A DNA stretch of 64,000 bases from Clostridia bacterium (GTDB lineage: Bacteria > Bacillota > Clostridia > Christensenellales > Aristaeellaceae): positions 47,961 to 111,960 of the forward strand of contig JAFVVG010000043.1 in assembly GCA_017502305.1 (NCBI GenBank), in the 5' to 3' direction. Numbering within the stretch: position 1 is the stretch's first letter; each line of letters opens with the position of its first letter. Under the pieces are notes generated by a model. That model saw only the letters and a list, made by a program, of their open reading frames with translations. It searched no databases and was not told where the DNA came from. Of this stretch, positions 1-64,000 are shown one piece after another. The position numbers and the translations under genes are program-made.

Positions 1-483
1 GGGGAGCATGGTGAGCAGCTGGGAGATATAACCCAGGGGCACCATTTCGCCATTGCGGACAAGGGCGCGGATTTCATCGGGCGTGGCGTAGCGCACGTCG
101 CTGACTTCGCCCTTTTGGCAGGTGAGGGCGGAAAGCTCGGCATCCTGGCAGAAAAGATAGACATGCTTCAGGGACTTTTCACCCAGGTATTCAAAAACCT
201 TGCTGCCACGGGTAAAATCCACCGTGAAGCCAATTTCCTCCTGGGTTTCGCGGAGGGCGGCGGTATCGGGCGCTTCGCCGGAAACAACGGCGCCGCCGGC
301 GGATTCGCACCAGTAGCCGGGCCAGTTGGGCTTGGACTCATCACGCTTCTGGATCAGGATTTCGCCCCGGCTGTTGATGATCCACACATCCACCACAGGC
401 CAATACAGGCCGGCGGGGGCATCCTCGCCCCGGCGGATGGTGATGCCGGCAGGATTGCCCTGGGCGTCAAAAAGGTCAAGCAT
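1..483 (-). CDS. NUDIX hydrolase (3-prime end runs off the window)
   Basis: Minus-strand frame is open from ATG at 483 to the window edge; it is absent from the ORF track because it has no stop. Translation MLDLFDAQGNPAGITIRRGED...SAGGAVVSGEAPDTAALRETQEEIGF carries the Nudix box GX5EX7REXXEEXG. Start could be a GTG 9 nt upstream. Confidence 0.8.
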   Translation of the reverse strand, partial: MLDLFDAQGNPAGITIRRGEDAPAGLYWPVVDVWIINSRGEILIQKRDESKPNWPGYWCESAGGAVVSGEAPDTAALRETQEEIGFTVDFTRGSKVFEYLGEKSLKHVYLFCQDAELSALTCQKGEVSDVRYATPDEIRALVRNGEMVPLGYISQLLTMLP

Positions 484-585
484 TTCTTCCACAGATATCA
501 CCTCGGTGGGGAATATTATAGCGCGGCGGATAGGAAAAAACAAGAAGGAAATAGGGGCGACGCATGCGGGCGTACCTGTGCGCAT

Positions 586-620
586 AAAAAAAGACAGGCC
601 AATGGAGCCTGTCTTTTTTT
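586..620. terminator. Bidirectional rho-independent terminator downstream of abrB
   Basis: AAAAAAAGACAGGC-caatgga-GCCTGTCTTTTTTT: 8-bp GC-rich stem flanked by an A-run and a T-run. Confidence 0.75.
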
Positions 621-637
621 GAATCAAAGGGGAAGGG

Positions 638-886
638 TCAGTCCTTGGTGGCCTTCAGCTCGGCCAGGCACTTTTTGCACACCAGCTTGCCCTTATAGGG
701 GACGACATCACGGGCGTCGTTGCAGAAAACGCAGCTGGGATGATACTTCTTGAGGATGATCTCGTCGCCGTCGACAAAGATCTCCAGCATGTCCTTCACG
801 CCGATATCCATGGTCCTTCTCAGTTCGATGGGGAGAACAACACGGCCGAGGGTATCCAGTTGACGCACAACACCGGTGGATTTCAT
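638..886 (-). CDS. abrB: AbrB-family transition-state regulator
   Basis: 82 aa. MKSTGVVRQLDTLGRVVLPIELRRTMDIGVKD matches the SpoVT/AbrB swapped-hairpin N-domain. RBS AAGGAGG lies upstream. Confidence 0.9.
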   Translation of the reverse strand: MKSTGVVRQLDTLGRVVLPIELRRTMDIGVKDMLEIFVDGDEIILKKYHPSCVFCNDARDVVPYKGKLVCKKCLAELKATKD

Positions 887-940
887 GAGGGTTGCGACCT
901 CCTTGCGAAAAAATCTGCTTTGATGTAACTTTCAATTATT

Positions 941-969
941 ATTTTATAGACAATGACAGGTCTTGTCAA
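941..969 (-). promoter_or_regulatory. Sigma-A type promoter for abrB
   Basis: On the minus strand: TTGACA, 17 nt, TAAAAT. Plus-strand coordinates are tgtcaa 964-969 and atttta 941-946. Confidence 0.6.
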
Positions 970-1011
970 GCATCTTTTTGATATAAAAACAGAAACAGAG
1001 GTGAAAATTGC

Positions 1012-1575
1012 GTGAATAGAATATGGAGCTGGATGATGCTGACGGCATGCGCCGTGGCGCTGGTTACAGGGAGGCCTGCCGCAGGTGCGCTGATGGACAG
1101 CGGCGCCGGAGCGGTGGAAATGACGCTGACGCTGATGGGCTCCGTGGTGCTGTGGAGCGGCCTGATGGAGGTGCTCAGGGCCACGGGAGACGTGGAGCGG
1201 CTGGGCAGGGGACTGCGCCGGCTGCTGTCGCCGCTGTTTGGCAGCATAAAGGATGATGCGTGCTGGGCAGCCATGGGCATGAATCTGGCGGCCAATATGC
1301 TGGGCCTGGGCAATGCGGCTACCCCGGCAGGCATCAGGGCGGCGGAACTGCTTGCCCATCAGGGGGAGGCGGGTGTGAAAGCATTGGCCATGCTGCTGGT
1401 GCTGAACAACTCCGGCCTGCAGCTGATGCCCACCACGGTGATGGCCCTGCGCTCGGCGGCGGGAGCGGAGAATCCGGCGGATATCTGGCTGCCGGCGCTG
1501 CTTTCTTCAGGGGCGGCCACGGTGTGCGGCTGCGGGCTGATGTGGCTTTTGAACCGGAGGAAGCGGCATGGCTGA
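1012..1575 (+). CDS. spmA: Spore maturation protein A (nucleoside-recognition membrane protein)
   Basis: 187 aa, GTG start after AGAGGTG. MNRIWSWMMLTACAVALVTG...NAATPAGIRA resembles SpmA. Its stop overlaps the spmB start. Confidence 0.8.
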   Translation: MNRIWSWMMLTACAVALVTGRPAAGALMDSGAGAVEMTLTLMGSVVLWSGLMEVLRATGDVERLGRGLRRLLSPLFGSIKDDACWAAMGMNLAANMLGLGNAATPAGIRAAELLAHQGEAGVKALAMLLVLNNSGLQLMPTTVMALRSAAGAENPADIWLPALLSSGAATVCGCGLMWLLNRRKRHG

Positions 1576-2068
1576 AAGCATGGTACTGGCGGTGGCGGCG
1601 GTGATTCTTTTGCGGGGTGTGATGAAGGGCGTGGACGCCTATGGCATGTTCCTCAAGGGCGGCAGGCAGGGGATGGCGTCCGCCATAGGGCTTCTGCCGG
1701 CGCTGTGCGCCATGATGGCCATGGTGGCGGTGGTGGAGGCCTCCGGGCTGGGGGAAGTGCTCTCGGCGCTGCTGGCGCCGGTAATGAAACTCATGAACCT
1801 GCCCCGGGAGGCGGCGGGGTTGTTTCTTCTGCGGCCGCTCACTGGTTCGGGCAGCCTTTCGGCATTGCGGCAGATCTTCCAGCAATACGGTGTGGACAGC
1901 CGGGCGGGGCGGGTGGCCTCGGTGCTGGTGAGCTCTTCGGAGACCATCTTCTACACCATGACGGTCTATCTGGGGGCGACGGACATCCGCAAACTGCCCT
2001 GGGCGCTGCCGGTGTCGCTTGCTTCCTATGTGGTGGGGGCGGCTGTTTGCGGGCTTGTGGTGCGATAA
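1568..2068 (+). CDS. spmB: Spore maturation protein B
   Basis: 166 aa membrane protein that overlaps spmA by 8 nt. Typical spmA-spmB pair. Confidence 0.8.
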   Translation: MAESMVLAVAAVILLRGVMKGVDAYGMFLKGGRQGMASAIGLLPALCAMMAMVAVVEASGLGEVLSALLAPVMKLMNLPREAAGLFLLRPLTGSGSLSALRQIFQQYGVDSRAGRVASVLVSSSETIFYTMTVYLGATDIRKLPWALPVSLASYVVGAAVCGLVVR

Positions 2069-2071
2069 CAC

Positions 2072-2100
2072 TTGCGGCGAAGGGGAAGTTCATGTATAAT
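2072..2100 (+). promoter_or_regulatory. Sigma-A type promoter upstream of the hutP-like gene
   Basis: TTGCGG (2072-2077), 17 nt, TATAAT (2095-2100). Confidence 0.5.
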
Positions 2101-2131
2101 AAAATGAACGCTGAACGCAAGGAGTGCGCCT

Positions 2132-2563
2132 ATGCTGAAGATAACTGGTGACAGCCGTGAGGTGGCCCGGGCCGCTGTGCTGCTGGCCATGACCGCCAGC
2201 CGTGAGGACGAAGCCGTGATGAAAAACGACCTGGCCAGCAAAAACATCCAGGCTGCCGCGGTGGATTACGGCGGAGAGTTTGTGACCTCGGTGATGAAAA
2301 TGGTGGAACGGGCCGTGGTGGCGGCCAAGCGCGAGAACGTCATCGGCGAATCCTCCCACGAGGAGGGCGTGGTGGCCGGTGCTGCCCGCGAGGCCCTCAG
2401 CCAGGTGAGTACAAAGGCCCTGGGACTGAACGTGGGCGGCAAGATCGGCATTGCCCGCTGCGGCGAGCACGTGGCGGTGGCGGTTTTCTTTGCCATTGGT
2501 CTTGTGCATTTGAACGAGGTGTGCATCGGCATGGGCCATCGCACCATCGCCAACAGAGGATAA
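2132..2563 (+). CDS. HutP-family protein
   Basis: 143 aa. Aligns by eye with B. subtilis HutP: VARAAVLLAM, ESSHEEGVVAGAAREAL, and C-terminal VAVAVFFAIGLVHLNEVCIGMGHRTI versus IAVSLYGTIGAPIKGLEHETFGVGINHI. Confidence 0.6.
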   Translation: MLKITGDSREVARAAVLLAMTASREDEAVMKNDLASKNIQAAAVDYGGEFVTSVMKMVERAVVAAKRENVIGESSHEEGVVAGAAREALSQVSTKALGLNVGGKIGIARCGEHVAVAVFFAIGLVHLNEVCIGMGHRTIANRG

Positions 2564-2576
2564 GGAGGCAGTTTTG

Positions 2577-3245
2577 ATGCCCTTGAATATTGCCATGGAC
2601 GGCCCTGTGGGGGCCGGCAAGTCCAGCATTGCGGCTGAGGTAGCCCGAAGGCTGGGCATTCTGCACCTGGATACCGGCGCCATGTACCGGGCCATTGGCC
2701 TGACGGCCCTGCGCCGGGGCGTCGACCTGAAGGACGAAAACGCCTGCGTGGCGCTTTCCAGGGATATCGACATCACCGTAGCTCATCAGGGTGACGGCCA
2801 GCACACCTTCGTCAACGGCGAGGATGTGACGGGGCTGATCCGCACGCCGGAGGTGAGCATGGCTGCTTCCACGGTGAGCAAATATCTGGGCGTGCGCCAG
2901 GGCATGGTGGCCCTGCAGCAGAAGCTGGCGGCTTCCACCCCCATGCTGGTGGACGGCCGTGACATTTGCCTGCGTGTATTGCCCAACGCCACGGTGAAGC
3001 TGTATTTGACGGCCTCTGCCGAGGAACGCGCCCGCCGCCGCTGGCTGGAGATGAACCAGAAGGGCGCGCCCGACACCTACGAGCAGGTGCTGGAAGACCT
3101 GAAAAAGCGGGACGACCAGGACATGAACCGTGAAGTGGATCCCCTGCGCCCCACGGAGGACGCCATCATTGTGGATTCCACGGAAATGAATTTTGAGCAG
3201 GTGGTGGAGTATATCCTCGCCATTGTGAAGGAGAAAACGGCATGA
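2577..3245 (+). CDS. cmk: Cytidylate kinase
   Basis: P-loop DGPVGAGKSS and LDTGAMYRA. ATG at 2577 lies 8 nt after AAGGAGG; the track start at 2574 is TTG. Confidence 0.9.
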   Translation: MPLNIAMDGPVGAGKSSIAAEVARRLGILHLDTGAMYRAIGLTALRRGVDLKDENACVALSRDIDITVAHQGDGQHTFVNGEDVTGLIRTPEVSMAASTVSKYLGVRQGMVALQQKLAASTPMLVDGRDICLRVLPNATVKLYLTASAEERARRRWLEMNQKGAPDTYEQVLEDLKKRDDQDMNREVDPLRPTEDAIIVDSTEMNFEQVVEYILAIVKEKTA

Positions 3246-3874
3246 CTGAAGCACACAAGCCCCAGAGAAAGAAATCCTGGATGTACGCTTTCCTCCGCGG
3301 CCTGGGCAGCGTGGCCTTCAAGACCATCCTGCCGGTGAAGTATCATGGCGCTGAACTGGTCAATGGGGAAGAGCCCTTCATCGTTATCGGCAACCATCAG
3401 TGCTGGATCGACCCTGTGGTGATGGCGGTGGCGACGAAGAAACGGCAGATGAGCATCCTGGGCAAGGCGGAGCTGGGCGCCGGCGGCAAGCTGACGAAGA
3501 TCCTGCAGCGCATGCACGTGGTGCTGGTGAACCGCCACAGCACCGACATGGAGGCCATGCGGGCCTGCATGAAGGTGGTCAGGGACGGGAATATCCTGGC
3601 GATTTTCCCCGAGGGTACCCGCCATCACAAAGGGCTGATGGAGGAACTGGAAAGCGGCGTGGCCATGATCGCCCTGCGTGCCGGCGTGCCGCTGATTCCC
3701 ATGCTGATCCCCACAAAAATGAAGTTCTTCCGCCGCAACGATTGCTATATTGGTCAGCCCATTGAGATGGCCGACCTGCGGGAGAAGGGCATCAGCAAGG
3801 ATACCTGCCAGGAGCTTCTGGGGCGCATTACCGCTGTGTATGCGGAGATGGCAAAGGAAGCGGAAGGAAAATAA
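3242..3874 (+). CDS. plsC: 1-acyl-sn-glycerol-3-phosphate acyltransferase
   Basis: HX4D motif (NHQCWIDP) and FPEGTR motif. ATGA overlap with the cmk stop. Confidence 0.85.
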   Translation: MTEAHKPQRKKSWMYAFLRGLGSVAFKTILPVKYHGAELVNGEEPFIVIGNHQCWIDPVVMAVATKKRQMSILGKAELGAGGKLTKILQRMHVVLVNRHSTDMEAMRACMKVVRDGNILAIFPEGTRHHKGLMEELESGVAMIALRAGVPLIPMLIPTKMKFFRRNDCYIGQPIEMADLREKGISKDTCQELLGRITAVYAEMAKEAEGK

Positions 3875-3979
3875 TCGGTTACTGATAAAGTTTTTGGACA
3901 TTTTTTTCAAACCTTGCAGGAATCGAAGGATTTGCGGAGAACATAGTAAAATCAGAGCATTTTGAAAGGACGCTTGCCT

Positions 3980-5947
3980 ATGCCCATTGAAGTGGCGGCT
4001 CACGCAGGCTTCTGCATGGGCGTTCGGCGCGCGGTGGAGGCTGCCTCCGCCGTAGCTGATTCAGGCAAACCCTCCTGCACGCTGGGGGAGCTGATCCATA
4101 ATCCCCAGGTGGTGGAGATGCTGCGCGGCAGAAATGTACCGCCAGTCTCCTCGGTGGAGGAGGCGGCAGGCCGGCAGGTGCTGATCCGCAGCCACGGTGT
4201 GGCGCCGGATGTGATCAGCGATCTGCGCTGCGCAGGGTGCGAGGTGCTGGACCTGACCTGCCCCTTTGTGGACAAGCTTCACCGCATCGTTGCCGAGGGA
4301 ACGGGGCCGGAATGCCCGGTGATCCTGGTGGGCGAGAAGGAGCACCCCGAGGTGCGCGGCACAGCGGGCTGGTCCAAGGGCGAGGTCTATGTGGTGGCTA
4401 CGCCTGAGGAGGCGGCTCAGCTGCCTGATCTTCCCAAAGCTCTGGCTGTGGCGCAGACGACTTTTCCGCCGGAGAGATGGGAGGCCATCACGCAGGTGCT
4501 GGAAAGCAGGATCGGTGAACTGGCAAAGCACAACACCATCTGCTCCGCTACCGAGACCCGCCAGCGCGAGGCCAAGGAGCTGGCCCAGCGCATGGACGCT
4601 ATGATCGTCATCGGCGGCAGAAACAGCGCCAACACACAAAAGCTCTACGCGGCCTGCAAAAGCAGATGTCCGCGGACAATCCTGGTAGAGTGCGCGGCGG
4701 AGATCCCGCCTGCCTTTGCAAATATTTATTCCGATAAAATTGGAATTACCGCCGGCGCGTCCACGCCCGACGGCTCACTTAAGGAGGTTGTAACCCGCAT
4801 GACTGACATTGAGAACAAAGACTTCATGGCCGAAATCGAAGCTACCCTGGTGAAGATTCGCCCCGGCCAGACCGTGACCGGCACCGTCGTTCAGGTGACT
4901 GAAGACGAAGTGTGCGTCAACATTGGCTACAAGGCCGATGGTCTGATCAAGCGCAGCGATCTGACCCAGCAGGATGTTCAGCTGGGTGACGAAATTGAGG
5001 TTGAGGTCGTTAAGGTGAACGACGGCGAGGGCAACGTCCTGCTGAGCCAGCGTAACATCGTGAACCGCAAGGCTTGGGAAGCTCTGATGGCCAAGTATGA
5101 GGCCGGCGAGTATGTTGAGGCTGTGGGCAAGGAAGCCGTCAAGGGCGGCCTGATTGCCGATGTGGAGGGCGTGCGTGCCTTCGTTCCCGCCAGCCAGCTG
5201 TCTCAGCGCTATGTTGAGAAGATCGCTGACTTCGTGGGCAAGGACATGAAGCTGAAGATCATCGAAGTGGACAAGCAGAAGAAGCGCATCGTTGCTTCCC
5301 GCAAGGCCGTGATGGCTGAAGAGTCCGCTGCCAAGAAGGCCGCTGCCTGGGAGAACCTGGAAGAGGGCATCGTGATCCACGGCATCGTCCGCCGCCTGAC
5401 CGATTTCGGCGCTTTCGTCGACGTTGGCGGCGTGGATGGCCTGATCCACATCACCGACCTGTCTTGGGGCCGCATCAAGCATCCCTCTGAGGTTGTGAAG
5501 CCCAACCAGGAAGTGGACGTGAAGATCCTGAGCCTGGACAAGGAGCGCGAGCGCATTCAGCTGGGCTACAAGCAGCTGCAGGCCCGCCCCTGGGACAACG
5601 CCACCGAGAAGTATCCCGAAGGCTCCATCGTTGAGGGCAAGGCTGTCCGCATCACCGAGTTTGGCGCTTTCGTTGAGCTGGAGCCCGGCCTGGACGGCCT
5701 GGTGCACATCTCCCAGTGCGCCCTGAACCGCGTGAACAAGGTCGAAGACGCCGTGAAGGTTGGCGAGATCGTCCGCGTGAAGGTGCTGTCTGTGGATCCC
5801 GAGAAGAAGCGCATCTCCCTGAGCATCCGTCAGGTGCTGGAAGAGGAAGCCTTCGAAGAGATCCCCGCTGAGGTGGAGTTCGAGCTGGTTGCCTCCGACG
5901 AGGCTCCCGTTGAGGAAGTCGCCGCTGAGGAAGCTCCCGAAGCTTAA
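3980..5947 (+). CDS. ispH: Bifunctional IspH (HMBPP reductase) / ribosomal protein S1-domain fusion
   Basis: N-terminal half has AHAGFCMGVRRA and HNPQVV, as in LytB/IspH. C-terminal half has four S1 OB repeats (GTVVQVTEDEVCVNIG, VEAVGKEAVKGGLIADV, GIVRRLTDFGAFVDV, GKAVRITEFGAFVEL). Confidence 0.9.
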   Translation: MPIEVAAHAGFCMGVRRAVEAASAVADSGKPSCTLGELIHNPQVVEMLRGRNVPPVSSVEEAAGRQVLIRSHGVAPDVISDLRCAGCEVLDLTCPFVDKLHRIVAEGTGPECPVILVGEKEHPEVRGTAGWSKGEVYVVATPEEAAQLPDLPKALAVAQTTFPPERWEAITQVLESRIGELAKHNTICSATETRQREAKELAQRMDAMIVIGGRNSANTQKLYAACKSRCPRTILVECAAEIPPAFANIYSDKIGITAGASTPDGSLKEVVTRMTDIENKDFMAEIEATLVKIRPGQTVTGTVVQVTEDEVCVNIGYKADGLIKRSDLTQQDVQLGDEIEVEVVKVNDGEGNVLLSQRNIVNRKAWEALMAKYEAGEYVEAVGKEAVKGGLIADVEGVRAFVPASQLSQRYVEKIADFVGKDMKLKIIEVDKQKKRIVASRKAVMAEESAAKKAAAWENLEEGIVIHGIVRRLTDFGAFVDVGGVDGLIHITDLSWGRIKHPSEVVKPNQEVDVKILSLDKERERIQLGYKQLQARPWDNATEKYPEGSIVEGKAVRITEFGAFVELEPGLDGLVHISQCALNRVNKVEDAVKVGEIVRVKVLSVDPEKKRISLSIRQVLEEEAFEEIPAEVEFELVASDEAPVEEVAAEEAPEA

Positions 5948-5963
5948 TCAAAGAAAGAATGAA

Positions 5964-5992
5964 GGAGGTAAGCGCAAGCTTGCCTCCTTTTT
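5964..5992 (+). terminator. Rho-independent terminator after ispH/S1
   Basis: GGAGGTAAGC-gcaa-GCTTGCCTCC followed by TTTTT. Confidence 0.75.
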
Positions 5993-6001
5993 CCATGAAG
6001 G

Positions 6002-6655
6002 ATGGTTGCTGAAATGGGGAAATGTATGATTATCGCGCCGCTGTATCGGGGCGAGATGCGGGAATGGCTGGAGAAAAAGGAGGGCGATCTGCTGATCTGC
6101 GCCGACGGAGGCTATGATGCGGCGGTGAAGCACGGCCTGGTGCCTGATCTGGTCATCGGGGATTTCGACTCCATGCCCTATGACCATGTGCGGGGGTGCG
6201 AGAGCATCCGTCTGCCCGTCCACAAGGACGATACCGACATGGTGGTTTGCCTGGAGGAGGGGAGACGGCGCGGCTACACCAGCTTCCGTATTGCCGGATG
6301 CCTGGGCGGGCGGCTGGACCATACCATCAGCAATTTACAATGCCTGTATGACTGCGCCCTTCGGGGCGAGGAAGCCTGGATGTGCGACGGGCAGAACATG
6401 GTGACGGTGCTGCTGCCGGGTAGGTATACCTTTCCCCGACGGGAAGGCTGCAAGTTTTCCCTTTTGAGCTACACGCCGCAGGTGAAGGGTGTGAAACTGC
6501 GGGGAACGGTGTGGAAACTGACGGACGCGGAGCTGAGCAACCGGTATCCCCTGGGCGTCAGCAATGAGATTACAGGGGAGCGGGCAGAGCTTTCCTATGA
6601 GGAGGGGGCCCTCATTGTGCTGTATAGCAAAGACGCACCTTTCGTTACAAAATAA
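6002..6655 (+). CDS. thiN: Thiamine diphosphokinase
   Basis: LICADGG and GDFDS motifs. Start is ambiguous (ATG at 6002, 6014 or 6026). Confidence 0.8.
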   Translation: MVAEMGKCMIIAPLYRGEMREWLEKKEGDLLICADGGYDAAVKHGLVPDLVIGDFDSMPYDHVRGCESIRLPVHKDDTDMVVCLEEGRRRGYTSFRIAGCLGGRLDHTISNLQCLYDCALRGEEAWMCDGQNMVTVLLPGRYTFPRREGCKFSLLSYTPQVKGVKLRGTVWKLTDAELSNRYPLGVSNEITGERAELSYEEGALIVLYSKDAPFVTK

Positions 6656-6684
6656 CAAAAACTTTCGGATTTCGCGCTGCGGTA

Positions 6685-6713
6685 TTGAGTCGCGGCGCGA
6701 AATCTGCTATAAT
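6685..6713 (+). promoter_or_regulatory. Sigma-A type promoter for purC
   Basis: TTGAGT (6685-6690), 17 nt, TATAAT (6708-6713). It overlaps the palindrome ATTTCGCGC...GCGCGAAAT. Confidence 0.55.
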
Positions 6714-6746
6714 TGCTTTTATCTTTTGTGATTGGAGCGTACCGGC

Positions 6747-7472
6747 ATGGTAGAGATGGGTAAGCTGCTGACGGAAGGCAAGGGCAAGCGGGTTTATGCC
6801 ACCAACGAGCCCGACAAGGCAATTGTGTATTTCAAGGACGAAGCCATGGCCTTCCATGGACTCAAGCGGGGCCGTATCCTGGGCAAGGGTGAGGTCAACA
6901 ACGCGGTGAGCCGGCAGTTCTTTCAGCTGCTGACGAAAAACGGTATTGAGAATCATTATCTGGAGCAGGTAGACAACCGCCACAGCCTGGTGCGGCGGGT
7001 GGAGATCATCCCCGTGGCGGTGAAGGTGCGCAACCGGGCCGCCGGCAGCCTGGCCCGGCGCTATGGCCTTTCCGTGGGCGAGAAGATGGACCCCACGGTG
7101 GTGGAATTCTGCCTGAAGGATGATTACCTGGATAGCCCCCTGGTGAACAGCACCCACATTCAGGCCCTGAAGCTGGCTACAGAAGAGGAAATCCGGCAGA
7201 TTGTGCAGACGGCCCTGCAGGTCAACGATATCCTTACAGAGTATATGAAGGAGATCAACATTGAGGTGATCGACTTCAAGCTGGAGTTCGGCCGCTTTGA
7301 GGGGCGGATCCTGGTGGCAGATGAGATTTCCCCGGATACCGCCCGCTTCTGGGACGCCCGAACCCACGAACCCCTTGACATTGACCGCTTCCGCAGGGAC
7401 CTGGGTAATGTGGAGCAGGCCTATCAGGAGCTGTTGCACCGGATGATGGGCATGGACGAAGCAGGAGAATAA
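6747..7472 (+). CDS. purC: Phosphoribosylaminoimidazole-succinocarboxamide synthase
   Basis: LTEGKGKRVYATNEPDKAIVYFKDEA and ADEISPDTARFWD are typical SAICAR synthase. Start is ATG 6747 or 6756. Confidence 0.9.
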   Translation: MVEMGKLLTEGKGKRVYATNEPDKAIVYFKDEAMAFHGLKRGRILGKGEVNNAVSRQFFQLLTKNGIENHYLEQVDNRHSLVRRVEIIPVAVKVRNRAAGSLARRYGLSVGEKMDPTVVEFCLKDDYLDSPLVNSTHIQALKLATEEEIRQIVQTALQVNDILTEYMKEINIEVIDFKLEFGRFEGRILVADEISPDTARFWDARTHEPLDIDRFRRDLGNVEQAYQELLHRMMGMDEAGE

Positions 7473-7473
7473 A

Positions 7474-8346
7474 ATGAAGAAGTTTCTGGCTTTTCTTCTT
7501 TGCTGCTGGATGCTGCTGGGCAGCGCCTGCGCGGAGATTTACTACACCAGCGAGGTGCCGGAGGACTGGTACCAGCGGGACATCCTGAAGGTCACCGCCA
7601 TTGACGTGGACCGCAGCGATGCCATGCTGCTGGAGTGCGGGGGCGAGTTTATGCTGGTGGACGGCGGCTCCGGCCACTTCCGCGACAGGCTCTACGCCGC
7701 TGTGGACGCCGCCGGGGTGAAAAAGTTCAAGTACCTTTTTTCCACCCATTCGGATAACGACCATGTGCATGGCCTGATCTATCTGATGAACAGCGGCAAG
7801 TATGAGGTGGAGACGTTCACCACCATCAACAAGAAAACCTACCGGGATGACGCGGGCTACCATGTAAAGGCCCTGCGCGCCACGGAAAGGCATGGGATCC
7901 CGTATTATATCGTGTCTGACCGGGAAGCCCTGACGCTGGGCGGCGCAGACCTGACGGTGCTGCGCTGCATGGAAAGCTGGGGCCAGAATGCCCGCAGCGC
8001 CGTGCTGATGGTGCAGTTTGGCGAAAGGCGCATCCTGCTCACCGGCGACATCGACTATCGGGTGATGGAGCAGTTTGTGGATAAGTATGACGATGATATG
8101 CTCCATGCCGACATCATGAAGGCGCCTCATCACGGCCTGGCCACCATTAAGGAACGGTTTCTGGAAACGGTGGGGGCGGAGATGATTTTCATTCCCAACA
8201 TGAAGAAAAAGGTGCCCGCCAAGTTCCACAACCACATGAAGAAAAACGCCCCTGATACCAAGCTGATGTATAATGGCGACGGCTCCCTGCACATGGAAAC
8301 CGACGGCGTGGATTGGTATGTGTGGCAGGATAAGGACACAAAATGA
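7474..8346 (+). CDS. Secreted MBL-fold metallo-hydrolase (ComEC C-terminal-domain-like)
   Basis: Signal peptide MKKFLAFLLCCWMLLGSACA and metal motif HSDNDHVHG. Starts 1 nt after the purC stop. Confidence 0.75.
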   Translation: MKKFLAFLLCCWMLLGSACAEIYYTSEVPEDWYQRDILKVTAIDVDRSDAMLLECGGEFMLVDGGSGHFRDRLYAAVDAAGVKKFKYLFSTHSDNDHVHGLIYLMNSGKYEVETFTTINKKTYRDDAGYHVKALRATERHGIPYYIVSDREALTLGGADLTVLRCMESWGQNARSAVLMVQFGERRILLTGDIDYRVMEQFVDKYDDDMLHADIMKAPHHGLATIKERFLETVGAEMIFIPNMKKKVPAKFHNHMKKNAPDTKLMYNGDGSLHMETDGVDWYVWQDKDTK

Positions 8347-8389
8347 CGCAAATCCCCAATAAATTTGGGATTTTCTGTGCCGGTGCACC

Positions 8390-8418
8390 TTGCATCCGGC
8401 ACAAAAGTATGCTACAAT
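8390..8418 (+). promoter_or_regulatory. Sigma-A type promoter for tig
   Basis: TTGCAT (8390-8395), 17 nt, TACAAT (8413-8418). Confidence 0.55.
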
Positions 8419-8480
8419 AACCCGTGGTGTGCGCATAAGGCGCGCACAGCCCCATGAGATCGCAGGAGGGAATTCATTCA

Positions 8481-9866
8481 ATGAGCCATACCTATGAGAA
8501 ACTTTCCAGCAACAAGGCCAAGCTGACCTTCGTTATCCCTGCCGAGCAGTTTGACGAGGCCATGCAGAAGGCTTATCTGAAGAACCGCAGCCGCATCAAC
8601 GTTCCCGGCTTCCGCAAGGGCAAGGCCCCCCGCAGCCTGATCGAGCGTATGTACGGCGAAGCCATTTTCTATGACGACGCTCTGGAGATGGTCTTCCCCG
8701 ACGCCTATGATGCCGCCATCGCTGAATATGACCTGAAGCCCGTGGATCGCCCCGAAGTGAACGTGGACGAGATCGGCGCCGGCCAGGACCTGAAGTTCAC
8801 CTGCGAGGTGTTCGTCCGCCCCGATGTGGAGCTGGGCCAGTACAAGGGCCTGGAAGTGGAAATCACCAAGCAGACCGTGACCGAAGAAGAGATCAACGCC
8901 CGCATCGAGCAGGACCGCCAGAAGGCTGCCCGCACCATCGACGTTGACGACCGCGCCGTGGAAGAGGGCGACACCGTGAACCTGGACTATGCAGGCAGCG
9001 TTGACGGCGTGGCCTTCGCTGGCGGCACCGCCCAGGGCCAGACCCTGACCATCGGCTCCCACCAGTTCATCCCCGGCTTCGAGGAGCAGATGGTAGGCAT
9101 GGCCATCGGTGAGGAGAAGGACCTGAACGTGACCTTCCCCGAGCAGTACCACTCCGAGGAGCTGGCTGGCAAGGCCGCCGTGTTCCACGTGAAGGTCAAC
9201 GGCATCCAGAAGACTGAGATGCCCGAGCTGGACGACGACTTCGCCGCCGACGTCAGCGATTTCGATACCTTCGAGGCCTACAAGGCCAACATCGTGAAGG
9301 AGCTGGAAGAGCGCGCCGAGAAGAATAACGACGTGACCTTCGAGAACGCTCTGGTGGAAAAGGCTGTCGAGAATGCCACCATCGACGTGCCCCACGCCAT
9401 GATTCACGAGCAGCTGCACTACATGATGCGCGAAATGGAAATGCGTATGGCTTACCAGGGCCTGCGCATGGAGGATTACCTCAAGTACACCGGCCAGACC
9501 ATGGAGCAGCTGGAAGGCGCTTACCACGGCGAGGCTGAAAAGCGCGTCCGCATCGAGCTGACCCTGGAAGCCATCCGCAAGGCTGAGGCCATCGAGCCCA
9601 CTGAGGATGAGATCAAGGTGCAGATCGAGGAGCAGGCCAAGCGCATGGGCCAGGAGGTTGAGGCCTTCGAGAAGTCCCTCACCGACGAGCAGCGCGCTTA
9701 CCTGGCTGATTCCGCCGCCGTGCAGAAGGTCGTTGACCTGCTGAAGGCTGAAGGCAAGGCTGTGGAAAAGAAGGAAGAGGCCGCCGAGGAGAAGCCCGCT
9801 CCCAAGAAGAAGGCTGCCCCCAGGAAAAAGAAGGCCGAGCCCAAGGCTGAGGAAGCCGCCGAGTAA
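8481..9866 (+). CDS. tig: Trigger factor
   Basis: MSHTYEKLSSNKAKLTFVI and the ribosome-binding signature VPGFRKGKAP, a central FKBP-like region, and an acidic/lysine-rich tail. ATG lies 10 nt after AGGAGGG. Confidence 0.9.
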   Translation: MSHTYEKLSSNKAKLTFVIPAEQFDEAMQKAYLKNRSRINVPGFRKGKAPRSLIERMYGEAIFYDDALEMVFPDAYDAAIAEYDLKPVDRPEVNVDEIGAGQDLKFTCEVFVRPDVELGQYKGLEVEITKQTVTEEEINARIEQDRQKAARTIDVDDRAVEEGDTVNLDYAGSVDGVAFAGGTAQGQTLTIGSHQFIPGFEEQMVGMAIGEEKDLNVTFPEQYHSEELAGKAAVFHVKVNGIQKTEMPELDDDFAADVSDFDTFEAYKANIVKELEERAEKNNDVTFENALVEKAVENATIDVPHAMIHEQLHYMMREMEMRMAYQGLRMEDYLKYTGQTMEQLEGAYHGEAEKRVRIELTLEAIRKAEAIEPTEDEIKVQIEEQAKRMGQEVEAFEKSLTDEQRAYLADSAAVQKVVDLLKAEGKAVEKKEEAAEEKPAPKKKAAPRKKKAEPKAEEAAE

Positions 9867-10024
9867 GGCAACTGAATAGGCAACGATTGCGCGGGAGGTG
9901 GCCTCATGCGGTATATCCGTTTGTGCTGCCTCCCGCGATTCAAATTTTCCGGTATGGCACGGCTGATCCCTGCATAGAATAGAAGGACGGCCTGTGCGGC
10001 AAACCAATGAGGAGGTATGACGCA

Positions 10025-10615
10025 ATGACGCTTGTACCCATGGTCGTGGAGCAGACCAACCGCGGTGAACGCTCCTATGACATCTACTCCCGCCTGCTGA
10101 AGGACCGCATTGTGTTCCTTTCCGGCGAGATTGAGGACAACATGGCCAACCTGGTGGTGGCGCAGCTGCTCTTCCTGGAAATGGAAGACCCCGACGCCGA
10201 CATCAGCCTGTATATCAACAGCCCCGGCGGCTCCGTTACCGCGGGCATGGCGATTTATGACACCATGCAGTACATCAAGCCCCAGGTGCGCACCGTTTGC
10301 GTGGGCATGGCGGCTTCCATGGGCGCTTTCCTGCTCATGGCCGGCGAAAAGGGCAAGCGCCTGGCGCTCCCCAACGCCGAGGTGATGATCCACCAGCCTC
10401 TGGGCGGCGCTCAGGGCCAGGCCACCGACGTGGCCATCCGTGCTGAGTGGCTGCTCAAAACCAAAACCAAGATGACCAAGATGATGGCTGAAATGACCGG
10501 CCAGGACATCGAAAAGGTCAAGGCTGACGTGGAGCGCGATTACTTCGTGGACGCCGAAGAAGCCCTCAACTACGGCATCATCGACGAAATCTATCAGCCG
10601 CGCCAGAGGGGCTAA
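10025..10615 (+). CDS. clpP: ATP-dependent Clp protease proteolytic subunit
   Basis: [26 protein letters not shown], Ser site GMAASMGA, His site MIHQPLGG. The TAA stop (10613-10615) sits in the loop of a repeat hairpin. Confidence 0.95.
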
Positions 10616-10793
10616 GCCCCTCTGGACTCCCCACCAAAGGGGCTCTGCCCCTTTGGAAACCCTGCATAAGGGCGCTGCCCTTAAGAATCCCGCCAAAGGC
10701 CTTTCAGCCCTCTGGACTCCCTTTTTTCGGGGATGCTGCGGGGAACATTTCAGAAGGGGTCACGGCGCGAATACGGTCGCGCCGCGACGCGGG
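10603..10793 (-). repeat. Mosaic hairpin-array repeat, copy A1 (inverted orientation)
   Basis: Four tandem GGGC-NNN-GCCC hairpins at 10603-10625, 10634-10656, 10667-10683 and 10693-10715. These are followed by the GC palindrome module GGGGTCACGGCGCG-aatacggt-CGCGCCGCGACGCGGG (10756-10793), which is the reverse complement of the module in copies B, C and D. Confidence 0.85.
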
Positions 10794-10864
10794 GGAGCAG
10801 CGGCTGTACATTAGTAACTTGATGGTAGTTGCTACGGGAAAGTAATCAAGTGACATCCTCAAAA

Positions 10865-10946
10865 AAGGGTGTCGAGAGGGCCGAAGGGCCCTTCGCGGGT
10901 TGTCAGGGCAGAGCCCTGACCGGGATCCTAAGGGCAGAGCCCTTAG
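10865..10946 (+). repeat. Mosaic hairpin-array repeat, copy A2 (core plus two hairpins)
   Basis: Core AAGGGTGTCGAGAGGGCCGAAGGGCCCTTCGCGGG (10865-10899) is identical to 51756-51790. It is followed by TCAGGGCAGAGCCCTGA and CTAAGGGCAGAGCCCTTAG. The last hairpin abuts the clpX RBS. Confidence 0.85.
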
Positions 10947-10956
10947 AGGAGGAACC

Positions 10957-12273
<1,317 letters not shown>

Positions 12274-12283
12274 TCATCAATCA

Positions 12284-12311
12284 AGCGACAGTCAAATGGC
12301 TGTCGCTTTTC
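12284..12311 (+). terminator. Rho-independent terminator after clpX
   Basis: AGCGACAG-tcaaatgg-CTGTCGCT followed by TTTT. Confidence 0.7.
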
Positions 12312-12370
12312 CATTTCTTTGCGTACATGAATGAAGCAGATTTGCCCATCCTATCCAGAGAAATGGAGGG

Positions 12371-14020
12371 ATGTTGGTGATCAATCTGGCGCTGATCCTG
12401 ATTCAGCTGGCGGTGACGCTGGTGGTGGGCGTCTATTTCTACAAACAGCTCAAGCAGCAGAAGCGGAATACCCCTGCCGTCCGGCGGGAGGGAACCAAGG
12501 AGATGGAGAAGCTGAACAAAATGCGCTCGGTACACCTTTCCGAGCCCCTGGCTGAACGGGTGAGGCCGGCGGAATTTGGCGATATCGTCGGCCAGGAGGA
12601 GGGCATCAAATCCCTGAAGGCCATATTGTGCGGCGCCAATCCCCAGCATGTGCTGATCTACGGCCCGCCCGGCATCGGCAAGACCTGCGCTGCCCGGCTG
12701 GTGCTGGAGGCGGCGAAGCAATCCAAAGGCACGCCCTTTGCGAAGGATGCGCCTTTCATTGAGATGGATGCCACCTGTGTTCGGTTCGACGAAAGAGCCA
12801 TCGCCGATCCCCTTATCGGCAGCGTGCACGATCCCATCTATCAGGGTGCCGGGCACCTGGGGGTGCAGGGGGTGCCCCAGCCCAAGCCCGGGGCGGTGAG
12901 CAAGGCCCATGGGGGTGTGCTCTTCCTGGACGAGATTGGCGAGCTGCATCCCATCCAGATGAACAAGCTATTGAAGGTGCTGGAGGACCGGAAGGTGATG
13001 TTCGAGTCCGCCTACTACACCCCGGAGGATAACGCTGTGCCCCGTTACATCCACGATGTGTTCAAGCGGGGCATGCCTGCGGACTTCCGGCTGGTGGGCG
13101 CTACCACCCGCAGCCCGGAGGAGATCTCCCCGGCGCTGCGCTCCAGGTGCATGGAGATTTTCTTCCGGGCGCTGACACCGGGGGAGATTGCTTCCATTGC
13201 CGCGGGGGCGGCGAAGCGAGCGGGATATGACATGGATGAAACGGAAGCGGAAACGATTGGCCGGTATGCCTCCTGCGGCCGCGACGCGGTGAACATTGTG
13301 CAGATGTGCGCCGGGCTGGCCCAGCTGGAGGAGCGCAAGCGCATCACCGCCGCCGATGTGAGCTGGGTGGTGCAATCCGGCCACTATGCTGTGCGCCCTG
13401 ACCAGCGGGCCGACCTGACGCCGCGGGTGGGAATGATCCATGGATTGGCGGTGTATGGCAGCCATCAGGGCGCGGTAATGGAGATCGAGGCTGTGTCCAC
13501 GCCGGGCACAGGGGAGGTTACGGTGACGGGCATTGTGGAGGAAGAGGAGATGGGGCAGGAGAGCCATCGCCTGCGGAGAAAATCGATGGTCTGGGCCTCG
13601 GCGGAGAATGTGAAGACCCTGCTGGCCGAGCTGGGTTTCCCCTTGGGGGCAAGGAACCTGCATATCAATTTCCCCGGCGGAGCGCCGGTGGACGGCCCCT
13701 CAGCCGGCGTGGCCATGGCGGTGGTAGCGGTGAGCGCCCTCACCGGGCAGAAGGTGGACGGAAGCTGCGCCGTGACAGGAGAGATATCGGTGCTGGGGCA
13801 GGTGAAGCCGGTGGGAGGCGTGCCGGAAAAGGTGGAAGCAGCCCGGCTGGCTGGCGTCCGCAAGGTGTTCATTCCGGCGGATAACGATATGGAAACGCTG
13901 CACGGAACGGGCATGGAGATCCGCTGCGTCGCATCGATCAGAGAGGTGCTGGAGGAAATCCTGCTGCCGGTGACGGTGGAGGAGCCTGTGATGGAGGAAT
14001 GCGTCCCTGCTTCCACATGA
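12371..14020 (+). CDS. lonB: Sporulation-type ATP-dependent protease LonB
   Basis: N-terminal TM helix (LVINLALILIQLAVTLVVGVYFY), Walker A GPPGIGKT, and Lon protease Ser site DGPSAGVAM. Sits between clpX and lon, as in Bacillus. Confidence 0.85.
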   Translation: MLVINLALILIQLAVTLVVGVYFYKQLKQQKRNTPAVRREGTKEMEKLNKMRSVHLSEPLAERVRPAEFGDIVGQEEGIKSLKAILCGANPQHVLIYGPPGIGKTCAARLVLEAAKQSKGTPFAKDAPFIEMDATCVRFDERAIADPLIGSVHDPIYQGAGHLGVQGVPQPKPGAVSKAHGGVLFLDEIGELHPIQMNKLLKVLEDRKVMFESAYYTPEDNAVPRYIHDVFKRGMPADFRLVGATTRSPEEISPALRSRCMEIFFRALTPGEIASIAAGAAKRAGYDMDETEAETIGRYASCGRDAVNIVQMCAGLAQLEERKRITAADVSWVVQSGHYAVRPDQRADLTPRVGMIHGLAVYGSHQGAVMEIEAVSTPGTGEVTVTGIVEEEEMGQESHRLRRKSMVWASAENVKTLLAELGFPLGARNLHINFPGGAPVDGPSAGVAMAVVAVSALTGQKVDGSCAVTGEISVLGQVKPVGGVPEKVEAARLAGVRKVFIPADNDMETLHGTGMEIRCVASIREVLEEILLPVTVEEPVMEECVPAST

Positions 14021-14027
14021 CAGGGCC

Positions 14028-14056
14028 TTGCAAAATAGAAGAAATACGGGTATACT
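14028..14056 (+). promoter_or_regulatory. Sigma-A type promoter for lon
   Basis: TTGCAA (14028-14033), 17 nt, TATACT (14051-14056). Confidence 0.55.
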
Positions 14057-14128
14057 GGTATTTGTCGGAATTTGCGTATCCGGCGAAGTATGTTGTTTGA
14101 TGCCGATGGCATTTATCAGGAGGACATT

Positions 14129-16483
14129 ATGCCAGCAAGAAAAAAGACGATCTCTCTGCCTGTGCTGGCCCTGCGGGGGCTGATGGTTTTCCCCCACATG
14201 GTGCTGCACTTTGACGTGGGCAGGGATAAATCCGTGGCGGCGTTGGAGCAGGCCATGATGGAGGGTCAGCGGATCTTCCTGGTGGCCCAGCGTGATGCCG
14301 AGGTGGAGGATCCCGGCGTGGCGGAACTGTGCCGGGTTGGCACGATCGCCGCCATCAAGCAGGTGATGAACCTGCCCGGTGATAACCTGCGCGTGTTGGT
14401 GGAGGGCGAAAAGCGAGGCGTTTTGCAGTCCATCACCCAGGAGGAACCCTACCTGCAGGGAACCATCCGCCCCGACGAATGCAAGTTCGACGGCGATGAG
14501 GTGGAGATGCAGGCCCTGGTGCGGGCCACCCAGGAGTTCTTTGAGACCTATGCCAAGACCAGCCTGCGGGTGAGCCCGGAGACTGTGGCTTCCGTGAAGG
14601 ATGTGGACGCGCCCGACCAGATCGCGGATATCATTGCCGCCAATATCCTGACCCGCATGGAGGATAGACAGCAGATCCTGGAGGAGCTGGATGTGAAGCG
14701 CCGCCTGGAGACCCTTTGCGGCATTCTGGCACGGGAAACCGAGCTGGCCGGCGTGGAAAAGCAGGTGCAGGCCCGCATCAAGAAGCAGATCGAGAAGAAT
14801 CAGAAGGACTATTACCTGCGGGAACAGATCAAGGCCATCCAGACGGAGCTGGGCGATACCGAAGCCACCGATACCGACGACCTTCGTGAGCGCATGGAGC
14901 GCACCCCCCTGAACGAAGAGGCCCGGCAGAAGTGCGAGAAGGAGCTGGAACGCCTGGCGCGGATGGCTCCCGGCACGCCGGAGGTGGGGGTGAGCCGCAC
15001 CTATATCGAGTGGATTCTCGACCTGCCCTGGGGCCAGACCACCGCTGACAATCTTGACCTGAAGCGTGCCCGCAAGGTGCTGGCCCAGGACCACTACGGC
15101 CTGGAGAAGGTTAAGGAGCGCATTGTGGAATACCTGGCTGTTCTGCGCATGAAGCAGGACATGAAGGGCCCCATCCTGTGCTTTGTGGGCCCTCCCGGCG
15201 TGGGCAAAACCTCCATTGTCCGTGCCATCGCCAAGGCTGTGGGCCGCAAGTTTGTGCAGATGAGCCTGGGCGGCGTGCGGGACGAGGCGGAGATCCGCGG
15301 CCATCGCCGGACGTACATCGGTGCCATCCCCGGCCGGATCATCGCGGGAATCAAGCAGGCGGGCACCATGAACCCGGTGTTCCTGTTCGACGAGATCGAC
15401 AAGATGAGCCACGACATGCGGGGCGACCCTGCCAGCGCTCTGCTGGAGGTGCTGGACGCCGAGCAGAACGAGAACTTCCGCGACCACTACATGGAGCTGC
15501 CCTTTGATTTAAGCAAGGTGATGTTCATCACCACCGCCAACTCGGTGGATACGATCCCCGGGCCGCTGCTGGACCGCATGGAAATCATCGAGGTGCCCTC
15601 CTACACCGAGGAGGAGAAGCTGCAAATCGCCAAGCGTCACCTGCTGCCCAAGCAGATCGAAGCCCATGGCCTGCAGCCCAAGACGGTGAAAATGACCGAC
15701 AAGGTGCTGCGCAGCCTTATCGAGGGTTATACCCGGGAGGCAGGTGTGCGCACCCTGGAACGCAACGTGGCCAAGGTGGTGCGCAAGGCTGCCGTAACCA
15801 TGCTGGATACCGACGTGACGGAAGTTACCATCACCCCGGCAAAGCTGAAGGAATACCTGGGCGCTGCCCGCTACACCCGTGAAATGCCTGAGAAGGAGCC
15901 CCGCGTCGGCGTGGTGAATGGCCTTGCGTATACCACCGTGGGCGGCGAAACCCTGGAGGTTGAATGCGCCGTGATGCCTGGCAAGGGCAGCCTGCAGCTC
16001 ACCGGCCAGCTGGGCGACGTGATGAAGGAATCTGCCGAGGCGGCCTTCACCTGGGTTCGCGCCCACAGCGCGGAACTGGGCCTGAAGGATGATTTCTACA
16101 AGGATAAGGACATCCACGTGCATGTGCCGGAAGGCGCTGTGCCCAAGGACGGCCCCTCTGCCGGTGTGACCATGGTGACGGCCCTGACCAGCGTACTCAC
16201 GGGCATCCCTGTGCGGCAGGACGTGGCCATGACGGGCGAAATCACCCTGCGGGGCCGTGTGCTGCCCATTGGCGGCCTGAAGGAAAAGACCCTGGCGGCC
16301 TACCGTGCCGGCATCAAAACGCTTTTGATCCCCAAGGAGAACGTGAAGGACCTGGAGGAGATCCCGCCCCATGTGCTGAGCCAGTTCCGTGTGGTGGCGG
16401 CGGAGAAGATCGACGATGTACTGACGACGGCCCTGGTGACTGTGCCGGGCAAGGAGAAGAACAGTGGAAATCAAGACGGCTGA
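14129..16483 (+). CDS. lon: ATP-dependent protease Lon (LonA)
   Basis: LON N-domain ([16 protein letters not shown]), Walker [10 protein letters not shown], and catalytic DGPSAGVTM with K in GGLKEK. ATG lies 6 nt after AGGAGG. Confidence 0.95.
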
Positions 16484-17090
16484 TTTTATTACATCCATGG
16501 CCCAATACGGTGAGTTTCAGGGCAAGGGCCTGCCCCAGGTGGCGGTGGCCGGCAAGAGCAATGTGGGCAAGAGCAGCCTCATCAACAAGCTGTGCCGCCG
16601 CAACAAGCTGGCCCGTACCTCCGCCACCCCCGGCAAGACACGGCTGATCAACGTATTCCTGCTGAACCAGTATTTCCACCTGATCGACCTGCCGGGCTAT
16701 GGCTTCGCCAAGGTGGACAAAAAAGAAAAGGCCCGCTGGGGCCAGATGATGCAGGACTACTTCGAGCAGGCGGAGGAGTTGCGCCACGTGCTGTGCCTGG
16801 TGGACATCCGCCACGAGCCCACCGAGGACGACAAGCAGATGAACCTGTTCCTGCGGCAGATGGGCGTCCCCTTCACGGTGATCGCCACCAAGGCGGATAA
16901 GATCAGCCGTGGCGCGCGACAGAAGCAGCTGGCTCCCATTTGCCGGGCGCTGCTGGTGCAGCCCTGGGAGATCATCTGCTTCTCCTCGGAGGACGGTACA
17001 GGCCGTGATCAGCTGCTGGAACTGCTGGAAAAAGTCACCGCCGAACCTGCCGGGGATGAAGAGCATACCATGGAGCAGCCCGGGGAATAA
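16464..17090 (+). CDS. engB: Ribosome-biogenesis GTPase EngB/YsxC
   Basis: G1 motif GKSNVGKSSLIN and DLPGYGF. GTG start after AAGGAG. Overlaps the lon stop by 20 nt. Confidence 0.9.
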   Translation: MEIKTADFITSMAQYGEFQGKGLPQVAVAGKSNVGKSSLINKLCRRNKLARTSATPGKTRLINVFLLNQYFHLIDLPGYGFAKVDKKEKARWGQMMQDYFEQAEELRHVLCLVDIRHEPTEDDKQMNLFLRQMGVPFTVIATKADKISRGARQKQLAPICRALLVQPWEIICFSSEDGTGRDQLLELLEKVTAEPAGDEEHTMEQPGE

Positions 17091-17185
17091 CATCGGGCCC
17101 ATGGAGGTGCTTGACATGACACAGCATACATACACGCACCGCCCCGCCATGGCGCTGCACGAAGCCGCCATGCTGAAAGCGGAAG

Positions 17186-17217
17186 AAAAATGCCATCCAA
17201 TAAAGGATGGCATTTTT
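17186..17217. terminator. Bidirectional terminator after engB
   Basis: AAAAATGCCATCC-aataaa-GGATGGCATTTTT. Confidence 0.8.
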
Positions 17218-17460
17218 GAATGCGAAGCAAAGACGGCGCGCCACATCGCGCCCCGTCTCCAATTGCCGCTCGCCCGCGTCGCGGCGCGCCCGTCGCGCGC
17301 CGTGACCCCTGCTTATATCCCACATGTATGACACACGTAAAGGGTGTCGAGAGGGCCGAATGGCCCTTCGCGGGATTCTTAAGGGCAGAGCCCTTAAGCG
17401 GGATCCCCAAGGGTAGCGCCCTTGGGCAGGGGAGTCCAGAGGGGACAGCGTCCCCTCTGG
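17218..17460 (+). repeat. Mosaic hairpin-array repeat, copy B
   Basis: GC module at 17273-17309 and core at 17340-17374 (one mismatch). Hairpins are CTTAAGGGCAGAGCCCTTAAG (17378-17398), CCAAGGGTAGCGCCCTTGG (17407-17425) and CCAGAGGGGACAGCGTCCCCTCTGG (17436-17460). The array ends 1 nt before the CAP-gene stop. Confidence 0.85.
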
Positions 17461-18225
17461 TTACCGGGCAAAGATCTGGGTGAGGTAGATGTAGCCCTGG
17501 GCGTCGTAGGCGATGCCGATGCCGGCTTTGGTCCAGGCGGTGGAGAGAATGTTGCGGCGGTGGTCTTCCGAGGACATGAAGGCGGCCTGCGCCTTGGTCA
17601 CGTTGGCGTGGTGGGCGATGTTCTCGCCGGCGCCGGCAAAGCTGTAGCCGAAACGGCGGAGCATATCGCGGACGTTGCCGTAGGTGGGGGACTCGTGGGC
17701 GAAATAACGGTTGTCGCGCATGTCCTGAGATTTGATGCGGGCAATGCGGGAAAGCTCGGGATCGAGGGTCAGGGCAGGGAGCCCGTTGGCGATTCTGTCG
17801 TTGCTTAGCAAATTCCATGCAGTTTGCTCTTGCGCTGTGATGGAATTAGTAGTATAATCATCACCCGATGAAGGAGCTTTTGTCGCTGTGGGTTTCACGG
17901 TGGGTTTGGCCGTGGGAATCGCCGTGGGTTTTGCTGTTGCCTGGGGTTTCTGGGTGGGAGCGATGGTCGCGGTGGGGGCGGCAGTTGCCACGGGAGTGGT
18001 AACAGCAGGCTCTTTTGTGGGGGTGGAAGGCCTGTTTGGCCATGTAGGCTGCTGATTTTCGTTGATTTCAGGGGTCGAAGTGGGAGAAACGGGTGTTTCG
18101 CAATTTGTTTGCTGACGGTACGGCCAGCCCCTGAACCCGAACTGGGAAGCGGGTGCTTCTGCCTGAGCAGAGGCGCTGAAAACCAGCGCGGCGGTCAGAA
18201 TGGTGCTTGCGTATCTCTTGAACAT
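17461..18225 (-). CDS. Secreted CAP/SCP (YkwD-like) domain protein with Pro/Thr-rich linker
   Basis: Signal peptide MFKRYASTILTAALVFSASAQA, a PT-rich linker, and a C-terminal CAP domain (SQDMRDNRYFAHESP...GENIAHH...HRRNIL). Confidence 0.8.
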   Translation of the reverse strand: MFKRYASTILTAALVFSASAQAEAPASQFGFRGWPYRQQTNCETPVSPTSTPEINENQQPTWPNRPSTPTKEPAVTTPVATAAPTATIAPTQKPQATAKPTAIPTAKPTVKPTATKAPSSGDDYTTNSITAQEQTAWNLLSNDRIANGLPALTLDPELSRIARIKSQDMRDNRYFAHESPTYGNVRDMLRRFGYSFAGAGENIAHHANVTKAQAAFMSSEDHRRNILSTAWTKAGIGIAYDAQGYIYLTQIFAR

Positions 18226-18393
18226 ATTGTTCACCTCCGTAAAAGTTACGATTCTGTGAAGAATCATGACGAAAGTTTAATACCCAAGAGTGCCAAGGTC
18301 AAGTATAATGGCAATGGCTTTCCAAGGGAAAGAATGCCAGGCTTTTTGCCGGATGCAAATCCGAACAAACATAAATTGAGGAGGAATCCCCGA

Positions 18394-18804
18394 ATGAAGT
18401 TGTCCAAGTGCCCCCGTTGCGATCTGAACTACATTACCGAAACTGAAAAGTACTGCAAGGTATGCCTGCGGGAAATGAAGGGCGACGCCCCGAAGGAAGA
18501 GATAGAGCTGTGCAGCGTGTGCAACGAGACGCCTGCCCTGCCCGGCCGGGATGTGTGCGTGTTCTGCCTGAAGGAAATGAACAACGATAATGTGCACAGC
18601 GACGATCAGCAGGACGGCGAGGAGACGGTGGACGCTTCCACCATCGGTGGCATGGATTCCGTGAGCACGATGGACGAGATCATCCCCGAGATTGATGAGG
18701 ATATCCCCAGCCAGGAGTTCGGCGAGATTGAAAGCGAGCTGAGCCTGGAAAGCGTGCGCGAGGAAGAGGACCGGGACGACGACGAGGACGAGGACGACCG
18801 CTGA
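18394..18804 (+). CDS. Hypothetical double zinc-ribbon protein with strongly acidic C-terminal tail
   Basis: 136 aa. ATG lies 8 nt after GAGGAGG. Four CxxC pairs (CPRC, CKVC, CSVC, CVFC). The tail is EIDEDIPSQEFGEIESELSLESVREEEDRDDDEDEDDR. The upstream part of the track ORF overlaps the CAP gene. Confidence 0.6.
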   Translation: MKLSKCPRCDLNYITETEKYCKVCLREMKGDAPKEEIELCSVCNETPALPGRDVCVFCLKEMNNDNVHSDDQQDGEETVDASTIGGMDSVSTMDEIIPEIDEDIPSQEFGEIESELSLESVREEEDRDDDEDEDDR

Positions 18805-18830
18805 GCGGCGCGCCTGGGAAGGAAGAACCC

Positions 18831-19532
18831 ATGAAACTGTTTGCCATCGGCGATCTGCACCTGCCCGGCGGCGATGACAAGCCCATGGATGTTTTCGGCC
18901 AGCACTGGGAAGGCCACTTTGAGCGTATCAGCCAGGACTGGCGGGAGCGTGTGTCCCGGGAGGACGTGGTGCTGATTCCGGGAGATATCTCCTGGGCCAT
19001 GCAGCTGGATAACGCCAGGCCGGACCTGATGGCCATCAATGAGCTGCCGGGGCGGAAGATCATCATCAAGGGGAACCACGACTATTGGTGGAATACCCTT
19101 TCCCAGGTAAAAAGCGCCCTGCCTCAGGGCATGGAAGCATTGCAGCACAACGCCATCGATGTGGGATGCTGCGTGGTGTGCGGCACCAGGGGCTGGACCA
19201 TCCCCACCAAGGACACGCCGCTGCCCCCCGCGGATGTGAAGATCTACAACCGGGAGCTGATCCGGCTGGAGCTGGCCTTGCAGGCTGGCATGAAGCTCAA
19301 GGGCGACAACCCCCTGGTGGTGATGATGCACTATCCGCCGTTGTATGACCTGGAGCGGGAAACGGAATTCACGGCCCTGCTGGAGAAGTATCCGGTGCAT
19401 ACGGTGGTGTATGGCCACCTGCATGGCGCCGGACTGAAGGTGAATTTCTGCGGCGAGGAGCGGGGGATCCGCTATCAATTGGTGAGCTGCGACGGCCTGG
19501 ACTTCCGTTTGGCGGAGATCCCGCTGGATTGA
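18831..19532 (+). CDS. Metallophosphoesterase
   Basis: MKLFAIGDLHLPGG, GDISWA and GNHDYWW are calcineurin-like phosphoesterase motifs. Confidence 0.8.
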   Translation: MKLFAIGDLHLPGGDDKPMDVFGQHWEGHFERISQDWRERVSREDVVLIPGDISWAMQLDNARPDLMAINELPGRKIIIKGNHDYWWNTLSQVKSALPQGMEALQHNAIDVGCCVVCGTRGWTIPTKDTPLPPADVKIYNRELIRLELALQAGMKLKGDNPLVVMMHYPPLYDLERETEFTALLEKYPVHTVVYGHLHGAGLKVNFCGEERGIRYQLVSCDGLDFRLAEIPLD

Positions 19533-19601
19533 TGAAAATATATTCCTAAAAAAATCTTATATCTTTGTTACAAAAACAAGGACGAGATTGTCATAAAGTT
19601 G

Positions 19602-19637
19602 AAAAAAGCGTTCAGACAAGGTCTGGACGCTTTTTTT
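19602..19637 (+). terminator. Rho-independent terminator after the phosphoesterase gene
   Basis: AGCGTTCAGAC-aag-GTCTGGACGCT followed by TTTTTT. Confidence 0.8.
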
Positions 19638-19771
19638 GCACACAAAATATTGGTGCATGCGAACATGAAACCACAAAAGACAAACAATAAAATTGCAATT
19701 ATGTTACAAAAGTATTAAATACAAGAAACAAATAAATGCGCGCAAAAGAAAAAAGAAACCTTGTCATACTC

Positions 19772-19800
19772 TTGCAAGTTCTGAAAAGGTGGGATATAAT
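19772..19800 (+). promoter_or_regulatory. Sigma-A type promoter of the dcw cluster (Pmra)
   Basis: TTGCAA (19772-19777), 17 nt, TATAAT (19795-19800). Lies at the 3-prime edge of a roughly 300-bp AT-rich island. Confidence 0.65.
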
Positions 19801-19847
19801 GGTGGCAACGGGTAGAAAAAGGGTAGCAAGGTGGTGAGAAGTGGTGG
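19788..19847 (+). promoter_or_regulatory. Array of GTGG / GGGTAG direct repeats (candidate MraZ operator)
   Basis: GGTGGG 19788, GGTGGC 19801, GGGTAG 19810, GGGTAG 19821, GGTGGT 19830, GTGGTGG 19841. Spacing is 8-13 bp. The array flanks the -10 box and reaches the mraZ start codon. Confidence 0.45.
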
Positions 19848-20395
19848 CAAACGAAAAAGACCCGGTGGTCGTGCCGGAAGAGGCACTGGCTGCCGCTGCT
19901 TCTCATGAAACCATTTCTCAGGAGGATCAGCAGCTGCTGGACAAATACAGCCGCACGTTTATCGGCTCCTTCTCCCACTCCCTGGACGCCAAGGGACGCC
20001 TGGTGGTGCCGCTGGTTTTCCGCGAAGGCTTGGGAGAGACCTTCTGCATTGCCCCTTCCTACGATTTCAAGTCCATTGCCCTGTATCCCAACCTGATGTG
20101 GGCCCGGATGCGGGACCGCTACGATAAATTGGGGAAGATGAACTCCTCCCTCAAGCGCTACCTGGAGCAGCTGGACGCCCTGTCCTTCCGCGGCCAGGAA
20201 TGCGACAACCAGGGCCGCGTGCTGCTGCCTGCCAAGATCCGCGCCTGCATCCTGGAGGATGAGAAGGACGTGGACATCACCGGCGCCAACGACCACGTGC
20301 GCGTGGTGGCACACGTCAGCGCCGACGAGCAGTTCAGGCAGTTCATGGAGGATCTGCCCTCCATTCTGGAAGATATCGGCTCTCTGGAAATGTAA
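19841..20395 (+). CDS. mraZ: Transcriptional regulator MraZ (N-terminally extended)
   Basis: Two SpoVT/AbrB-like halves (LDAKGRLVVPLVFRE and DNQGRVLLPAKIRA). GTG start after AAGGTGG. No in-frame ATG lies nearer the conserved domain, so there is a roughly 40-aa extension. Confidence 0.8.
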   Translation: MVANEKDPVVVPEEALAAAASHETISQEDQQLLDKYSRTFIGSFSHSLDAKGRLVVPLVFREGLGETFCIAPSYDFKSIALYPNLMWARMRDRYDKLGKMNSSLKRYLEQLDALSFRGQECDNQGRVLLPAKIRACILEDEKDVDITGANDHVRVVAHVSADEQFRQFMEDLPSILEDIGSLEM

Positions 20396-20432
20396 ATTGA
20401 TTCGTTCTCCATTTCATAAGGAGTGAATAAAT

Positions 20433-21041
20433 ATGATGCTGATCCCCCGTGTTTTCAAAAGAAAGGCACGCTTTGTGGGCGAAGGGTTCAAGCCCGGCGA
20501 CTACGGCAAAGTGGCGGCCCGGAATATTCGCAGTGAACGCATGACCAGCAGCGTTGATTTGCCCTTTATGAATGCTGACGCGATCTACGACGCCAACACC
20601 ATGGGCGTGGAGCGCCGCCGCACCCGCCGCAGCGACAGGCACCATGAGGCTGTTGGCCGGCATGATACCGGAAGGGTGCCTGCCGTGGGCCACGAGGGCA
20701 TGAGCGGCCCCGCTGCCTGCGCCGCGCTGGTATGCCTGATCGCCGTGCTGGGCGTCATCTTCCTGGTGGGCCGCAGCAATGTGATCGAGGTTGGCAAGAA
20801 GGCGGACGAGCTGCAGCGCCGCATTGAGGAAGTGGGCCTGATCAACGAGGGGCTTGAAACACAGCTGGCGGTAAGCGCCTCTGAAGTGAATGTGGGCTAC
20901 GAGGCCGTGCAGATGGGCATGATCTCCGCCAAGGGCGTGGACGTGATTTATCTCAGCGGGCCGGAAGCCGCGGAAATCAAGTTTGCTGGCAAGGGTACCT
21001 CCATGACCAGCGAATATCTGGCAACCATACTGGGAGATTGA
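20433..21041 (+). CDS. ftsL: FtsL-like cell division protein (long basic N-terminal region)
   Basis: Occupies the position after mraZ. Single TM helix (AACAALVCLIAVLGVIFLV) followed by a coiled coil (KKADELQRRIEEVGLINEGLETQL). RBS AAGGAG. Confidence 0.6.
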   Translation: MMLIPRVFKRKARFVGEGFKPGDYGKVAARNIRSERMTSSVDLPFMNADAIYDANTMGVERRRTRRSDRHHEAVGRHDTGRVPAVGHEGMSGPAACAALVCLIAVLGVIFLVGRSNVIEVGKKADELQRRIEEVGLINEGLETQLAVSASEVNVGYEAVQMGMISAKGVDVIYLSGPEAAEIKFAGKGTSMTSEYLATILGD

Positions 21042-21090
21042 GCGATCGGTCTCCCATTTTGGAATATTTGCGTAAACTGGGAGGAAGGGC

Positions 21091-23205
21091 ATGCACCCCG
21101 AATTGCAGGTACGCAAAAGAATGCTGCTGATGACGGTCATCCTGGGAGCGTTGTTTCTCCTGGTGATTGGCCGTCTTTGGCAGTTGACAGTACTGGAAAG
21201 CGAAAGCCTCACCCGCCGTGGGGTGAGCCAATGGACCAAAGAGGGGATCGTTACCGCCCGGCGGGGTACCATCACCGACAGGAACAACAATGTGCTGGCC
21301 CTCAGCGCCACATCCTATATGGTATGCGCCGATCCCCGGCTGGTGGAGGACCCGGACAAGTTTGTAGAAACGCTGGCGGAGGTGCTGCCCCTGGGGGATA
21401 GCGCCAAAGACAAGCTGCGGGACAACACCAAGGGCTCGGTGATCCTCAAGCGCCAGGTGACCCGGGATGTGGTGGACGCCATCCGCAGGCTGAAGAAGGA
21501 GGCCGATCCCAAGGCAGGGCTTGCGGCCATTACCTTTGACGAGGATTCCCGCAGGTGGTATCCCTATGGGCAGCTGCTGCCGCAGGTTCTGGGGCTGACC
21601 AATGTGGACAGCCTGGGCCAGAGCGGCTTGGAGACGCAATATGAATCCGTGCTGGCCGGCGTGGAGGGAAGCTACCTGCGCCAGGTGGACGCGAGAAACC
21701 GTGTGCTGGCGGGCAGCGAAAGCTGGTATGTGCCATCCCAGCAGGGGAACACGCTGAAACTGACCATCGACGCCGCCATCCAGCAGATCGCCGAAAAGGC
21801 CATGCGGGAATGCCTGGAGGTCAATAAGGCGGAAAGCGTGACCTGCCTTGTCAGCGATGTGCGCACCGGGGCCATCCTGGCCATGTGCATGAAGCCGGAC
21901 TATGACCCCAATGATCCCCCGCGGAATGACGTATCCGCCCTGACGGAGCTGATGCGCATTACAGCCATCTCCGATGTGTACGAGCCGGGCTCCACCTTCA
22001 AGATTCTCACGGCGGCCGCGGCACTGGACAGCGGGGTGACCAACCCTGAGGATCAGTTCTACTGCTCCGCCAAGGTGAAAGTGGATGGAGATACTATCCG
22101 CTGCTGGGGCGCCGCCCACGGGGCCGAAACCATGGCGGAAGGGCTGATGAACAGCTGCAATCCCGTGTTTGTGGAGCTGGCCCTGCGCATGGGCACAGAC
22201 ACCTTCTACCGGTATTTGAGCGCCTTTGGGCTGGGAAAGCGCACCGGCATCGACCTGCCGGGGGAGAGCGCGGGCATTCTCATTGGCTCCCGGTATGTGA
22301 AAACGGTGGATCTGGCCCGCATTGGCTTTGGGCAATCCGTGGCGGTGACGCCGGTGCAGCTGATGATGGCGGCCAACGCGGCCATCAACGGCGGCAAGCT
22401 GATGAAGCCCTATCTTGTCAGCGAGATTCAGTCCACGGCGGGGGATGTGCTGCAGCGGTACAACCCCACGGTGGTGGCCACGCCTGTGCGGCCGGAGACC
22501 AGCCAGACCCTGCGGGGACTGCTGGAACGCGTGGTTTCCGAGGGCGGCGGCAAGAACGCCCGCATCGCCGGCTACCGCATTGGCGGCAAAACGGGCACTG
22601 CCCAGGTATACAAGGAGGGGCGCATCGTCAGCGATGTGCACATCGGATCCTTCTATGGCTTTGCTCCTGCGGATGACCCGCTGGTGTCCATCCTGGTGAT
22701 CGTCAACGAGGCGCACGTGCCGGTGGATTACGGCGGCACAACGGCGGCGCCCTTTGCCAAACAGGTGCTGGGCGACGTGCTGCAATATATGCAGATAAAG
22801 CCTTTTTCGGATGAAAATATACTAAATATAGTGGTTCCTGACATTACGGGCTTGACTCTTTCGGCTGCAAGGCGTAAACTTGCAGGGGAGGGTTTGGAGC
22901 TGATGGACGATGGCGTGAGCCAGACGGTGCTGGAGCAGCTCCCGCCCCCGGGCAGCACGCTGCCCCAGGGCGGACATGTGATGGCCTACACGGCCGCATC
23001 CAATCATGTGACGCCGGATACACTGGTAAAGACGCCGGACTTCTCGGGCATGAGCGACATCGACTGCGCGCGCACCGCCCGGCTGCGAGGCTTGACATTA
23101 CAACTGGAGGGCACGGGCGTGTGCCTCCGGCAGACCCCGGCAGCGGGGGAATACATACCGCCGGGCACAGAGGTGAAGATCACCCTGGGCATGGCGGAAC
23201 CATAA
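21091..23205 (+). CDS. Class B penicillin-binding protein (FtsI/SpoVD type) with two PASTA domains
   Basis: SxxK (GSTFK), SxN (SCN) and KTG (GKTGTA) motifs. C-terminal PASTA repeats are VVPDITGLTLSAARRKL and KTPDFSGMSDIDCARTARL. Confidence 0.9.
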   Translation: MHPELQVRKRMLLMTVILGALFLLVIGRLWQLTVLESESLTRRGVSQWTKEGIVTARRGTITDRNNNVLALSATSYMVCADPRLVEDPDKFVETLAEVLPLGDSAKDKLRDNTKGSVILKRQVTRDVVDAIRRLKKEADPKAGLAAITFDEDSRRWYPYGQLLPQVLGLTNVDSLGQSGLETQYESVLAGVEGSYLRQVDARNRVLAGSESWYVPSQQGNTLKLTIDAAIQQIAEKAMRECLEVNKAESVTCLVSDVRTGAILAMCMKPDYDPNDPPRNDVSALTELMRITAISDVYEPGSTFKILTAAAALDSGVTNPEDQFYCSAKVKVDGDTIRCWGAAHGAETMAEGLMNSCNPVFVELALRMGTDTFYRYLSAFGLGKRTGIDLPGESAGILIGSRYVKTVDLARIGFGQSVAVTPVQLMMAANAAINGGKLMKPYLVSEIQSTAGDVLQRYNPTVVATPVRPETSQTLRGLLERVVSEGGGKNARIAGYRIGGKTGTAQVYKEGRIVSDVHIGSFYGFAPADDPLVSILVIVNEAHVPVDYGGTTAAPFAKQVLGDVLQYMQIKPFSDENILNIVVPDITGLTLSAARRKLAGEGLELMDDGVSQTVLEQLPPPGSTLPQGGHVMAYTAASNHVTPDTLVKTPDFSGMSDIDCARTARLRGLTLQLEGTGVCLRQTPAAGEYIPPGTEVKITLGMAEP

Positions 23206-23217
23206 GGAGACCTGCGT

Positions 23218-24681
23218 ATGAAACTTCGTGACCTCATCGTGGATATGCCTTACCTGCTGGATACCCAGGGCAATCTGGAGATTGAATTGGCCTCTGTGAC
23301 CAGCAACAGCCGGGAGAAGGTCGAGCGGGGCGTGTTCTTCTGCATTCCCGGCGCCAGGTTCGACGCCCACAACTACGCTCCCCAGGCTGTTGCCAACGGC
23401 TGTGTGGCCTTGGTGGTGGAGCGTTACCTGGACATCGACGTGCCCCAGGTGCGTGTCAGCAACGCCCGGGCGGCCATGTCCCGTATGGCGGCGGCTTTCT
23501 ATGGCCATCCCGCCCGGGGCATGAAGCTGGTGGGCATCACCGGCACCAAGGGTAAGACCACCTCCACCTATATGCTCAAGGCCATCCTGGAAAAGGCAGG
23601 CCACAAGTGCGGCCTCATCGGCACCACGGGCAATATGATCGGCGACCGTCTGCTGAAGGGCAGCCTCACCACCCCGGACCCCATCGACCTGCAGCGCACC
23701 CTGCGAATGATGGCGGACGAGGGCGTGGAGTATGTCACCATGGAGATCTCGGCCCATGCCATTGACATGCACCGGTTGGACGGCCTTACCTTTGAGGTTG
23801 GCTGCTACACCAACCTAAGCCAGGATCACCTGGACTATTTCCACAGCATGGAGAATTACTTCGAAACGAAGAAGAAGTTCTTCACCAGCGGCATGGTGCG
23901 CAACGCCACCGTGAATGTGGACGAGGAAACCTCCGAAGGTGTGCTCAGCGCCCTGGAGATCCCCTGCCTGACCTATGGCATCTGCGCCCCGGCGGATCTT
24001 TTCGCCCGGGATATTGAGATCACCGAGGACGGCGTCAGCTTTGAGGTGCAGCTGCAGGGCATGCATCCCCTGCAGGTGAACCTGATGATGACCGGCATGT
24101 TCAACGTATACAACGCCATGGCCGCAGCCAGCTGCGCCATGGTGCTGGGTATCTCCGCCGCAGATATCAAGGCGGGATTGGAGGGCATGCCCTCTGTGCC
24201 CGGACGCATTGAGATGCTGCCCACGGGTACGCCCTACCGTGTGATCCTTGACTACTCCCATGTGCCGGACGCCCTGATGAACATCCTCACCACCGTGCGG
24301 CAGTTCGCCAAGGCGCGGGTGATCGCCCTGTTTGGCTGCGGCGGCGACCGCGACCAGGGCAAGCGTCCCATGATGGGCGAGATCGGCGGCAAACTGGCCG
24401 ACCTGTCCATCCTGACCTCCGATAACCCCCGCACCGAGGATCCCATGAAGATCCTGGAAGCCATCGAGGCGGGCATCAAGCCCACCGGCGGCGAGTATGT
24501 GGTGATCGAGAACCGCCGTGAGACCATCCGCTACGCCATGGAGATCGCCGAGGCTGGCGACATCATCGTGCTGGCGGGCAAGGGCCACGAAACCTATCAG
24601 GAGATCAACGGCGTGAAGTACCCCTTCGACGAGAAGGTGGTTGTGCAGGAGCTGCTGAAAGAAATGCGCGACCGGAACTGA
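23218..24681 (+). CDS. murE: UDP-MurNAc-L-Ala-D-Glu:meso-diaminopimelate ligase
   Basis: GITGTKGKTT P-loop and the DNPR motif (LTSDNPRTEDP) indicating DAP specificity. Confidence 0.9.
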   Translation: MKLRDLIVDMPYLLDTQGNLEIELASVTSNSREKVERGVFFCIPGARFDAHNYAPQAVANGCVALVVERYLDIDVPQVRVSNARAAMSRMAAAFYGHPARGMKLVGITGTKGKTTSTYMLKAILEKAGHKCGLIGTTGNMIGDRLLKGSLTTPDPIDLQRTLRMMADEGVEYVTMEISAHAIDMHRLDGLTFEVGCYTNLSQDHLDYFHSMENYFETKKKFFTSGMVRNATVNVDEETSEGVLSALEIPCLTYGICAPADLFARDIEITEDGVSFEVQLQGMHPLQVNLMMTGMFNVYNAMAAASCAMVLGISAADIKAGLEGMPSVPGRIEMLPTGTPYRVILDYSHVPDALMNILTTVRQFAKARVIALFGCGGDRDQGKRPMMGEIGGKLADLSILTSDNPRTEDPMKILEAIEAGIKPTGGEYVVIENRRETIRYAMEIAEAGDIIVLAGKGHETYQEINGVKYPFDEKVVVQELLKEMRDRN

Positions 24682-24712
24682 TTTACGCTGATTTCAGGAG
24701 GTACGAGCTTTT

Positions 24713-25750
24713 ATGCTAAGGATGTTGCTTGCTGTTTTGCTTTCCGCGGTGCTGGTGCTGCTCACCGGCCCCAAGGTGATTCCCGCGCTGCGGAAGATGA
24801 AGTTTGGCCAAACCATCTACGACCTGGGCCCTCAAAGTCACAAGCAGAAGCAGGGCACACCCACCATGGGCGGCGTGATGATTGCCTTTGGCGTGGTGGT
24901 TGCCTCGCTGGTGGCGATGCTCGTGGATTACAAGGGCGGCTGGAGCTTCATGGTGGGGCTGCTGGCCATCTCCCTGCTTTCCATGGCGGTGGGTTTCGCT
25001 GACGACTACATCAAGGTGGTCAAGAAGCGCTCCCTGGGCCTGACCCCCTGGCAGAAGATCGCCGGTCAGGTGCTGACGGCGGTGGGCTTCTCCCTGTTCT
25101 GCTACCTCCACCCCCAGGTGGGTTCCAAGGTCATCGTGCCCTTTGTGAACATTGAATGGGATCTGGGCATCTTCTACATTCCGCTTTTGAGCCTGACGAT
25201 CATCTTCATTGTCAACAGCGCCAATTTGCAGGACGGCCTGGACGGACTGCTCTCCGGCGTGGCTGGCGTGGGCGGCATGGCCTGGGCGCTGATGGCTCTG
25301 TTCTTCACCATGGCGGTGGCTGACACCAATCCTGCCTATGCTGCCAACCTGCAGTCCGTGACCATCTTTGGTGTGGCCATGCTGGGCGCCTGCACAGGCT
25401 TCCTGCGGTTTAACCACCACCCGGCCACCGTGTTCATGGGCGATACCGGCTCCATGTTCATTGGCGGCGCCACGGTGGGCATGGCCATGCTGCTGCGGCA
25501 GCCCTTCATGCTTTTGCTGATCGCCTTCACCATGGTGATGTCCTCTGTGAGCGTGATCATCCAGCGGTATTACTACAAGGCCACCCGCAAAATCTTCGGC
25601 GAGCCCCGCAGGCTGTTCAAGATGACCCCTATTCACCATCACTTCGAGCTGTGCGGCATGAGCGAAAACAAGATCGACCTCATGTACGTCATCGTGACGC
25701 TGGTGCTGTCTCTGATTGCCCTCTGGTCCCTCAACGGGCTGAAGCTGTAA
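24713..25750 (+). CDS. mraY: Phospho-N-acetylmuramoyl-pentapeptide transferase
   Basis: 345 aa polytopic protein. KMKFGQTIYDLGPQSHKQKQGTPTMGG, NLQDGLDGL and PIHHHFEL match MraY. Confidence 0.95.
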   Translation: MLRMLLAVLLSAVLVLLTGPKVIPALRKMKFGQTIYDLGPQSHKQKQGTPTMGGVMIAFGVVVASLVAMLVDYKGGWSFMVGLLAISLLSMAVGFADDYIKVVKKRSLGLTPWQKIAGQVLTAVGFSLFCYLHPQVGSKVIVPFVNIEWDLGIFYIPLLSLTIIFIVNSANLQDGLDGLLSGVAGVGGMAWALMALFFTMAVADTNPAYAANLQSVTIFGVAMLGACTGFLRFNHHPATVFMGDTGSMFIGGATVGMAMLLRQPFMLLLIAFTMVMSSVSVIIQRYYYKATRKIFGEPRRLFKMTPIHHHFELCGMSENKIDLMYVIVTLVLSLIALWSLNGLKL

Positions 25751-25781
25751 AGACTGTCAATCAACCAGGAGGAAACTCCCG

Positions 25782-27143
25782 ATGGATTACGCAAACAAGA
25801 AGGTTCTCGTGGTGGGCATGGCCCGCAGCGGCGTGGCGGCGGCTCAGCTGCTGTTAAAGCACGGCGCCCATGTGATCATCAACGATAACAAAACCAAGGA
25901 AGAACTGGGCGAGGCCCTGGCCCCCCTGGCCAATCTGCCCGTGGAGGAAAAGCTGGGCATGCCCGCCGCCAACGCCTTTGAAGGCGTGGACGTGATGGTC
26001 ATCAGCCCCGGCATTCCGGATACCGCCGGCTTTGTGGTGAAGGCCAGGGAGCTGGGCATCCACGTGACGGGCGAACTGGAAATGGCCTATCAGCTGGCTC
26101 CCGGCGAAATGGTGTCCATCACCGGCACCAACGGCAAGACCACCACGGTGAGCCTGCTGGGTGAGATCTTCAAAAACGCCGGCCGGGTGACCCATGTGGT
26201 GGGGAACATCGGCTATCCTTATTCCCAGGCCGCGCTGGAGGCACGCAAGGACGATATGTTCGTGTGCGAGGTGTCCTCCTTCCAGATGGAGACGGCGGAT
26301 GAGTTCCACCCCAAGGCGGCGGCGCTGCTGAACATCACGGAGGATCATCTCAACCGCCATGGCACCATGGAGGAATACACCCGGGTGAAGATGCGGATGT
26401 TCCAGAACCAGACGGCCGATGACGTGGCGGTGTTTAACGCTGACGATCCGGCCCTGGAACCGCTGGTATCCCAGGTGAAGGGCAAGGTGATGCTCTTTTC
26501 CCGCAAAAAGGAAGTGGAGCAGGGCGCCTTTGTGCGGGACGGGCAGATCGTCCTGCGCTGGAACGGCGTGGAAAAGACCGTGTGCGGCGCCGACGAGGTG
26601 CGCATTCCCGGCCCCCATAACCTGGAAAACGCCCTGGCGGCGGCCTGCATGGCCACGGCCATGGGTGTGCCGGCCCCGGTGATCCGCCACAGCCTGCGAA
26701 CCTTCAAGGGCGTGGAGCACCGGATTGAGTTTGTCCGGGAGCTGGAGGGTGTGCGCTACATCAACGACAGCAAGGGCACCAACGTGGACTCCACCATCAA
26801 GGCGGTGCAGACCATGCTCAGGCCCACGGCCATCATCCTGGGCGGCTACGACAAGCATTGCGACTTCACCCCCCTGGTGAAGGAAATGCTGGCGTCTCCC
26901 TTTATCAAAGAGGCGGTGCTCATCGGCGTGACGGCGGATCAGATCGAGAACACGCTGAAAGCCTGCGGCTTTGAGGGCATCCACCGGGCGGAAACCCTGA
27001 AGGACGCCATCGACCAGTGCCGCGCCCTGGCCGGCGAGGGCTGGAACGTGCTGCTTTCCCCGGCCTGTGCCTCCTTTGATATGTTCTCGGATTACGAGGC
27101 CCGTGGCCGCATCTTCAAGGAACTGGTGAACGAACTGAAATAA
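25782..27143 (+). CDS. murD: UDP-MurNAc-L-alanine:D-glutamate ligase
   Basis: VLVVGMARSG Rossmann start and ITGTNGKTTT P-loop. Confidence 0.9.
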   Translation: MDYANKKVLVVGMARSGVAAAQLLLKHGAHVIINDNKTKEELGEALAPLANLPVEEKLGMPAANAFEGVDVMVISPGIPDTAGFVVKARELGIHVTGELEMAYQLAPGEMVSITGTNGKTTTVSLLGEIFKNAGRVTHVVGNIGYPYSQAALEARKDDMFVCEVSSFQMETADEFHPKAAALLNITEDHLNRHGTMEEYTRVKMRMFQNQTADDVAVFNADDPALEPLVSQVKGKVMLFSRKKEVEQGAFVRDGQIVLRWNGVEKTVCGADEVRIPGPHNLENALAAACMATAMGVPAPVIRHSLRTFKGVEHRIEFVRELEGVRYINDSKGTNVDSTIKAVQTMLRPTAIILGGYDKHCDFTPLVKEMLASPFIKEAVLIGVTADQIENTLKACGFEGIHRAETLKDAIDQCRALAGEGWNVLLSPACASFDMFSDYEARGRIFKELVNELK

Positions 27144-27172
27144 TCTCTGTCTTGCGCTGAAAGGAACGGCCT

Positions 27173-28327
27173 ATGCTGCAACATGCCAGCGCACAAAAGA
27201 CCGCAACAGATTTACGCAAGACAAAGCTCAATCCCGTGGACGGCTCGCTGGTGGCTGTGCTCATCATGCTGCTGCTCGCGGGATTGCTGATATTATTCTC
27301 CGCCACCTACTATATCGCCCAGGACAGGGGAGACCCGCTGGGCGAGGTGAAACGGCAGCTCATTGGCATCGCCCTGGGCACCGTGGCCATGGTTTTCACC
27401 AGCCGGGTGCCCTATCGCTTCTGGCGTGACACCTGGGTGGTGGTGGGCGCTTTGGCCATCAGCGCCGTGCTGCTGATATTGGTCATCATCCCCGGCGTGG
27501 GCGTGTACCTGAACGGCTCCCGCCGGTGGCTAAGCGTGGCGGGCATGAGCTTCCAGCCCTCGGAGTTTGCAAAAATGGCGGTGGTGCTTTACATGGCCAC
27601 CACGCTGACCTATCGGGGGAAGAAGATCAAATCCCTGATCTTCGGCATTGTGCCGGTGCTGCTGGTGCCCGGGGTGGTGTTTCTGCTGATCCTGCAGCAG
27701 CCCAACCTGTCCACCGCGGGCAGCATACTGATCACCAGCCTGATCCTGATCATCATTGCCGGGGCCCGGTGGCGGCACATCCTGTTGATGCTCATCGGCG
27801 GCATCGGCGTGGGCGGGTTCTACGCCTGGAGCGCCCCCTACCGCCTGGAGCGGCTGCTGTCTTTTACCGATCCTTTCGCCAAAATGAACGACGAGGGCTA
27901 TCAGCTGGCCCAATCGCTGATCGCCTTTGGTTCCGGCGGCATCTTCGGCATGGGGCTGGGCATGGGCAGGCAGAAATACGCCTATCTGCCGTACCCGGAA
28001 AGCGACTTCATTTTCGCCATTGTGGGCGAGGATTTTGGCTTTGTGGGCTGCGTGGCGGTGATCGCCCTGTTTGTGGCGTTCATGCTGTGCGGCATGCGCA
28101 TCGCCACCCGCTGCCGGGATAAATTCGGCGCGCTGCTGGCAGCGGGTATCACCTGCTCCATTACCGTGCAGGCCTTCCTGAACATGGGCGTGGTGATCGG
28201 CATCCTGCCCACCACCGGCCTGCCGCTGCCCTTCTTTTCCTCGGGCGGCACATCCATTTCCATCACCATGGCGGCGGTGGGGATTCTCATGAACATTTCC
28301 CGCACCGCCGGGCGCATGGAAACCTGA
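27173..28327 (+). CDS. ftsW: SEDS glycosyltransferase FtsW/SpoVE
   Basis: 10-TM SEDS protein. SFQPSEFAKM, ESDFIFAIVGEDFGFVG and LPLPFFSSGGTS are present. Confidence 0.9.
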   Translation: MLQHASAQKTATDLRKTKLNPVDGSLVAVLIMLLLAGLLILFSATYYIAQDRGDPLGEVKRQLIGIALGTVAMVFTSRVPYRFWRDTWVVVGALAISAVLLILVIIPGVGVYLNGSRRWLSVAGMSFQPSEFAKMAVVLYMATTLTYRGKKIKSLIFGIVPVLLVPGVVFLLILQQPNLSTAGSILITSLILIIIAGARWRHILLMLIGGIGVGGFYAWSAPYRLERLLSFTDPFAKMNDEGYQLAQSLIAFGSGGIFGMGLGMGRQKYAYLPYPESDFIFAIVGEDFGFVGCVAVIALFVAFMLCGMRIATRCRDKFGALLAAGITCSITVQAFLNMGVVIGILPTTGLPLPFFSSGGTSISITMAAVGILMNISRTAGRMET

Positions 28328-28388
28328 TATTTCGCACCCATTTTCCCCTTCGGCATAGGCTGAAGCAGTTGATTGGGAGGTGGGTGCC

Positions 28389-29645
28389 ATGGAGGCTTTC
28401 CTGGTGGAAGGCGGGCGCAGGCTGGAAGGCTCGCTGCGGGTGGACGGCGCGAAAAACGCTGTGCTGCCCATTATGGCGGCGGCCATCCTCACCGAAGAGG
28501 AAGTGATCCTGGAGGATGTGCCAAGGATCACCGACGCCATGCATATGGCGGAGATATTGACCATCCTGGGCTGCGATGTGGAACAGGAAAACCGGTGCGT
28601 TACGGTGCGCAGCGGCGCGCTGCACGGCTGGGAAATGCCGGACCGGCTCTCCAAGCAGATCCGCTCCTCCATTTTCCTGCTGGGGCCGATTCTCTCACGG
28701 TTCCGCAAGGCCACGGTTACATATCCCGGCGGGTGCGAGATCGGCCTCAGGCCCATTGATCTGCACCTGCGGGGATTGCGGAGCCTGGGGGTGGAGATCA
28801 CCGAAAGCGGCGGCATGATCCACTGCGACGGAAGCTTCATGCGCTCCGGGGACGTGTATTTTGACTATCCCTCCGTGGGCGCCACGGAAAATGTGATGAT
28901 GGCCGCTGTGCTGCTCAGCGGCATGACCACCATCCACAACGCCGCCCGGGAGCCTGAAATTGTTGATTTGCAGAACATGATCAACGCTATGGGCGGCCAT
29001 GTTCGGGGCGCCGGCAGCCAGATGATTGAGATCGAGGGTGTGAGGCGCCTCCATGGCGTACGCTGGACGCCCATGCCGGACCGCATTGTGGCGGGAACGC
29101 TGCTGGCGGCGGGGGCCATCACCGGAGGAGAGATTGAACTGACCAACGCGCCTGCCGCTGACATGATGGCGGTGCTCTCCAAGCTGCGGGAGATGGGCTG
29201 CGTGATTCACGAGGAGCCGGGCAGGCTTGTGCTTTCCGCCCCGGAACGGCTCAGTGCCTTTGCCCAGCTGCAGACCCAGCCTCATCCTGGTTTTCCCACG
29301 GATATGCAGGTGCAGATGCTGGCGCTGCTTTCTGTGGCCCAGGGAACGGGCGTGATTATGGAAAACGTGTTTGAGAACCGCTTCACCCATGCCGGCGACC
29401 TGAACCGCATGGGCGCCCGCATCCTGTGCAGCGGCAGAACCGCCGTGGTGCAGGGTGTGGAGAAGCTTTACGGCGCCAGGGTCACGGCCCGGGATCTCCG
29501 GGGCGGGGCGGCGCTGGTGCTGGCGGGCCTGCGGGCCCAGGGCGTCACCCAGGTGGATCAGGCCTGCCTGGTGGACAGGGGCTATGATCACCTGGAAGAT
29601 CAGCTTTCGGCCCTGGGGGCGAAGATACAAAGAATCAATGTGTAA
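28389..29645 (+). CDS. murA: UDP-N-acetylglucosamine 1-carboxyvinyltransferase
   Basis: VDGAKNAVLPIMAAAIL and the catalytic Cys loop YPGGCEIGLRPIDLH. ATG lies 9 nt after GGGAGG. Confidence 0.9.
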   Translation: MEAFLVEGGRRLEGSLRVDGAKNAVLPIMAAAILTEEEVILEDVPRITDAMHMAEILTILGCDVEQENRCVTVRSGALHGWEMPDRLSKQIRSSIFLLGPILSRFRKATVTYPGGCEIGLRPIDLHLRGLRSLGVEITESGGMIHCDGSFMRSGDVYFDYPSVGATENVMMAAVLLSGMTTIHNAAREPEIVDLQNMINAMGGHVRGAGSQMIEIEGVRRLHGVRWTPMPDRIVAGTLLAAGAITGGEIELTNAPAADMMAVLSKLREMGCVIHEEPGRLVLSAPERLSAFAQLQTQPHPGFPTDMQVQMLALLSVAQGTGVIMENVFENRFTHAGDLNRMGARILCSGRTAVVQGVEKLYGARVTARDLRGGAALVLAGLRAQGVTQVDQACLVDRGYDHLEDQLSALGAKIQRINV

Positions 29646-29663
29646 CCAAAGGAGGCGCGGCCT

Positions 29664-30782
29664 ATGGAGCCTAACTGGCAGATGAACCAGCAGCCCCGGC
29701 AGGGGAGCGGTGGTCACCGTCCGTCCGTCTGGAATGACCAGGGGGAGTATGCCCAGCAGCCACTGGGCAGCCAGCAAAGGCAGCTGCCGTACCAGGGGCA
29801 GGGGACGCAACCCCAGCCCTTTGCCGGCGGACAAGCCTGGCAGGGTTATCCGCCCCAGCCCAGCGCTGCGCCCACCCCCAGCAATCCCTGGGCCACTGGG
29901 CCGGTGGATCCCTTTGATGAGCCTTCAGAGGCACCGGAGCTGATGGAGGCCCGCAGTGATCATCTCTACAACAAGGAGGATCGCTTCTGGGATCATGTGG
30001 ATGGCGCTCAGCAGACAGACCGGCACGCACGGAAAAAGCCCCGAGGCAAGGCGGAAGGTCATACCTTGCGGTGGGTGATCCTGATCCTGGCGGTGATGGT
30101 GGGCGTAGGCGGCTTGATCTACGGCGCTGTGTTCCAGGTGCGGGACATCACCGTGCAGGGCAGCGTAACCATTGCCGAGAAGGCCATCATCGACCTTTCT
30201 GGCATTCATCTGGGCATGAATACCTTCTCCATTGATGATGATCAGGTGGAGAAGAACATCGAAAGCAACAGGTATCTCTCTTTTGTATGCGTGGACAAGC
30301 ACCTGCCGGACAAGGTGATTCTGCAGGTGAAGGAGCGCGTTCCCGCCGCCACGGTGAAGTACTGCGGTATCCTCTATACCATGGACAACCGCGGCATGGT
30401 GCTGGAGGAATCCCTCGATACCGAGATGAAAACGGGCCTGGTGCTGGTGGATGGCCTGAACATTCACGACTGTCGTGTGGGCCAGACCATCGGCCTGACC
30501 GACGCCAAGCAGATGCAGGTGTTCACCGAGGTGCTGGTGGAATTGAAGGTGATGTCCGCCCTTTACATGGTGAAGGAATTGGATCTGTCCAACATGGACA
30601 ACCTGTTTATCGTATCTGCGGATGAGGAAAGCTTCACCGTGCGCCTGGGGCCTGCGGAAAACCTGCATGCCAAGCTGCGCTCCATGATCCTGACCATCAA
30701 CCACCTCCGCAGGGAAGGATACGAGGGCGGCACCCTGGATGTGAGCAGCCCGGTGAATCCCACCTATATTCCGGAATCCTGA
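29664..30782 (+). CDS. ftsQ: Cell division protein FtsQ/DivIB with Gln/Pro-rich N-terminal extension
   Basis: TM helix (WVILILAVMVGVGGLIYGAVF) and POTRA domain (VRDITVQGSVTIAEKAIIDLSG). The first roughly 90 aa are Q/P/G-rich low complexity. Confidence 0.8.
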   Translation: MEPNWQMNQQPRQGSGGHRPSVWNDQGEYAQQPLGSQQRQLPYQGQGTQPQPFAGGQAWQGYPPQPSAAPTPSNPWATGPVDPFDEPSEAPELMEARSDHLYNKEDRFWDHVDGAQQTDRHARKKPRGKAEGHTLRWVILILAVMVGVGGLIYGAVFQVRDITVQGSVTIAEKAIIDLSGIHLGMNTFSIDDDQVEKNIESNRYLSFVCVDKHLPDKVILQVKERVPAATVKYCGILYTMDNRGMVLEESLDTEMKTGLVLVDGLNIHDCRVGQTIGLTDAKQMQVFTEVLVELKVMSALYMVKELDLSNMDNLFIVSADEESFTVRLGPAENLHAKLRSMILTINHLRREGYEGGTLDVSSPVNPTYIPES

Positions 30783-30843
30783 CAAAATTTACATTTCTGC
30801 GACGAAATTTGCGAGATTCTTGCCATATCTAGCTGGAAAACAC

Positions 30844-30872
30844 TTGCATTCAAGGGAAAAACCTATTATAAT
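30844..30872 (+). promoter_or_regulatory. Sigma-A type promoter for ftsA-ftsZ
   Basis: TTGCAT (30844-30849), 17 nt, TATAAT (30867-30872). Predicts a roughly 130-nt leader. Confidence 0.65.
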
Positions 30873-31004
30873 AGAAAATGGTATATTGGATAAGTGGTAG
30901 TGTGCCTGTATGACGTTTCGCCGTGCGGACACGTTGCAGTAAGTTCTATCCGCGGTGCTTTTCCCCAAAGCGGAGCCGCGGTCAACAGGGGGTATGAGAG
31001 ACCT

Positions 31005-32201
31005 ATGAAAACCACGGTAGCGGCCATTGATTTCGGGACGAGCAAGATCGTCACCCTGGTCGCCGAAAACAGCGGTAGTCAACGCTGCGACATCGTGGGC
31101 GCAGGCATTGCGGCCTATGATGGATACCTGGAGGAAGGCTGGAATAACCCCGGCGAACTGGACGAGAAGATCCGTCAGTCCATCAGCGAGGCAGAGAAGC
31201 AGAGCCACCGCAAGCTCCGCGAGATCAACGTGGGTGTGCCCGGCGCCTTTACCAGGGTATACGCCACGGAAGCCCGTGTTTCTCTCAAGGGCCCGGATCC
31301 CCGGGTGTCCGCTTCCGATGTGAAAGCCATCTTCCGTGCCGCCACGGAAAACCTGGGCTCCCTGCCCGGCATCGTGGTGCACTCCAGCCCCGCCTGGTTT
31401 ATGGTGGACGACGGCAAGAAGACCCTGGAGCCCGTGGGCATGAAGGGCCGTGAGCTCAGCGCCCTGATCTCCTTTGTGGTGGCGAACCAGTTCTTCGTGG
31501 ATGAGGTGAACAACCGCCTGGCCGAGCTGGGCATCACCGCCAACGGCTTCTATTCCACCCCGGCGGGCGAGGCTATGCTCTACCTGCCCGAGGAGGACCG
31601 TGACCGCACCGCTGTGCTCATCGACATCGGCTACCTCAACACCGAGGTCATGGCCGTGGAGGGCGACGCGCTCATCTTCCACAAGACCATCGATATCGGC
31701 GGCGGCAACATCGCCGCTGACCTGGCCATCGGCCTGGACATCCCGCTGAAGGAAGCCGAGGAGAAGATCAAGCGCCAGTATGTGTACGGCATTGGCGCCG
31801 CTGGCGAGACCTATGACCTCCCCGGCGTGGACGGCCAGAAGCCCCGCTCCTTCACCCGTGAAGAGGTGACGGAGATCATCACCGCCCGTGTGGATGAGAT
31901 CGCTGAAGAGATTCAATCGGCCATCGACGACAGCGGTATCAAGCTGGGCAACTGGTCGAACATCTACCTCACCGGCGGCGGCTTGAGCTTCAACCGCGGC
32001 GGCAAGGATTACCTCTCCAACAAGCTGGGCCGCCCTGTGCGGGATGTGCCCAAGCGTACCACCAAGATGAACAGCCATGCATATTCCAGCACCCTGGGTC
32101 TGATGGATCTGATCATCGATACCATTGAACAGCAACACCAGCCGTCTGCCGGATTCGGCGGCGCGGTGAAGGATTTCTTCCGCAGTCTGCTGGGCGGCTG
32201 A
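31005..32201 (+). CDS. ftsA: Cell division protein FtsA
   Basis: Actin-fold start AAIDFGTSKIVTLVAE and IDIGGGN. The C-terminal amphipathic helix is AVKDFFRSLLGG. Confidence 0.9.
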   Translation: MKTTVAAIDFGTSKIVTLVAENSGSQRCDIVGAGIAAYDGYLEEGWNNPGELDEKIRQSISEAEKQSHRKLREINVGVPGAFTRVYATEARVSLKGPDPRVSASDVKAIFRAATENLGSLPGIVVHSSPAWFMVDDGKKTLEPVGMKGRELSALISFVVANQFFVDEVNNRLAELGITANGFYSTPAGEAMLYLPEEDRDRTAVLIDIGYLNTEVMAVEGDALIFHKTIDIGGGNIAADLAIGLDIPLKEAEEKIKRQYVYGIGAAGETYDLPGVDGQKPRSFTREEVTEIITARVDEIAEEIQSAIDDSGIKLGNWSNIYLTGGGLSFNRGGKDYLSNKLGRPVRDVPKRTTKMNSHAYSSTLGLMDLIIDTIEQQHQPSAGFGGAVKDFFRSLLGG

Positions 32202-32252
32202 TAACAGCGCGGCAAGGCCGGATCAATGTGAATTATGTCAGGAGGATGCAAA

Positions 32253-33686
<1,434 letters not shown>

Positions 33687-33697
33687 GCGAAATGATT

Positions 33698-33726
33698 AAA
33701 GGGAGAACGCATGCTCTCCCTTTTCT
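33698..33726 (+). terminator. Rho-independent terminator after ftsZ
   Basis: AAAGGGAGA-acgcatgc-TCTCCCTTT followed by TCTG. Confidence 0.65.
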
Positions 33727-33741
33727 GTTCGGAGGATGAAG

Positions 33742-34356
33742 ATGAAGAAGCTTGTTGCTCTGCTGATGATGTGCTGCATGCTTGCAAGCACAGCCTGCGC
33801 CGATACGCTTTCTCAGGAGGCCTGCCGCCTTGCACAGCGCATTGACGCCCTGGCGGATAACGACGTTTATCTGAAAATGATGTTGACACATGAGAATGTC
33901 ATTGGCCTGGGCAAGTCGTTTGGCCGTGGTGACCGCAGCCAGCATACCATGATGGTCAGCGTGGACCTGAGCGCTGTTAATGGACTGGCGCTGATGGCTG
34001 CTTTGGGGAGCGGGCTTGATCCGGAGATCGCCAAGGCTATGGTGGAACGCATGAACAGCGCGCTGCTTTTCTCTTTCATAGGCGGCCGGGGCGCGGATAC
34101 CGTGGCGGCTACCTCCTCGCTGACGGAGAACAACTTCTTTGCCTGTGACATGGAGCCCGGTACCGGCATGTTTTTGATATTCTACGGCGAGTATACGCCT
34201 GTGGCGGTATCCTGGATCGCCAAAAACGGCGCTGTGAGCATGTCTGCCATGTTTTTGCCGCTGGAGGATCTGGCGGGTTGCACAACGCCTGAAATGGTGG
34301 CGGAGTGGTTCGCAGGCATGGGTCTGGGAGGCGTTGCGGTGACGGCGGTGGAATGA
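33742..34356 (+). CDS. Hypothetical secreted or lipid-anchored protein
   Basis: Signal peptide MKKLVALLMMCCMLASTACADT. I recognise no motif in the mature part. Confidence 0.5.
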   Translation: MKKLVALLMMCCMLASTACADTLSQEACRLAQRIDALADNDVYLKMMLTHENVIGLGKSFGRGDRSQHTMMVSVDLSAVNGLALMAALGSGLDPEIAKAMVERMNSALLFSFIGGRGADTVAATSSLTENNFFACDMEPGTGMFLIFYGEYTPVAVSWIAKNGAVSMSAMFLPLEDLAGCTTPEMVAEWFAGMGLGGVAVTAVE

Positions 34357-36747
34357 TTATTCCGCGAAGATAGAAGCGGCACGGTCATCGGGATCGGCGT
34401 CGGGGGTGAAGATATCCTTGATCCACCTGCCCAGGCTGCTGCCGGTGTCCTTCACACGGGCGATCTGCACGCTCTGCAGGCCCTCCAGAAGCACGCCATT
34501 GTCCAGCAATTCGGCGTGGACGGGAATCACCCGGTAGGTATAGGTGACGCCGGCGCGGGCTTTGGTATCGGTAAAATACAGGGTTTGGCCCGGGGTGCCC
34601 CGAAGCTCGGTGAGGATGAAGCTCTCGCCCACAGCGTCCCGCTGCACGCGGTATACGGCGGCGCTGGAGGGTTCGATGACCAGCACCGGCTGGCCGGCAT
34701 CATTATGAGTGACGTAAAAGGATTTCGCCGTAGGCGGCGCCGTCCACACGTCGCTCTTTTTTGTGGGCTGATTGCCGGATGCGAACAGCTCGGTGGTGCG
34801 GTATGCCTTGGGGGTGAGGGAGGTGGCAAGCATGGCCTCACCCTTCCATTCGATGGCTTTCTTGTCGATTTCCACGGAAACGATGCCTTTGGGCCTCTGG
34901 AAATCCGGGGTAGGTTTGCCGGCGTACCAGGCCTTGAGGAAATTGCGGGCCAGGGTGGCCGGGTTGGTGCCGCCGCTGACGGCATTGGGCAGGCGGTGGT
35001 TGGCGTCAGGCTTGTCAAAGCCCATCCAGACGCAGGTGGACAGGGCAGGGGTGTAGGCGTTCATCCACACATCGCGGTTGCCGCCGCCGGTCATGTTCAC
35101 GGTGCCGGTTTTGCCAGCCACAGGGGTACCGGCACTGTTGAGCCTGGTGCCTGTGCCGGAGGTGACGACGGTTTTCATCAGGCTGGTCATGAGATAGGCA
35201 TTCTGGGGCGAGAGCACCCGGGTGCCGCTATCCTGGTGCTGATAGACCACCTTGCCTGCCTGATCGGTGATGCGCTGAATGAAATAAGGGGCATAAAAGG
35301 TTCCGCCGTTGGCAAAGGGGATATAGGCGGCGGCCATCTGCACCGGAGAGGCGCCGTAGGTCATGCTGCCCAGGGCAAGGGAGAGGTTCCAGTCGCGGTC
35401 GTCCAGGGGGATGCCCACGCTTTGCAGATAGCGGCGGCAGCTTTCCACACCCACCGCCTGCATGACCTTCACCGCGGGGATATTGAGGCTGTTTTTCAGC
35501 GCCTGGCGCAGGGTGACGTTGCCGTAATAGGCGTTGCCGGCGTTCTTGGGCTTATAGCCGCCAAAGTTGGTGGGCTCGTCCTTCACCACGCTGGCGGGGG
35601 TCCAGCCGGCATATTCCATGGCGGGGGCGTAGACTGCCAGGGGTTTCAGGGCGGATCCGGGCTGCCGGCGAAGCTGCGTGGCACGGTTCAATCCCCGACG
35701 GGTGGTGTATTCACGCCCGCCCACGATGGCCCGTACCGCGCCGGTTTGGGTATCCACGCAGGCGGCGGCGGACTGCACGGGGGTACCGTCCTTGGCGTTG
35801 GCGGGAAAAACATTTTGCGTGAATTGCTTCTCCAATGTGGCCTGCATGGCCTGATCCAGGGTGGTGTAGATGCGGTATCCGCCTGCCAGCAGCATTTCGG
35901 CGGAAACGTCCAGCTGCAATTCTGCCTCGTCCAGCACAGCATCCACAAACCAGCCGTAGGCGGTGGCGGAGGAAGCGCTCTTTGCGGCGGTGATCTCCTC
36001 AGCCAGGGCGGATTCGTATTCCTGGTCGGTGAGCATACCCTCCTCATGCATGGTGGCAAGGATGTAGCCACGGCGCTTGGCGTTGGCCTGGGGAGCGGCT
36101 TGCAGGCTGTAAGTGGATGGGGCTTTGATGGCGGCGGCCAGGGCGGCGGCCTGGGCAGGGGAGAGATCCCTTGCGTCAATGCCGAAGGTGGTTTGCGCAG
36201 CGGCCTGGATGCCATAGGCGCCCTGACCGAAATAGATGTAATTGAGATACATCTCAAGGATTTCGTCTTTCTCGAACTGCCGCTCCATCTGCAGGGCAAG
36301 CCAGATTTCCTCCAGCTTGCGGGCGATGGTCTTCTGGCTGGAAAGGTGGGAGAGCTTTACCAGCTGCTGGGTGATGGTGCTGGCGCCCTGGCTGTAGCCG
36401 CCGGAGCGAAGGTTGCTGACCACAGCGCCGAAAATGCGGGTCAGATCAAAGCCGGGATGCTTGTAAAAACGCAGGTCCTCTGCAGCCAGGAAAGCATCCA
36501 CCACGTGGCGGGGAAGATCATCCATGTCGATGACGGTGCGGTTTTCCGTGCCAACCAGGGTGGTGACATAGGCGCCGTCCTGATCGTAAATGGCGCCCGC
36601 TTGCGCCAGGTTGGTAAGCTTGCTGACGTCCAGGGTCTGCCAGGAGGAGACGCCGAGATAATTGAAGGCCAGCGCGATCAGACAAAGGAAAGCCACCAGG
36701 CCAGCAATGAGAAGTCCGCGCTTGATCGCCTGTTTTTTGCCTGCCAT
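34357..36747 (-). CDS. Class A penicillin-binding protein (glycosyltransferase/transpeptidase, PBP1A family)
   Basis: GT51 motifs EDLRFYKHPGFD and GASTITQQ. Transpeptidase motifs SALKP, SLN and KTGT. There is an extra roughly 200-aa C-terminal domain. ATG lies 7 nt after AGGAGG. Confidence 0.9.
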   Translation of the reverse strand: MAGKKQAIKRGLLIAGLVAFLCLIALAFNYLGVSSWQTLDVSKLTNLAQAGAIYDQDGAYVTTLVGTENRTVIDMDDLPRHVVDAFLAAEDLRFYKHPGFDLTRIFGAVVSNLRSGGYSQGASTITQQLVKLSHLSSQKTIARKLEEIWLALQMERQFEKDEILEMYLNYIYFGQGAYGIQAAAQTTFGIDARDLSPAQAAALAAAIKAPSTYSLQAAPQANAKRRGYILATMHEEGMLTDQEYESALAEEITAAKSASSATAYGWFVDAVLDEAELQLDVSAEMLLAGGYRIYTTLDQAMQATLEKQFTQNVFPANAKDGTPVQSAAACVDTQTGAVRAIVGGREYTTRRGLNRATQLRRQPGSALKPLAVYAPAMEYAGWTPASVVKDEPTNFGGYKPKNAGNAYYGNVTLRQALKNSLNIPAVKVMQAVGVESCRRYLQSVGIPLDDRDWNLSLALGSMTYGASPVQMAAAYIPFANGGTFYAPYFIQRITDQAGKVVYQHQDSGTRVLSPQNAYLMTSLMKTVVTSGTGTRLNSAGTPVAGKTGTVNMTGGGNRDVWMNAYTPALSTCVWMGFDKPDANHRLPNAVSGGTNPATLARNFLKAWYAGKPTPDFQRPKGIVSVEIDKKAIEWKGEAMLATSLTPKAYRTTELFASGNQPTKKSDVWTAPPTAKSFYVTHNDAGQPVLVIEPSSAAVYRVQRDAVGESFILTELRGTPGQTLYFTDTKARAGVTYTYRVIPVHAELLDNGVLLEGLQSVQIARVKDTGSSLGRWIKDIFTPDADPDDRAASIFAE

Positions 36748-36916
36748 GTGCATCCCTCCTGCCGCGTAGTATGCCCGGCGGCGCTTGCTGTGCGCCATGC
36801 AGTTGCTGGTATTGGTGGAAAATGCTGCGGAAGGCCTGATTGGCGCAAATAGTGCTGGTCAAATGTGCGAAAATGGTCTATAATAATATATTATCACCAC
36901 ATAAGGGGGAGATTTT

Positions 36917-38413
36917 GTGCGCAAGGGAATTGCCTGCCTTCTGGCCCTGGCGATGCTGCTTATGACCTTTGCCGCCGGCGCGGAGGGTGCTTATACCATG
37001 GCCGGCTTTGACGGCGACGGCGTCAATCATGACTGGAACACCAACCTTTTCTTTCAGCGAATGGAGGAAAAAACAGGCGTTGCTTTCGAGTTTCAGCAGG
37101 TGATGGACTATGACCGCTGGCAGAGCGTGAAAGCGAGTTATGCTTCCGGTGAGGAGCCCATGCCCGATGTGCTGTTCAAGGCGGGCCTGAGCACCCAGGA
37201 GATGCAGGAATGGTTTGCCGCGGGCAAGATCATTGACCTGAAGCCTTACCTGGAGGAGCATGCCCCCAACCTGTGGGCGCTTCTGCAGCAGCATCCGGAG
37301 TGGGAAAAGGCGATTACGCTGCCCACCGGCGAGATTCCCGCGCTGCCCTATATCAACGAGCTTCAGAACAACAACGCTATGTGGATCAATCAAGCGTGGC
37401 TGAACACCCTGCAGTTGGAGCCCCCTGCCACCGCCCAGGAGCTGACGGAAGTGCTGCGGGCCTTCAAGCAGAACGATCCCAACATGAACGGCAAGCAGGA
37501 TGAAATTCCCCTGGCTTTCCTGAGCCTGTGGGACCTGAAATTCCTGGGTCATGCCTTTGGGCTGATTGGCAATGATTACAACATTTATGTAGATGAAAAC
37601 GGCCAGGCGCAGTCCACCCTGAACAGTGAAAAGAACCGTGCGTTTCTGGGATGGCTGAACCAGCTGTGGGAGGAAAAGCTGCTGGATCAGCAGGGCTTCA
37701 GCACCGCGGACAGCCTGCGGGCCATTACGGATGAAAAGGCTGCCATTACCTATGGCGTGATGCTGGCGCCCACCCCGCTGACGCTGATCCCCGGCAAGGC
37801 CCTGGAGCAGTATGTACTGCTGATGCCCCTGACATTCGAGGGCAAGCAGGTTTACCGCGACCTGAACGGCGACCTGGTGCGCGGCACCTTTGCCATTGGC
37901 GCCGGGTGCAAGAACCCTGCCGAGCTGGTGGCCTGGGTGGATTATCTCTACACCGAGGAAGGCTGTCGACTGGCCCAGGCCGGCCTGGAGAATGTGGATT
38001 ATGTGGTGCATGAGGATGGCACCTGGAGCTGGGTTGAGGATATGGAGACGGTGGCCAGCTCTGTGCTGGCGGAGGTAGCCATCGCCGAGGGCGGCCTGAT
38101 GCCGGGCCTTTCCTCGGTGGAGTTCCAGCGCAGCTACGATGAAAAGGAAACCGCCCGTGCCGTCGACGCGCTGGCGGAAATGAAGAAAGTCAGCGTGGAG
38201 CCCTGCCCCCAGCTGTGGTTTACGGAGGAGGAGCAGACCAGGCTGGCGGAGCTGCAGATGACCCTTGGCAAGTATGCCGAGCAGAACATGGTGTGGTTCG
38301 TCACGGGCGAAGTGGAACTGAACGATGAAAACTGGAACGCCTTCTGCGCGAAGCTGGAGGAGCTGGGCCTGCAGGAAATGCTGGAGATCTTCCAGCGCGC
38401 CATTGAAAAATAA
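36917..38413 (+). CDS. Extracellular solute-binding protein (ABC family-1 type), no adjacent permease genes
   Basis: 498 aa. Signal peptide MRKGIACLLALAMLLMTFAAGAEG. General family-1 SBP look (KIIDLKPYLEEHAPNLW, DEIPLAF). GTG start after GGGGGAG. Confidence 0.7.
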   Translation: MRKGIACLLALAMLLMTFAAGAEGAYTMAGFDGDGVNHDWNTNLFFQRMEEKTGVAFEFQQVMDYDRWQSVKASYASGEEPMPDVLFKAGLSTQEMQEWFAAGKIIDLKPYLEEHAPNLWALLQQHPEWEKAITLPTGEIPALPYINELQNNNAMWINQAWLNTLQLEPPATAQELTEVLRAFKQNDPNMNGKQDEIPLAFLSLWDLKFLGHAFGLIGNDYNIYVDENGQAQSTLNSEKNRAFLGWLNQLWEEKLLDQQGFSTADSLRAITDEKAAITYGVMLAPTPLTLIPGKALEQYVLLMPLTFEGKQVYRDLNGDLVRGTFAIGAGCKNPAELVAWVDYLYTEEGCRLAQAGLENVDYVVHEDGTWSWVEDMETVASSVLAEVAIAEGGLMPGLSSVEFQRSYDEKETARAVDALAEMKKVSVEPCPQLWFTEEEQTRLAELQMTLGKYAEQNMVWFVTGEVELNDENWNAFCAKLEELGLQEMLEIFQRAIEK

Positions 38414-38433
38414 CGACAAAGGATGGAAACGTC

Positions 38434-39720
38434 ATGAATCGCTATGCAAGCATGATCCGCAACCTGAAATCTCCTGAGGTGATCGCCAGGCTGAACAGCC
38501 TTTATGGCTCCAGGGACGGTGCTTTGGTGGAACAGCTGACCCGCTATGAATCGCTGATCAAGCGGCATGAGGAACGGTTCCATGCGGAGCGTGAGGTGCT
38601 GATGATCAGCGCCCCGGGCCGTACGGAAATTGGCGGCAACCATACCGACCACAACAAGGGCAAGGTGCTGGCGGCGGCGGTGAACCTGGATACCCTGGCG
38701 GCGGTCTCTGCCCGCGAGGATACCCTGGTGAACGTGCACAGCGATGGCTATCCTGCCATGACCATCGACCTGGCGGATCTGACCAAACGCGAAGAAGAAC
38801 TGGGCACCACCGCAGCGCTGATCCGCGGCGTGGCCTCCCGCATGGCGGAAATGGGCTACAAGGTGGGCGGCTTTGACGCGGTGATTACCTCCACCGTGGC
38901 CTCCGGCAGCGGCCTGAGCTCCTCCGCCGCCTTCGAGGTGCTGATCTGCGCCATTCTGGATACGCTGTACAACGGAAACGCCATCGACGCCAAAACCCAG
39001 GCCAAGATCAGCCAGTACGCAGAGAATGTATACTTTGGCAAGCCCAGCGGTCTGCTGGATCAGATGGCCAGCGCCAATGGCGGCTTGGTGTATGTGGACT
39101 TCAAGAACGATGATCCCGACGTGCGCCCCATGGCCTATGATTTTGCGAAGAAGGGCTATGCCCTGGTGGTGGTTGCCACCGGCGGCAGCCATGACGACCT
39201 GACCGACGAATATGCCGCCATCCCTGCCGAAATGAAGCAGGTGGCAGCCTTCTTTGGCGAGGAGAACCTGCGCCGCGTGCGTCCCGAGGAGTTTGGCGCC
39301 AATGTGGCTGCCCTGCGTGAAAGGACCTCCGACCGCGCGGTGCTGCGCGCGCTGCACTTCTTTGATGAGAACGACCGTGTATGCTGGCAGGTGGAAGCGC
39401 TGAAGAACGATGACGTGGAGACCTTCTTCAAGCATATCATCGCCAGCGGACGCAGCAGCTATATGTACCTGCAGAACGTCTATGCTCAGAAGCGTCCCCA
39501 GGAACAGAGCCTGGCCATCGCGCTTTCCATGGCGGAATTCAAACTGCAGGGCAAGGGCGCCTGGCGCGTCCACGGCGGCGGTTTTGCCGGCACCACGCTG
39601 AACTTTGTGCCCCAGAAGGAACTGGCGGCTTTCATCGGAACCATGGAAGCCATCTTCGGCCCCCGAAGCTGCCACGTGCTGGACATCCGGCCCGAGGGTG
39701 CGGCAGTGATCAGGCTGTAA
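38434..39720 (+). CDS. galK: Galactokinase
   Basis: Galactokinase signature APGRTEIGGNHTDHNKG and GHMP kinase motif GSGLSSSAAFEV. Confidence 0.85.
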   Translation: MNRYASMIRNLKSPEVIARLNSLYGSRDGALVEQLTRYESLIKRHEERFHAEREVLMISAPGRTEIGGNHTDHNKGKVLAAAVNLDTLAAVSAREDTLVNVHSDGYPAMTIDLADLTKREEELGTTAALIRGVASRMAEMGYKVGGFDAVITSTVASGSGLSSSAAFEVLICAILDTLYNGNAIDAKTQAKISQYAENVYFGKPSGLLDQMASANGGLVYVDFKNDDPDVRPMAYDFAKKGYALVVVATGGSHDDLTDEYAAIPAEMKQVAAFFGEENLRRVRPEEFGANVAALRERTSDRAVLRALHFFDENDRVCWQVEALKNDDVETFFKHIIASGRSSYMYLQNVYAQKRPQEQSLAIALSMAEFKLQGKGAWRVHGGGFAGTTLNFVPQKELAAFIGTMEAIFGPRSCHVLDIRPEGAAVIRL

Positions 39721-39724
39721 TACC

Positions 39725-39752
39725 AAGGAGCGGTATGTGCCGCTCCTTTTTT
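39725..39752 (+). terminator. Rho-independent terminator after galK
   Basis: AAGGAGCGG-tatgtg-CCGCTCCTT followed by TTTT. Confidence 0.8.
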
Positions 39753-39753
39753 G

Positions 39754-39782
39754 TTGACAGGATTATGACAATGTGCTATCAT
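39754..39782 (+). promoter_or_regulatory. Sigma-A type promoter driving the FMN riboswitch and ribU
   Basis: TTGACA (39754-39759), 17 nt, TATCAT (39777-39782). Confidence 0.65.
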
Positions 39783-39808
39783 CATTGCGTAAACAGCATA
39801 GCCACTTG

Positions 39809-39930
39809 AAGCTTCTTCGGGGAAGGGTGTAAATCCCTACCGGCGGTACAGCCCGCGAACCAGAGTTTTCTCTGGCCGATCCGGTGTGATTCCGGAGCCG
39901 ACAGTATAGTCTGGATGAGAGAAGGAAGCC
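39809..39930 (+). promoter_or_regulatory. FMN riboswitch (RFN element)
   Basis: CTTCGGGGAAGGGTGTAAATCCCTACCGGCGGTACAGCCCGCGA...GGTGTGATTCCGGAGCCGACAGTATAGTCTGGATGAGAGAAGG matches the conserved RFN core. A riboflavin transporter gene lies downstream. Confidence 0.9.
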
Positions 39931-40015
39931 GGCGCGCTCGTCTTTTGGCGAGTGCCTCCGCCCCTGATAAGCGATCTGGCTTCAGGGGCGTGCGCATTTT
40001 TAAGGAGGCTTTGCC

Positions 40016-40600
40016 ATGAAAAAAACCATGTCCGTCCAATATCTGACCCGCATCGCCGTGCTGACGGCGCTGGCGTCCATCCTGTTCCTGATCGAGATCC
40101 CTGTGGTGGCGTTCTACAAGCTGGACCTGAGCAACCTGCCGGTGCTGCTGGGGGCCTTCTCCATGGGTCCTGTGGCCGGCGTGATCATCCTGGCGCTGAA
40201 GAGCTTTATCGGCATGCTGCATTCCACCAGCATGTATGTGGGTGAATTGGCTGATTTCATCATGGGCGCCGCTTATGTGCTGCCCGCGGCCCTGCTCTAT
40301 ATGCGCAGGAAGGACCGCAAGACTGCCCTCATCGGCATGGCGGTGGGCACCGTGGCCATGATCATTGTGGCGGTGCTGGTGAACTGGAAGATCATGATTC
40401 CCTTCTACATGAACGCCTTTGGCATGCCCATGGAGGCTGTGATCGGCATGGCGACCAAGGTGCTGCCCTTTGTGGATACCCAGTGGGAGCTGCTGGCCTA
40501 TGTGACCGCCCCCTTCAACCTGCTCAAGGGCGTGGTGCTGAGCCTTTTGACCTACCTTTTGTATAAGCGGCTTTCTCCGCTTTTGCATGTGAAGAAATAA
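40016..40600 (+). CDS. ribU: ECF-type riboflavin transporter S component
   Basis: 194 aa, roughly 5-6 TM helices. LTRIAVLTALASILFLIEIP is typical of RibU/FmnP. Preceded by the FMN riboswitch. Confidence 0.85.
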   Translation: MKKTMSVQYLTRIAVLTALASILFLIEIPVVAFYKLDLSNLPVLLGAFSMGPVAGVIILALKSFIGMLHSTSMYVGELADFIMGAAYVLPAALLYMRRKDRKTALIGMAVGTVAMIIVAVLVNWKIMIPFYMNAFGMPMEAVIGMATKVLPFVDTQWELLAYVTAPFNLLKGVVLSLLTYLLYKRLSPLLHVKK

Positions 40601-40610
40601 GGAGACCTGT

Positions 40611-41060
40611 ATGCGAAGTGATTCTCCCGCTGCCACCCGGCTGATCGGTGAAAAGCTGGCCCGGCAGCTCCGTTCCGGCGATGTGCTCCTGCTGCTGGGC
40701 GATCTGGGCGCCGGCAAGAGCGAACTGACCCGCGGCATCGCCAGGGGACTGGGCGTTACCTCCACGGTGGCCAGCCCCAGCTTTACCATCCTGAATGTGT
40801 ATGACGAGGGCCGCGTGCCCCTGTACCACTTTGATTGGTATCGCCTGAACGATGTGGAGGAGCTCTACGAGATGGGCATGGAGGAATACCTGAGCGGCGA
40901 TGGCGTGGCTGTGGTGGAATGGCCCAGCCAGTGCCCGGAGGCCGTGCCGGAGAGCTACCTGGAAGTGAACATCGTGACCGTGAGCGAAACGGAACGTGAG
41001 ATTATCCTGACTCCCTGCGGCGATTTCCGCAGGATTGACCTGGAGGCGAATGACGAATGA
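40611..41060 (+). CDS. tsaE: tRNA t6A37 biosynthesis ATPase TsaE
   Basis: GDLGAGKSELTRGIARGLG P-loop and HFDWYRL. Confidence 0.9.
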   Translation: MRSDSPAATRLIGEKLARQLRSGDVLLLLGDLGAGKSELTRGIARGLGVTSTVASPSFTILNVYDEGRVPLYHFDWYRLNDVEELYEMGMEEYLSGDGVAVVEWPSQCPEAVPESYLEVNIVTVSETEREIILTPCGDFRRIDLEANDE

Positions 41061-41761
41061 TGCTGCTGGCCATTGATACCTCTGGCCCGGTGTGCGGTGT
41101 GGCGATCCTGAAGGATGGCACCATCGCCTACGAGTGTGCGGCGGTGAACAAGCTGACCCACTCCACCAACCTGATGCCCATGGTGGAAACAGCCTTTGCC
41201 TCCACCGGCCTTACGGTGGCGGATATGGACCGCATTGCCGTGGTGACGGGGCCTGGCTCCTTCACCGGAGTGCGCATCGGCGTCAGCACCGCCAAGGGAC
41301 TGGCCCATGGGGCGAACAAGCCCTGCGTGGCGGTGGACGCCCTGGAGGCCATGGCAGCGGGTGCGGGCGCCTTTGACGGGGTGATCTGCCCCATTCAGGA
41401 TGCCAGGGCAGGGCAGGTCTACGGCGCGGCGTTCAGGGCCTGTGAGGGCCGCCCGCAGCGGCTGATGGACGACATCCCCCTGAAGGTGGAGGAGTTTGTG
41501 GAGGCCATCAGGCCCCTGGGAGAGCGCTTTCTGTTTCTGGGGGACGGCATGCCGGTGCAGAAGGCCCGCCTGCAGGCGCTGCTGGGCGAAAAGGCGGTGT
41601 TCGCGCTGCCCCAGCAGGCATACCTGCGGCCTGCGGCTGCGGCGTACCTGGGCAGCCTGGAAGAAACAGAGATGGATTATCTTCAGCTGATGCCCATGTA
41701 TCTGCGCGCCCCCAACGCTGAGCGCAACAAGCGCCTGATGGAGGCTGCCCATGGGAAATGA
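41057..41761 (+). CDS. tsaB: tRNA t6A37 biosynthesis protein TsaB
   Basis: LAIDTSGPVCGVAIL and GPGSFTGVRIG. ATGA overlap with tsaE. Confidence 0.9.
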   Translation: MMLLAIDTSGPVCGVAILKDGTIAYECAAVNKLTHSTNLMPMVETAFASTGLTVADMDRIAVVTGPGSFTGVRIGVSTAKGLAHGANKPCVAVDALEAMAAGAGAFDGVICPIQDARAGQVYGAAFRACEGRPQRLMDDIPLKVEEFVEAIRPLGERFLFLGDGMPVQKARLQALLGEKAVFALPQQAYLRPAAAAYLGSLEETEMDYLQLMPMYLRAPNAERNKRLMEAAHGK

Positions 41762-42248
41762 TTGCATTGTGCGGCGCATGACCATCGCCGACCTTGACGC
41801 GGTGGCCGCCATTGAGGAAGCCACCTTTCCCACGCCCTGGAGCAAGGATTCCTTCCGCCAGGAGCTGGAGCGCAATGTGGCGGCCCGCTACCTGGTGGCG
41901 GAAAAGGACGGCCGGGTCATCGGCTACGCCGGGGCGTGGGTGATTCTGGACGAAAGCCATATCACCAATATCGCCATCGAGGAAAGCCAGCGGGGCAGCG
42001 GCTATGGCCGTGTGCTGACCCAGGCGCTGATGCAGTATCTGGCGAACCTCGGGGCCGCCTATGCTACGCTGGAGGTGCGCAAGAGCAACATCCGGGCCCA
42101 GAACCTGTATAAGAGCCTGGGGTTCATTCAGCTGGGTGTGCGCAAGCGCTATTACGAGGACAACCAGGAGGACGCCCTGCTCATGGTCTGCGATCATATG
42201 CCTGAGATTGATCCGGACTTTGAGGAAGAAGAGACGGTCAGGGAGTGA
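41751..42248 (+). CDS. rimI: Ribosomal-protein-alanine N-acetyltransferase
   Basis: GNAT fold with IEEATFPTPWS and QRGSGYGRVL. Canonical position after tsaB. Confidence 0.8.
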   Translation: MGNDCIVRRMTIADLDAVAAIEEATFPTPWSKDSFRQELERNVAARYLVAEKDGRVIGYAGAWVILDESHITNIAIEESQRGSGYGRVLTQALMQYLANLGAAYATLEVRKSNIRAQNLYKSLGFIQLGVRKRYYEDNQEDALLMVCDHMPEIDPDFEEEETVRE

Positions 42249-42253
42249 AGACG

Positions 42254-42691
42254 ATGAATATCCGTGCCTTTCGGCAGGATGACCTGAGCCGCTGCGCGGA
42301 GATCATGATGGCGGTGTATAATAACCCGCTGTGGCAATGCCGATGGGAAACGGAAACCGCGAAGGCCTATCTGAAGGATTACGCTGACGCTGCCAGGTTT
42401 ATCGGCTATGTGGCAGAAGAGGAACAGCAGGTGGTCGGTGCGGTGCTGGCCCATGAGAAGATCTGGTGGAACAACTCGGAGGTGTTTATCGACGAGATGT
42501 TTGTTTTGCCGGATCATCAGGGCAAGGGCGTTGGTACGGCGCTGCTGAAAACCCTGGAGGGGTACGTAGAGGAGCACGGTCTGGCGGGATTTACCCTGAC
42601 CACCAACCGCTATGCTCCGGCCCGGAAGTTCTACAAGAAAAACGGCTTTGTGGAGTGCGAGCCGATCATCATGATGGCGAAGGAAAAATGA
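42254..42691 (+). CDS. GNAT-family N-acetyltransferase
   Basis: MNIRAFRQDDL... and HQGKGVGTALL acetyl-CoA motif. GTG at 42245 is an alternative start. Confidence 0.75.
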   Translation: MNIRAFRQDDLSRCAEIMMAVYNNPLWQCRWETETAKAYLKDYADAARFIGYVAEEEQQVVGAVLAHEKIWWNNSEVFIDEMFVLPDHQGKGVGTALLKTLEGYVEEHGLAGFTLTTNRYAPARKFYKKNGFVECEPIIMMAKEK

Positions 42692-42694
42692 AAA

Positions 42695-42725
42695 AGCGCT
42701 GCCGGAAGTAACATCCGGCAGCGCT
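42695..42725. terminator. Bidirectional terminator between convergent genes
   Basis: AGCGCTGCCGG-aagtaacat-CCGGCAGCGCT: 11-bp perfect stem, with an A-run upstream on the plus strand. Confidence 0.75.
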
Positions 42726-44075
42726 TCAGCGTTGTCTGGCGGAAACCTGCGCGTCCTGCATGGCGGGTCCATCCAGATTTTGTCCCAGGGTGGTGAAGGT
42801 GGAGCCATGGCAGGGGCACTCCCAGCGCTGGGACTCGGGGTCATAGCGAAGCTTGCCGCCCATATGGGGGCAGACAGGCGCGCCAAGGCGGGGAATGCCG
42901 CCGGCATAGGCACCGGCGATGCGCATGCCCTCCGCCAGCTTGGGAGAAGGCCTGTCCGGCCGGAAAAGAGCAGCCTCCGGCAGGGGATGGCCGGTGATGT
43001 GTCCGGCGAGGATCTTCGCGGCCAGGTGACTGTTCAGTATACCCCAGCCGCTGTAACCGGTGGCCATGAGCAGGTGGCTTTCCTGGGGCTTGATAGGGCC
43101 GATCAGCGGAAGGCCATCGCCGCTCCACACATCCTGCCGGATGTGGCTTTCCCTGATGTGCATATCCGGCAGCAGGGCAGATATTGTCCGCCGGAGCAGC
43201 TGCTGCCGGGCATGATGCTCTTTGGTACCGGTGCGGCCCAGGTCCCAGGCCAGGAGGGCGCCGGTGCGTGTAGGGCGCAGGGTGAGTTCATCAGGCTGCA
43301 CGGAAAGGTGGCTGTTCATGACGGGGGCGCCGCCCTCCAGAAATACGGTCTGGCAGGTGCGCTGCTGCATCATGGCCAGCCTGGGCAGCGAAGTGCAGCC
43401 CACCGGCGAGCCGGTAGCCAGCAGAATAAATGCCGCCTTTACGCTGCCCTGATCGGTAGTGACATGGTGACCTTCCACAGCGCGGACGGGGGACTGTTCG
43501 TGAATGACGCAGCCCTGCTCCATGGCAAAATCCGCCAGGGCAAGCAAATAGGGCAGGGGAGCAAGCAGCAGCTGGTTCCGCGTAATCAGGGAGAGCTCCA
43601 CCGGGAAGGGGCAGCCGCCTGCGTCAGGGGCCTGAGCTACCGCGAGGCCTAGCTTGTTTTCCAGCCGGTGCAGCTTATGCAGGGCAGGAAGATCATCGGT
43701 GGTTTCAGCGAAAACATGCACGCTGTCTGCCTGGGTGGGAAAGCCAAGACAGCGGCACAGCGCATCCACGCCGGCAACGGCTTCCCGCATGAGGCGGGCA
43801 TAGTCCGCGGCGGCTTTCAGGCCGGCCTTGTCCGCGATGGTCTGATAGACGCCGACAAGCTGGCTTGTGACCTTGCCTGTGCAATTCCAGCTGGCGCCCC
43901 GGCCCAGGCGGCGGGCCTCCAGGAGAATCACCTTCACACCCATGGCGGCAAGCATGGCGGCGCAGCTCACCCCTGTCAGGCCGCCGCCGACGATGGCTAC
44001 GTCAGCCCTCGCTTCGCCGCGCAGCGCCGGAAACTCACGGCGCAAACCTGGCTCCCAAGCAGGAAAATCATCCAT
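42726..44075 (-). CDS. FAD-dependent oxidoreductase fused to a C-terminal Rieske [2Fe-2S] domain (YhfW-like)
   Basis: N-terminal dinucleotide fold DVAIVGGGLTGVSCA. Rieske motif CPHMGG...CPCHGS. ATG at 44075 lies 8 nt after GGAGG. Confidence 0.8.
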   Translation of the reverse strand: MDDFPAWEPGLRREFPALRGEARADVAIVGGGLTGVSCAAMLAAMGVKVILLEARRLGRGASWNCTGKVTSQLVGVYQTIADKAGLKAAADYARLMREAVAGVDALCRCLGFPTQADSVHVFAETTDDLPALHKLHRLENKLGLAVAQAPDAGGCPFPVELSLITRNQLLLAPLPYLLALADFAMEQGCVIHEQSPVRAVEGHHVTTDQGSVKAAFILLATGSPVGCTSLPRLAMMQQRTCQTVFLEGGAPVMNSHLSVQPDELTLRPTRTGALLAWDLGRTGTKEHHARQQLLRRTISALLPDMHIRESHIRQDVWSGDGLPLIGPIKPQESHLLMATGYSGWGILNSHLAAKILAGHITGHPLPEAALFRPDRPSPKLAEGMRIAGAYAGGIPRLGAPVCPHMGGKLRYDPESQRWECPCHGSTFTTLGQNLDGPAMQDAQVSARQR

Positions 44076-44174
44076 GCGCATCACCTCCGGAGCAATAGTC
44101 TGCGCCGGAGGTGCGCGCAATATGTGCAAAGAGCCGGAAGACGAGCCTTCGGCCTTTGCTGACGGCCTGACTGA

Positions 44175-46421
44175 TTACGTGTGGATGAACCGCAGGTAGA
44201 TGAGTTTGGTGACGGCCTTGTAGCTGTTGACGCAGGACAGAACAACGCCGATGGTGTCCGGCCTGCCGTCCGCCATGTTCATAAAGGCGTAGGACAAGGG
44301 CGCGCATTGCATGAAGCAATGCATTCCGGCAAAGTACATCATGACAACAAAGGGCCTGCCGTCCACCAGCTCGTCGAGATCGTCATAGGTGCACTGCTGG
44401 GTGCAGGCCTCGTCCTTGTACACGTAATGGGTATCGGTGTCGTTGAGGGTCGTTTCCGTGCTGCTGATGTAGAGCTTCACGGGTTTGGCGGCGCTGGGTA
44501 TGTACTTTTCTGGAATGGTGTGGACGGTCACAACACGGCCGGTGATTTCAACCGTGTCATTTTCATTCATGCCGACGCAGGCAAGGTGCGTTCCCGCCGT
44601 GTTGGCAACATTCCACAAAAGGATCGGTTCCCCCGTATCTGGCAAGTCCAAGAGCCCGAAGAGCGCCAGATTTCCCAGATAATAGATGATACGGCCTTCG
44701 TCATCACCCATCGGCACAGCATTGAGGGCGAGCTCGTAAGCCGTTCCGTTGTGGGTTACCGTATAGGTTTTGCCAACAACCAGGTCATGCAGGAGTGCGT
44801 CACCCAGCATGCGATCGCCCCCGGCACCGTCCATAACGACAACAGTACCGCTTGGCACGAAGGGAACAACAGCGCCTTCTTCCTCATAACCGATACCTTC
44901 GGGGAGGAAGCGTGGTTCAATGGTCTTATAGCCACCCTTCTTGACAACGGAGAGTGTTACGGAATCGGCACCGTCAAGCGGTATTGCCATTCCGTATACG
45001 CCAGAGTTAATTTCGGCAACCAGCTCTTCGGACAAAACCACAAAAGCGAAAGGTTCTCCGGTGTCCTCCGCATCTGTGAACGGAGCCATATTCCCGAGGC
45101 CGATCGCGCCCTCATAGTTTATCGCTTTGCATTCGAAGACTTCGCCGTTGTATGTCACGATGTACGTCTCGCCTTCGATCAAAGGAGCGGAGGGTGGAAC
45201 GATGAGAGCAAAAGCATCACTCAGCCCGTCCCCGTCTTCGTCCGAAGGGAACAATGTCGTTTGCGGCAGGAGCGCCGTCATCATATCGGGATCTTCATAC
45301 GCCAGCCGGTCAGCCCACACCGTGTTGCCTTCGCCATCGATGACAAGCTGCTGGAAGGGCGCGCCGCCCTCGGGCATGCCGCCGATGTCATCCGGCAGGA
45401 ACTTCTTGTCGATCTTCTTCAGTTCGCCATTGCCCACGATGGACACGGGGATGGTGGGCTTATTGGTCGCCAGGCAGCTAAACCAGCCGTAAATGCCGTC
45501 GGTCACATCCTCGGGGTTATAGAACACGAAGATGAAAGGCTCCTGGGTGTTCAGGCCGCTGCCCATGTGGCTCTCGTTGCCGATGACCACGCAAGGCTTG
45601 CCGTCCGCCTCGGTGGCGATGCCGGTGCACTCGTATTCAAAGCCCAGGTAGGTCACCTTGTAGGGCGTGCCGGCTTGGGGCAGGGTGTCGAAAGGCTCCC
45701 GGAAGGTGGCATAGCCGCCCACTACGGCGATATCCGTCAGGGGCAGCACCGTGCCGCCGCTGTAATCGTAGTGGGTGCGCTCCTCCCAGCACATTTTGCC
45801 GCTGGGATCGGTGATGAGCGCCATGTTGGGCGAGGTGACGGGCGGGACGATTTCGCTGTCACGGCCCTTGGGAATGCCCAGGGTCAGCTTGCCGCCGCTG
45901 AATTCAGCGGTAGCAGGGCTGTCGGCAGGCAGAGAATGTGCCTCGGCCGTCATGTTGGCGACGGCAGTGGCTTTGGTGGTGGTTTGCTCCAGCAGGTCGA
46001 TCTGGGCCAGCAATTCATCCAGGGCAGGAAGCACCTGGCCGGGGTCGATGACCTCGTCGGTGCTGGTAGGGCAGACCTTACCCTGGTACCACAGCACCGT
46101 GTGGACAACATCCGCCAGGCGCAGCTTGATGACCAGGCTGAAGCCGCAGGCCAAGGCATAGCAGGCGGCAGGAAGGGTAAGGGTGGCGGCGTTGCCGGAG
46201 GTGGTGCCCTCCAGGAGGAGGGTTTCCTTGCCGTTGCGGACGAAATAGCCGTGCACCTTGGCGTCGGTAAGGTCAACGCTCTCCCTGAAGTGATTGCGGT
46301 AGCAGCTGATGGTGAAGCGGTGGGCCTGCTGGTCGCCTGCCATGAGCAGCTGTTGGCAGGGGGATGTGGGCAGGCTTTCGTCCAGGTTGACACGGAAGGA
46401 CAGATCAGTTGTAATGGGCAT
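44175..46421 (-). CDS. Phage tail-fibre / baseplate (BppU N-domain-like) protein, isolated
   Basis: 748 aa. ATG lies 7 nt after AAAGGAG. The N-terminal roughly 125 aa resemble BppU_N. A coiled coil (LPALDELLAQIDLLEQTTTKATAVAN) follows, then three roughly 100-aa repeats, each ending in a KIDKKFLP-like motif. No other phage gene is adjacent. Confidence 0.6.
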   Translation of the reverse strand: MPITTDLSFRVNLDESLPTSPCQQLLMAGDQQAHRFTISCYRNHFRESVDLTDAKVHGYFVRNGKETLLLEGTTSGNAATLTLPAACYALACGFSLVIKLRLADVVHTVLWYQGKVCPTSTDEVIDPGQVLPALDELLAQIDLLEQTTTKATAVANMTAEAHSLPADSPATAEFSGGKLTLGIPKGRDSEIVPPVTSPNMALITDPSGKMCWEERTHYDYSGGTVLPLTDIAVVGGYATFREPFDTLPQAGTPYKVTYLGFEYECTGIATEADGKPCVVIGNESHMGSGLNTQEPFIFVFYNPEDVTDGIYGWFSCLATNKPTIPVSIVGNGELKKIDKKFLPDDIGGMPEGGAPFQQLVIDGEGNTVWADRLAYEDPDMMTALLPQTTLFPSDEDGDGLSDAFALIVPPSAPLIEGETYIVTYNGEVFECKAINYEGAIGLGNMAPFTDAEDTGEPFAFVVLSEELVAEINSGVYGMAIPLDGADSVTLSVVKKGGYKTIEPRFLPEGIGYEEEGAVVPFVPSGTVVVMDGAGGDRMLGDALLHDLVVGKTYTVTHNGTAYELALNAVPMGDDEGRIIYYLGNLALFGLLDLPDTGEPILLWNVANTAGTHLACVGMNENDTVEITGRVVTVHTIPEKYIPSAAKPVKLYISSTETTLNDTDTHYVYKDEACTQQCTYDDLDELVDGRPFVVMMYFAGMHCFMQCAPLSYAFMNMADGRPDTIGVVLSCVNSYKAVTKLIYLRFIHT

Positions 46422-46593
46422 TGGTTGGACTCCTTTCAGTATGATGGTGGGGTTGCTCCCGTTGGGGAGCGGGGCGGGGGCGCACCTCCTTTCGACAAAA
46501 GAAAGAGCCGAGCCCATAAGGGCCCGACTCTGTTGGTGACATGGTATCATATGCGGTTTGGACCTGCAAGGACAGGGCAGGACATGGTGGACG

Positions 46594-46625
46594 AAAAAAA
46601 GAGCTTGAAGTATTCTTCAAGCTCT
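46594..46625 (-). terminator. Rho-independent terminator after tRNA-Pro
   Basis: Minus strand reads AGAGCTTGAAG-aata-CTTCAAGCTCT followed by TTTTTTT. Confidence 0.85.
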
Positions 46626-46629
46626 TGCG

Positions 46630-46703
46630 TCTGGGTGAGAAGATTCGAACTTCCGGCCTCTTGAACCCCATTCAAGCACGCTACCAAACTGCGCCACACC
46701 CAG
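46630..46703 (-). tRNA. tRNA-Pro (anticodon GGG)
   Basis: Manual cloverleaf of 74 nt. Acceptor CTGGGTG/CACCCAG, D arm GCGC-AGTTTGGTA-GCGT, anticodon stem CTTGA/TCAAG with loop AT-GGG-GT, and T arm GGAAG-TTCGAAT-CTTCT. CCA is not encoded. Confidence 0.85.
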
Positions 46704-46740
46704 ATATTCTTTTCGCTCGCCTGTCCAGCGAACGAATATG

Positions 46741-46769
46741 ATTATAGCACGGTAGGCGGGGTGTGTCAA
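46741..46769 (-). promoter_or_regulatory. Consensus sigma-A promoter for tRNA-Pro
   Basis: Minus strand reads TTGACA, 17 nt, TATAAT (both hexamers perfect), about 30 nt upstream of the mature tRNA 5-prime end. Confidence 0.75.
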
Positions 46770-46871
46770 GCACTTTTTTGAAAAAAGTTCTACTTTCTTG
46801 GCGGCTGTCGGGTGTTCCCAAGGAGCGGCAGATGTGATATAATGTTGCTAATGCAACGAAGGAGGTTTTGT

Positions 46872-47672
46872 ATGACAGAAGCGGAAATTCGCGCAAGGCT
46901 TGCGGGCGTGCGCTGCTTTTTGCTGGATATGGACGGCACGTTCTATCTGGGGGATAAGCTGATTGAGGGTTCGCTGGAATTCCTGGCTGCCCTGGAGCGT
47001 ACCGGCCGTACCGCCAGGTTTCTGACCAACAATTCTTCCAAGTCCGCCCAGGTGTATGCCGAAAAGCTCAAGCGCATGGGTGTGGATGAGAAATACCGGG
47101 ATGTGATGACCTCCGGCCACGCGGCGGCCCACTACTGCCTGGAAAAGTTCCCCGGAGGCAAGTGCTATCTGCTGGGGAATCCCATGCTGGCGGAGGAACT
47201 GACGGGCATGGGCCTGGAGCTGGTGGAGGAGGAGCCGGACTATGTACTGGTGGCCTTTGATACCACGCTGGACTATGCCAAGATGTGCAAGGTGTGCGAT
47301 TTCATCCGGGAGGGCAAGCCCTATATTGCCACGCACCCGGATTTCAACTGCCCCACGGAGACCGGCTTTGTGCCGGACATGGGCGCCATTATGGCCTTTA
47401 TCGAGGCCAGCACCGGCCGCAAGGCGGATATCATTCTCGGCAAGCCCTACAAGGGCATTGTGGAGGAGGCTCTGCGGCGCACCGGCTATAAGCTGGAAGA
47501 GATGGCTATGGTGGGCGATCGGCTGTATACCGACGTGGCCACCGGCGTCAACCATGGCATGACGGGCATCCTGGTGCTTTCCGGCGAGGCCACCATGGAA
47601 GACGTGGCTGTTTCCGATGTGAAGCCTGACCTGATCTTCGGCAGGCTCAGCGATATGATTCCCTATCTTTGA
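46872..47672 (+). CDS. HAD-superfamily subfamily IIA phosphatase (NagD-like)
   Basis: FLLDMDGTFY (DxDGT), FLTNNSS and GDRLYTDV motifs. ATG lies 6 nt after GGAGG. Confidence 0.8.
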   Translation: MTEAEIRARLAGVRCFLLDMDGTFYLGDKLIEGSLEFLAALERTGRTARFLTNNSSKSAQVYAEKLKRMGVDEKYRDVMTSGHAAAHYCLEKFPGGKCYLLGNPMLAEELTGMGLELVEEEPDYVLVAFDTTLDYAKMCKVCDFIREGKPYIATHPDFNCPTETGFVPDMGAIMAFIEASTGRKADIILGKPYKGIVEEALRRTGYKLEEMAMVGDRLYTDVATGVNHGMTGILVLSGEATMEDVAVSDVKPDLIFGRLSDMIPYL

Positions 47673-47689
47673 TTGTGAGGTGCGAGAGA

Positions 47690-48808
47690 ATGTTCTACAC
47701 GAATTTCCCCAACACGGACATCAAGAGCAGCATGCTGGGCTTCGGCTGCATGCGCCTGCCGGTGAAGGACGGCAAGATTGACGAGGCGGAGGCCATCCGC
47801 ATGATCCGCCATGCTATCGACAGCGGCGTGAACTACATCGATACCGCCTATCCCTACCACGGCGGCGAGAGCGAGATCATTGTGGGCAAGGCCCTGCAGG
47901 ACGGCTACCGTGAGAAGGTTACCCTGGCCACCAAGCTGCCCTGCTGGAATGTGCACAAGCATGAGGACATGATGGCCATCCTGGATGAGCAGCTGCAGAA
48001 GCTCCAGACGGATCACATGGACTTCTACCTGATGCACGCCATGAACGCCCAGCGCCTGGAAGAGATGCAGCAGTATGATTACAAGAGCTTCCTGGATGAG
48101 GCCCTGGCCCAGGGGAAGATCCGCTATCCTGCCTTCTCCTTCCATGATGGCTACGACGCCTTTATGAAGATCCTCAACGATTACGACTGGAAAATGTGCC
48201 AGGTGCAGATGAACATTCTCGATGACGAAAACCAGTGCACCCTGGAGGGCATCCGCCAGGCCGGCAAGAAGGGCGTGGGCGTGGTGATCATGGAGCCTCT
48301 GCGCGGCGGCCTGATGGCCAATCCGCCCAAGGCTGTGGTGGAGGCTTATGCGCAGTTCGAGGCAAAGCGTTCCCCCGTGGAGTGGGCCTTCCGCTACCTG
48401 TATACCATGCCCGAGGTGAAGTGCATTCTTTCCGGCATGAGCACCTGGGAGCAGCTGGTGGATAACCTGAACATCTTTGATCTGGAAAAGCAGCCCGAGC
48501 TCTCTGATGAGGAGAAGGCGCTCTATGGGAAGGTGAAGGAGACCTACATTTCCCTGACCAAGACCCGCTGCACCGGCTGCCGGTACTGCCAGCCCTGCCC
48601 CATGGGCGTGGCGATTCCCCACATCTTCCAGAACTACGATACCAGCCTGCTGCGGGCTCAGGGCAGTTATAAGGCCGGCTATGCCAAGGTCATTGCTGAC
48701 GAGCATGATGCTTCCCGCTGCGTGCAGTGCGGACAGTGCGAGGCGGCATGTCCGCAGCATTTGCCGATTATCCAGTATCTGCAGGAGATTCACGAGGAGT
48801 GCAAGTAA
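47690..48808 (+). CDS. Aldo/keto reductase with C-terminal 4Fe-4S cluster domain
   Basis: MLGFGCMRLP...GVNYIDTAYPYHGGESE is the AKR fold. C-terminal CTGCRYCQPCP and CVQCGQCEAACP are ferredoxin-type motifs. Confidence 0.8.
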   Translation: MFYTNFPNTDIKSSMLGFGCMRLPVKDGKIDEAEAIRMIRHAIDSGVNYIDTAYPYHGGESEIIVGKALQDGYREKVTLATKLPCWNVHKHEDMMAILDEQLQKLQTDHMDFYLMHAMNAQRLEEMQQYDYKSFLDEALAQGKIRYPAFSFHDGYDAFMKILNDYDWKMCQVQMNILDDENQCTLEGIRQAGKKGVGVVIMEPLRGGLMANPPKAVVEAYAQFEAKRSPVEWAFRYLYTMPEVKCILSGMSTWEQLVDNLNIFDLEKQPELSDEEKALYGKVKETYISLTKTRCTGCRYCQPCPMGVAIPHIFQNYDTSLLRAQGSYKAGYAKVIADEHDASRCVQCGQCEAACPQHLPIIQYLQEIHEECK

Positions 48809-48810
48809 GA

Positions 48811-48844
48811 AAAAGGCTCCGATACGAACGTATCGGAGCCTTTT
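48811..48844. terminator. Bidirectional terminator between convergent genes
   Basis: AAAAGGCTCCGATACG-aa-CGTATCGGAGCCTTTT: 16-bp perfect palindrome. Confidence 0.85.
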
Positions 48845-48845
48845 A

Positions 48846-49358
48846 TCATGGAGCGAAAGACACCTTGTATTCACCGTCGATCAGGATATGGGGGCAGCCG
48901 TGGCGCCGGCATTCAGCCAGGTTGTGGGCGTTGTCCCGCAGCAGTTCATCCATGGAAAGTTCAGGGTCGTCGCCCCGGTTCTCCACCACGCTGGCGTAGC
49001 GCCGGATGTCCGCAAAGTGGGTGCGGATGTAGCTTTCCGTCATGATCAGCCATACGCAGCGGATATTGCGCAGGTATTCATCCCCGAAGCTGTTGCGCCA
49101 ATCGTGAGGGATGTAGCAGCCCTCGATGATGAGGTTCTGCTCATTCTCGATGGCGGTCTTGGCCATTTCCCGGAGGATCGGCCAGAGGTAGGGTGTAAGC
49201 TGTGCATCATCGCTGGGGGTGAGGGTGGTGTGCCCGGCCCGGATCAGCCCCATCTTCAGGTGATCAATGGACAGATAAGGGTAACCGTATTGCTTCATCA
49301 ATCGATGAGCGAGGGCTGTTTTGCCAGTGTGGGTAGTGCCGGCGATGAGAATGACCAT
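48846..49358 (-). CDS. P-loop NTPase / putative small-molecule kinase
   Basis: 170 aa. Walker A is VILIAGTTHTGKTALA. No further family assignment is possible by eye. Confidence 0.5.
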   Translation of the reverse strand: MVILIAGTTHTGKTALAHRLMKQYGYPYLSIDHLKMGLIRAGHTTLTPSDDAQLTPYLWPILREMAKTAIENEQNLIIEGCYIPHDWRNSFGDEYLRNIRCVWLIMTESYIRTHFADIRRYASVVENRGDDPELSMDELLRDNAHNLAECRRHGCPHILIDGEYKVSFAP

Positions 49359-49388
49359 GGGAAACCTCCGGGGAAAATTGAAATCAGG

Positions 49389-49591
49389 AATTTGGAATGC
49401 GGAATGGAGCGTGTGGGACGGTAAAGTGGCGCGTTGAGCAAGGGGCAGAACCGCTCCCTCTGACCTCGTGAGGGAGGTTTAGTTGCTTTTCCCGGGTCGT
49501 AGCGCGATCGTATTCGCGCTGTGCCCCCTGCTCGTAGATTACCATGCAGTGCTATCTCCCAAATGGGATTCTTAAAGGGCGCCCCCCTTTA
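49389..49591 (+). repeat. Mosaic hairpin-array repeat, copy D (degenerate)
   Basis: Left end AATTTGGAATGCGGAATGGAG matches copy C. GC module is CCCGGGTCGTAGCGCG-atcgtatt-CGCGCTGTGCCCCC (49491-49528). A GGGATTCTTAAAGGG tail carries a single hairpin TAAAGGG-cgccc-CCCTTTA (49573-49591), which contains the rodA stop. Confidence 0.75.
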
Positions 49592-50794
49592 CCTGCGGGT
49601 GTTGAAACGATAAGGGTTGGAGGTGGTTTGCGGGGTGAGCACCGTGGCGGAAAGGCTGCGGTTCTTGGTGACGTTCAGCACCAGGGCCACGCCGCCCATG
49701 TTGGTCACCATGTTGGAGCCGCCGTAGGACAGGAAGGGCAGCGGTATGCCGGTGATGGGCATCAGGCCCAAAGTCATGCCGATGTTTTCGAATACGTGGA
49801 AGAGCAGCATACCCATCACGCCTACGATGATCAGCATGCCGAATTTATCCTTGGTGTAGCGCGCCAGGTAGAGCATGCGCAGGATGATCAGCAGATACAC
49901 GATCAGGATGGTGAAGCAGCCCACAAAACCAAAGGCTTCGCCGATGGTGGAGTAGATGAAGTCTGTCCAGTCGGCAGGAACGTAGTTCAGCTGGGAAAGG
50001 GCGCCATCCACAAACATGCCGATGCCACGTACGCCGCCGGAGCCGATGGCCATCATGCTTTGCAGCTGCTGGTAGGCGTCGTCAGCAGGGGAGAGCTCGG
50101 GGTTGATGAAGGCCATGATGCGGGCCAGGCGGTAGTCGTCGGAGCCGGTGGCCACCATGAAGCCATACAGCGCAAGAATGCCCAGAATAGCCACGGCAGC
50201 CATGGAGAGCAGGAGCTTCATATCCACATTGGAGAAAAACAGCATCACGGCGAAAAGGAAAATGATCACCAGAACGGAGCCGGTTTCGCCGGAAAGCAGG
50301 ATGATCAGGCTGGGCACGCCCACCAGGATCATGATGTGCATGAACTCCTTCACGGTGCTCATGGGGCGCTCGTAGCGGGAGAGGGTCTTGGCCAGCATGA
50401 GGATCATGGCCAGCTTGGCAAACTCTGACGGCTGTATGGTGAAGCCCCACAGAACGTCCAGCCAGGCCTTCACGCCCTCGGCGCGGTTGAAGATCCACAC
50501 AACAAAAACCAGAATGGTGATGCCGTAATAAAGCAGCTCGGTGTGGCGGCGCATAAAATCGTAGGGAATGGAGCAGACCACCAGCACGATGAAGGGCGCC
50601 ACCGCCAGAAAGATGCACTGGTTGACGGCATAAGAGGAATTGACAATGTGGTTCAGCAGCGAGGCCTCGGCGTTGGACTCGGTGGAATAGGTGGCGACGC
50701 ACACCGCCAGCACGCCGAAGATGGCCAGACCGAAAACAAGGAAAAGCAGGGTTTTATCGATATGGGCACGGGAGCGTCTGTTCTCAGCAATCAA
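49589..50794 (-). CDS. rodA: SEDS glycosyltransferase RodA
   Basis: FTIQPSEFAKL, PADWTDFIYSTIGEAFGFVG and PLPFLSYGGS. TTG start at 50794 lies 9 nt after AAGGAGG and overlaps the minD stop. Confidence 0.9.
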   Translation of the reverse strand: MIAENRRSRAHIDKTLLFLVFGLAIFGVLAVCVATYSTESNAEASLLNHIVNSSYAVNQCIFLAVAPFIVLVVCSIPYDFMRRHTELLYYGITILVFVVWIFNRAEGVKAWLDVLWGFTIQPSEFAKLAMILMLAKTLSRYERPMSTVKEFMHIMILVGVPSLIILLSGETGSVLVIIFLFAVMLFFSNVDMKLLLSMAAVAILGILALYGFMVATGSDDYRLARIMAFINPELSPADDAYQQLQSMMAIGSGGVRGIGMFVDGALSQLNYVPADWTDFIYSTIGEAFGFVGCFTILIVYLLIILRMLYLARYTKDKFGMLIIVGVMGMLLFHVFENIGMTLGLMPITGIPLPFLSYGGSNMVTNMGGVALVLNVTKNRSLSATVLTPQTTSNPYRFNTRR

Positions 50795-51599
50795 GACGTT
50801 TGACCTCCTTGAGCTTGGGGGCAAAGAGCCGGCGGAAGAAGCCGGGCTTCACGGCACCATAGGAAGGGAAATCGGTGGAGAGCCCCACCATGCGCCGGGC
50901 GATACGCTCCATGGCCTCATGGGCTTCGCACGCCACATCCATGACAGTCATGTGCTTGAGCAATGTGCGGTAGACCATGGGGTCCTCGGGAATCTCGCCC
51001 AGGAGTTCCACGTCGAGGGTCTGGGCCACGGTGGAGGCGGTGTACATCTCGCCGGCCTGGATGAGCTGGGCATCCAGCCGGTTCACGATGAGCTGGGGGC
51101 GGGGAAGGCTCTTCTCCTGCATGAGGGCCACCACTCGCTCGGCGTTGCGGATGCACACGTCATCGGGGGTGCATACAACGATGGTCTTGTCCACCAGCTC
51201 GTTCATCAGGCCGCGGAGGCTGCGCTCGATACCGGCGGGGCAATCGATGATAATCTGATCGTTGGTTTCCTTCAAAAGCAGCAGAATGCGGCGGAAGGCC
51301 TTGCGGTCCAGCGCCTTGGCCCGGGCAAACTGGGCGGCGGGCAGGAGCGACAGGTTGGGCACATCCGCCGGGCTGATCAGCGCCTGGGGCAGGCGGCAAT
51401 CCTTGTTGGCCACGTCCACCAGGTCGTACACCACACGGTCAGCCAGGCCCAGAATGGCATCCTGGTCACGCAGACCGATATCAGCGTCCACAATGCAGGT
51501 CTTCTGCCCGCGCTTGGCCAGGGCAACGCCCAAAGCGGAAGCGATGGTAGACTTGCCCACGCCGCCCTTGCCGGACGCGATCATCCATACAGTACCCAT
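50784..51599 (-). CDS. minD: Septum site-determining ATPase MinD
   Basis: Deviant Walker A SGKGGVGKST and DADIGLRDQD. Alignable with E. coli MinD throughout. The C-terminal amphipathic membrane-targeting helix is GFFRRLFAPKLKEV. Confidence 0.9.
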   Translation of the reverse strand: MGTVWMIASGKGGVGKSTIASALGVALAKRGQKTCIVDADIGLRDQDAILGLADRVVYDLVDVANKDCRLPQALISPADVPNLSLLPAAQFARAKALDRKAFRRILLLLKETNDQIIIDCPAGIERSLRGLMNELVDKTIVVCTPDDVCIRNAERVVALMQEKSLPRPQLIVNRLDAQLIQAGEMYTASTVAQTLDVELLGEIPEDPMVYRTLLKHMTVMDVACEAHEAMERIARRMVGLSTDFPSYGAVKPGFFRRLFAPKLKEVKRLDC

Positions 51600-51616
51600 G
51601 AAATCACCTCAGAGGA

Positions 51617-51900
51617 AATTTGGAATGATGAATTGAGTATGTGAGCCGGGCGAACAACGTTCGTCCCAACATTTTATGTGCGACTGTACCGCGTCGCGGC
51701 GCTCCCGTTGAGCGCCGTGACCCCTTCTTGGCAGTTAAGGGTATGCCTTCCCCGAAAGGGTGTCGAGAGGGCCGAAGGGCCCTTCGCGGGATTCTTAAGG
51801 GCAGAGCCCTTAAGCGGGTTGTCAGGGCAGCGCCCTGACCGGGGTGCAGGGGCAGCGCCCCTTGCTCAGGGGATTCCTAAGGGGGCGAAGCCCCCTTAGG
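51617..51900 (+). repeat. Mosaic hairpin-array repeat, copy C (most complete)
   Basis: Left end AATTTGGAATG, GC module at 51688-51724, and core at 51756-51790. Four hairpins lie at 51794-51814, 51822-51838, 51847-51864 and 51876-51900. The last one contains the mrdA stop codon. Confidence 0.85.
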
Positions 51901-54457
51901 GCGCCAGGCTGTTGCCGGAGGGGAGAACGTAATCGGTGGTACGGAGGGTCTTTTGGTCCATGTACCACTGGATGAAGTCGCGGGCGGCAGGGGAAGCATA
52001 GCCGCCGGAATAGCCGTTGGGGATGAAGACCGCGATGGCGATCTCCGGGTTTTCGTAGGGGGCAAAGATCACGAACCAGGCGTTGTTTTCCAGGTCGATC
52101 TTGGTAACCTGGGCGGTACCTGTTTTAGCGGCGATCTCGTCCTGATACTGGAAGTTGCGGAAGTGCTTCTTGGCGGTGCCGGTATCGTCGGTAACGCCCT
52201 TCATGCCGCGGCGGATCAGGGGCAGGTATTCATCGGCCTTGTCCAGGCGGTGGATGAGCTTCGGCTCCCGCTGGGTGAGGATCTCGCCCTCGGGAGAGGT
52301 GATGGAATCGATGATGGAAACGTTGTAGAGATAGCCGTTGTTGGCCACGGCGCAGACGTAGCGGGCCGCGGCAATGGGGGTGATCACCGTGACGGACTGG
52401 CCGATGCCGGTCAGTATGGTTTGCGCGCCACCCCACTTGATATCGTTCATGTAGTTGTAGGTGTCGCCGATGACGGCCTGCAGGTAAACCATCTCTTTGG
52501 TCATGTTGAGTTCTTCCATGAGAATGGTGCGCATGTTGTCCAGCCATTCGGATTCGGGGTAATTCACAGCCATGTCCATCAGGCGCTTGGCACACACGGA
52601 AAGGCGTTCGTCGTCGTACTCCATGTTGCGGGAGGCGCCGCAGGCCTTCAGGTGCTTCTTGATGGAGTTGAAAACGATGATGGGCCGGGAGGTATCCTGG
52701 CTGGCTTCGTTCATGGCCTTGGTGGTGTCGTAGAGGGTGTTCTGCGAGCCCACCACGCTGCGGACCTCGCCGGGAAGGTCGATGCCCGTGCGGGAGGTGA
52801 GGCCGAACAGGGACGCATAGCGGTAGAGGCGCTCTTCGCCCAGGCGGGAGCCGCACTCGTAGAAGAAATAGTTGCAGGAGTTGGTCAGGCCCTCCACGAT
52901 GGTCTGGTTCATGTGCTCCGTGCCCACGCTGCGCAGGGGGATCCAGCAGCGGGGAGCGGTGTTGGTATCGTTGTTGTAGCGGGTGTAGTAGCCCATGTCG
53001 TGGATGCGCTCGTTGATTTGCAGTTCACCCTCGGCCAGGGCGCCGAAGCCGGTGACCATTTTGAAAATGGAGCCGGGGGTGCCGCGGGCGTGGATGCCGT
53101 AGTTCAGCAGCAGGTTGCGCTCGTCCGCCAGAATGGCGATGGCGTCCTTGCCGCCGGCAACCAGGGCGTTCAGGTCGTAGGTGGGATAGTTGGCCATGGC
53201 CAGCACACGGTCCTGCATGTCGAGCACGATCATGCAGCCATGCTCGGCCAGGGCCATGGGGTATTTCTCCCAGTCGCGGTTGGCGATGTCGGCTTTGTTG
53301 GCCTCCAGCCAGGAATCACTGACCATGAGCTTTTCCTGCTCGTCGCGGACGGTGTTCACGTTATCGGCAATGGCACGCTCAGCCACCTGCTGATAGCTGG
53401 CGATGAGGGTCAGCTTCACGTTGTTGCCGTCCTGGGGCGCCACGTAGTCCAGCTCGCGGACCACCTTGGCACGCTGGTCACGCTCCACCAGGCGGCTGCC
53501 CTTGCGCAGGGAGGAATTCTGGGTGAGCCAGTCCTCCATGGAGGACTCGATGCCGTCGCGGCCGATGGTATCGTTGTAGGAATAGCCCTTGGCCTGCAGC
53601 TCCGCCCACTTGGACTGGCTGGGAATAGCGCCGGTATAGCCGATGATCTGGCTGGCCAGGGTGGAGCGGGGATAGACACGCTTGGTGCCCACGGAGATCT
53701 CCATGCCCGCCAGGGACATGGACTTGGTTTCTACTTCGATAACGGTCTCGTAGCGGACGTCTTTGGCGATGACGATGGGCTGGGAGTTGAACACGTTCAT
53801 CTGCATTTCGGAAAAGACCGCCATGACCTTGAGCATGGTCTCTTCGTCCACCATGATGACGTCCACGGGGGCGTATTCGCGGCTGTTGTCGTAGTCCAGC
53901 AGGGCCTGACGCTCCTCCTCGGTGGTGGCCAAACGGTAGGTATCCCGGAGCTTCTTGATGCAGTCGGCGGCGGTGGGGTAGCGGGTGGCGGTGACATAGT
54001 TGTTGCTGCGCCACTGCTTTTCACGCTTGGCCAGCACGGTTTCGCTGACGCCGGAGCCGAAGTTGAACTCCCACTCGCCGGTTTCCTCGTTGCGCTGGAT
54101 CACATAATCAACGGCCAGCTCGCCGCCGTTTTTCTCGATGATGTCGATGGTATCGATAATGGACTGGGAGAAGCTCAGGTAGGTGGCGCGGCTGGTGCTG
54201 GAGCCATCCTTGTAGAAGGTGACGTTGTAGATCAATTCGTCCTCTGCCAGAATAACTGAATCCGCGTCGGTGATGTTGCCGCGCTTGCCGCGAAGGGCAA
54301 TGGGCTTGGTGCGGGTGCTTTCGGCCTTGGTGACGTATTCCTCGGAGTTGTTCAGCTGCAGGCGCACAAGGCCCGAAGCCAGATAACCGAACATAACAAG
54401 AAGAATCGCGATAAAGGCCAGATAACGGCCCCGCATGCCCTGGGGCATTTTGTTCAT
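51896..54457 (-). CDS. mrdA: Penicillin-binding protein 2 (elongasome transpeptidase), unusually long
   Basis: 853 aa. SxxK (GSIFK), SxN (SCN) and KTG (KTGTAQ) motifs. ATG lies after AAAGGAGG. Sits in the mre operon after mreD. Confidence 0.85.
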   Translation of the reverse strand: MNKMPQGMRGRYLAFIAILLVMFGYLASGLVRLQLNNSEEYVTKAESTRTKPIALRGKRGNITDADSVILAEDELIYNVTFYKDGSSTSRATYLSFSQSIIDTIDIIEKNGGELAVDYVIQRNEETGEWEFNFGSGVSETVLAKREKQWRSNNYVTATRYPTAADCIKKLRDTYRLATTEEERQALLDYDNSREYAPVDVIMVDEETMLKVMAVFSEMQMNVFNSQPIVIAKDVRYETVIEVETKSMSLAGMEISVGTKRVYPRSTLASQIIGYTGAIPSQSKWAELQAKGYSYNDTIGRDGIESSMEDWLTQNSSLRKGSRLVERDQRAKVVRELDYVAPQDGNNVKLTLIASYQQVAERAIADNVNTVRDEQEKLMVSDSWLEANKADIANRDWEKYPMALAEHGCMIVLDMQDRVLAMANYPTYDLNALVAGGKDAIAILADERNLLLNYGIHARGTPGSIFKMVTGFGALAEGELQINERIHDMGYYTRYNNDTNTAPRCWIPLRSVGTEHMNQTIVEGLTNSCNYFFYECGSRLGEERLYRYASLFGLTSRTGIDLPGEVRSVVGSQNTLYDTTKAMNEASQDTSRPIIVFNSIKKHLKACGASRNMEYDDERLSVCAKRLMDMAVNYPESEWLDNMRTILMEELNMTKEMVYLQAVIGDTYNYMNDIKWGGAQTILTGIGQSVTVITPIAAARYVCAVANNGYLYNVSIIDSITSPEGEILTQREPKLIHRLDKADEYLPLIRRGMKGVTDDTGTAKKHFRNFQYQDEIAAKTGTAQVTKIDLENNAWFVIFAPYENPEIAIAVFIPNGYSGGYASPAARDFIQWYMDQKTLRTTDYVLPSGNSLAP

Positions 54458-54520
54458 GGGGAAACCTCCTTTCCGCCGGGCGGCATATCGCATGGCCCGT
54501 CAGAGTGTGGAAAAAGGGAA

Positions 54521-55129
54521 TTACGTTCTGCCGATATGGAAAAGGGGCTTTTCCGGGGGCGTTTCCTTTTTGTGCTTCTTGAAGCCCAGGAAACGGCGCA
54601 CCGGCAGCACGATGGCCAGGGTGAGCAGCGTGGTCCAGAAGATGCTGGCCAGGGGCCTGCCCAGGGAGGCGAAGGAAAGCACAGCGCCGCCCAGGTACAT
54701 GTAGACCAGGTTCACGATCTCGTACAGGAGCGTGTTGCCGGCGGCGCAGCCCAGGGTGCGCAGGTAGGGGTTGATGTTGCGGCCAGCCTTGCCCAGGGAG
54801 CGCTCGTACTCCAGGCGCTTCTCGGACTTATCCGCGAAGAACATGCTCATGAAGCCGGCGCTGAGGGGGTAGAGGGCCAGGTTCAGCATGGGGATGGTGG
54901 GACACATGGTTTCCATCAGGATGCCGTAGATGCAGCCAACCCACAGCGCCCGCAGCCTGCCATAGCCAACGGTGATGATGGCGATGACGGCAAAGAGGAT
55001 GCTGGGGGTAACGCCGCCGATGCGCAGATAGGGCATCACGCACACCTGCAGAAGGTAGCCCAGAAAAACCACGAGAAAGAATTTGAGCTGGGATGCCCCC
55101 GTCTGCCACAGGGATTTGAGAAAACGCAC
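54521..55129 (-). CDS. mreD: Rod shape-determining protein MreD
   Basis: 202 aa polytopic membrane protein immediately after mreC (3-nt gap). Confidence 0.7.
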   Translation of the reverse strand: MRFLKSLWQTGASQLKFFLVVFLGYLLQVCVMPYLRIGGVTPSILFAVIAIITVGYGRLRALWVGCIYGILMETMCPTIPMLNLALYPLSAGFMSMFFADKSEKRLEYERSLGKAGRNINPYLRTLGCAAGNTLLYEIVNLVYMYLGGAVLSFASLGRPLASIFWTTLLTLAIVLPVRRFLGFKKHKKETPPEKPLFHIGRT

Positions 55130-55132
55130 GCT

Positions 55133-56611
55133 TTAATCCTCCTCGTAGGTCATGTCCTCGGGGGACAGGGTGATGAAGGGCGTGGGAGAAGGCGTGGGCG
55201 TGGGAGAGGGCGTGGGGGTGGGTTCGTTGCTGAAGACCTGATACTCATACACCGGGCCGGCAATGGTGGGCGCGGGGGTAGCGGTGGGTTCAGGCGTGGG
55301 GGTAGGCGTGGGCGTAGCGGTGGGCAGGGGCGTCATTTCCGGATTGGGGGTGGGCGTCTCGCCCCACACGCTGGTGCTGCCGATGCGCAGCGTGGGCATG
55401 GGCCGGGCGGTGGTCAGGGGCACAAACTCGGCATACATGGATGCTTCGCGGCCCTGCACAGCTTCCGCTGCGGGCTTGTAGCGCAGAACGATCACATATT
55501 CGATGTGCTCAAAATCCGCGGAGGGCTCCACCACGATGTACTGCTTGTTGGCGTCCATGCCGCGGGTGGATTCGCGCACGGTGCCGATCGGGATGCCCTT
55601 GGGGAAGGACATACCCACGCCGGAGGTGACCACAATATCGCCGGGGCGGGGCAGGTGATCGTCGGGCAGGTAGTACATGCGGCACATGGGCCGGCCGTCG
55701 ATGCCCAGGGTGCCGCGGACAGTGCCCTGGTCGCGGCTGGACTGGATCAGGCCGGCGATGGAGGCTTCGCTGTCGATAATGGTACGGACCTGGGATTTGG
55801 TTTCGGTGACGTTCTCGGTATAGCCGACCAGGGCGCCGGAAATGGTGACGGCCATGTAGTTCTCGATGCCGTCGCGGCTGCCGCGGTTGATGGTGAAGGT
55901 GGAGAAGTAATTGCCGTCGCCCTTGCCGATGACGCCGCAGGCGATGGGGTTCATGTTTTCGTTGACGGAGATCTCGTCGTACATGTTGGCAAACTGGGAA
56001 AGCTGCTTGACATATTCATCTGCCATCATGGCCTGGTAGACCAGCTGCTCGTTTTCGGCGCGGAGCTTGTTGTATTCCGCCTCCAGGTTGGCACGGAGCT
56101 TCAGCGTGCGCAGATAACCGGCGAAGCTCTCGGTAATGGAGGAGAAAACGCTTTGCACAGGGGTCACGATCTTTGCCACAAAGCTTTCGGGCAGGCCTAG
56201 GAAGGCAGGCGCGTCCGGGATGACCCGGAAGGCCAGCATGATGACGGTGAGACCGATAATGATAATGGATATAGCCGTCAGCACCACCTTGCGCAATCCG
56301 CCGGGGAGCTCCTTGCGCTGGCGCTTCTCCTCGGCCTGGAGGCGGGAGGAGGTACGCTGCTTTTTCTTCATGCGGCCGACAAAGGTGGCGTTTTCCTGCT
56401 CCTCCTCGATGGCGTCGCGCTCGATCTGCAATTTGCGCAGGGCCTTCTCGGGGGTATCGGAGGTATCGTCATCCTGGTCGGAGATGGGCTCCTCGGGCTT
56501 GCCGGTGGGCAGGTCCCGGGTGATGCTGTCCAGGTCGTCGAACTTGAAATCGTCATAAGTGGGCAGCAGGGGCTGTTCCTCCTGCTGGTTACGGCGGTCT
56601 TTTCGTGCCAT
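55133..56611 (-). CDS. mreC: Rod shape-determining protein MreC with N-terminal charged extension and Pro/Thr-rich tail
   Basis: TM helix, a coiled coil (LRANLEAEYNKLRAENEQL), and the MreC beta-barrel region (GDIVVTSGVGMSFPKGIPIGTV). The tail is PTPTPTPEPTATPAPT...PTPSPTPTPSPTP. Confidence 0.85.
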   Translation of the reverse strand: MARKDRRNQQEEQPLLPTYDDFKFDDLDSITRDLPTGKPEEPISDQDDDTSDTPEKALRKLQIERDAIEEEQENATFVGRMKKKQRTSSRLQAEEKRQRKELPGGLRKVVLTAISIIIIGLTVIMLAFRVIPDAPAFLGLPESFVAKIVTPVQSVFSSITESFAGYLRTLKLRANLEAEYNKLRAENEQLVYQAMMADEYVKQLSQFANMYDEISVNENMNPIACGVIGKGDGNYFSTFTINRGSRDGIENYMAVTISGALVGYTENVTETKSQVRTIIDSEASIAGLIQSSRDQGTVRGTLGIDGRPMCRMYYLPDDHLPRPGDIVVTSGVGMSFPKGIPIGTVRESTRGMDANKQYIVVEPSADFEHIEYVIVLRYKPAAEAVQGREASMYAEFVPLTTARPMPTLRIGSTSVWGETPTPNPEMTPLPTATPTPTPTPEPTATPAPTIAGPVYEYQVFSNEPTPTPSPTPTPSPTPFITLSPEDMTYEED

Positions 56612-56642
56612 AAGGGGTTATCACCTCGCTTTGAATAAGCGG

Positions 56643-57665
56643 TTAATCGTTGAAGCCACGTTTGTTGCTGCCGGAAAGCAGCTGAATGTTTTCCACCAGG
56701 TAGCCAAGGCCCATGATGGTGCAGTCCTCGGGTTCCTTGGCGATGAGCACTGGAATGCCCAGCTCGGTGGCGATGAACTGATCCATGGCGAAGAGTTGTG
56801 CGCTGCCGCCGGTCAGGTGTACGCCGCTGCGCATGATATCAGCCGCCAGCTCAGGGGGCGTGCGCTCCAGCACCCACTTGATGGCCGCCAGAATAGCCCG
56901 GCAGGGTTCCTTGATGGCCTCGTGGGCCTGGGCGGAGGTAAACTCGATATCCATGGCCTGGGGGGAAAGCAGATCCCTGCCGCGGATGCGCACCTGCCGG
57001 CCCTCGGAAAGGGGCATGGCGGCGGCAAGATCCAGCTTCACGTCCTCGGCGGTGCGGTCGCCGATGAGCATATTGAACTCGCGCTTGATGTAGTTGATGA
57101 TGGCTTCGTCCATCTTCACGCCGCCCACCTGAATGGACTGGGCAACCACAATGCCGCCCAGGGAAACAACGGCCACGTCTGTGGTGCCGCCGCCGATGTC
57201 CACCACCATGCTGCCCACGGGCTCATACACAGGCAGGCCGGAACCAATGGCCGCGGCGAAAGGCTTTTCCACCAGGAAGACCTTCTTGGCGCCTGCTACC
57301 TGGGCGGCCTCGGTCACCGCCTTGCGGGAAACGGCGGGCAGGCCCACGGGGATGGACACAACCACCTTGGGCTTCACCACATGGCTCACGCCGATGGCCT
57401 TGCGCAGGAAATAGCGGATGAGCATCTCGGTCATGTCAAAATCCGAGATGGAGCCGCCCTTCAGGGGACGGACGACGGTGAGGGCGTCGCTGGTGCGGCC
57501 CAGGAGGAACTTCGCCTCGTCGCCCACGGCGCGGACGTTGCGCTTGTTGTTGGAATCGACCACCACCATGGTGGGTTCGCTGATGACGATGCCGCGGCCG
57601 CGGACGTACACCACTGTATTGGAAGTACCCAGATCAATACCGATATCGGGCGCGAAAAAAGCCAT
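56643..57665 (-). CDS. mreB: Rod shape-determining actin homologue MreB
   Basis: MAFFAPDIGIDLGTSNTVVYVRGRG, VDIGGGTTD and GGSAQL. Confidence 0.95.
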   Translation of the reverse strand: MAFFAPDIGIDLGTSNTVVYVRGRGIVISEPTMVVVDSNNKRNVRAVGDEAKFLLGRTSDALTVVRPLKGGSISDFDMTEMLIRYFLRKAIGVSHVVKPKVVVSIPVGLPAVSRKAVTEAAQVAGAKKVFLVEKPFAAAIGSGLPVYEPVGSMVVDIGGGTTDVAVVSLGGIVVAQSIQVGGVKMDEAIINYIKREFNMLIGDRTAEDVKLDLAAAMPLSEGRQVRIRGRDLLSPQAMDIEFTSAQAHEAIKEPCRAILAAIKWVLERTPPELAADIMRSGVHLTGGSAQLFAMDQFIATELGIPVLIAKEPEDCTIMGLGYLVENIQLLSGSNKRGFND

Positions 57666-57707
57666 GTGTTCACTCCGTTCGTTTATGGTCAAGCCGCGAT
57701 GCGGCGG

Positions 57708-58289
57708 TTAAGCGATATTCAGGGGGTGGAGGCCGCACTTTTCCAGGAGCGTGCGGGTCAATGTCATGGGCAGGCCGATGACGTTGGTGTGGGAGCCGCG
57801 GATCTCCTCGATCCACAGCCCGGCGATGCCCTGCAGGGCATAACTGCCTGCCTTGTCCATAGGTTCGCCGGTGGCGATGTAGGCACGGATGGCCCCGTCG
57901 CTCATGGGGCCGAAGCGCACATCGGTGGCATCTACCTCGGCGAAAACTTCGCCCGTGGCGCTGACCACGCACACGCCGGTGTATACCTGGTGCCAGCGGT
58001 CTGCCAGGCTGCGGAGCATGCGGAAGGCGTCGGCCTCGTCGGCAGGTTTGCCCAGGGGCACGTCATCCACGGCTACCAGGGTATCACTGGCCAGGATCAC
58101 CTTGCCGGGGTGTTTGTCCGCCGCGGCCAGCGCTTTGCGCCGGGCCAGGGCCAAAACGGCCTCTCGGGCGCCAAGGGGACAGGTTTCATCTACTTCCGGG
58201 GCATCCACCAGAAAGGGGATGCCCGTCAGGCTCAATAGCTCCCTGCGCCGGGGGGACTGGGACGCAAGGATCAGCTGAATTTCATCCAT
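57708..58289 (-). CDS. maf: Maf-family nucleoside triphosphate pyrophosphatase
   Basis: LILASQSPRRRELL and GKAGSYALQG. ATG lies 9 nt after GGAGG. Confidence 0.9.
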   Translation of the reverse strand: MDEIQLILASQSPRRRELLSLTGIPFLVDAPEVDETCPLGAREAVLALARRKALAAADKHPGKVILASDTLVAVDDVPLGKPADEADAFRMLRSLADRWHQVYTGVCVVSATGEVFAEVDATDVRFGPMSDGAIRAYIATGEPMDKAGSYALQGIAGLWIEEIRGSHTNVIGLPMTLTRTLLEKCGLHPLNIA

Positions 58290-58328
58290 ACAGGTCTGCC
58301 TCCGAATCAACAGGACATTCCACCCTGT

Positions 58329-58357
58329 ATTATACCACAGAATCCCCTGTAATGGAA
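58329..58357 (-). promoter_or_regulatory. Extended -10 promoter for maf-mre operon
   Basis: Minus strand reads TTCCAT, 17 nt, TATAAT, with TGg immediately upstream of the -10 box. Confidence 0.5.
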
Positions 58358-58395
58358 ACATTTCAGCAAAAATTCATGAATTCATCAATAGAACG

Positions 58396-58417
58396 AAAAA
58401 GACGGCGCAAAGCCGTC
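58396..58417 (-). terminator. Rho-independent terminator after queT
   Basis: Minus strand reads GACGGC-tttgc-GCCGTC followed by TTTTT. Confidence 0.7.
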
Positions 58418-58430
58418 AATTGATTGCGAA

Positions 58431-58910
58431 TTATTGGTACTTTCTCCAGTCGATCCGGCCGTGGAAGGCCTTCATGAGCATGTAGCCAAGGGTCACGGCA
58501 AGGGCTTCGCCGGCGGCGACTTGGATGATGGTCAGCACCGGGGGCAGGCTGTATACCACCGAGAGCATGACACCCACAATGAGACCGTTGCTGATCACAG
58601 GGCAGCTGGCGGCCAGAAGGGGACGCTTGCGCAGGCCGTAGGTGCCCATGGCGGCCAGCAGCGTGGCCAGGGAGCCGAAAAGCACATCCCATATGCCCAC
58701 CGGGCTGAGCAGGTTGGCCACCAGGCATCCCACAAACAGCCCGGGAACGGACTGGGGCAGCATCAGGGGCAGGAGCGTCAGGGCCTCGGAAAGGCGGCAC
58801 TGCCAGGCGCCGTAGCTCAGGGGCGGCAGCATGAGGGTCAGCGCGGCGTACAGCGCGGCGATGATGCCGCTCAGACACAGCGATCTGGTGTTGAATGATC
58901 TCCTGAACAT
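58431..58910 (-). CDS. queT: Queuosine-precursor transporter QueT (ECF S-component family)
   Basis: 159 aa, roughly 5 TM helices. SGIIAALYAALTLMLPPLSYGAWQCRLSEAL is typical of QueT. Confidence 0.75.
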   Translation of the reverse strand: MFRRSFNTRSLCLSGIIAALYAALTLMLPPLSYGAWQCRLSEALTLLPLMLPQSVPGLFVGCLVANLLSPVGIWDVLFGSLATLLAAMGTYGLRKRPLLAASCPVISNGLIVGVMLSVVYSLPPVLTIIQVAAGEALAVTLGYMLMKAFHGRIDWRKYQ

Positions 58911-58966
58911 AGAGATCCTCCTTTCTTTTTCCCGCGGAGCGAATACAGTCGCAGGCGGACAAAATC

Positions 58967-58995
58967 AATTTACCACATTTTTGCCAGCATCACAA
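58967..58995 (-). promoter_or_regulatory. Extended -10 promoter for queT
   Basis: Minus strand reads TTGTGA, 17 nt, TAAATT preceded by TGg. Predicts a roughly 50-nt leader. Confidence 0.5.
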
Positions 58996-59061
58996 GGGCT
59001 AATTCCGGGCAAGATGGTGGTGCGCTCATCCGGGCGACAAAACATTCAGGAGGGATTCACC

Positions 59062-59229
59062 ATGGCTCATCTGAAGAACCAGTGCATCCATTGCAGCGTG
59101 GAAAGCTGCCAGCACCACGAGGTGGACAACAAGTGCGCCCTGACGGACATTCAGGTTGCCCCCAAGAAGAACTGCTGCAACGGCAAGGCCGACGAAAGCA
59201 TGTGCAGCAGCTACAAGTGCCGCGAGTGA
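59062..59229 (+). CDS. DUF1540-like small cysteine-rich protein
   Basis: 55 aa. ATG lies 7 nt after AGGAGGG. CIHCSVESCQHH...CALTDIQV...CCNGK...CSSYKC. Confidence 0.65.
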   Translation: MAHLKNQCIHCSVESCQHHEVDNKCALTDIQVAPKKNCCNGKADESMCSSYKCRE

Positions 59230-59242
59230 CGCCCTGGGGCCT

Positions 59243-59269
59243 CCCGGAAATGGCAGAGCCATTTCCGGG
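59243..59269 (+). terminator. Strong hairpin after the DUF1540 gene (no U-tract)
   Basis: CCCGGAAATGGC-aga-GCCATTTCCGGG: 12-bp perfect stem. Confidence 0.45.
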
Positions 59270-59344
59270 AATGCTCATTCCGTTGCCGCAGGCTGCGGTC
59301 CGCCGGTGTCCTCTGAAAATGTTCGCGCGAGATGAGGTGAGGTT

Positions 59345-60829
59345 GTGCCGGAAGAGATGTCGTCATCGCTGGAAAGAAATCTGGAAGTTATGGAGCGGCT
59401 GCTCTACCGGGACGTGAATACGGATATGACCCGCCGGGACCTGCGCGTGTTCCGCAGGGAGGCGGCGGTGTATTACGTGGACGGTTTGGTATCCACGGAT
59501 TTTCTGCAGCATTATGTGCTTACGCCCTGCCTGGAAAAAGCGGGGCAGGAAAATGCTGTGAATATCGAGGACGCCCTGATGCAGACGGTGCATGTGGCGG
59601 ATGTGAAAACCGTGACTGCCTATGCCGAGGTGGTGGACGCTGTGGTGAACGGCAAGGCGGTGCTTCTGTGCGACGGCATGCCCTCGGCCCTGTGCATGGA
59701 CATCCGTTTTTTCGTGCGCAGGAGCATTTCTCCGCCCCTGACGGAAAGCGTGGTCAACGGCCCCCACCAGGGCTTCAATGAAGCGCTGCGGGACAATATC
59801 ACCCTCTTGCGCAGGATCCTCCACACGCCGGAGCTGATCGGCGAGATGACCACGGTGGGCACGGCATCCCCCACAAACCTGTGCGTGATGTACCTGGAAA
59901 ACGCCGTGGACAAGGAATTGCTCTGCCGGCTCAAGGGGCGCCTGGCACGGCTGCGGGTGGATCAGGTGTTGTCCATCGGCGCGCTGGAGCAGCTGCTGGA
60001 GGATCGGCCCTACGCCCTTTTGCCCCAATGCTGCCTCACGGAGCGGCCGGACAGGGCAGCTTCGTTCCTGCTGGAGGGGCAGATCGTCATCGTGATGGAC
60101 GGTGCGCCCCAGGTGCTGGCTGTGCCCATCAGCTTTCTGCACCTGTTCCACACCCCGGACGATACCTCCATGCGCTGGCAGTATGGCACGTTCCTGAGGC
60201 TGATCCGCCTGCTGGGGGCGCTGTGCACGCTGCTTTTGCCGGGGCTTTTTGTGGCGGCGGCCACCTTTCACCCGGAGGCCCTGCCGGTAACGCTGCTCAC
60301 CGCCATATTGGAAAGCCAGGCCCAGGTGCCGCTTTCCATTCCCGCCGAAACCTTCCTGATGCTGATGATGTTCAACCTTATCAACGAGGCAGGCACCCGT
60401 GTGCCGGGGGTGGTGGGAAACTCGCTGGGGACCGTCAGCGGACTGATCCTGGGACAGGCGGCGGTGGAGGCAAAGCTGATCCATCCGCTGCTGATCATTG
60501 TGGTGGCGGTTTCCAGCCTGGGCAGCTATGCCATACCGGATTACTCGCTGGGAATGGCGTTTCGTATCGGACAGCTGGTGTTTCTGGCGGCGGGTTGCGT
60601 GTTTGGGTTCTATGGTATAGTGCTGCTTTCGGCGGTGGCGGCGGTGCGGCTGTGCGGCATGACCAGCCTGGGCTCGCCCTTCGCGGCGCCGGTGGCCCCT
60701 GTGCGCACCCACAACCCGGATGATTTTATCCGCTGGCCCATATGGCGGCAGAGGCTGAGGACATGGCTGGGGAATCCTTTCAGCATGGAGCGCGTTCACG
60801 GTAGAATGCGCGGATGGGACGAAAAGTAG
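59345..60829 (+). CDS. Spore germinant receptor, GerA-family A subunit
   Basis: 494 aa with a GerA-type soluble N-domain plus a C-terminal membrane domain (FLMLMMFNLINEAG...SLGSYAIPDYSLG). GTG start after GAGGTGAGG. Confidence 0.8.
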   Translation: MPEEMSSSLERNLEVMERLLYRDVNTDMTRRDLRVFRREAAVYYVDGLVSTDFLQHYVLTPCLEKAGQENAVNIEDALMQTVHVADVKTVTAYAEVVDAVVNGKAVLLCDGMPSALCMDIRFFVRRSISPPLTESVVNGPHQGFNEALRDNITLLRRILHTPELIGEMTTVGTASPTNLCVMYLENAVDKELLCRLKGRLARLRVDQVLSIGALEQLLEDRPYALLPQCCLTERPDRAASFLLEGQIVIVMDGAPQVLAVPISFLHLFHTPDDTSMRWQYGTFLRLIRLLGALCTLLLPGLFVAAATFHPEALPVTLLTAILESQAQVPLSIPAETFLMLMMFNLINEAGTRVPGVVGNSLGTVSGLILGQAAVEAKLIHPLLIIVVAVSSLGSYAIPDYSLGMAFRIGQLVFLAAGCVFGFYGIVLLSAVAAVRLCGMTSLGSPFAAPVAPVRTHNPDDFIRWPIWRQRLRTWLGNPFSMERVHGRMRGWDEK

Positions 60830-60830
60830 C

Positions 60831-61862
60831 ATGAGAACGACAACCAGGGTTCATTCGCCGGAGGAAAGGCGTGCCATGCGGCTGCGGGGCGGCCTTTTGG
60901 CGTGGAGAAGCCAATGGCGGCTTGTGGCTGCCGTGGTAATTTTTCGAACCATGGTCACCCGTGTTCTGCCCCTGGCGGGGGCGGCGGGCTGGTGGATGAC
61001 GCTTGCCTGCCTGGCGCCGGGGGTGGTACTGTATGCTTCAGGATGCATGATATTGCGGCTGAGGAAACGGGAATCATTGGCGGACAGCCGGGTATTGCCG
61101 CTGCTGGTGGCTCTTGCGCTGGCGGTGGAGACGGTAGCCTCCATGACGGCGCTGATCACCCTGTTTACCGAGGGCGTGGGCACCCGTGGCACGCAATGGA
61201 CGCTGGCGATTTCCGCGGCGGGCCTTTTGCTTTTTGCCCTGAACCGTGAAGGTTTGGCCAGAGGTGTGTATTTCCTGCGGCTGCCCCTGGCGGCGCTGCT
61301 GGCGGTGGCGCTGGTGAGTCTTGCCGGCATGGGCCGGGTGGACCACCTGTTCCCGCCGCTGGGGGATGGCGTGTCGAGCCTCTTGGCGGCGCTGAAGGCA
61401 GGCGCTGGCATGGGCTGGGTGTTTGTGCTGCCGCTGATGGAAAAAACGCCGGCACGGCGGCGCATTGCCGAGCCGCTGCCGGTGGCGGCGGTGTGCGTGG
61501 CGGCGGTCTTGTGCCTGAACCTGGCGCTGCCCCATGAGCTGATCACCCGGAATCTTTCCCTGGGCGACAGCCTGGTGATGACGGTGGCTCACCTGCCTGC
61601 ATTTTCGCGGCTGATGACCATCTGCCTGTGGATGGCGGCGCTGTTCCTGGCCCTTGGCAGCATGGTGAGCCTGGCGGGGAAATATGCCCTGCTACCATGG
61701 AAGCGGGAACTCATATGGCTGCCTGGCACACTTGCGGTGCTGGCGGCGCTCACGCAGCTGTGGGATATTGAGCGGCTGTGGCACTGGCTGGGCAGGGCGG
61801 AAGGGTGGCTGCTGGCGATTCCGCTGGCGGCGCTGTTTTGCTGCGGGAGGAAGAAAAGATGA
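60831..61862 (+). CDS. Spore germinant receptor B subunit (permease-like integral membrane protein)
   Basis: 343 aa polytopic protein. Starts 2 nt after the A-subunit stop and overlaps the C-subunit start (ATGA). The call rests on position and hydrophobicity. Confidence 0.6.
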   Translation: MRTTTRVHSPEERRAMRLRGGLLAWRSQWRLVAAVVIFRTMVTRVLPLAGAAGWWMTLACLAPGVVLYASGCMILRLRKRESLADSRVLPLLVALALAVETVASMTALITLFTEGVGTRGTQWTLAISAAGLLLFALNREGLARGVYFLRLPLAALLAVALVSLAGMGRVDHLFPPLGDGVSSLLAALKAGAGMGWVFVLPLMEKTPARRRIAEPLPVAAVCVAAVLCLNLALPHELITRNLSLGDSLVMTVAHLPAFSRLMTICLWMAALFLALGSMVSLAGKYALLPWKRELIWLPGTLAVLAALTQLWDIERLWHWLGRAEGWLLAIPLAALFCCGRKKR

Positions 61863-62845
61863 AGAAGCTGCTGGCGGTGCTTTTATCGGCCCTGATGCTG
61901 ACGGGCTGTGCCGCTTTGCCTGGGGAGGAACGCTCCTTTGCGGTGGTGCTGGGGGTGGACTGCCGGGAAGAAAAATGGCAGGCAGGCGTGAGAATTCCCA
62001 CCTATCAGTCCGGCGGCGGATATGCTACGCTGACGGCGGAGGGGGCTTCCCTGGGAGAAGCGCTGGCCAGGCTGAATGCCTCGGCGCCCATGGAACTGCA
62101 CTATGGCCAGCTGCGGCTGCTGGTGCTTTCAAATGAAGTGGCGGAAACGGAGCCGCTGCAGGAGCTGCTCCACGCCCTGGCGGAGCGTGGGGAGGTGCGC
62201 CCCCAGGCGCTGGTGTGCGTGACAGAGGAACGCATGCAAGCGTTGCTGGATGCCATGAAACCTTCCACCGGCAGCCGGCTGAGCAAATCCGTGGAAGCGA
62301 TGGCACAGGCAAGGCAAGCGCAGGGCGCCGCGCCGGAGGCGACGCTCTCCGCTTTGATGCGAATGGGGGAGCGGCAGCAGCCGGTATTGCTGAACGCCGG
62401 CCTGGAGAATGGGGCGCTGAAGCTTTCCGGCGGATGGCTGACGGACGGCAAGATCATCCGCGAAAAGCTGACGGAAACGGAAACACAGCTGCTTTCGCTG
62501 ATGCAGGGCAGGCTGAAGCAGGGGACCCTTGCCCTGGAGGGGGATACGCTGACGCTGCTGAACGCCGATTGCGTCATCAGGCTGGAGGGCGGCACGGCCC
62601 GGTGCAGGGTGAAGCTGCGCTATGGGTCATCCACGCTGACGGAGGAAGGCGTGTCCCGGGCGGTGGAGGCGGCCCTGCATAAGGTGACCGGCAAGCTGGC
62701 CTCCGCCGGATGCGACGCCCTGGGGGTGGGACGGCAGGCGATGATGGCATGCGCGACCGTACACGAATGGAATGGTATGAACTGGCAGGAGCAATACCCG
62801 GCATTGACGTGGGTGTTTGAAATCAGCCCGGAAAAAGAGGCATAA
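61859..62845 (+). CDS. Ger(x)C-family germinant receptor lipoprotein
   Basis: Lipobox MKKLLAVLLSALMLTGCA followed by ERSFAVVLGVD, typical of GerAC-type subunits. Confidence 0.75.
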   Translation: MKKLLAVLLSALMLTGCAALPGEERSFAVVLGVDCREEKWQAGVRIPTYQSGGGYATLTAEGASLGEALARLNASAPMELHYGQLRLLVLSNEVAETEPLQELLHALAERGEVRPQALVCVTEERMQALLDAMKPSTGSRLSKSVEAMAQARQAQGAAPEATLSALMRMGERQQPVLLNAGLENGALKLSGGWLTDGKIIREKLTETETQLLSLMQGRLKQGTLALEGDTLTLLNADCVIRLEGGTARCRVKLRYGSSTLTEEGVSRAVEAALHKVTGKLASAGCDALGVGRQAMMACATVHEWNGMNWQEQYPALTWVFEISPEKEA

Positions 62846-62869
62846 AAACAGCCGGCGGTTGCGCGGCTG

Positions 62870-63355
62870 TCAGAAGGTGAGTTGATCGCGCCAGGCGTCA
62901 GCCAGGCGGGGGAGATCCCATGCGGCGTTGGCAGGGCTGGTGGAGGGCAGCACTGCGGCCTCAATACCGGTAAGGGGCTGCAGGTGCCGTTGATACAGCT
63001 TGCCGGCCAGAGCGCCGTTGCAGATGATCCGCCGGATGTTTGCATTTTCAAGCACACGCCGGATATTCACGGGCACGGCGTCGCGGATGGAGGCGTCGGA
63101 GGAACCCTCGATGCGGCAGGAGGCGATCACATCCCACAGGGCCAGGTGATGGCGAAGAAGAAGCGATTGCTTTTCCGGGATGGTTGCGGGCGTTTTTTCG
63201 CCAAATATCTGCGCCAGCATGGGCCAGAAGCGGTTGCGGGGGTGGCCGTAGAAGAAGCCTTCCTCGCGGGATTTGACGGAGGGAAAGCTGCCCAGAATGA
63301 GGATGCGGCTGCCGTTGTCCATCACCGGTGGGAAGGGATGATCCACCTGAAGCAT
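62870..63355 (-). CDS. DNA-deoxyinosine (hypoxanthine) glycosylase, UDG superfamily
   Basis: ILILGSFPSVKSREEGFFYGHPRNRFW and LPSTSPANA motifs. ATG lies 2 nt after the upstream gene stop. Confidence 0.75.
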   Translation of the reverse strand: MLQVDHPFPPVMDNGSRILILGSFPSVKSREEGFFYGHPRNRFWPMLAQIFGEKTPATIPEKQSLLLRHHLALWDVIASCRIEGSSDASIRDAVPVNIRRVLENANIRRIICNGALAGKLYQRHLQPLTGIEAAVLPSTSPANAAWDLPRLADAWRDQLTF

Positions 63356-63357
63356 GG

Positions 63358-63894
63358 TCAGTCCTCCAGGTGCAGCGTCCACACCTTGGCGGGGAAGGTC
63401 TGCTTGCCGTCGAAGGTGGAGTATTCGCTGAAATGGTGGAAGGTGCAGCCAACCTTCTCCATCACCCGGCCGGAAGCGGGATTATCGACGGCGTGGTTGG
63501 CATAGAAGTTTCTCACGCCAAAGGTGCGGTGAGCAAAATCGATCATGGCGCGGGTGGCCTCGGTGGCGTAGCCTTTGTTCCAGCAATCCCGGCGGAGGTT
63601 GTAGCCAAACTCCCAACCGTCTTCCATGGAATAAGGACGGTCGTCCTTGGGGCCGATGGAACCGGCTCCCACCAAAAGGCCATCCTCCTTGCGGACAAAG
63701 CCGAAGTGATAATCGCTGCTTTCATGCTCCACATGGCGCAGCCATTCCTCGGCCTGCGCCACGCTGGTGTAGAGATTGTAGGGCATGAACCGGTTGACCT
63801 CCGGATCGGAGAGCCAGACGAACTCGGCTTCGGCGTCGTCGACGGTCAGAGGACGGAGAATGAGGCGCTCGGTTTCCAGAATATACTGATGCAT
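63358..63894 (-). CDS. GNAT-family N-acetyltransferase (RimJ/RimL-like)
   Basis: ETERLILRPLTVDDAEAEFVWLSDPEVNRFM and NKGYATEA. Confidence 0.75.
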   Translation of the reverse strand: MHQYILETERLILRPLTVDDAEAEFVWLSDPEVNRFMPYNLYTSVAQAEEWLRHVEHESSDYHFGFVRKEDGLLVGAGSIGPKDDRPYSMEDGWEFGYNLRRDCWNKGYATEATRAMIDFAHRTFGVRNFYANHAVDNPASGRVMEKVGCTFHHFSEYSTFDGKQTFPAKVWTLHLED

Positions 63895-64000
63895 GGAGGT
63901 CACACCTTTCGGAAAAAGATGTTCCATCATAGCACAAAACCAGCCAGATGACAAGTTGAACTGCTCCAGAATATACGGACTGCACAAAAAGGCCGGTATG

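What the first reader, a model, noticed from the sequence alone, without database searches (positions are those of the whole stretch)
51617..51900. Family of mosaic intergenic hairpin-array repeats (5 copies at 4 loci in 64 kb)
A composite element recurs at 10603-10793 (inverted), 10865-10946, 17218-17460, 49389-49591 and 51617-51900. Its modules are as follows. (i) A left end AATTTGGAATG(N2)GAAT(T/G)GAG, shared by copies C and D and weakly by B. (ii) A GC palindrome module CGCGTCGCGGCGC-N7-9-GCGCCGTGACCCC. (iii) A 35-nt core AAGGGTGTCGAGAGGGCCGAAGGGCCCTTCGCGGG, identical at 10865 and 51756 with one mismatch at 17340. (iv) A tail of 1-4 tandem short hairpins, all built on GGGC-NNN-GCCC but with different outer stems (CTTAAG, TCAG/CTGA, CCAAG/CTTGG, CCAGAG/CTCTGG, CCTAAG/CTTAGG). 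Every copy is intergenic and no transposase is nearby. The architecture recalls REP/BIME or MITE-like elements, but I do not recognise the sequence as a described family. In one frame it translates to [19 protein letters not shown], which will seed spurious hypothetical proteins.
Basis: seen in the sequence. Interest (0 to 1): 0.7.

Follow-up and report, generated by a model that had tools for sequence, protein, structure and literature searches.

The report
Mosaic hairpin-array repeats between genes
These are real copies of an undescribed family of selfish-looking, hairpin-rich repeat DNA (like the REP/BIME or BOX repeats of other bacteria) that fills spacers between housekeeping genes in one group of uncultured gut Clostridia; it is interesting to mobile-DNA specialists but otherwise ordinary.

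Summary
The 25-nt core occurs three times in the window (0 expected by chance). A diverged inverted copy, four GC-hairpin modules and 13 short hairpin units all lie at the four stated loci and nowhere else in the 64 kb.

The same ordered mosaic recurs in five uncultured ruminant-gut Clostridia genomes and in several metagenome assemblies. In full-length relatives the order is: heptamer tandem, a canonical GTAG-tagged REP on the opposite strand, module X, GC hairpin, core hairpin, then a head-to-tail array of hairpin units.

The element is dispensable and unstable. The clpP-clpX spacer is 29-90 nt and empty in species with 90-91% ClpX identity. It is 250-484 nt and differently composed in closer relatives. 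Arrays differ between strains that are 99% identical.

Nothing in Rfam matches. There are no terminal inverted repeats and no U-tracts, and no transposase lies in about 330 kb of lineage DNA. The GTAG-REP module belongs to a widespread REP class whose tyrosine transposases (RAYTs) carry that REP in frame.

Best reading: a new REP/BIME- or BOX-like mosaic repeat family that sits in 3' UTRs and intercistronic spacers and often overlaps stop codons. How it spreads is inferred, not shown.

The parts
10603..10625 (-). Locus A (clpP-clpX spacer), inverted half. Tail hairpin unit CCAGAGGGGC-TAA-GCCCCTCTGG. The clpP stop codon (10613-10615) is its loop, and the last ClpP codons (QRG) are its 5' arm.
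   Evidence: Relatives end ClpP with SK* or K* instead.
10634..10656 (-). Locus A, inverted tail unit CCAAAGGGGC-TCT-GCCCCTTTGG.
   Evidence: 36.2 bits on the - strand
10665..10685 (-). Locus A, inverted tail unit, slightly decayed (CATAAGGGC-GCT-GCCCTTAAG). It is a perfect hairpin in the closely related contig L021.
10689..10725 (-). Locus A, inverted and decayed core variant B. Reverse complement: AAAAGGGAGTCCAGAGGGCTGAAAGGCCTTTGGCGGG.
   Evidence: (I1, I2)
10756..10793 (-). Locus A, GC hairpin module, inverted.
   Evidence: (I3, I10)
10865..10899 (+). Locus A, direct half: core variant A.
10902..10946 (+). Locus A, two direct tail units (GTCAGGGC-AGA at 10902-10920; CTAAGGGC-AGA at 10928-10946). 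They run into the clpX ribosome-binding site (GAGGAGG), with the ATG at 10957.
17218..17260 (+). Locus B (engB / CAP-domain gene, convergent). Decayed left end plus GTAG-REP remnant, directly after the bidirectional terminator at 17186-17217.
   Evidence: The orthologous L024 copy has intact heptamers and an intact GTAG-REP.
17273..17309 (+). Locus B, GC hairpin module.
17340..17374 (+). Locus B, core variant A (loop GAAT).
17378..17460 (+). Locus B, three tail units (17378-17398, 17406-17426, 17436-17460). The last abuts the stop codon of the minus-strand CAP-domain gene (17461-17463).
49387..49417 (+). Locus C (RodA / AAA_33 kinase-like gene, both on the minus strand). Left end GGAATTTGGAATGCGGAATGGAGCGTGTGGG, next to the ribosome-binding site of the downstream gene (start at 49358).
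49442..49482 (+). Locus C, remnant of module X (GGCAGAACC...CTCCCTC...GAGGGAGG).
49491..49528 (+). Locus C, diverged GC hairpin module. The stem is kept through compensatory changes.
   Evidence: (I3)
49565..49591 (+). Locus C, single tail unit with its GGGATT linker. The RodA stop codon (49589-49591) is the end of its 3' arm.
   Evidence: (16 bits)
51614..51645 (+). Locus D (PBP2 / MinD, both on the minus strand). Left end GGAAATTTGGAATGATGAATTGAGTATGTGAG, next to the MinD ribosome-binding site (start at 51599).
51648..51671 (-). Locus D, decayed GTAG-type REP. The bottom strand reads TGTT-GGGACGAAC-GTT-GTTCGCCC.
51688..51724 (+). Locus D, GC hairpin module.
51756..51790 (+). Locus D, core variant A.
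51794..51900 (+). Locus D, four tail units (51794-51814, 51821-51839, 51846-51865 with one bulge, 51876-51900). The PBP2 stop codon (51896-51898) lies in the 3' arm of the last unit.

Best explanation
The five copies belong to a lineage-restricted family of mosaic, palindrome-rich interspersed repeats. They work like the REP/BIME elements of proteobacteria or the BOX elements of streptococci.

Structure. The ancestral composite is about 370-470 nt and has a fixed module order:
1. a tandem of heptamers;
2. one canonical GTAG-tagged REP on the opposite strand;
3. module X;
4. a 12-bp GC hairpin;
5. a linker;
6. a 'core' hairpin (GGGCC-GAAN-GGCCC);
7. a head-to-tail array of 1-4 units of about 30 nt, each made of a G-rich linker, an 8-12 bp perfect palindrome and an AGA/AGC loop.
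The window holds truncated and partly decayed versions.

What is shown:
- The elements are non-coding and dispensable.
- They lie inside transcription units (3' UTRs and intercistronic spacers).
- The array end sits against, or over, the upstream stop codon.
- They change quickly by unit gain or loss, deletion between repeated units, and replacement of whole arrays.

What is inferred:
- They spread as selfish or commensal DNA. The GTAG-REP part is probably handled on single-stranded DNA by a REP-associated tyrosine transposase (RAYT) of the class that carries this REP in frame.
- The arrays probably grow and shrink by slippage, unequal recombination or palindrome-templated repair.
- Once transcribed, the stable hairpins would protect the upstream cistron from 3' exonucleases and damp read-through. 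I take this as a side effect, not the reason the elements exist.
For: Real, multi-copy and lineage-wide:
- 3 exact cores in the window against 0 expected.
- 15 exact-core loci in 5 MAGs of ruminant-gut Clostridia, with the same module order.
- Short-read contigs break inside the element (L018-L020 start 119-143 nt upstream of minD).

Dispensable and unstable. The clpP-clpX spacer varies as follows:
- 29 nt in L149 (ClpX 90% identical) and 90 nt in L026 (91%). No family hairpin occurs in the 31 kb held from these two.
- 341 nt in the window.
- 250 nt in L022, which has a deletion between CCCTCTGGACTCCC direct repeats.
- 424-484 nt in the species at about 94% (L024, L025, L148, L150-L155), with different right halves and arrays.
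- L024 and L025 are 98.8-99.6% identical in flanking genes, yet their arrays align at only 55%.

Hairpins are the conserved feature:
- GC module: 17 distinct copies, 98% of cells paired, 5 pairs with changes on both sides, 0/500 shuffles as good.
- 80 perfect units fall into discrete linker+stem subfamilies shared across species. Loops are AGA 27, AGC 19, AAA 6, GAA 5 once oriented, so the units are asymmetric and arranged head-to-tail.

REP link:
- Full-length copies carry GTAG-GGGCGATC-TGC-GATCGCCC. This meets the published REP definition (PMC6006769).
- The same REP stem type occurs in at least 120 metagenome contigs. It lies in frame inside Y1 transposase genes (VGAIIDRP), including Clostridia MAG proteins (P0121) and a Firmicute contig of 60.5% GC (L147).

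Inside transcription units:
- Genuine A/T-flanked terminators lie beyond the elements (17186-17217, 48811-48844).
- The terminal unit lies -6 to 0 nt from the upstream stop codon in most of about 14 cases.

Not selected as RNA structure on short time scales:
- Between the window and L021, substitutions in the stems are uncompensated.
Against: - No RAYT or other transposase was found in the window or in about 330 kb of DNA from the lineage, by tblastn or by a family HMM. No RAYT carrying the lineage-specific REP loop (VGAICDRP) was found.
- The arrayed units, the core and the GC module lack a GT[AG]G tag. They are arranged head-to-tail rather than in the alternating orientation typical of BIMEs.
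- The window's species has only decayed GTAG-REPs while its tail units are sharp. The two may therefore be maintained by different processes.
- Genome-wide copy number could not be counted.
- No transcript data exist, so the 3' UTR effects are inferred from E. coli REP and pneumococcal BOX work (10.64898/2026.03.23.713779; PMC3049150).
- Orientation is biased with respect to transcription: tails face an upstream stop codon in 13 of 18 core-A copies. This could also mean selection for an RNA-level role.
Confidence: 0.75

Rival explanations
1. The arrays are primarily selected cis-regulatory RNA elements. They would act as 3' UTR stabilisers, U-less ('I-shaped') terminators or attenuators, or devices at the stop codon that stall ribosomes. 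They would be recruited at each locus to tune expression within operons such as clpP-clpX and pbp2-minD-rodA.
For: - The terminal hairpin lies within -6 to 0 nt of the upstream stop codon in most cases.
- Orientation is biased relative to transcription: 13 of 18.
- Both strands fold far better than shuffles (z -5.4 and -3.5).
- The GC hairpin shows compensatory changes.
- E. coli REPs act as dual terminator/stabiliser elements (10.64898/2026.03.23.713779).
Against: - The same operon junction works with a 29-nt or 90-nt spacer in sister species.
- Arrays differ in number and identity between 99%-identical strains.
- Stem mutations between close relatives are not compensated.
- No hairpin is followed by a U-tract, and the organism uses ordinary A/T-flanked terminators elsewhere, including just beyond locus B.
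- The invariant G.T of the GC module is an A.C mismatch in the usual mRNA sense.
Confidence: 0.15
2. The composites are MITEs: deletion derivatives of an insertion sequence, bounded by terminal inverted repeats, moved in trans by that IS's transposase, and creating target-site duplications.
For: - Size of 200-470 nt, multi-copy, intergenic and highly structured.
- The fixed module order suggests copying as one unit.
- A second small insert (about 130-165 nt) shows presence/absence between near-identical strains, so small mobile DNA is active in the lineage.
Against: - No terminal inverted repeats at the ends of full-length composites.
- GC-rich rather than AT-rich.
- No target-site duplication can be recognised where filled and empty sites can be compared.
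- No IS or transposase in the DNA available.
Confidence: 0.06
3. Each composite is a stand-alone non-coding RNA gene (for example a structured sRNA or a transposon-derived guide-RNA scaffold), or it encodes small proteins.
For: - Strong predicted structure.
- Conserved 25-35-nt core across species.
- ORFs have been called inside the elements by annotation pipelines.
Against: - No Rfam family matches, even at E up to 10.
- No promoter-like site in or next to the elements.
- Modules are freely lost, truncated or inverted.
- The window cores lack the ATG seen in relatives and have no ribosome-binding site. Reading frames are not conserved between copies.
Confidence: 0.03

Closest known systems
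REP / BIME elements with RAYT (TnpA_REP) transposases (E. coli, Pseudomonas, Stenotrophomonas; GTAG super-family of Di Nocera 2013, PMC3733652)
   Same: - Short GC-rich palindromes with 2-5-nt loops and sub-families that differ by complementary stem changes.
- Clustered with other conserved motifs into mosaics, in extragenic positions mostly downstream of genes.
- Location and number vary between strains.
- One module in full-length copies is a textbook GTAG-REP (tag 0 nt from an 8-bp stem, 3-nt loop).
   Different: - The units that make up the finding (tail units, core, GC module) have no GT[AG]G tag.
- They are arranged strictly head-to-tail instead of as inverted dimers.
- The composite has a fixed seven-module order.
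- The host is a Clostridia lineage, whereas the surveys I read list none in Firmicutes.
- A cognate RAYT has not been located.
BOX elements of Streptococcus pneumoniae / S. suis (boxA-(boxB)n-boxC; Croucher 2011, PMC3049150)
   Same: - A Firmicute modular composite in which a variable tandem array of one module lies between fixed end modules.
- Size varies between strains by module gain and loss.
- Co-transcribed with neighbouring genes, predicted to fold into stem-loops, and gives rise to spurious CDSs.
   Different: - BOX has terminal inverted repeats and makes target-site duplications. Neither is seen here.
- boxB modules are near-identical copies, whereas here the array is built of several distinct hairpin sub-families.
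- Homology is unlikely on my judgement (GC-rich here, pneumococcal genome about 40% GC), but no sequence comparison with BOX was run.
RAYT subclass with REPs inserted in frame in the transposase gene (subclass 2.4 of Quentin 2018, PMC6006769)
   Same: The GTAG-GGGCGNNC-NNN-GNNCGCCC REP of the composite is of the type that these genes carry in frame. The motifs VGA[TIS]I[GDA]RP and GRPMVAPT are translated REPs.
   Different: This concerns only one module, which is decayed in the window. No such gene was found in the lineage's DNA available here.
Intrinsic / 'I-shaped' terminators and repeated terminator motifs of high-GC bacteria (for example the TRIT motif of M. tuberculosis; recalled from my own knowledge, not checked here)
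   Same: GC-rich perfect hairpins directly after stop codons, without a U-tract, repeated at many gene ends.
   Different: Here they come in arrays with other modules. They occur inside operons upstream of ribosome-binding sites. They are absent from the same junctions in sister species, and ordinary U-tract terminators follow them.

Membership tests
Canonical REP (GTAG/GTGG-tagged; Quentin 2018, Di Nocera 2013) | GT[AG]G tetranucleotide 0-2 nt 5' of a hairpin with a 7-20 bp stem and a 2-5 nt loop. | tested here: not met
   - Tail units, core and GC module have 5' flanks GGGATT, GGAGT, GGGGT, GGGTT or GGGTTT, or a paired CGTC. None has GT[AG]G.
- The feature is met only by a separate module, GTAG-GGGCGATC-TGC-GATCGCCC, in relatives.
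- The window has only decayed versions of that module (51648-51671, 17218-17260).
Canonical REP | A cognate RAYT (Y1 transposase, PF01797) in the same genome, usually flanked by the REPs. | tested here: inconclusive
   - None in the window or in about 330 kb of lineage DNA (tblastn; family HMM).
- No VGAICDRP-bearing homologue was retrieved.
- The REP class does have RAYTs in other Clostridia.
Canonical REP | High copy number in extragenic space. | tested here: inconclusive
   - 4 loci in 64 kb.
- 15 exact-core loci in 5 draft MAGs, up to 6 per MAG.
- Contig breaks inside the elements mean that drafts under-count.
- No closed genome was available.
BIME / REPIN | REPs paired in inverted (alternating) orientation with conserved linker motifs. 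| tested here: not met
   Arrays are head-to-tail throughout (loops and linkers are co-oriented). Only locus A has two half-composites in inverted orientation (I1-I3). The mosaic of extra conserved motifs is present.
CGTC-tagged REPs (Di Nocera 2013) | Unpaired CGTC tag, 8-9 bp stem starting with A-T pairs, 4-5 nt loop, CCA-like tail. | tested here: not met
   The GC module does begin CGTC. However, GTC pairs with GAC as part of a 12-bp all-G/C-rich stem, and the tail is CCCC.
MITE | Terminal inverted repeats. | tested here: not met
   No inverted repeat joins the two ends of L024 16440-16810, L008 4120-4500 or window 51600-51905.
MITE | Target-site duplication; parental IS with matching ends. 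| tested here: inconclusive
   Filled and empty clpP-clpX sites are too diverged to define junctions. No IS was seen in the available DNA.
BOX elements | Sequence homology to boxA/boxB/boxC, plus terminal inverted repeats and target-site duplication. | not tested
   No BOX sequences were compared. The lack of terminal inverted repeats argues against membership. Only the modular logic is shared (PMC3049150).
Any Rfam family | Covariance-model score at or above the family's gathering score. | tested here: not met
   The window at gathering threshold gives only an FMN riboswitch and a tRNA. E-value scans of locus D, of L024 16330-16820 and of L024 9500-10010 give only chance-level hits.
Rho-independent terminator | GC-rich hairpin followed directly by a U-tract. 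| tested here: not met
   No tail unit, core or GC module is flagged. The true terminators are at 17186-17217 and 48811-48844.

The most novel reading that the evidence does not exclude
The head-to-tail hairpin arrays may be built by an active process that is not yet known. It could be a second HUH/Y1-type enzyme with a tag other than GT[AG]G. It could also be palindrome-templated synthesis. Either way it would deposit or regenerate perfect palindromic units, in one polarity, at gene ends, and sometimes rewrite the stop codon and the last residues of essential proteins. That would make this a REP-like mobile unit of a new type in Firmicutes. It would be maintained independently of the GTAG-REP/RAYT pair that travels in the same mosaic.
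Probability: 0.15. Interest if true: 0.65.

Novelty: new variant of a known kind. Interest (0 to 1): 0.4.

Why it matters
**REP biology in Firmicutes.** REP/BIME biology rests almost entirely on proteobacteria, and the REP surveys I read list no family of this kind in Firmicutes. A structured, fast-evolving mosaic family in gut Clostridia would extend that biology.

**A natural comparison.** The mosaic offers a tagged REP and untagged palindromic units side by side in one element.

**Practical value.** It explains recurrent contig breaks and spurious 'hypothetical proteins' in MAGs of this lineage. The hypervariable arrays could serve as strain-typing markers.

**Altered gene ends.** The arrays overlap the stop codons of clpP, pbp2 and rodA and abut the clpX ribosome-binding site. 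They may therefore change C-termini and expression between strains without touching the rest of the coding sequences.

Tried and rejected
- **Rfam.** Gathering threshold on the window, and E-value level on three element regions. Nothing found.
- **Exact look-ups of ClpP with two start codons**. Not on record. MinD and the ClpX homologues worked instead.
- **RAYT hunt.** In hindsight the loop should have been fixed to TGC. Two protein searches found no VGAICDRP variant. tblastn and a home-built RAYT HMM on all held DNA found none in the lineage. One high-GC candidate (P0162/L147) proved to be another organism without the composite.
- **Pfam scan of 111 neighbouring ORFs through an alignment id**. 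Uninformative, because only families shared by several members are listed.
- **Replication-strand bias.** 12 of 24 copies co-oriented with local GC skew, so none.
- **Strand choice from folding energy.** Top and bottom strands fold equally well as DNA and as RNA, so the conserved G.T does not identify the active strand.
- **Terminal inverted repeats**. None.
- **Viral contigs.** The core is absent. The TGC-loop GTAG-REP occurs once, in an unrelated 57.6% GC contig.
- **Literature string searches for the motifs**. Only chance primer matches.
- **Rejected on anatomy.** CRISPR is rejected because units are 27-33 nt apart with 6-10-nt linkers and no unique spacers. Integron attC is rejected because the neighbours are housekeeping genes and there is no integrase.
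Full report

Yes.

- Core: the 35-nt core AAGGGTGTCGAGAGGGCCGAA(G/T)GGCCCTTCGCGGG lies at 10865-10899, 17340-17374 and 51756-51790. Its 25-nt centre gives three hits against 0.00 expected in 100 dinucleotide shuffles.
- Inverted copy: the repeat finder pairs 10650-10724 with 17339-17413 and with 51755-51823 as inverted repeats (83-84% complementary). It also pairs the GC modules.
- Hairpins: a census of perfect hairpins (stem at least 8 bp, loop 3-5) finds 15 in the window against 4.1 +/- 2.0 in shuffles. Twelve of them lie in the roughly 1.1 kb of the four loci.
- No other copies: a covariance model of the hairpin unit, run without filters over both strands, finds significant matches only at the four loci. 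The one exception is an unrelated hairpin at 59247-59269.

**2. Genomic setting**

Pfam on the flanking ORFs gives these contexts:

| Locus | Upstream and downstream genes | Arrangement |
|---|---|---|
| A | clpP then clpX | same strand |
| B | engB and a CAP-domain gene | convergent |
| C | RodA then an AAA_33 kinase-like gene | both minus strand |
| D | PBP2 then MinD | both minus strand |

- These are housekeeping operons, and no transposase is nearby.
- 'Intergenic' is only nearly right. The stop codons of clpP, RodA and PBP2 lie inside the terminal hairpin, and that of the CAP gene abuts it.
- ClpP ends QRG* in the window, and those residues and the stop are encoded by the hairpin. Relatives end SK* or K*.
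- Ordinary bidirectional terminators with A/T tracts exist at 17186-17217 and 48811-48844. They lie beyond the elements. The elements therefore sit inside transcription units, in 3' UTRs or between cistrons.

**3. Relatives**

The counts were RGIG9056 x6, RGIG8955 x5, SIG355 x3, RGIG4032 x1 and RGIG2065 x1.

Printing them in register shows the same order of modules everywhere. It also reveals what the window copies have lost. The full composite (for example L024 16440-16800, the orthologue of window locus B, and L008 4120-4490) reads:

1. a tandem of heptamers (GAATGCG / GAATTCG / ATGAATA)n followed by GAATTGAGTGTGTGG;
2. on the opposite strand, GTAG-GGGCGATC-TGC-GATCGCCC;
3. module X (…GGCAGAACCAC…CAGCCGCAAGCGGCTG…CCTCCCTCGGGGAGGGAGG);
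4. the GC hairpin;
5. a CTCGGAGATC…CCCCGA linker;
6. the core;
7. the hairpin array.

The window keeps only decayed versions of module 2 (51648-51671, 17218-17260) and of module X (49442-49482).

**4. Anatomy of the hairpins**

*GC module.* Seventeen distinct copies align almost without gaps. On a 12-bp helix, 98% of cells pair and five pairs show changes on both sides. No shuffle or slid register comes close. One G.T is invariant in 17 of 17 copies.

*Tail units.* Eighty perfect hairpins in lineage DNA fall into discrete sub-families, each with its own 5' linker:

- GGGATT-CTTAAGGGC
- GGGTT-GTCAGGGC
- GGGGT-GCAGGGGC
- GGAGT-CCAGAGG(G)C
- GGGGTTT-CCAAAGGGGC
- GGGATT-CCTAAGGGC

Once oriented by the linker, the loops are AGA (27), AGC (19), AAA (6) and GAA (5). 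The units are therefore asymmetric and always arranged head-to-tail.

*Core.* The core is the first unit of the array. Its variants carry the same linkers and perfect 8-10 bp stems:

- GGGAGT-CCAGAGGGCC-GAAC-GGCCCTTTGG
- GGGATT-CTTAAGGGCC-GAAG-GGCCCTTAAG
- GGGGT-CCAGGGCC-GAAC-GGCCCTGG

The common variant A is an imperfect member with one bulged A.

*Strand.* Both strands of locus D fold far better than shuffles as RNA (z -5.4 and -3.5). Both strands of single modules fold equally well as DNA. Energy does not say which strand matters.

**5. Dispensable and unstable**

ClpX homologues were used to fetch the orthologous clpP-clpX spacer from a graded series.

| Contig | ClpX identity to window | Spacer | Content |
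|---|---|---|---|
| L149 | 90% | 29 nt | none; no family hairpin in 20 kb |
| L026 | 91% | 90 nt | none; no family hairpin in 11 kb |
| window | - | 341 nt | inverted half plus direct core-A and tails |
| L021 | 97% | 339 nt | as the window |
| L022 | 97% | 250 nt | lacks two units and the inverted core (deletion between CCCTCTGGACTCCC direct repeats) |
| L024 / L148 | 94% / 93% | 463 nt | tails CCAGAGGC + CCAAAGGGGC |
| L025 and L154-L155 (RGIG9056) | 94% | 484 nt (L025), 483 nt (L154-L155) | tails GCAGGGAC + GTCAGGGC + CCTAAGGGC |
| L150-L153 (RGIG4032 species) | 94% | 424 nt | one complete inverted composite, ending in the GTAG-REP |

- The unit model confirms that L149 and L026 hold no family hairpin.
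- L024 and L025 are 98.8-99.6% identical in tig, clpP and clpX, and 96.5% identical in the spacer up to the core. Their arrays align at only 55%.
- Between the window and L021 (about 6% DNA divergence), the few substitutions in stems simply break pairs. None is compensated.
- Short-read contigs break inside the element.

Together this is the behaviour of repeat DNA that is born perfect, spreads, and decays. It is not the behaviour of a structure held by purifying selection at each site.

**6. The REP connection**

Module 2 meets the published operational definition of a REP: GT[AG]G 0-2 nt 5' of a fully paired 7-20 bp stem with a 2-5 nt loop (PMC6006769).

Their GC content ranged from 0.36 to 0.68. 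This REP stem type is therefore widespread.
- In four of those contigs the REP lies in frame inside a Y1 transposase gene.
- A protein search gave 1384 relatives at E up to 1e-10, some named 'transposase [Clostridia bacterium]' with PF01797.
- Almost all of the listed relatives contain VGA[T/I/S]I[G/D/A]RP, the translated REP. The relatives inspected also carry GRPMVAPT, which L147 shows to be a second REP in the opposite orientation.
- In L147, a 60.5% GC Firmicute contig, a third REP supplies the stop codon from its GTAG tag.
- This matches 'subclass 2.4' of Quentin et al. 2018.

The limits of this link are as follows:

- I could not find such a gene for this lineage. None appears in about 330 kb of its DNA by tblastn or by a family HMM. 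None with the lineage's TGC loop (VGAICDRP) appears among the proteins retrieved.
- The units that form the finding proper (tail, core, GC module) have no GT[AG]G tag.
- The unit model finds no tail-type unit in 100 of the GTAG-REP metagenome contigs. These modules are lineage-specific additions to a broader REP mosaic.
- Heptamer tandems next to GTAG-type REPs do recur in unrelated human-gut contigs.

**7. Mechanism**

*Shown.* The family is non-coding, dispensable, multi-copy and modular. Its most conserved property is hairpin formation. It sits inside transcription units with the array end at the upstream stop codon: offsets are -6 to 0 nt in most of about 14 cases, and tails face an upstream stop in 13 of 18 core-A copies and a downstream ribosome-binding site in 5 of 18. 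It changes by unit loss, by rearrangement and by replacement of arrays.

*Inferred.*

- It spreads like REP/BIME elements.
- The GTAG-REP is the likely handle for a RAYT acting on single-stranded DNA.
- Slippage, unequal recombination or palindrome-templated repair reshapes the arrays.
- The transcribed hairpins have REP-like side effects: protection of the upstream message from 3' exonucleases and partial attenuation of read-through. Both were shown for E. coli REP325 (10.64898/2026.03.23.713779) and proposed for pneumococcal BOX (PMC3049150).
- I give the overall reading 0.75 and the RAYT step about 0.35.

*Rivals.*

- A primarily selected regulatory RNA (0.15). This is weakened by the empty sister sites, the uncompensated decay and the lack of U-tracts.
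- A MITE (0.06). It has no terminal inverted repeats, is GC-rich and has no IS.
- An independent RNA or protein gene (0.03). There is no Rfam match and no promoter-like site, and frames and modules are not conserved.

No replication-strand bias was found (12 of 24).

**8. Comparison and novelty**

The family works like BIMEs and like BOX elements, but it is a member of neither.

- The defining REP tag is absent from the arrayed units.
- The arrangement is head-to-tail, which Di Nocera et al. report as rare for REPs.
- The terminal inverted repeats of BOX and MITEs are absent.
- Neither Rfam nor the REP surveys I read (PMC3733652; PMC12306157, which lists a few Bacillota genomes in a table but does not mention Clostridia) describes it.

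I class it as a new variant of a known kind, of moderate interest (0.4).

The least conventional reading still open is that the untagged units are made or moved by their own, unknown machinery, independently of the GTAG-REP/RAYT pair. Three facts keep it open:

- the window's species has sharp tail units but only decayed GTAG-REPs;
- arrays turn over between 99%-identical strains;
- terminal units repeatedly take over stop codons.

I give that reading 0.15.

Noticed in passing
window 39809-39931 (+); window 46630-46703 (-): An FMN riboswitch (113.6 bits) lies upstream of an ORF that starts near 40016. A tRNA gene is also present. These are the only Rfam matches at gathering threshold in the window.
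   Followed up: no
window 59242-59270; L005 7093-7121; L004 6544-6564; L005 7008-7028: A second small hairpin family shares the AGA loop. The form is TCCCNGAAATGGC-AGA-GCCATTTCNGGGA, with cousins GTTTYCGGC-TCT-GCCGRAAAC. In the window it sits just after a plus-strand stop codon. It scores 17 bits with the tail-unit model.
   Followed up: partly
L024 ~9805-9935 (also L025, L148, L154); L001 ~3340-3470; L024 11375-11540 vs L148: A purine-rich insert of about 130 nt (…GAGCGATGCGAGCGCCGCCAGTGGCGGAAGCAGCG…) splits the core hairpin at the same position at two different loci. A related segment of about 160 nt is present in the clpX-lonB spacer of L024 but absent from the 99%-identical L148. This looks like a second small mobile element. 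It either targets the core or has spread together with it.
   Followed up: partly
L147 4001-4483; L037 2675-3172; L053; L093; L114; proteins P0121-P0240: A large Y1 transposase (RAYT) family was found, with 1384 proteins at E up to 1e-10. Its 'conserved motifs' VGA[TIS]I[GDA]RP and GRPMVAPT are two GTAG-REPs translated in frame in opposite orientations. The stem residues co-vary (T..G, I..D, S..A). In L147 a third REP supplies the stop codon TAG from its GTAG tag.
   Followed up: yes
L083 ~300-340; L092 ~5740-5780; L128 ~3530-3560: Heptamer tandems (ATGAATA)n lie directly beside GTAG-type REP hairpins in unrelated human-gut metagenome contigs. The heptamer+REP association is therefore wider than this lineage.
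   Followed up: no
L154 13608-15173; L155; L156: In RGIG9056 a MobA/MobL relaxase gene lies downstream of engB, where the window and L024 have the CAP-domain gene. This may be the edge of an integrated mobilisable element.
   Followed up: no
window 1-64000: GC skew is positive in every 4-kb bin. The coding strand nevertheless switches from mostly plus to mostly minus near 46.7 kb, so the cell-shape gene block (pbp2-minD-rodA) would be transcribed head-on to replication.
   Followed up: no
window 55179-55333: Tandem 12-nt GGCGTGGG-type repeats lie inside a long ORF region (repeat family D5). Their nature was not examined.
   Followed up: no
L021 7545-7760, 7789-7917; L018 2198-2359; L148 9674-9961: Public gene calls of 42-95 aa with no Pfam hit lie entirely inside the repeat elements.
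   Followed up: yes
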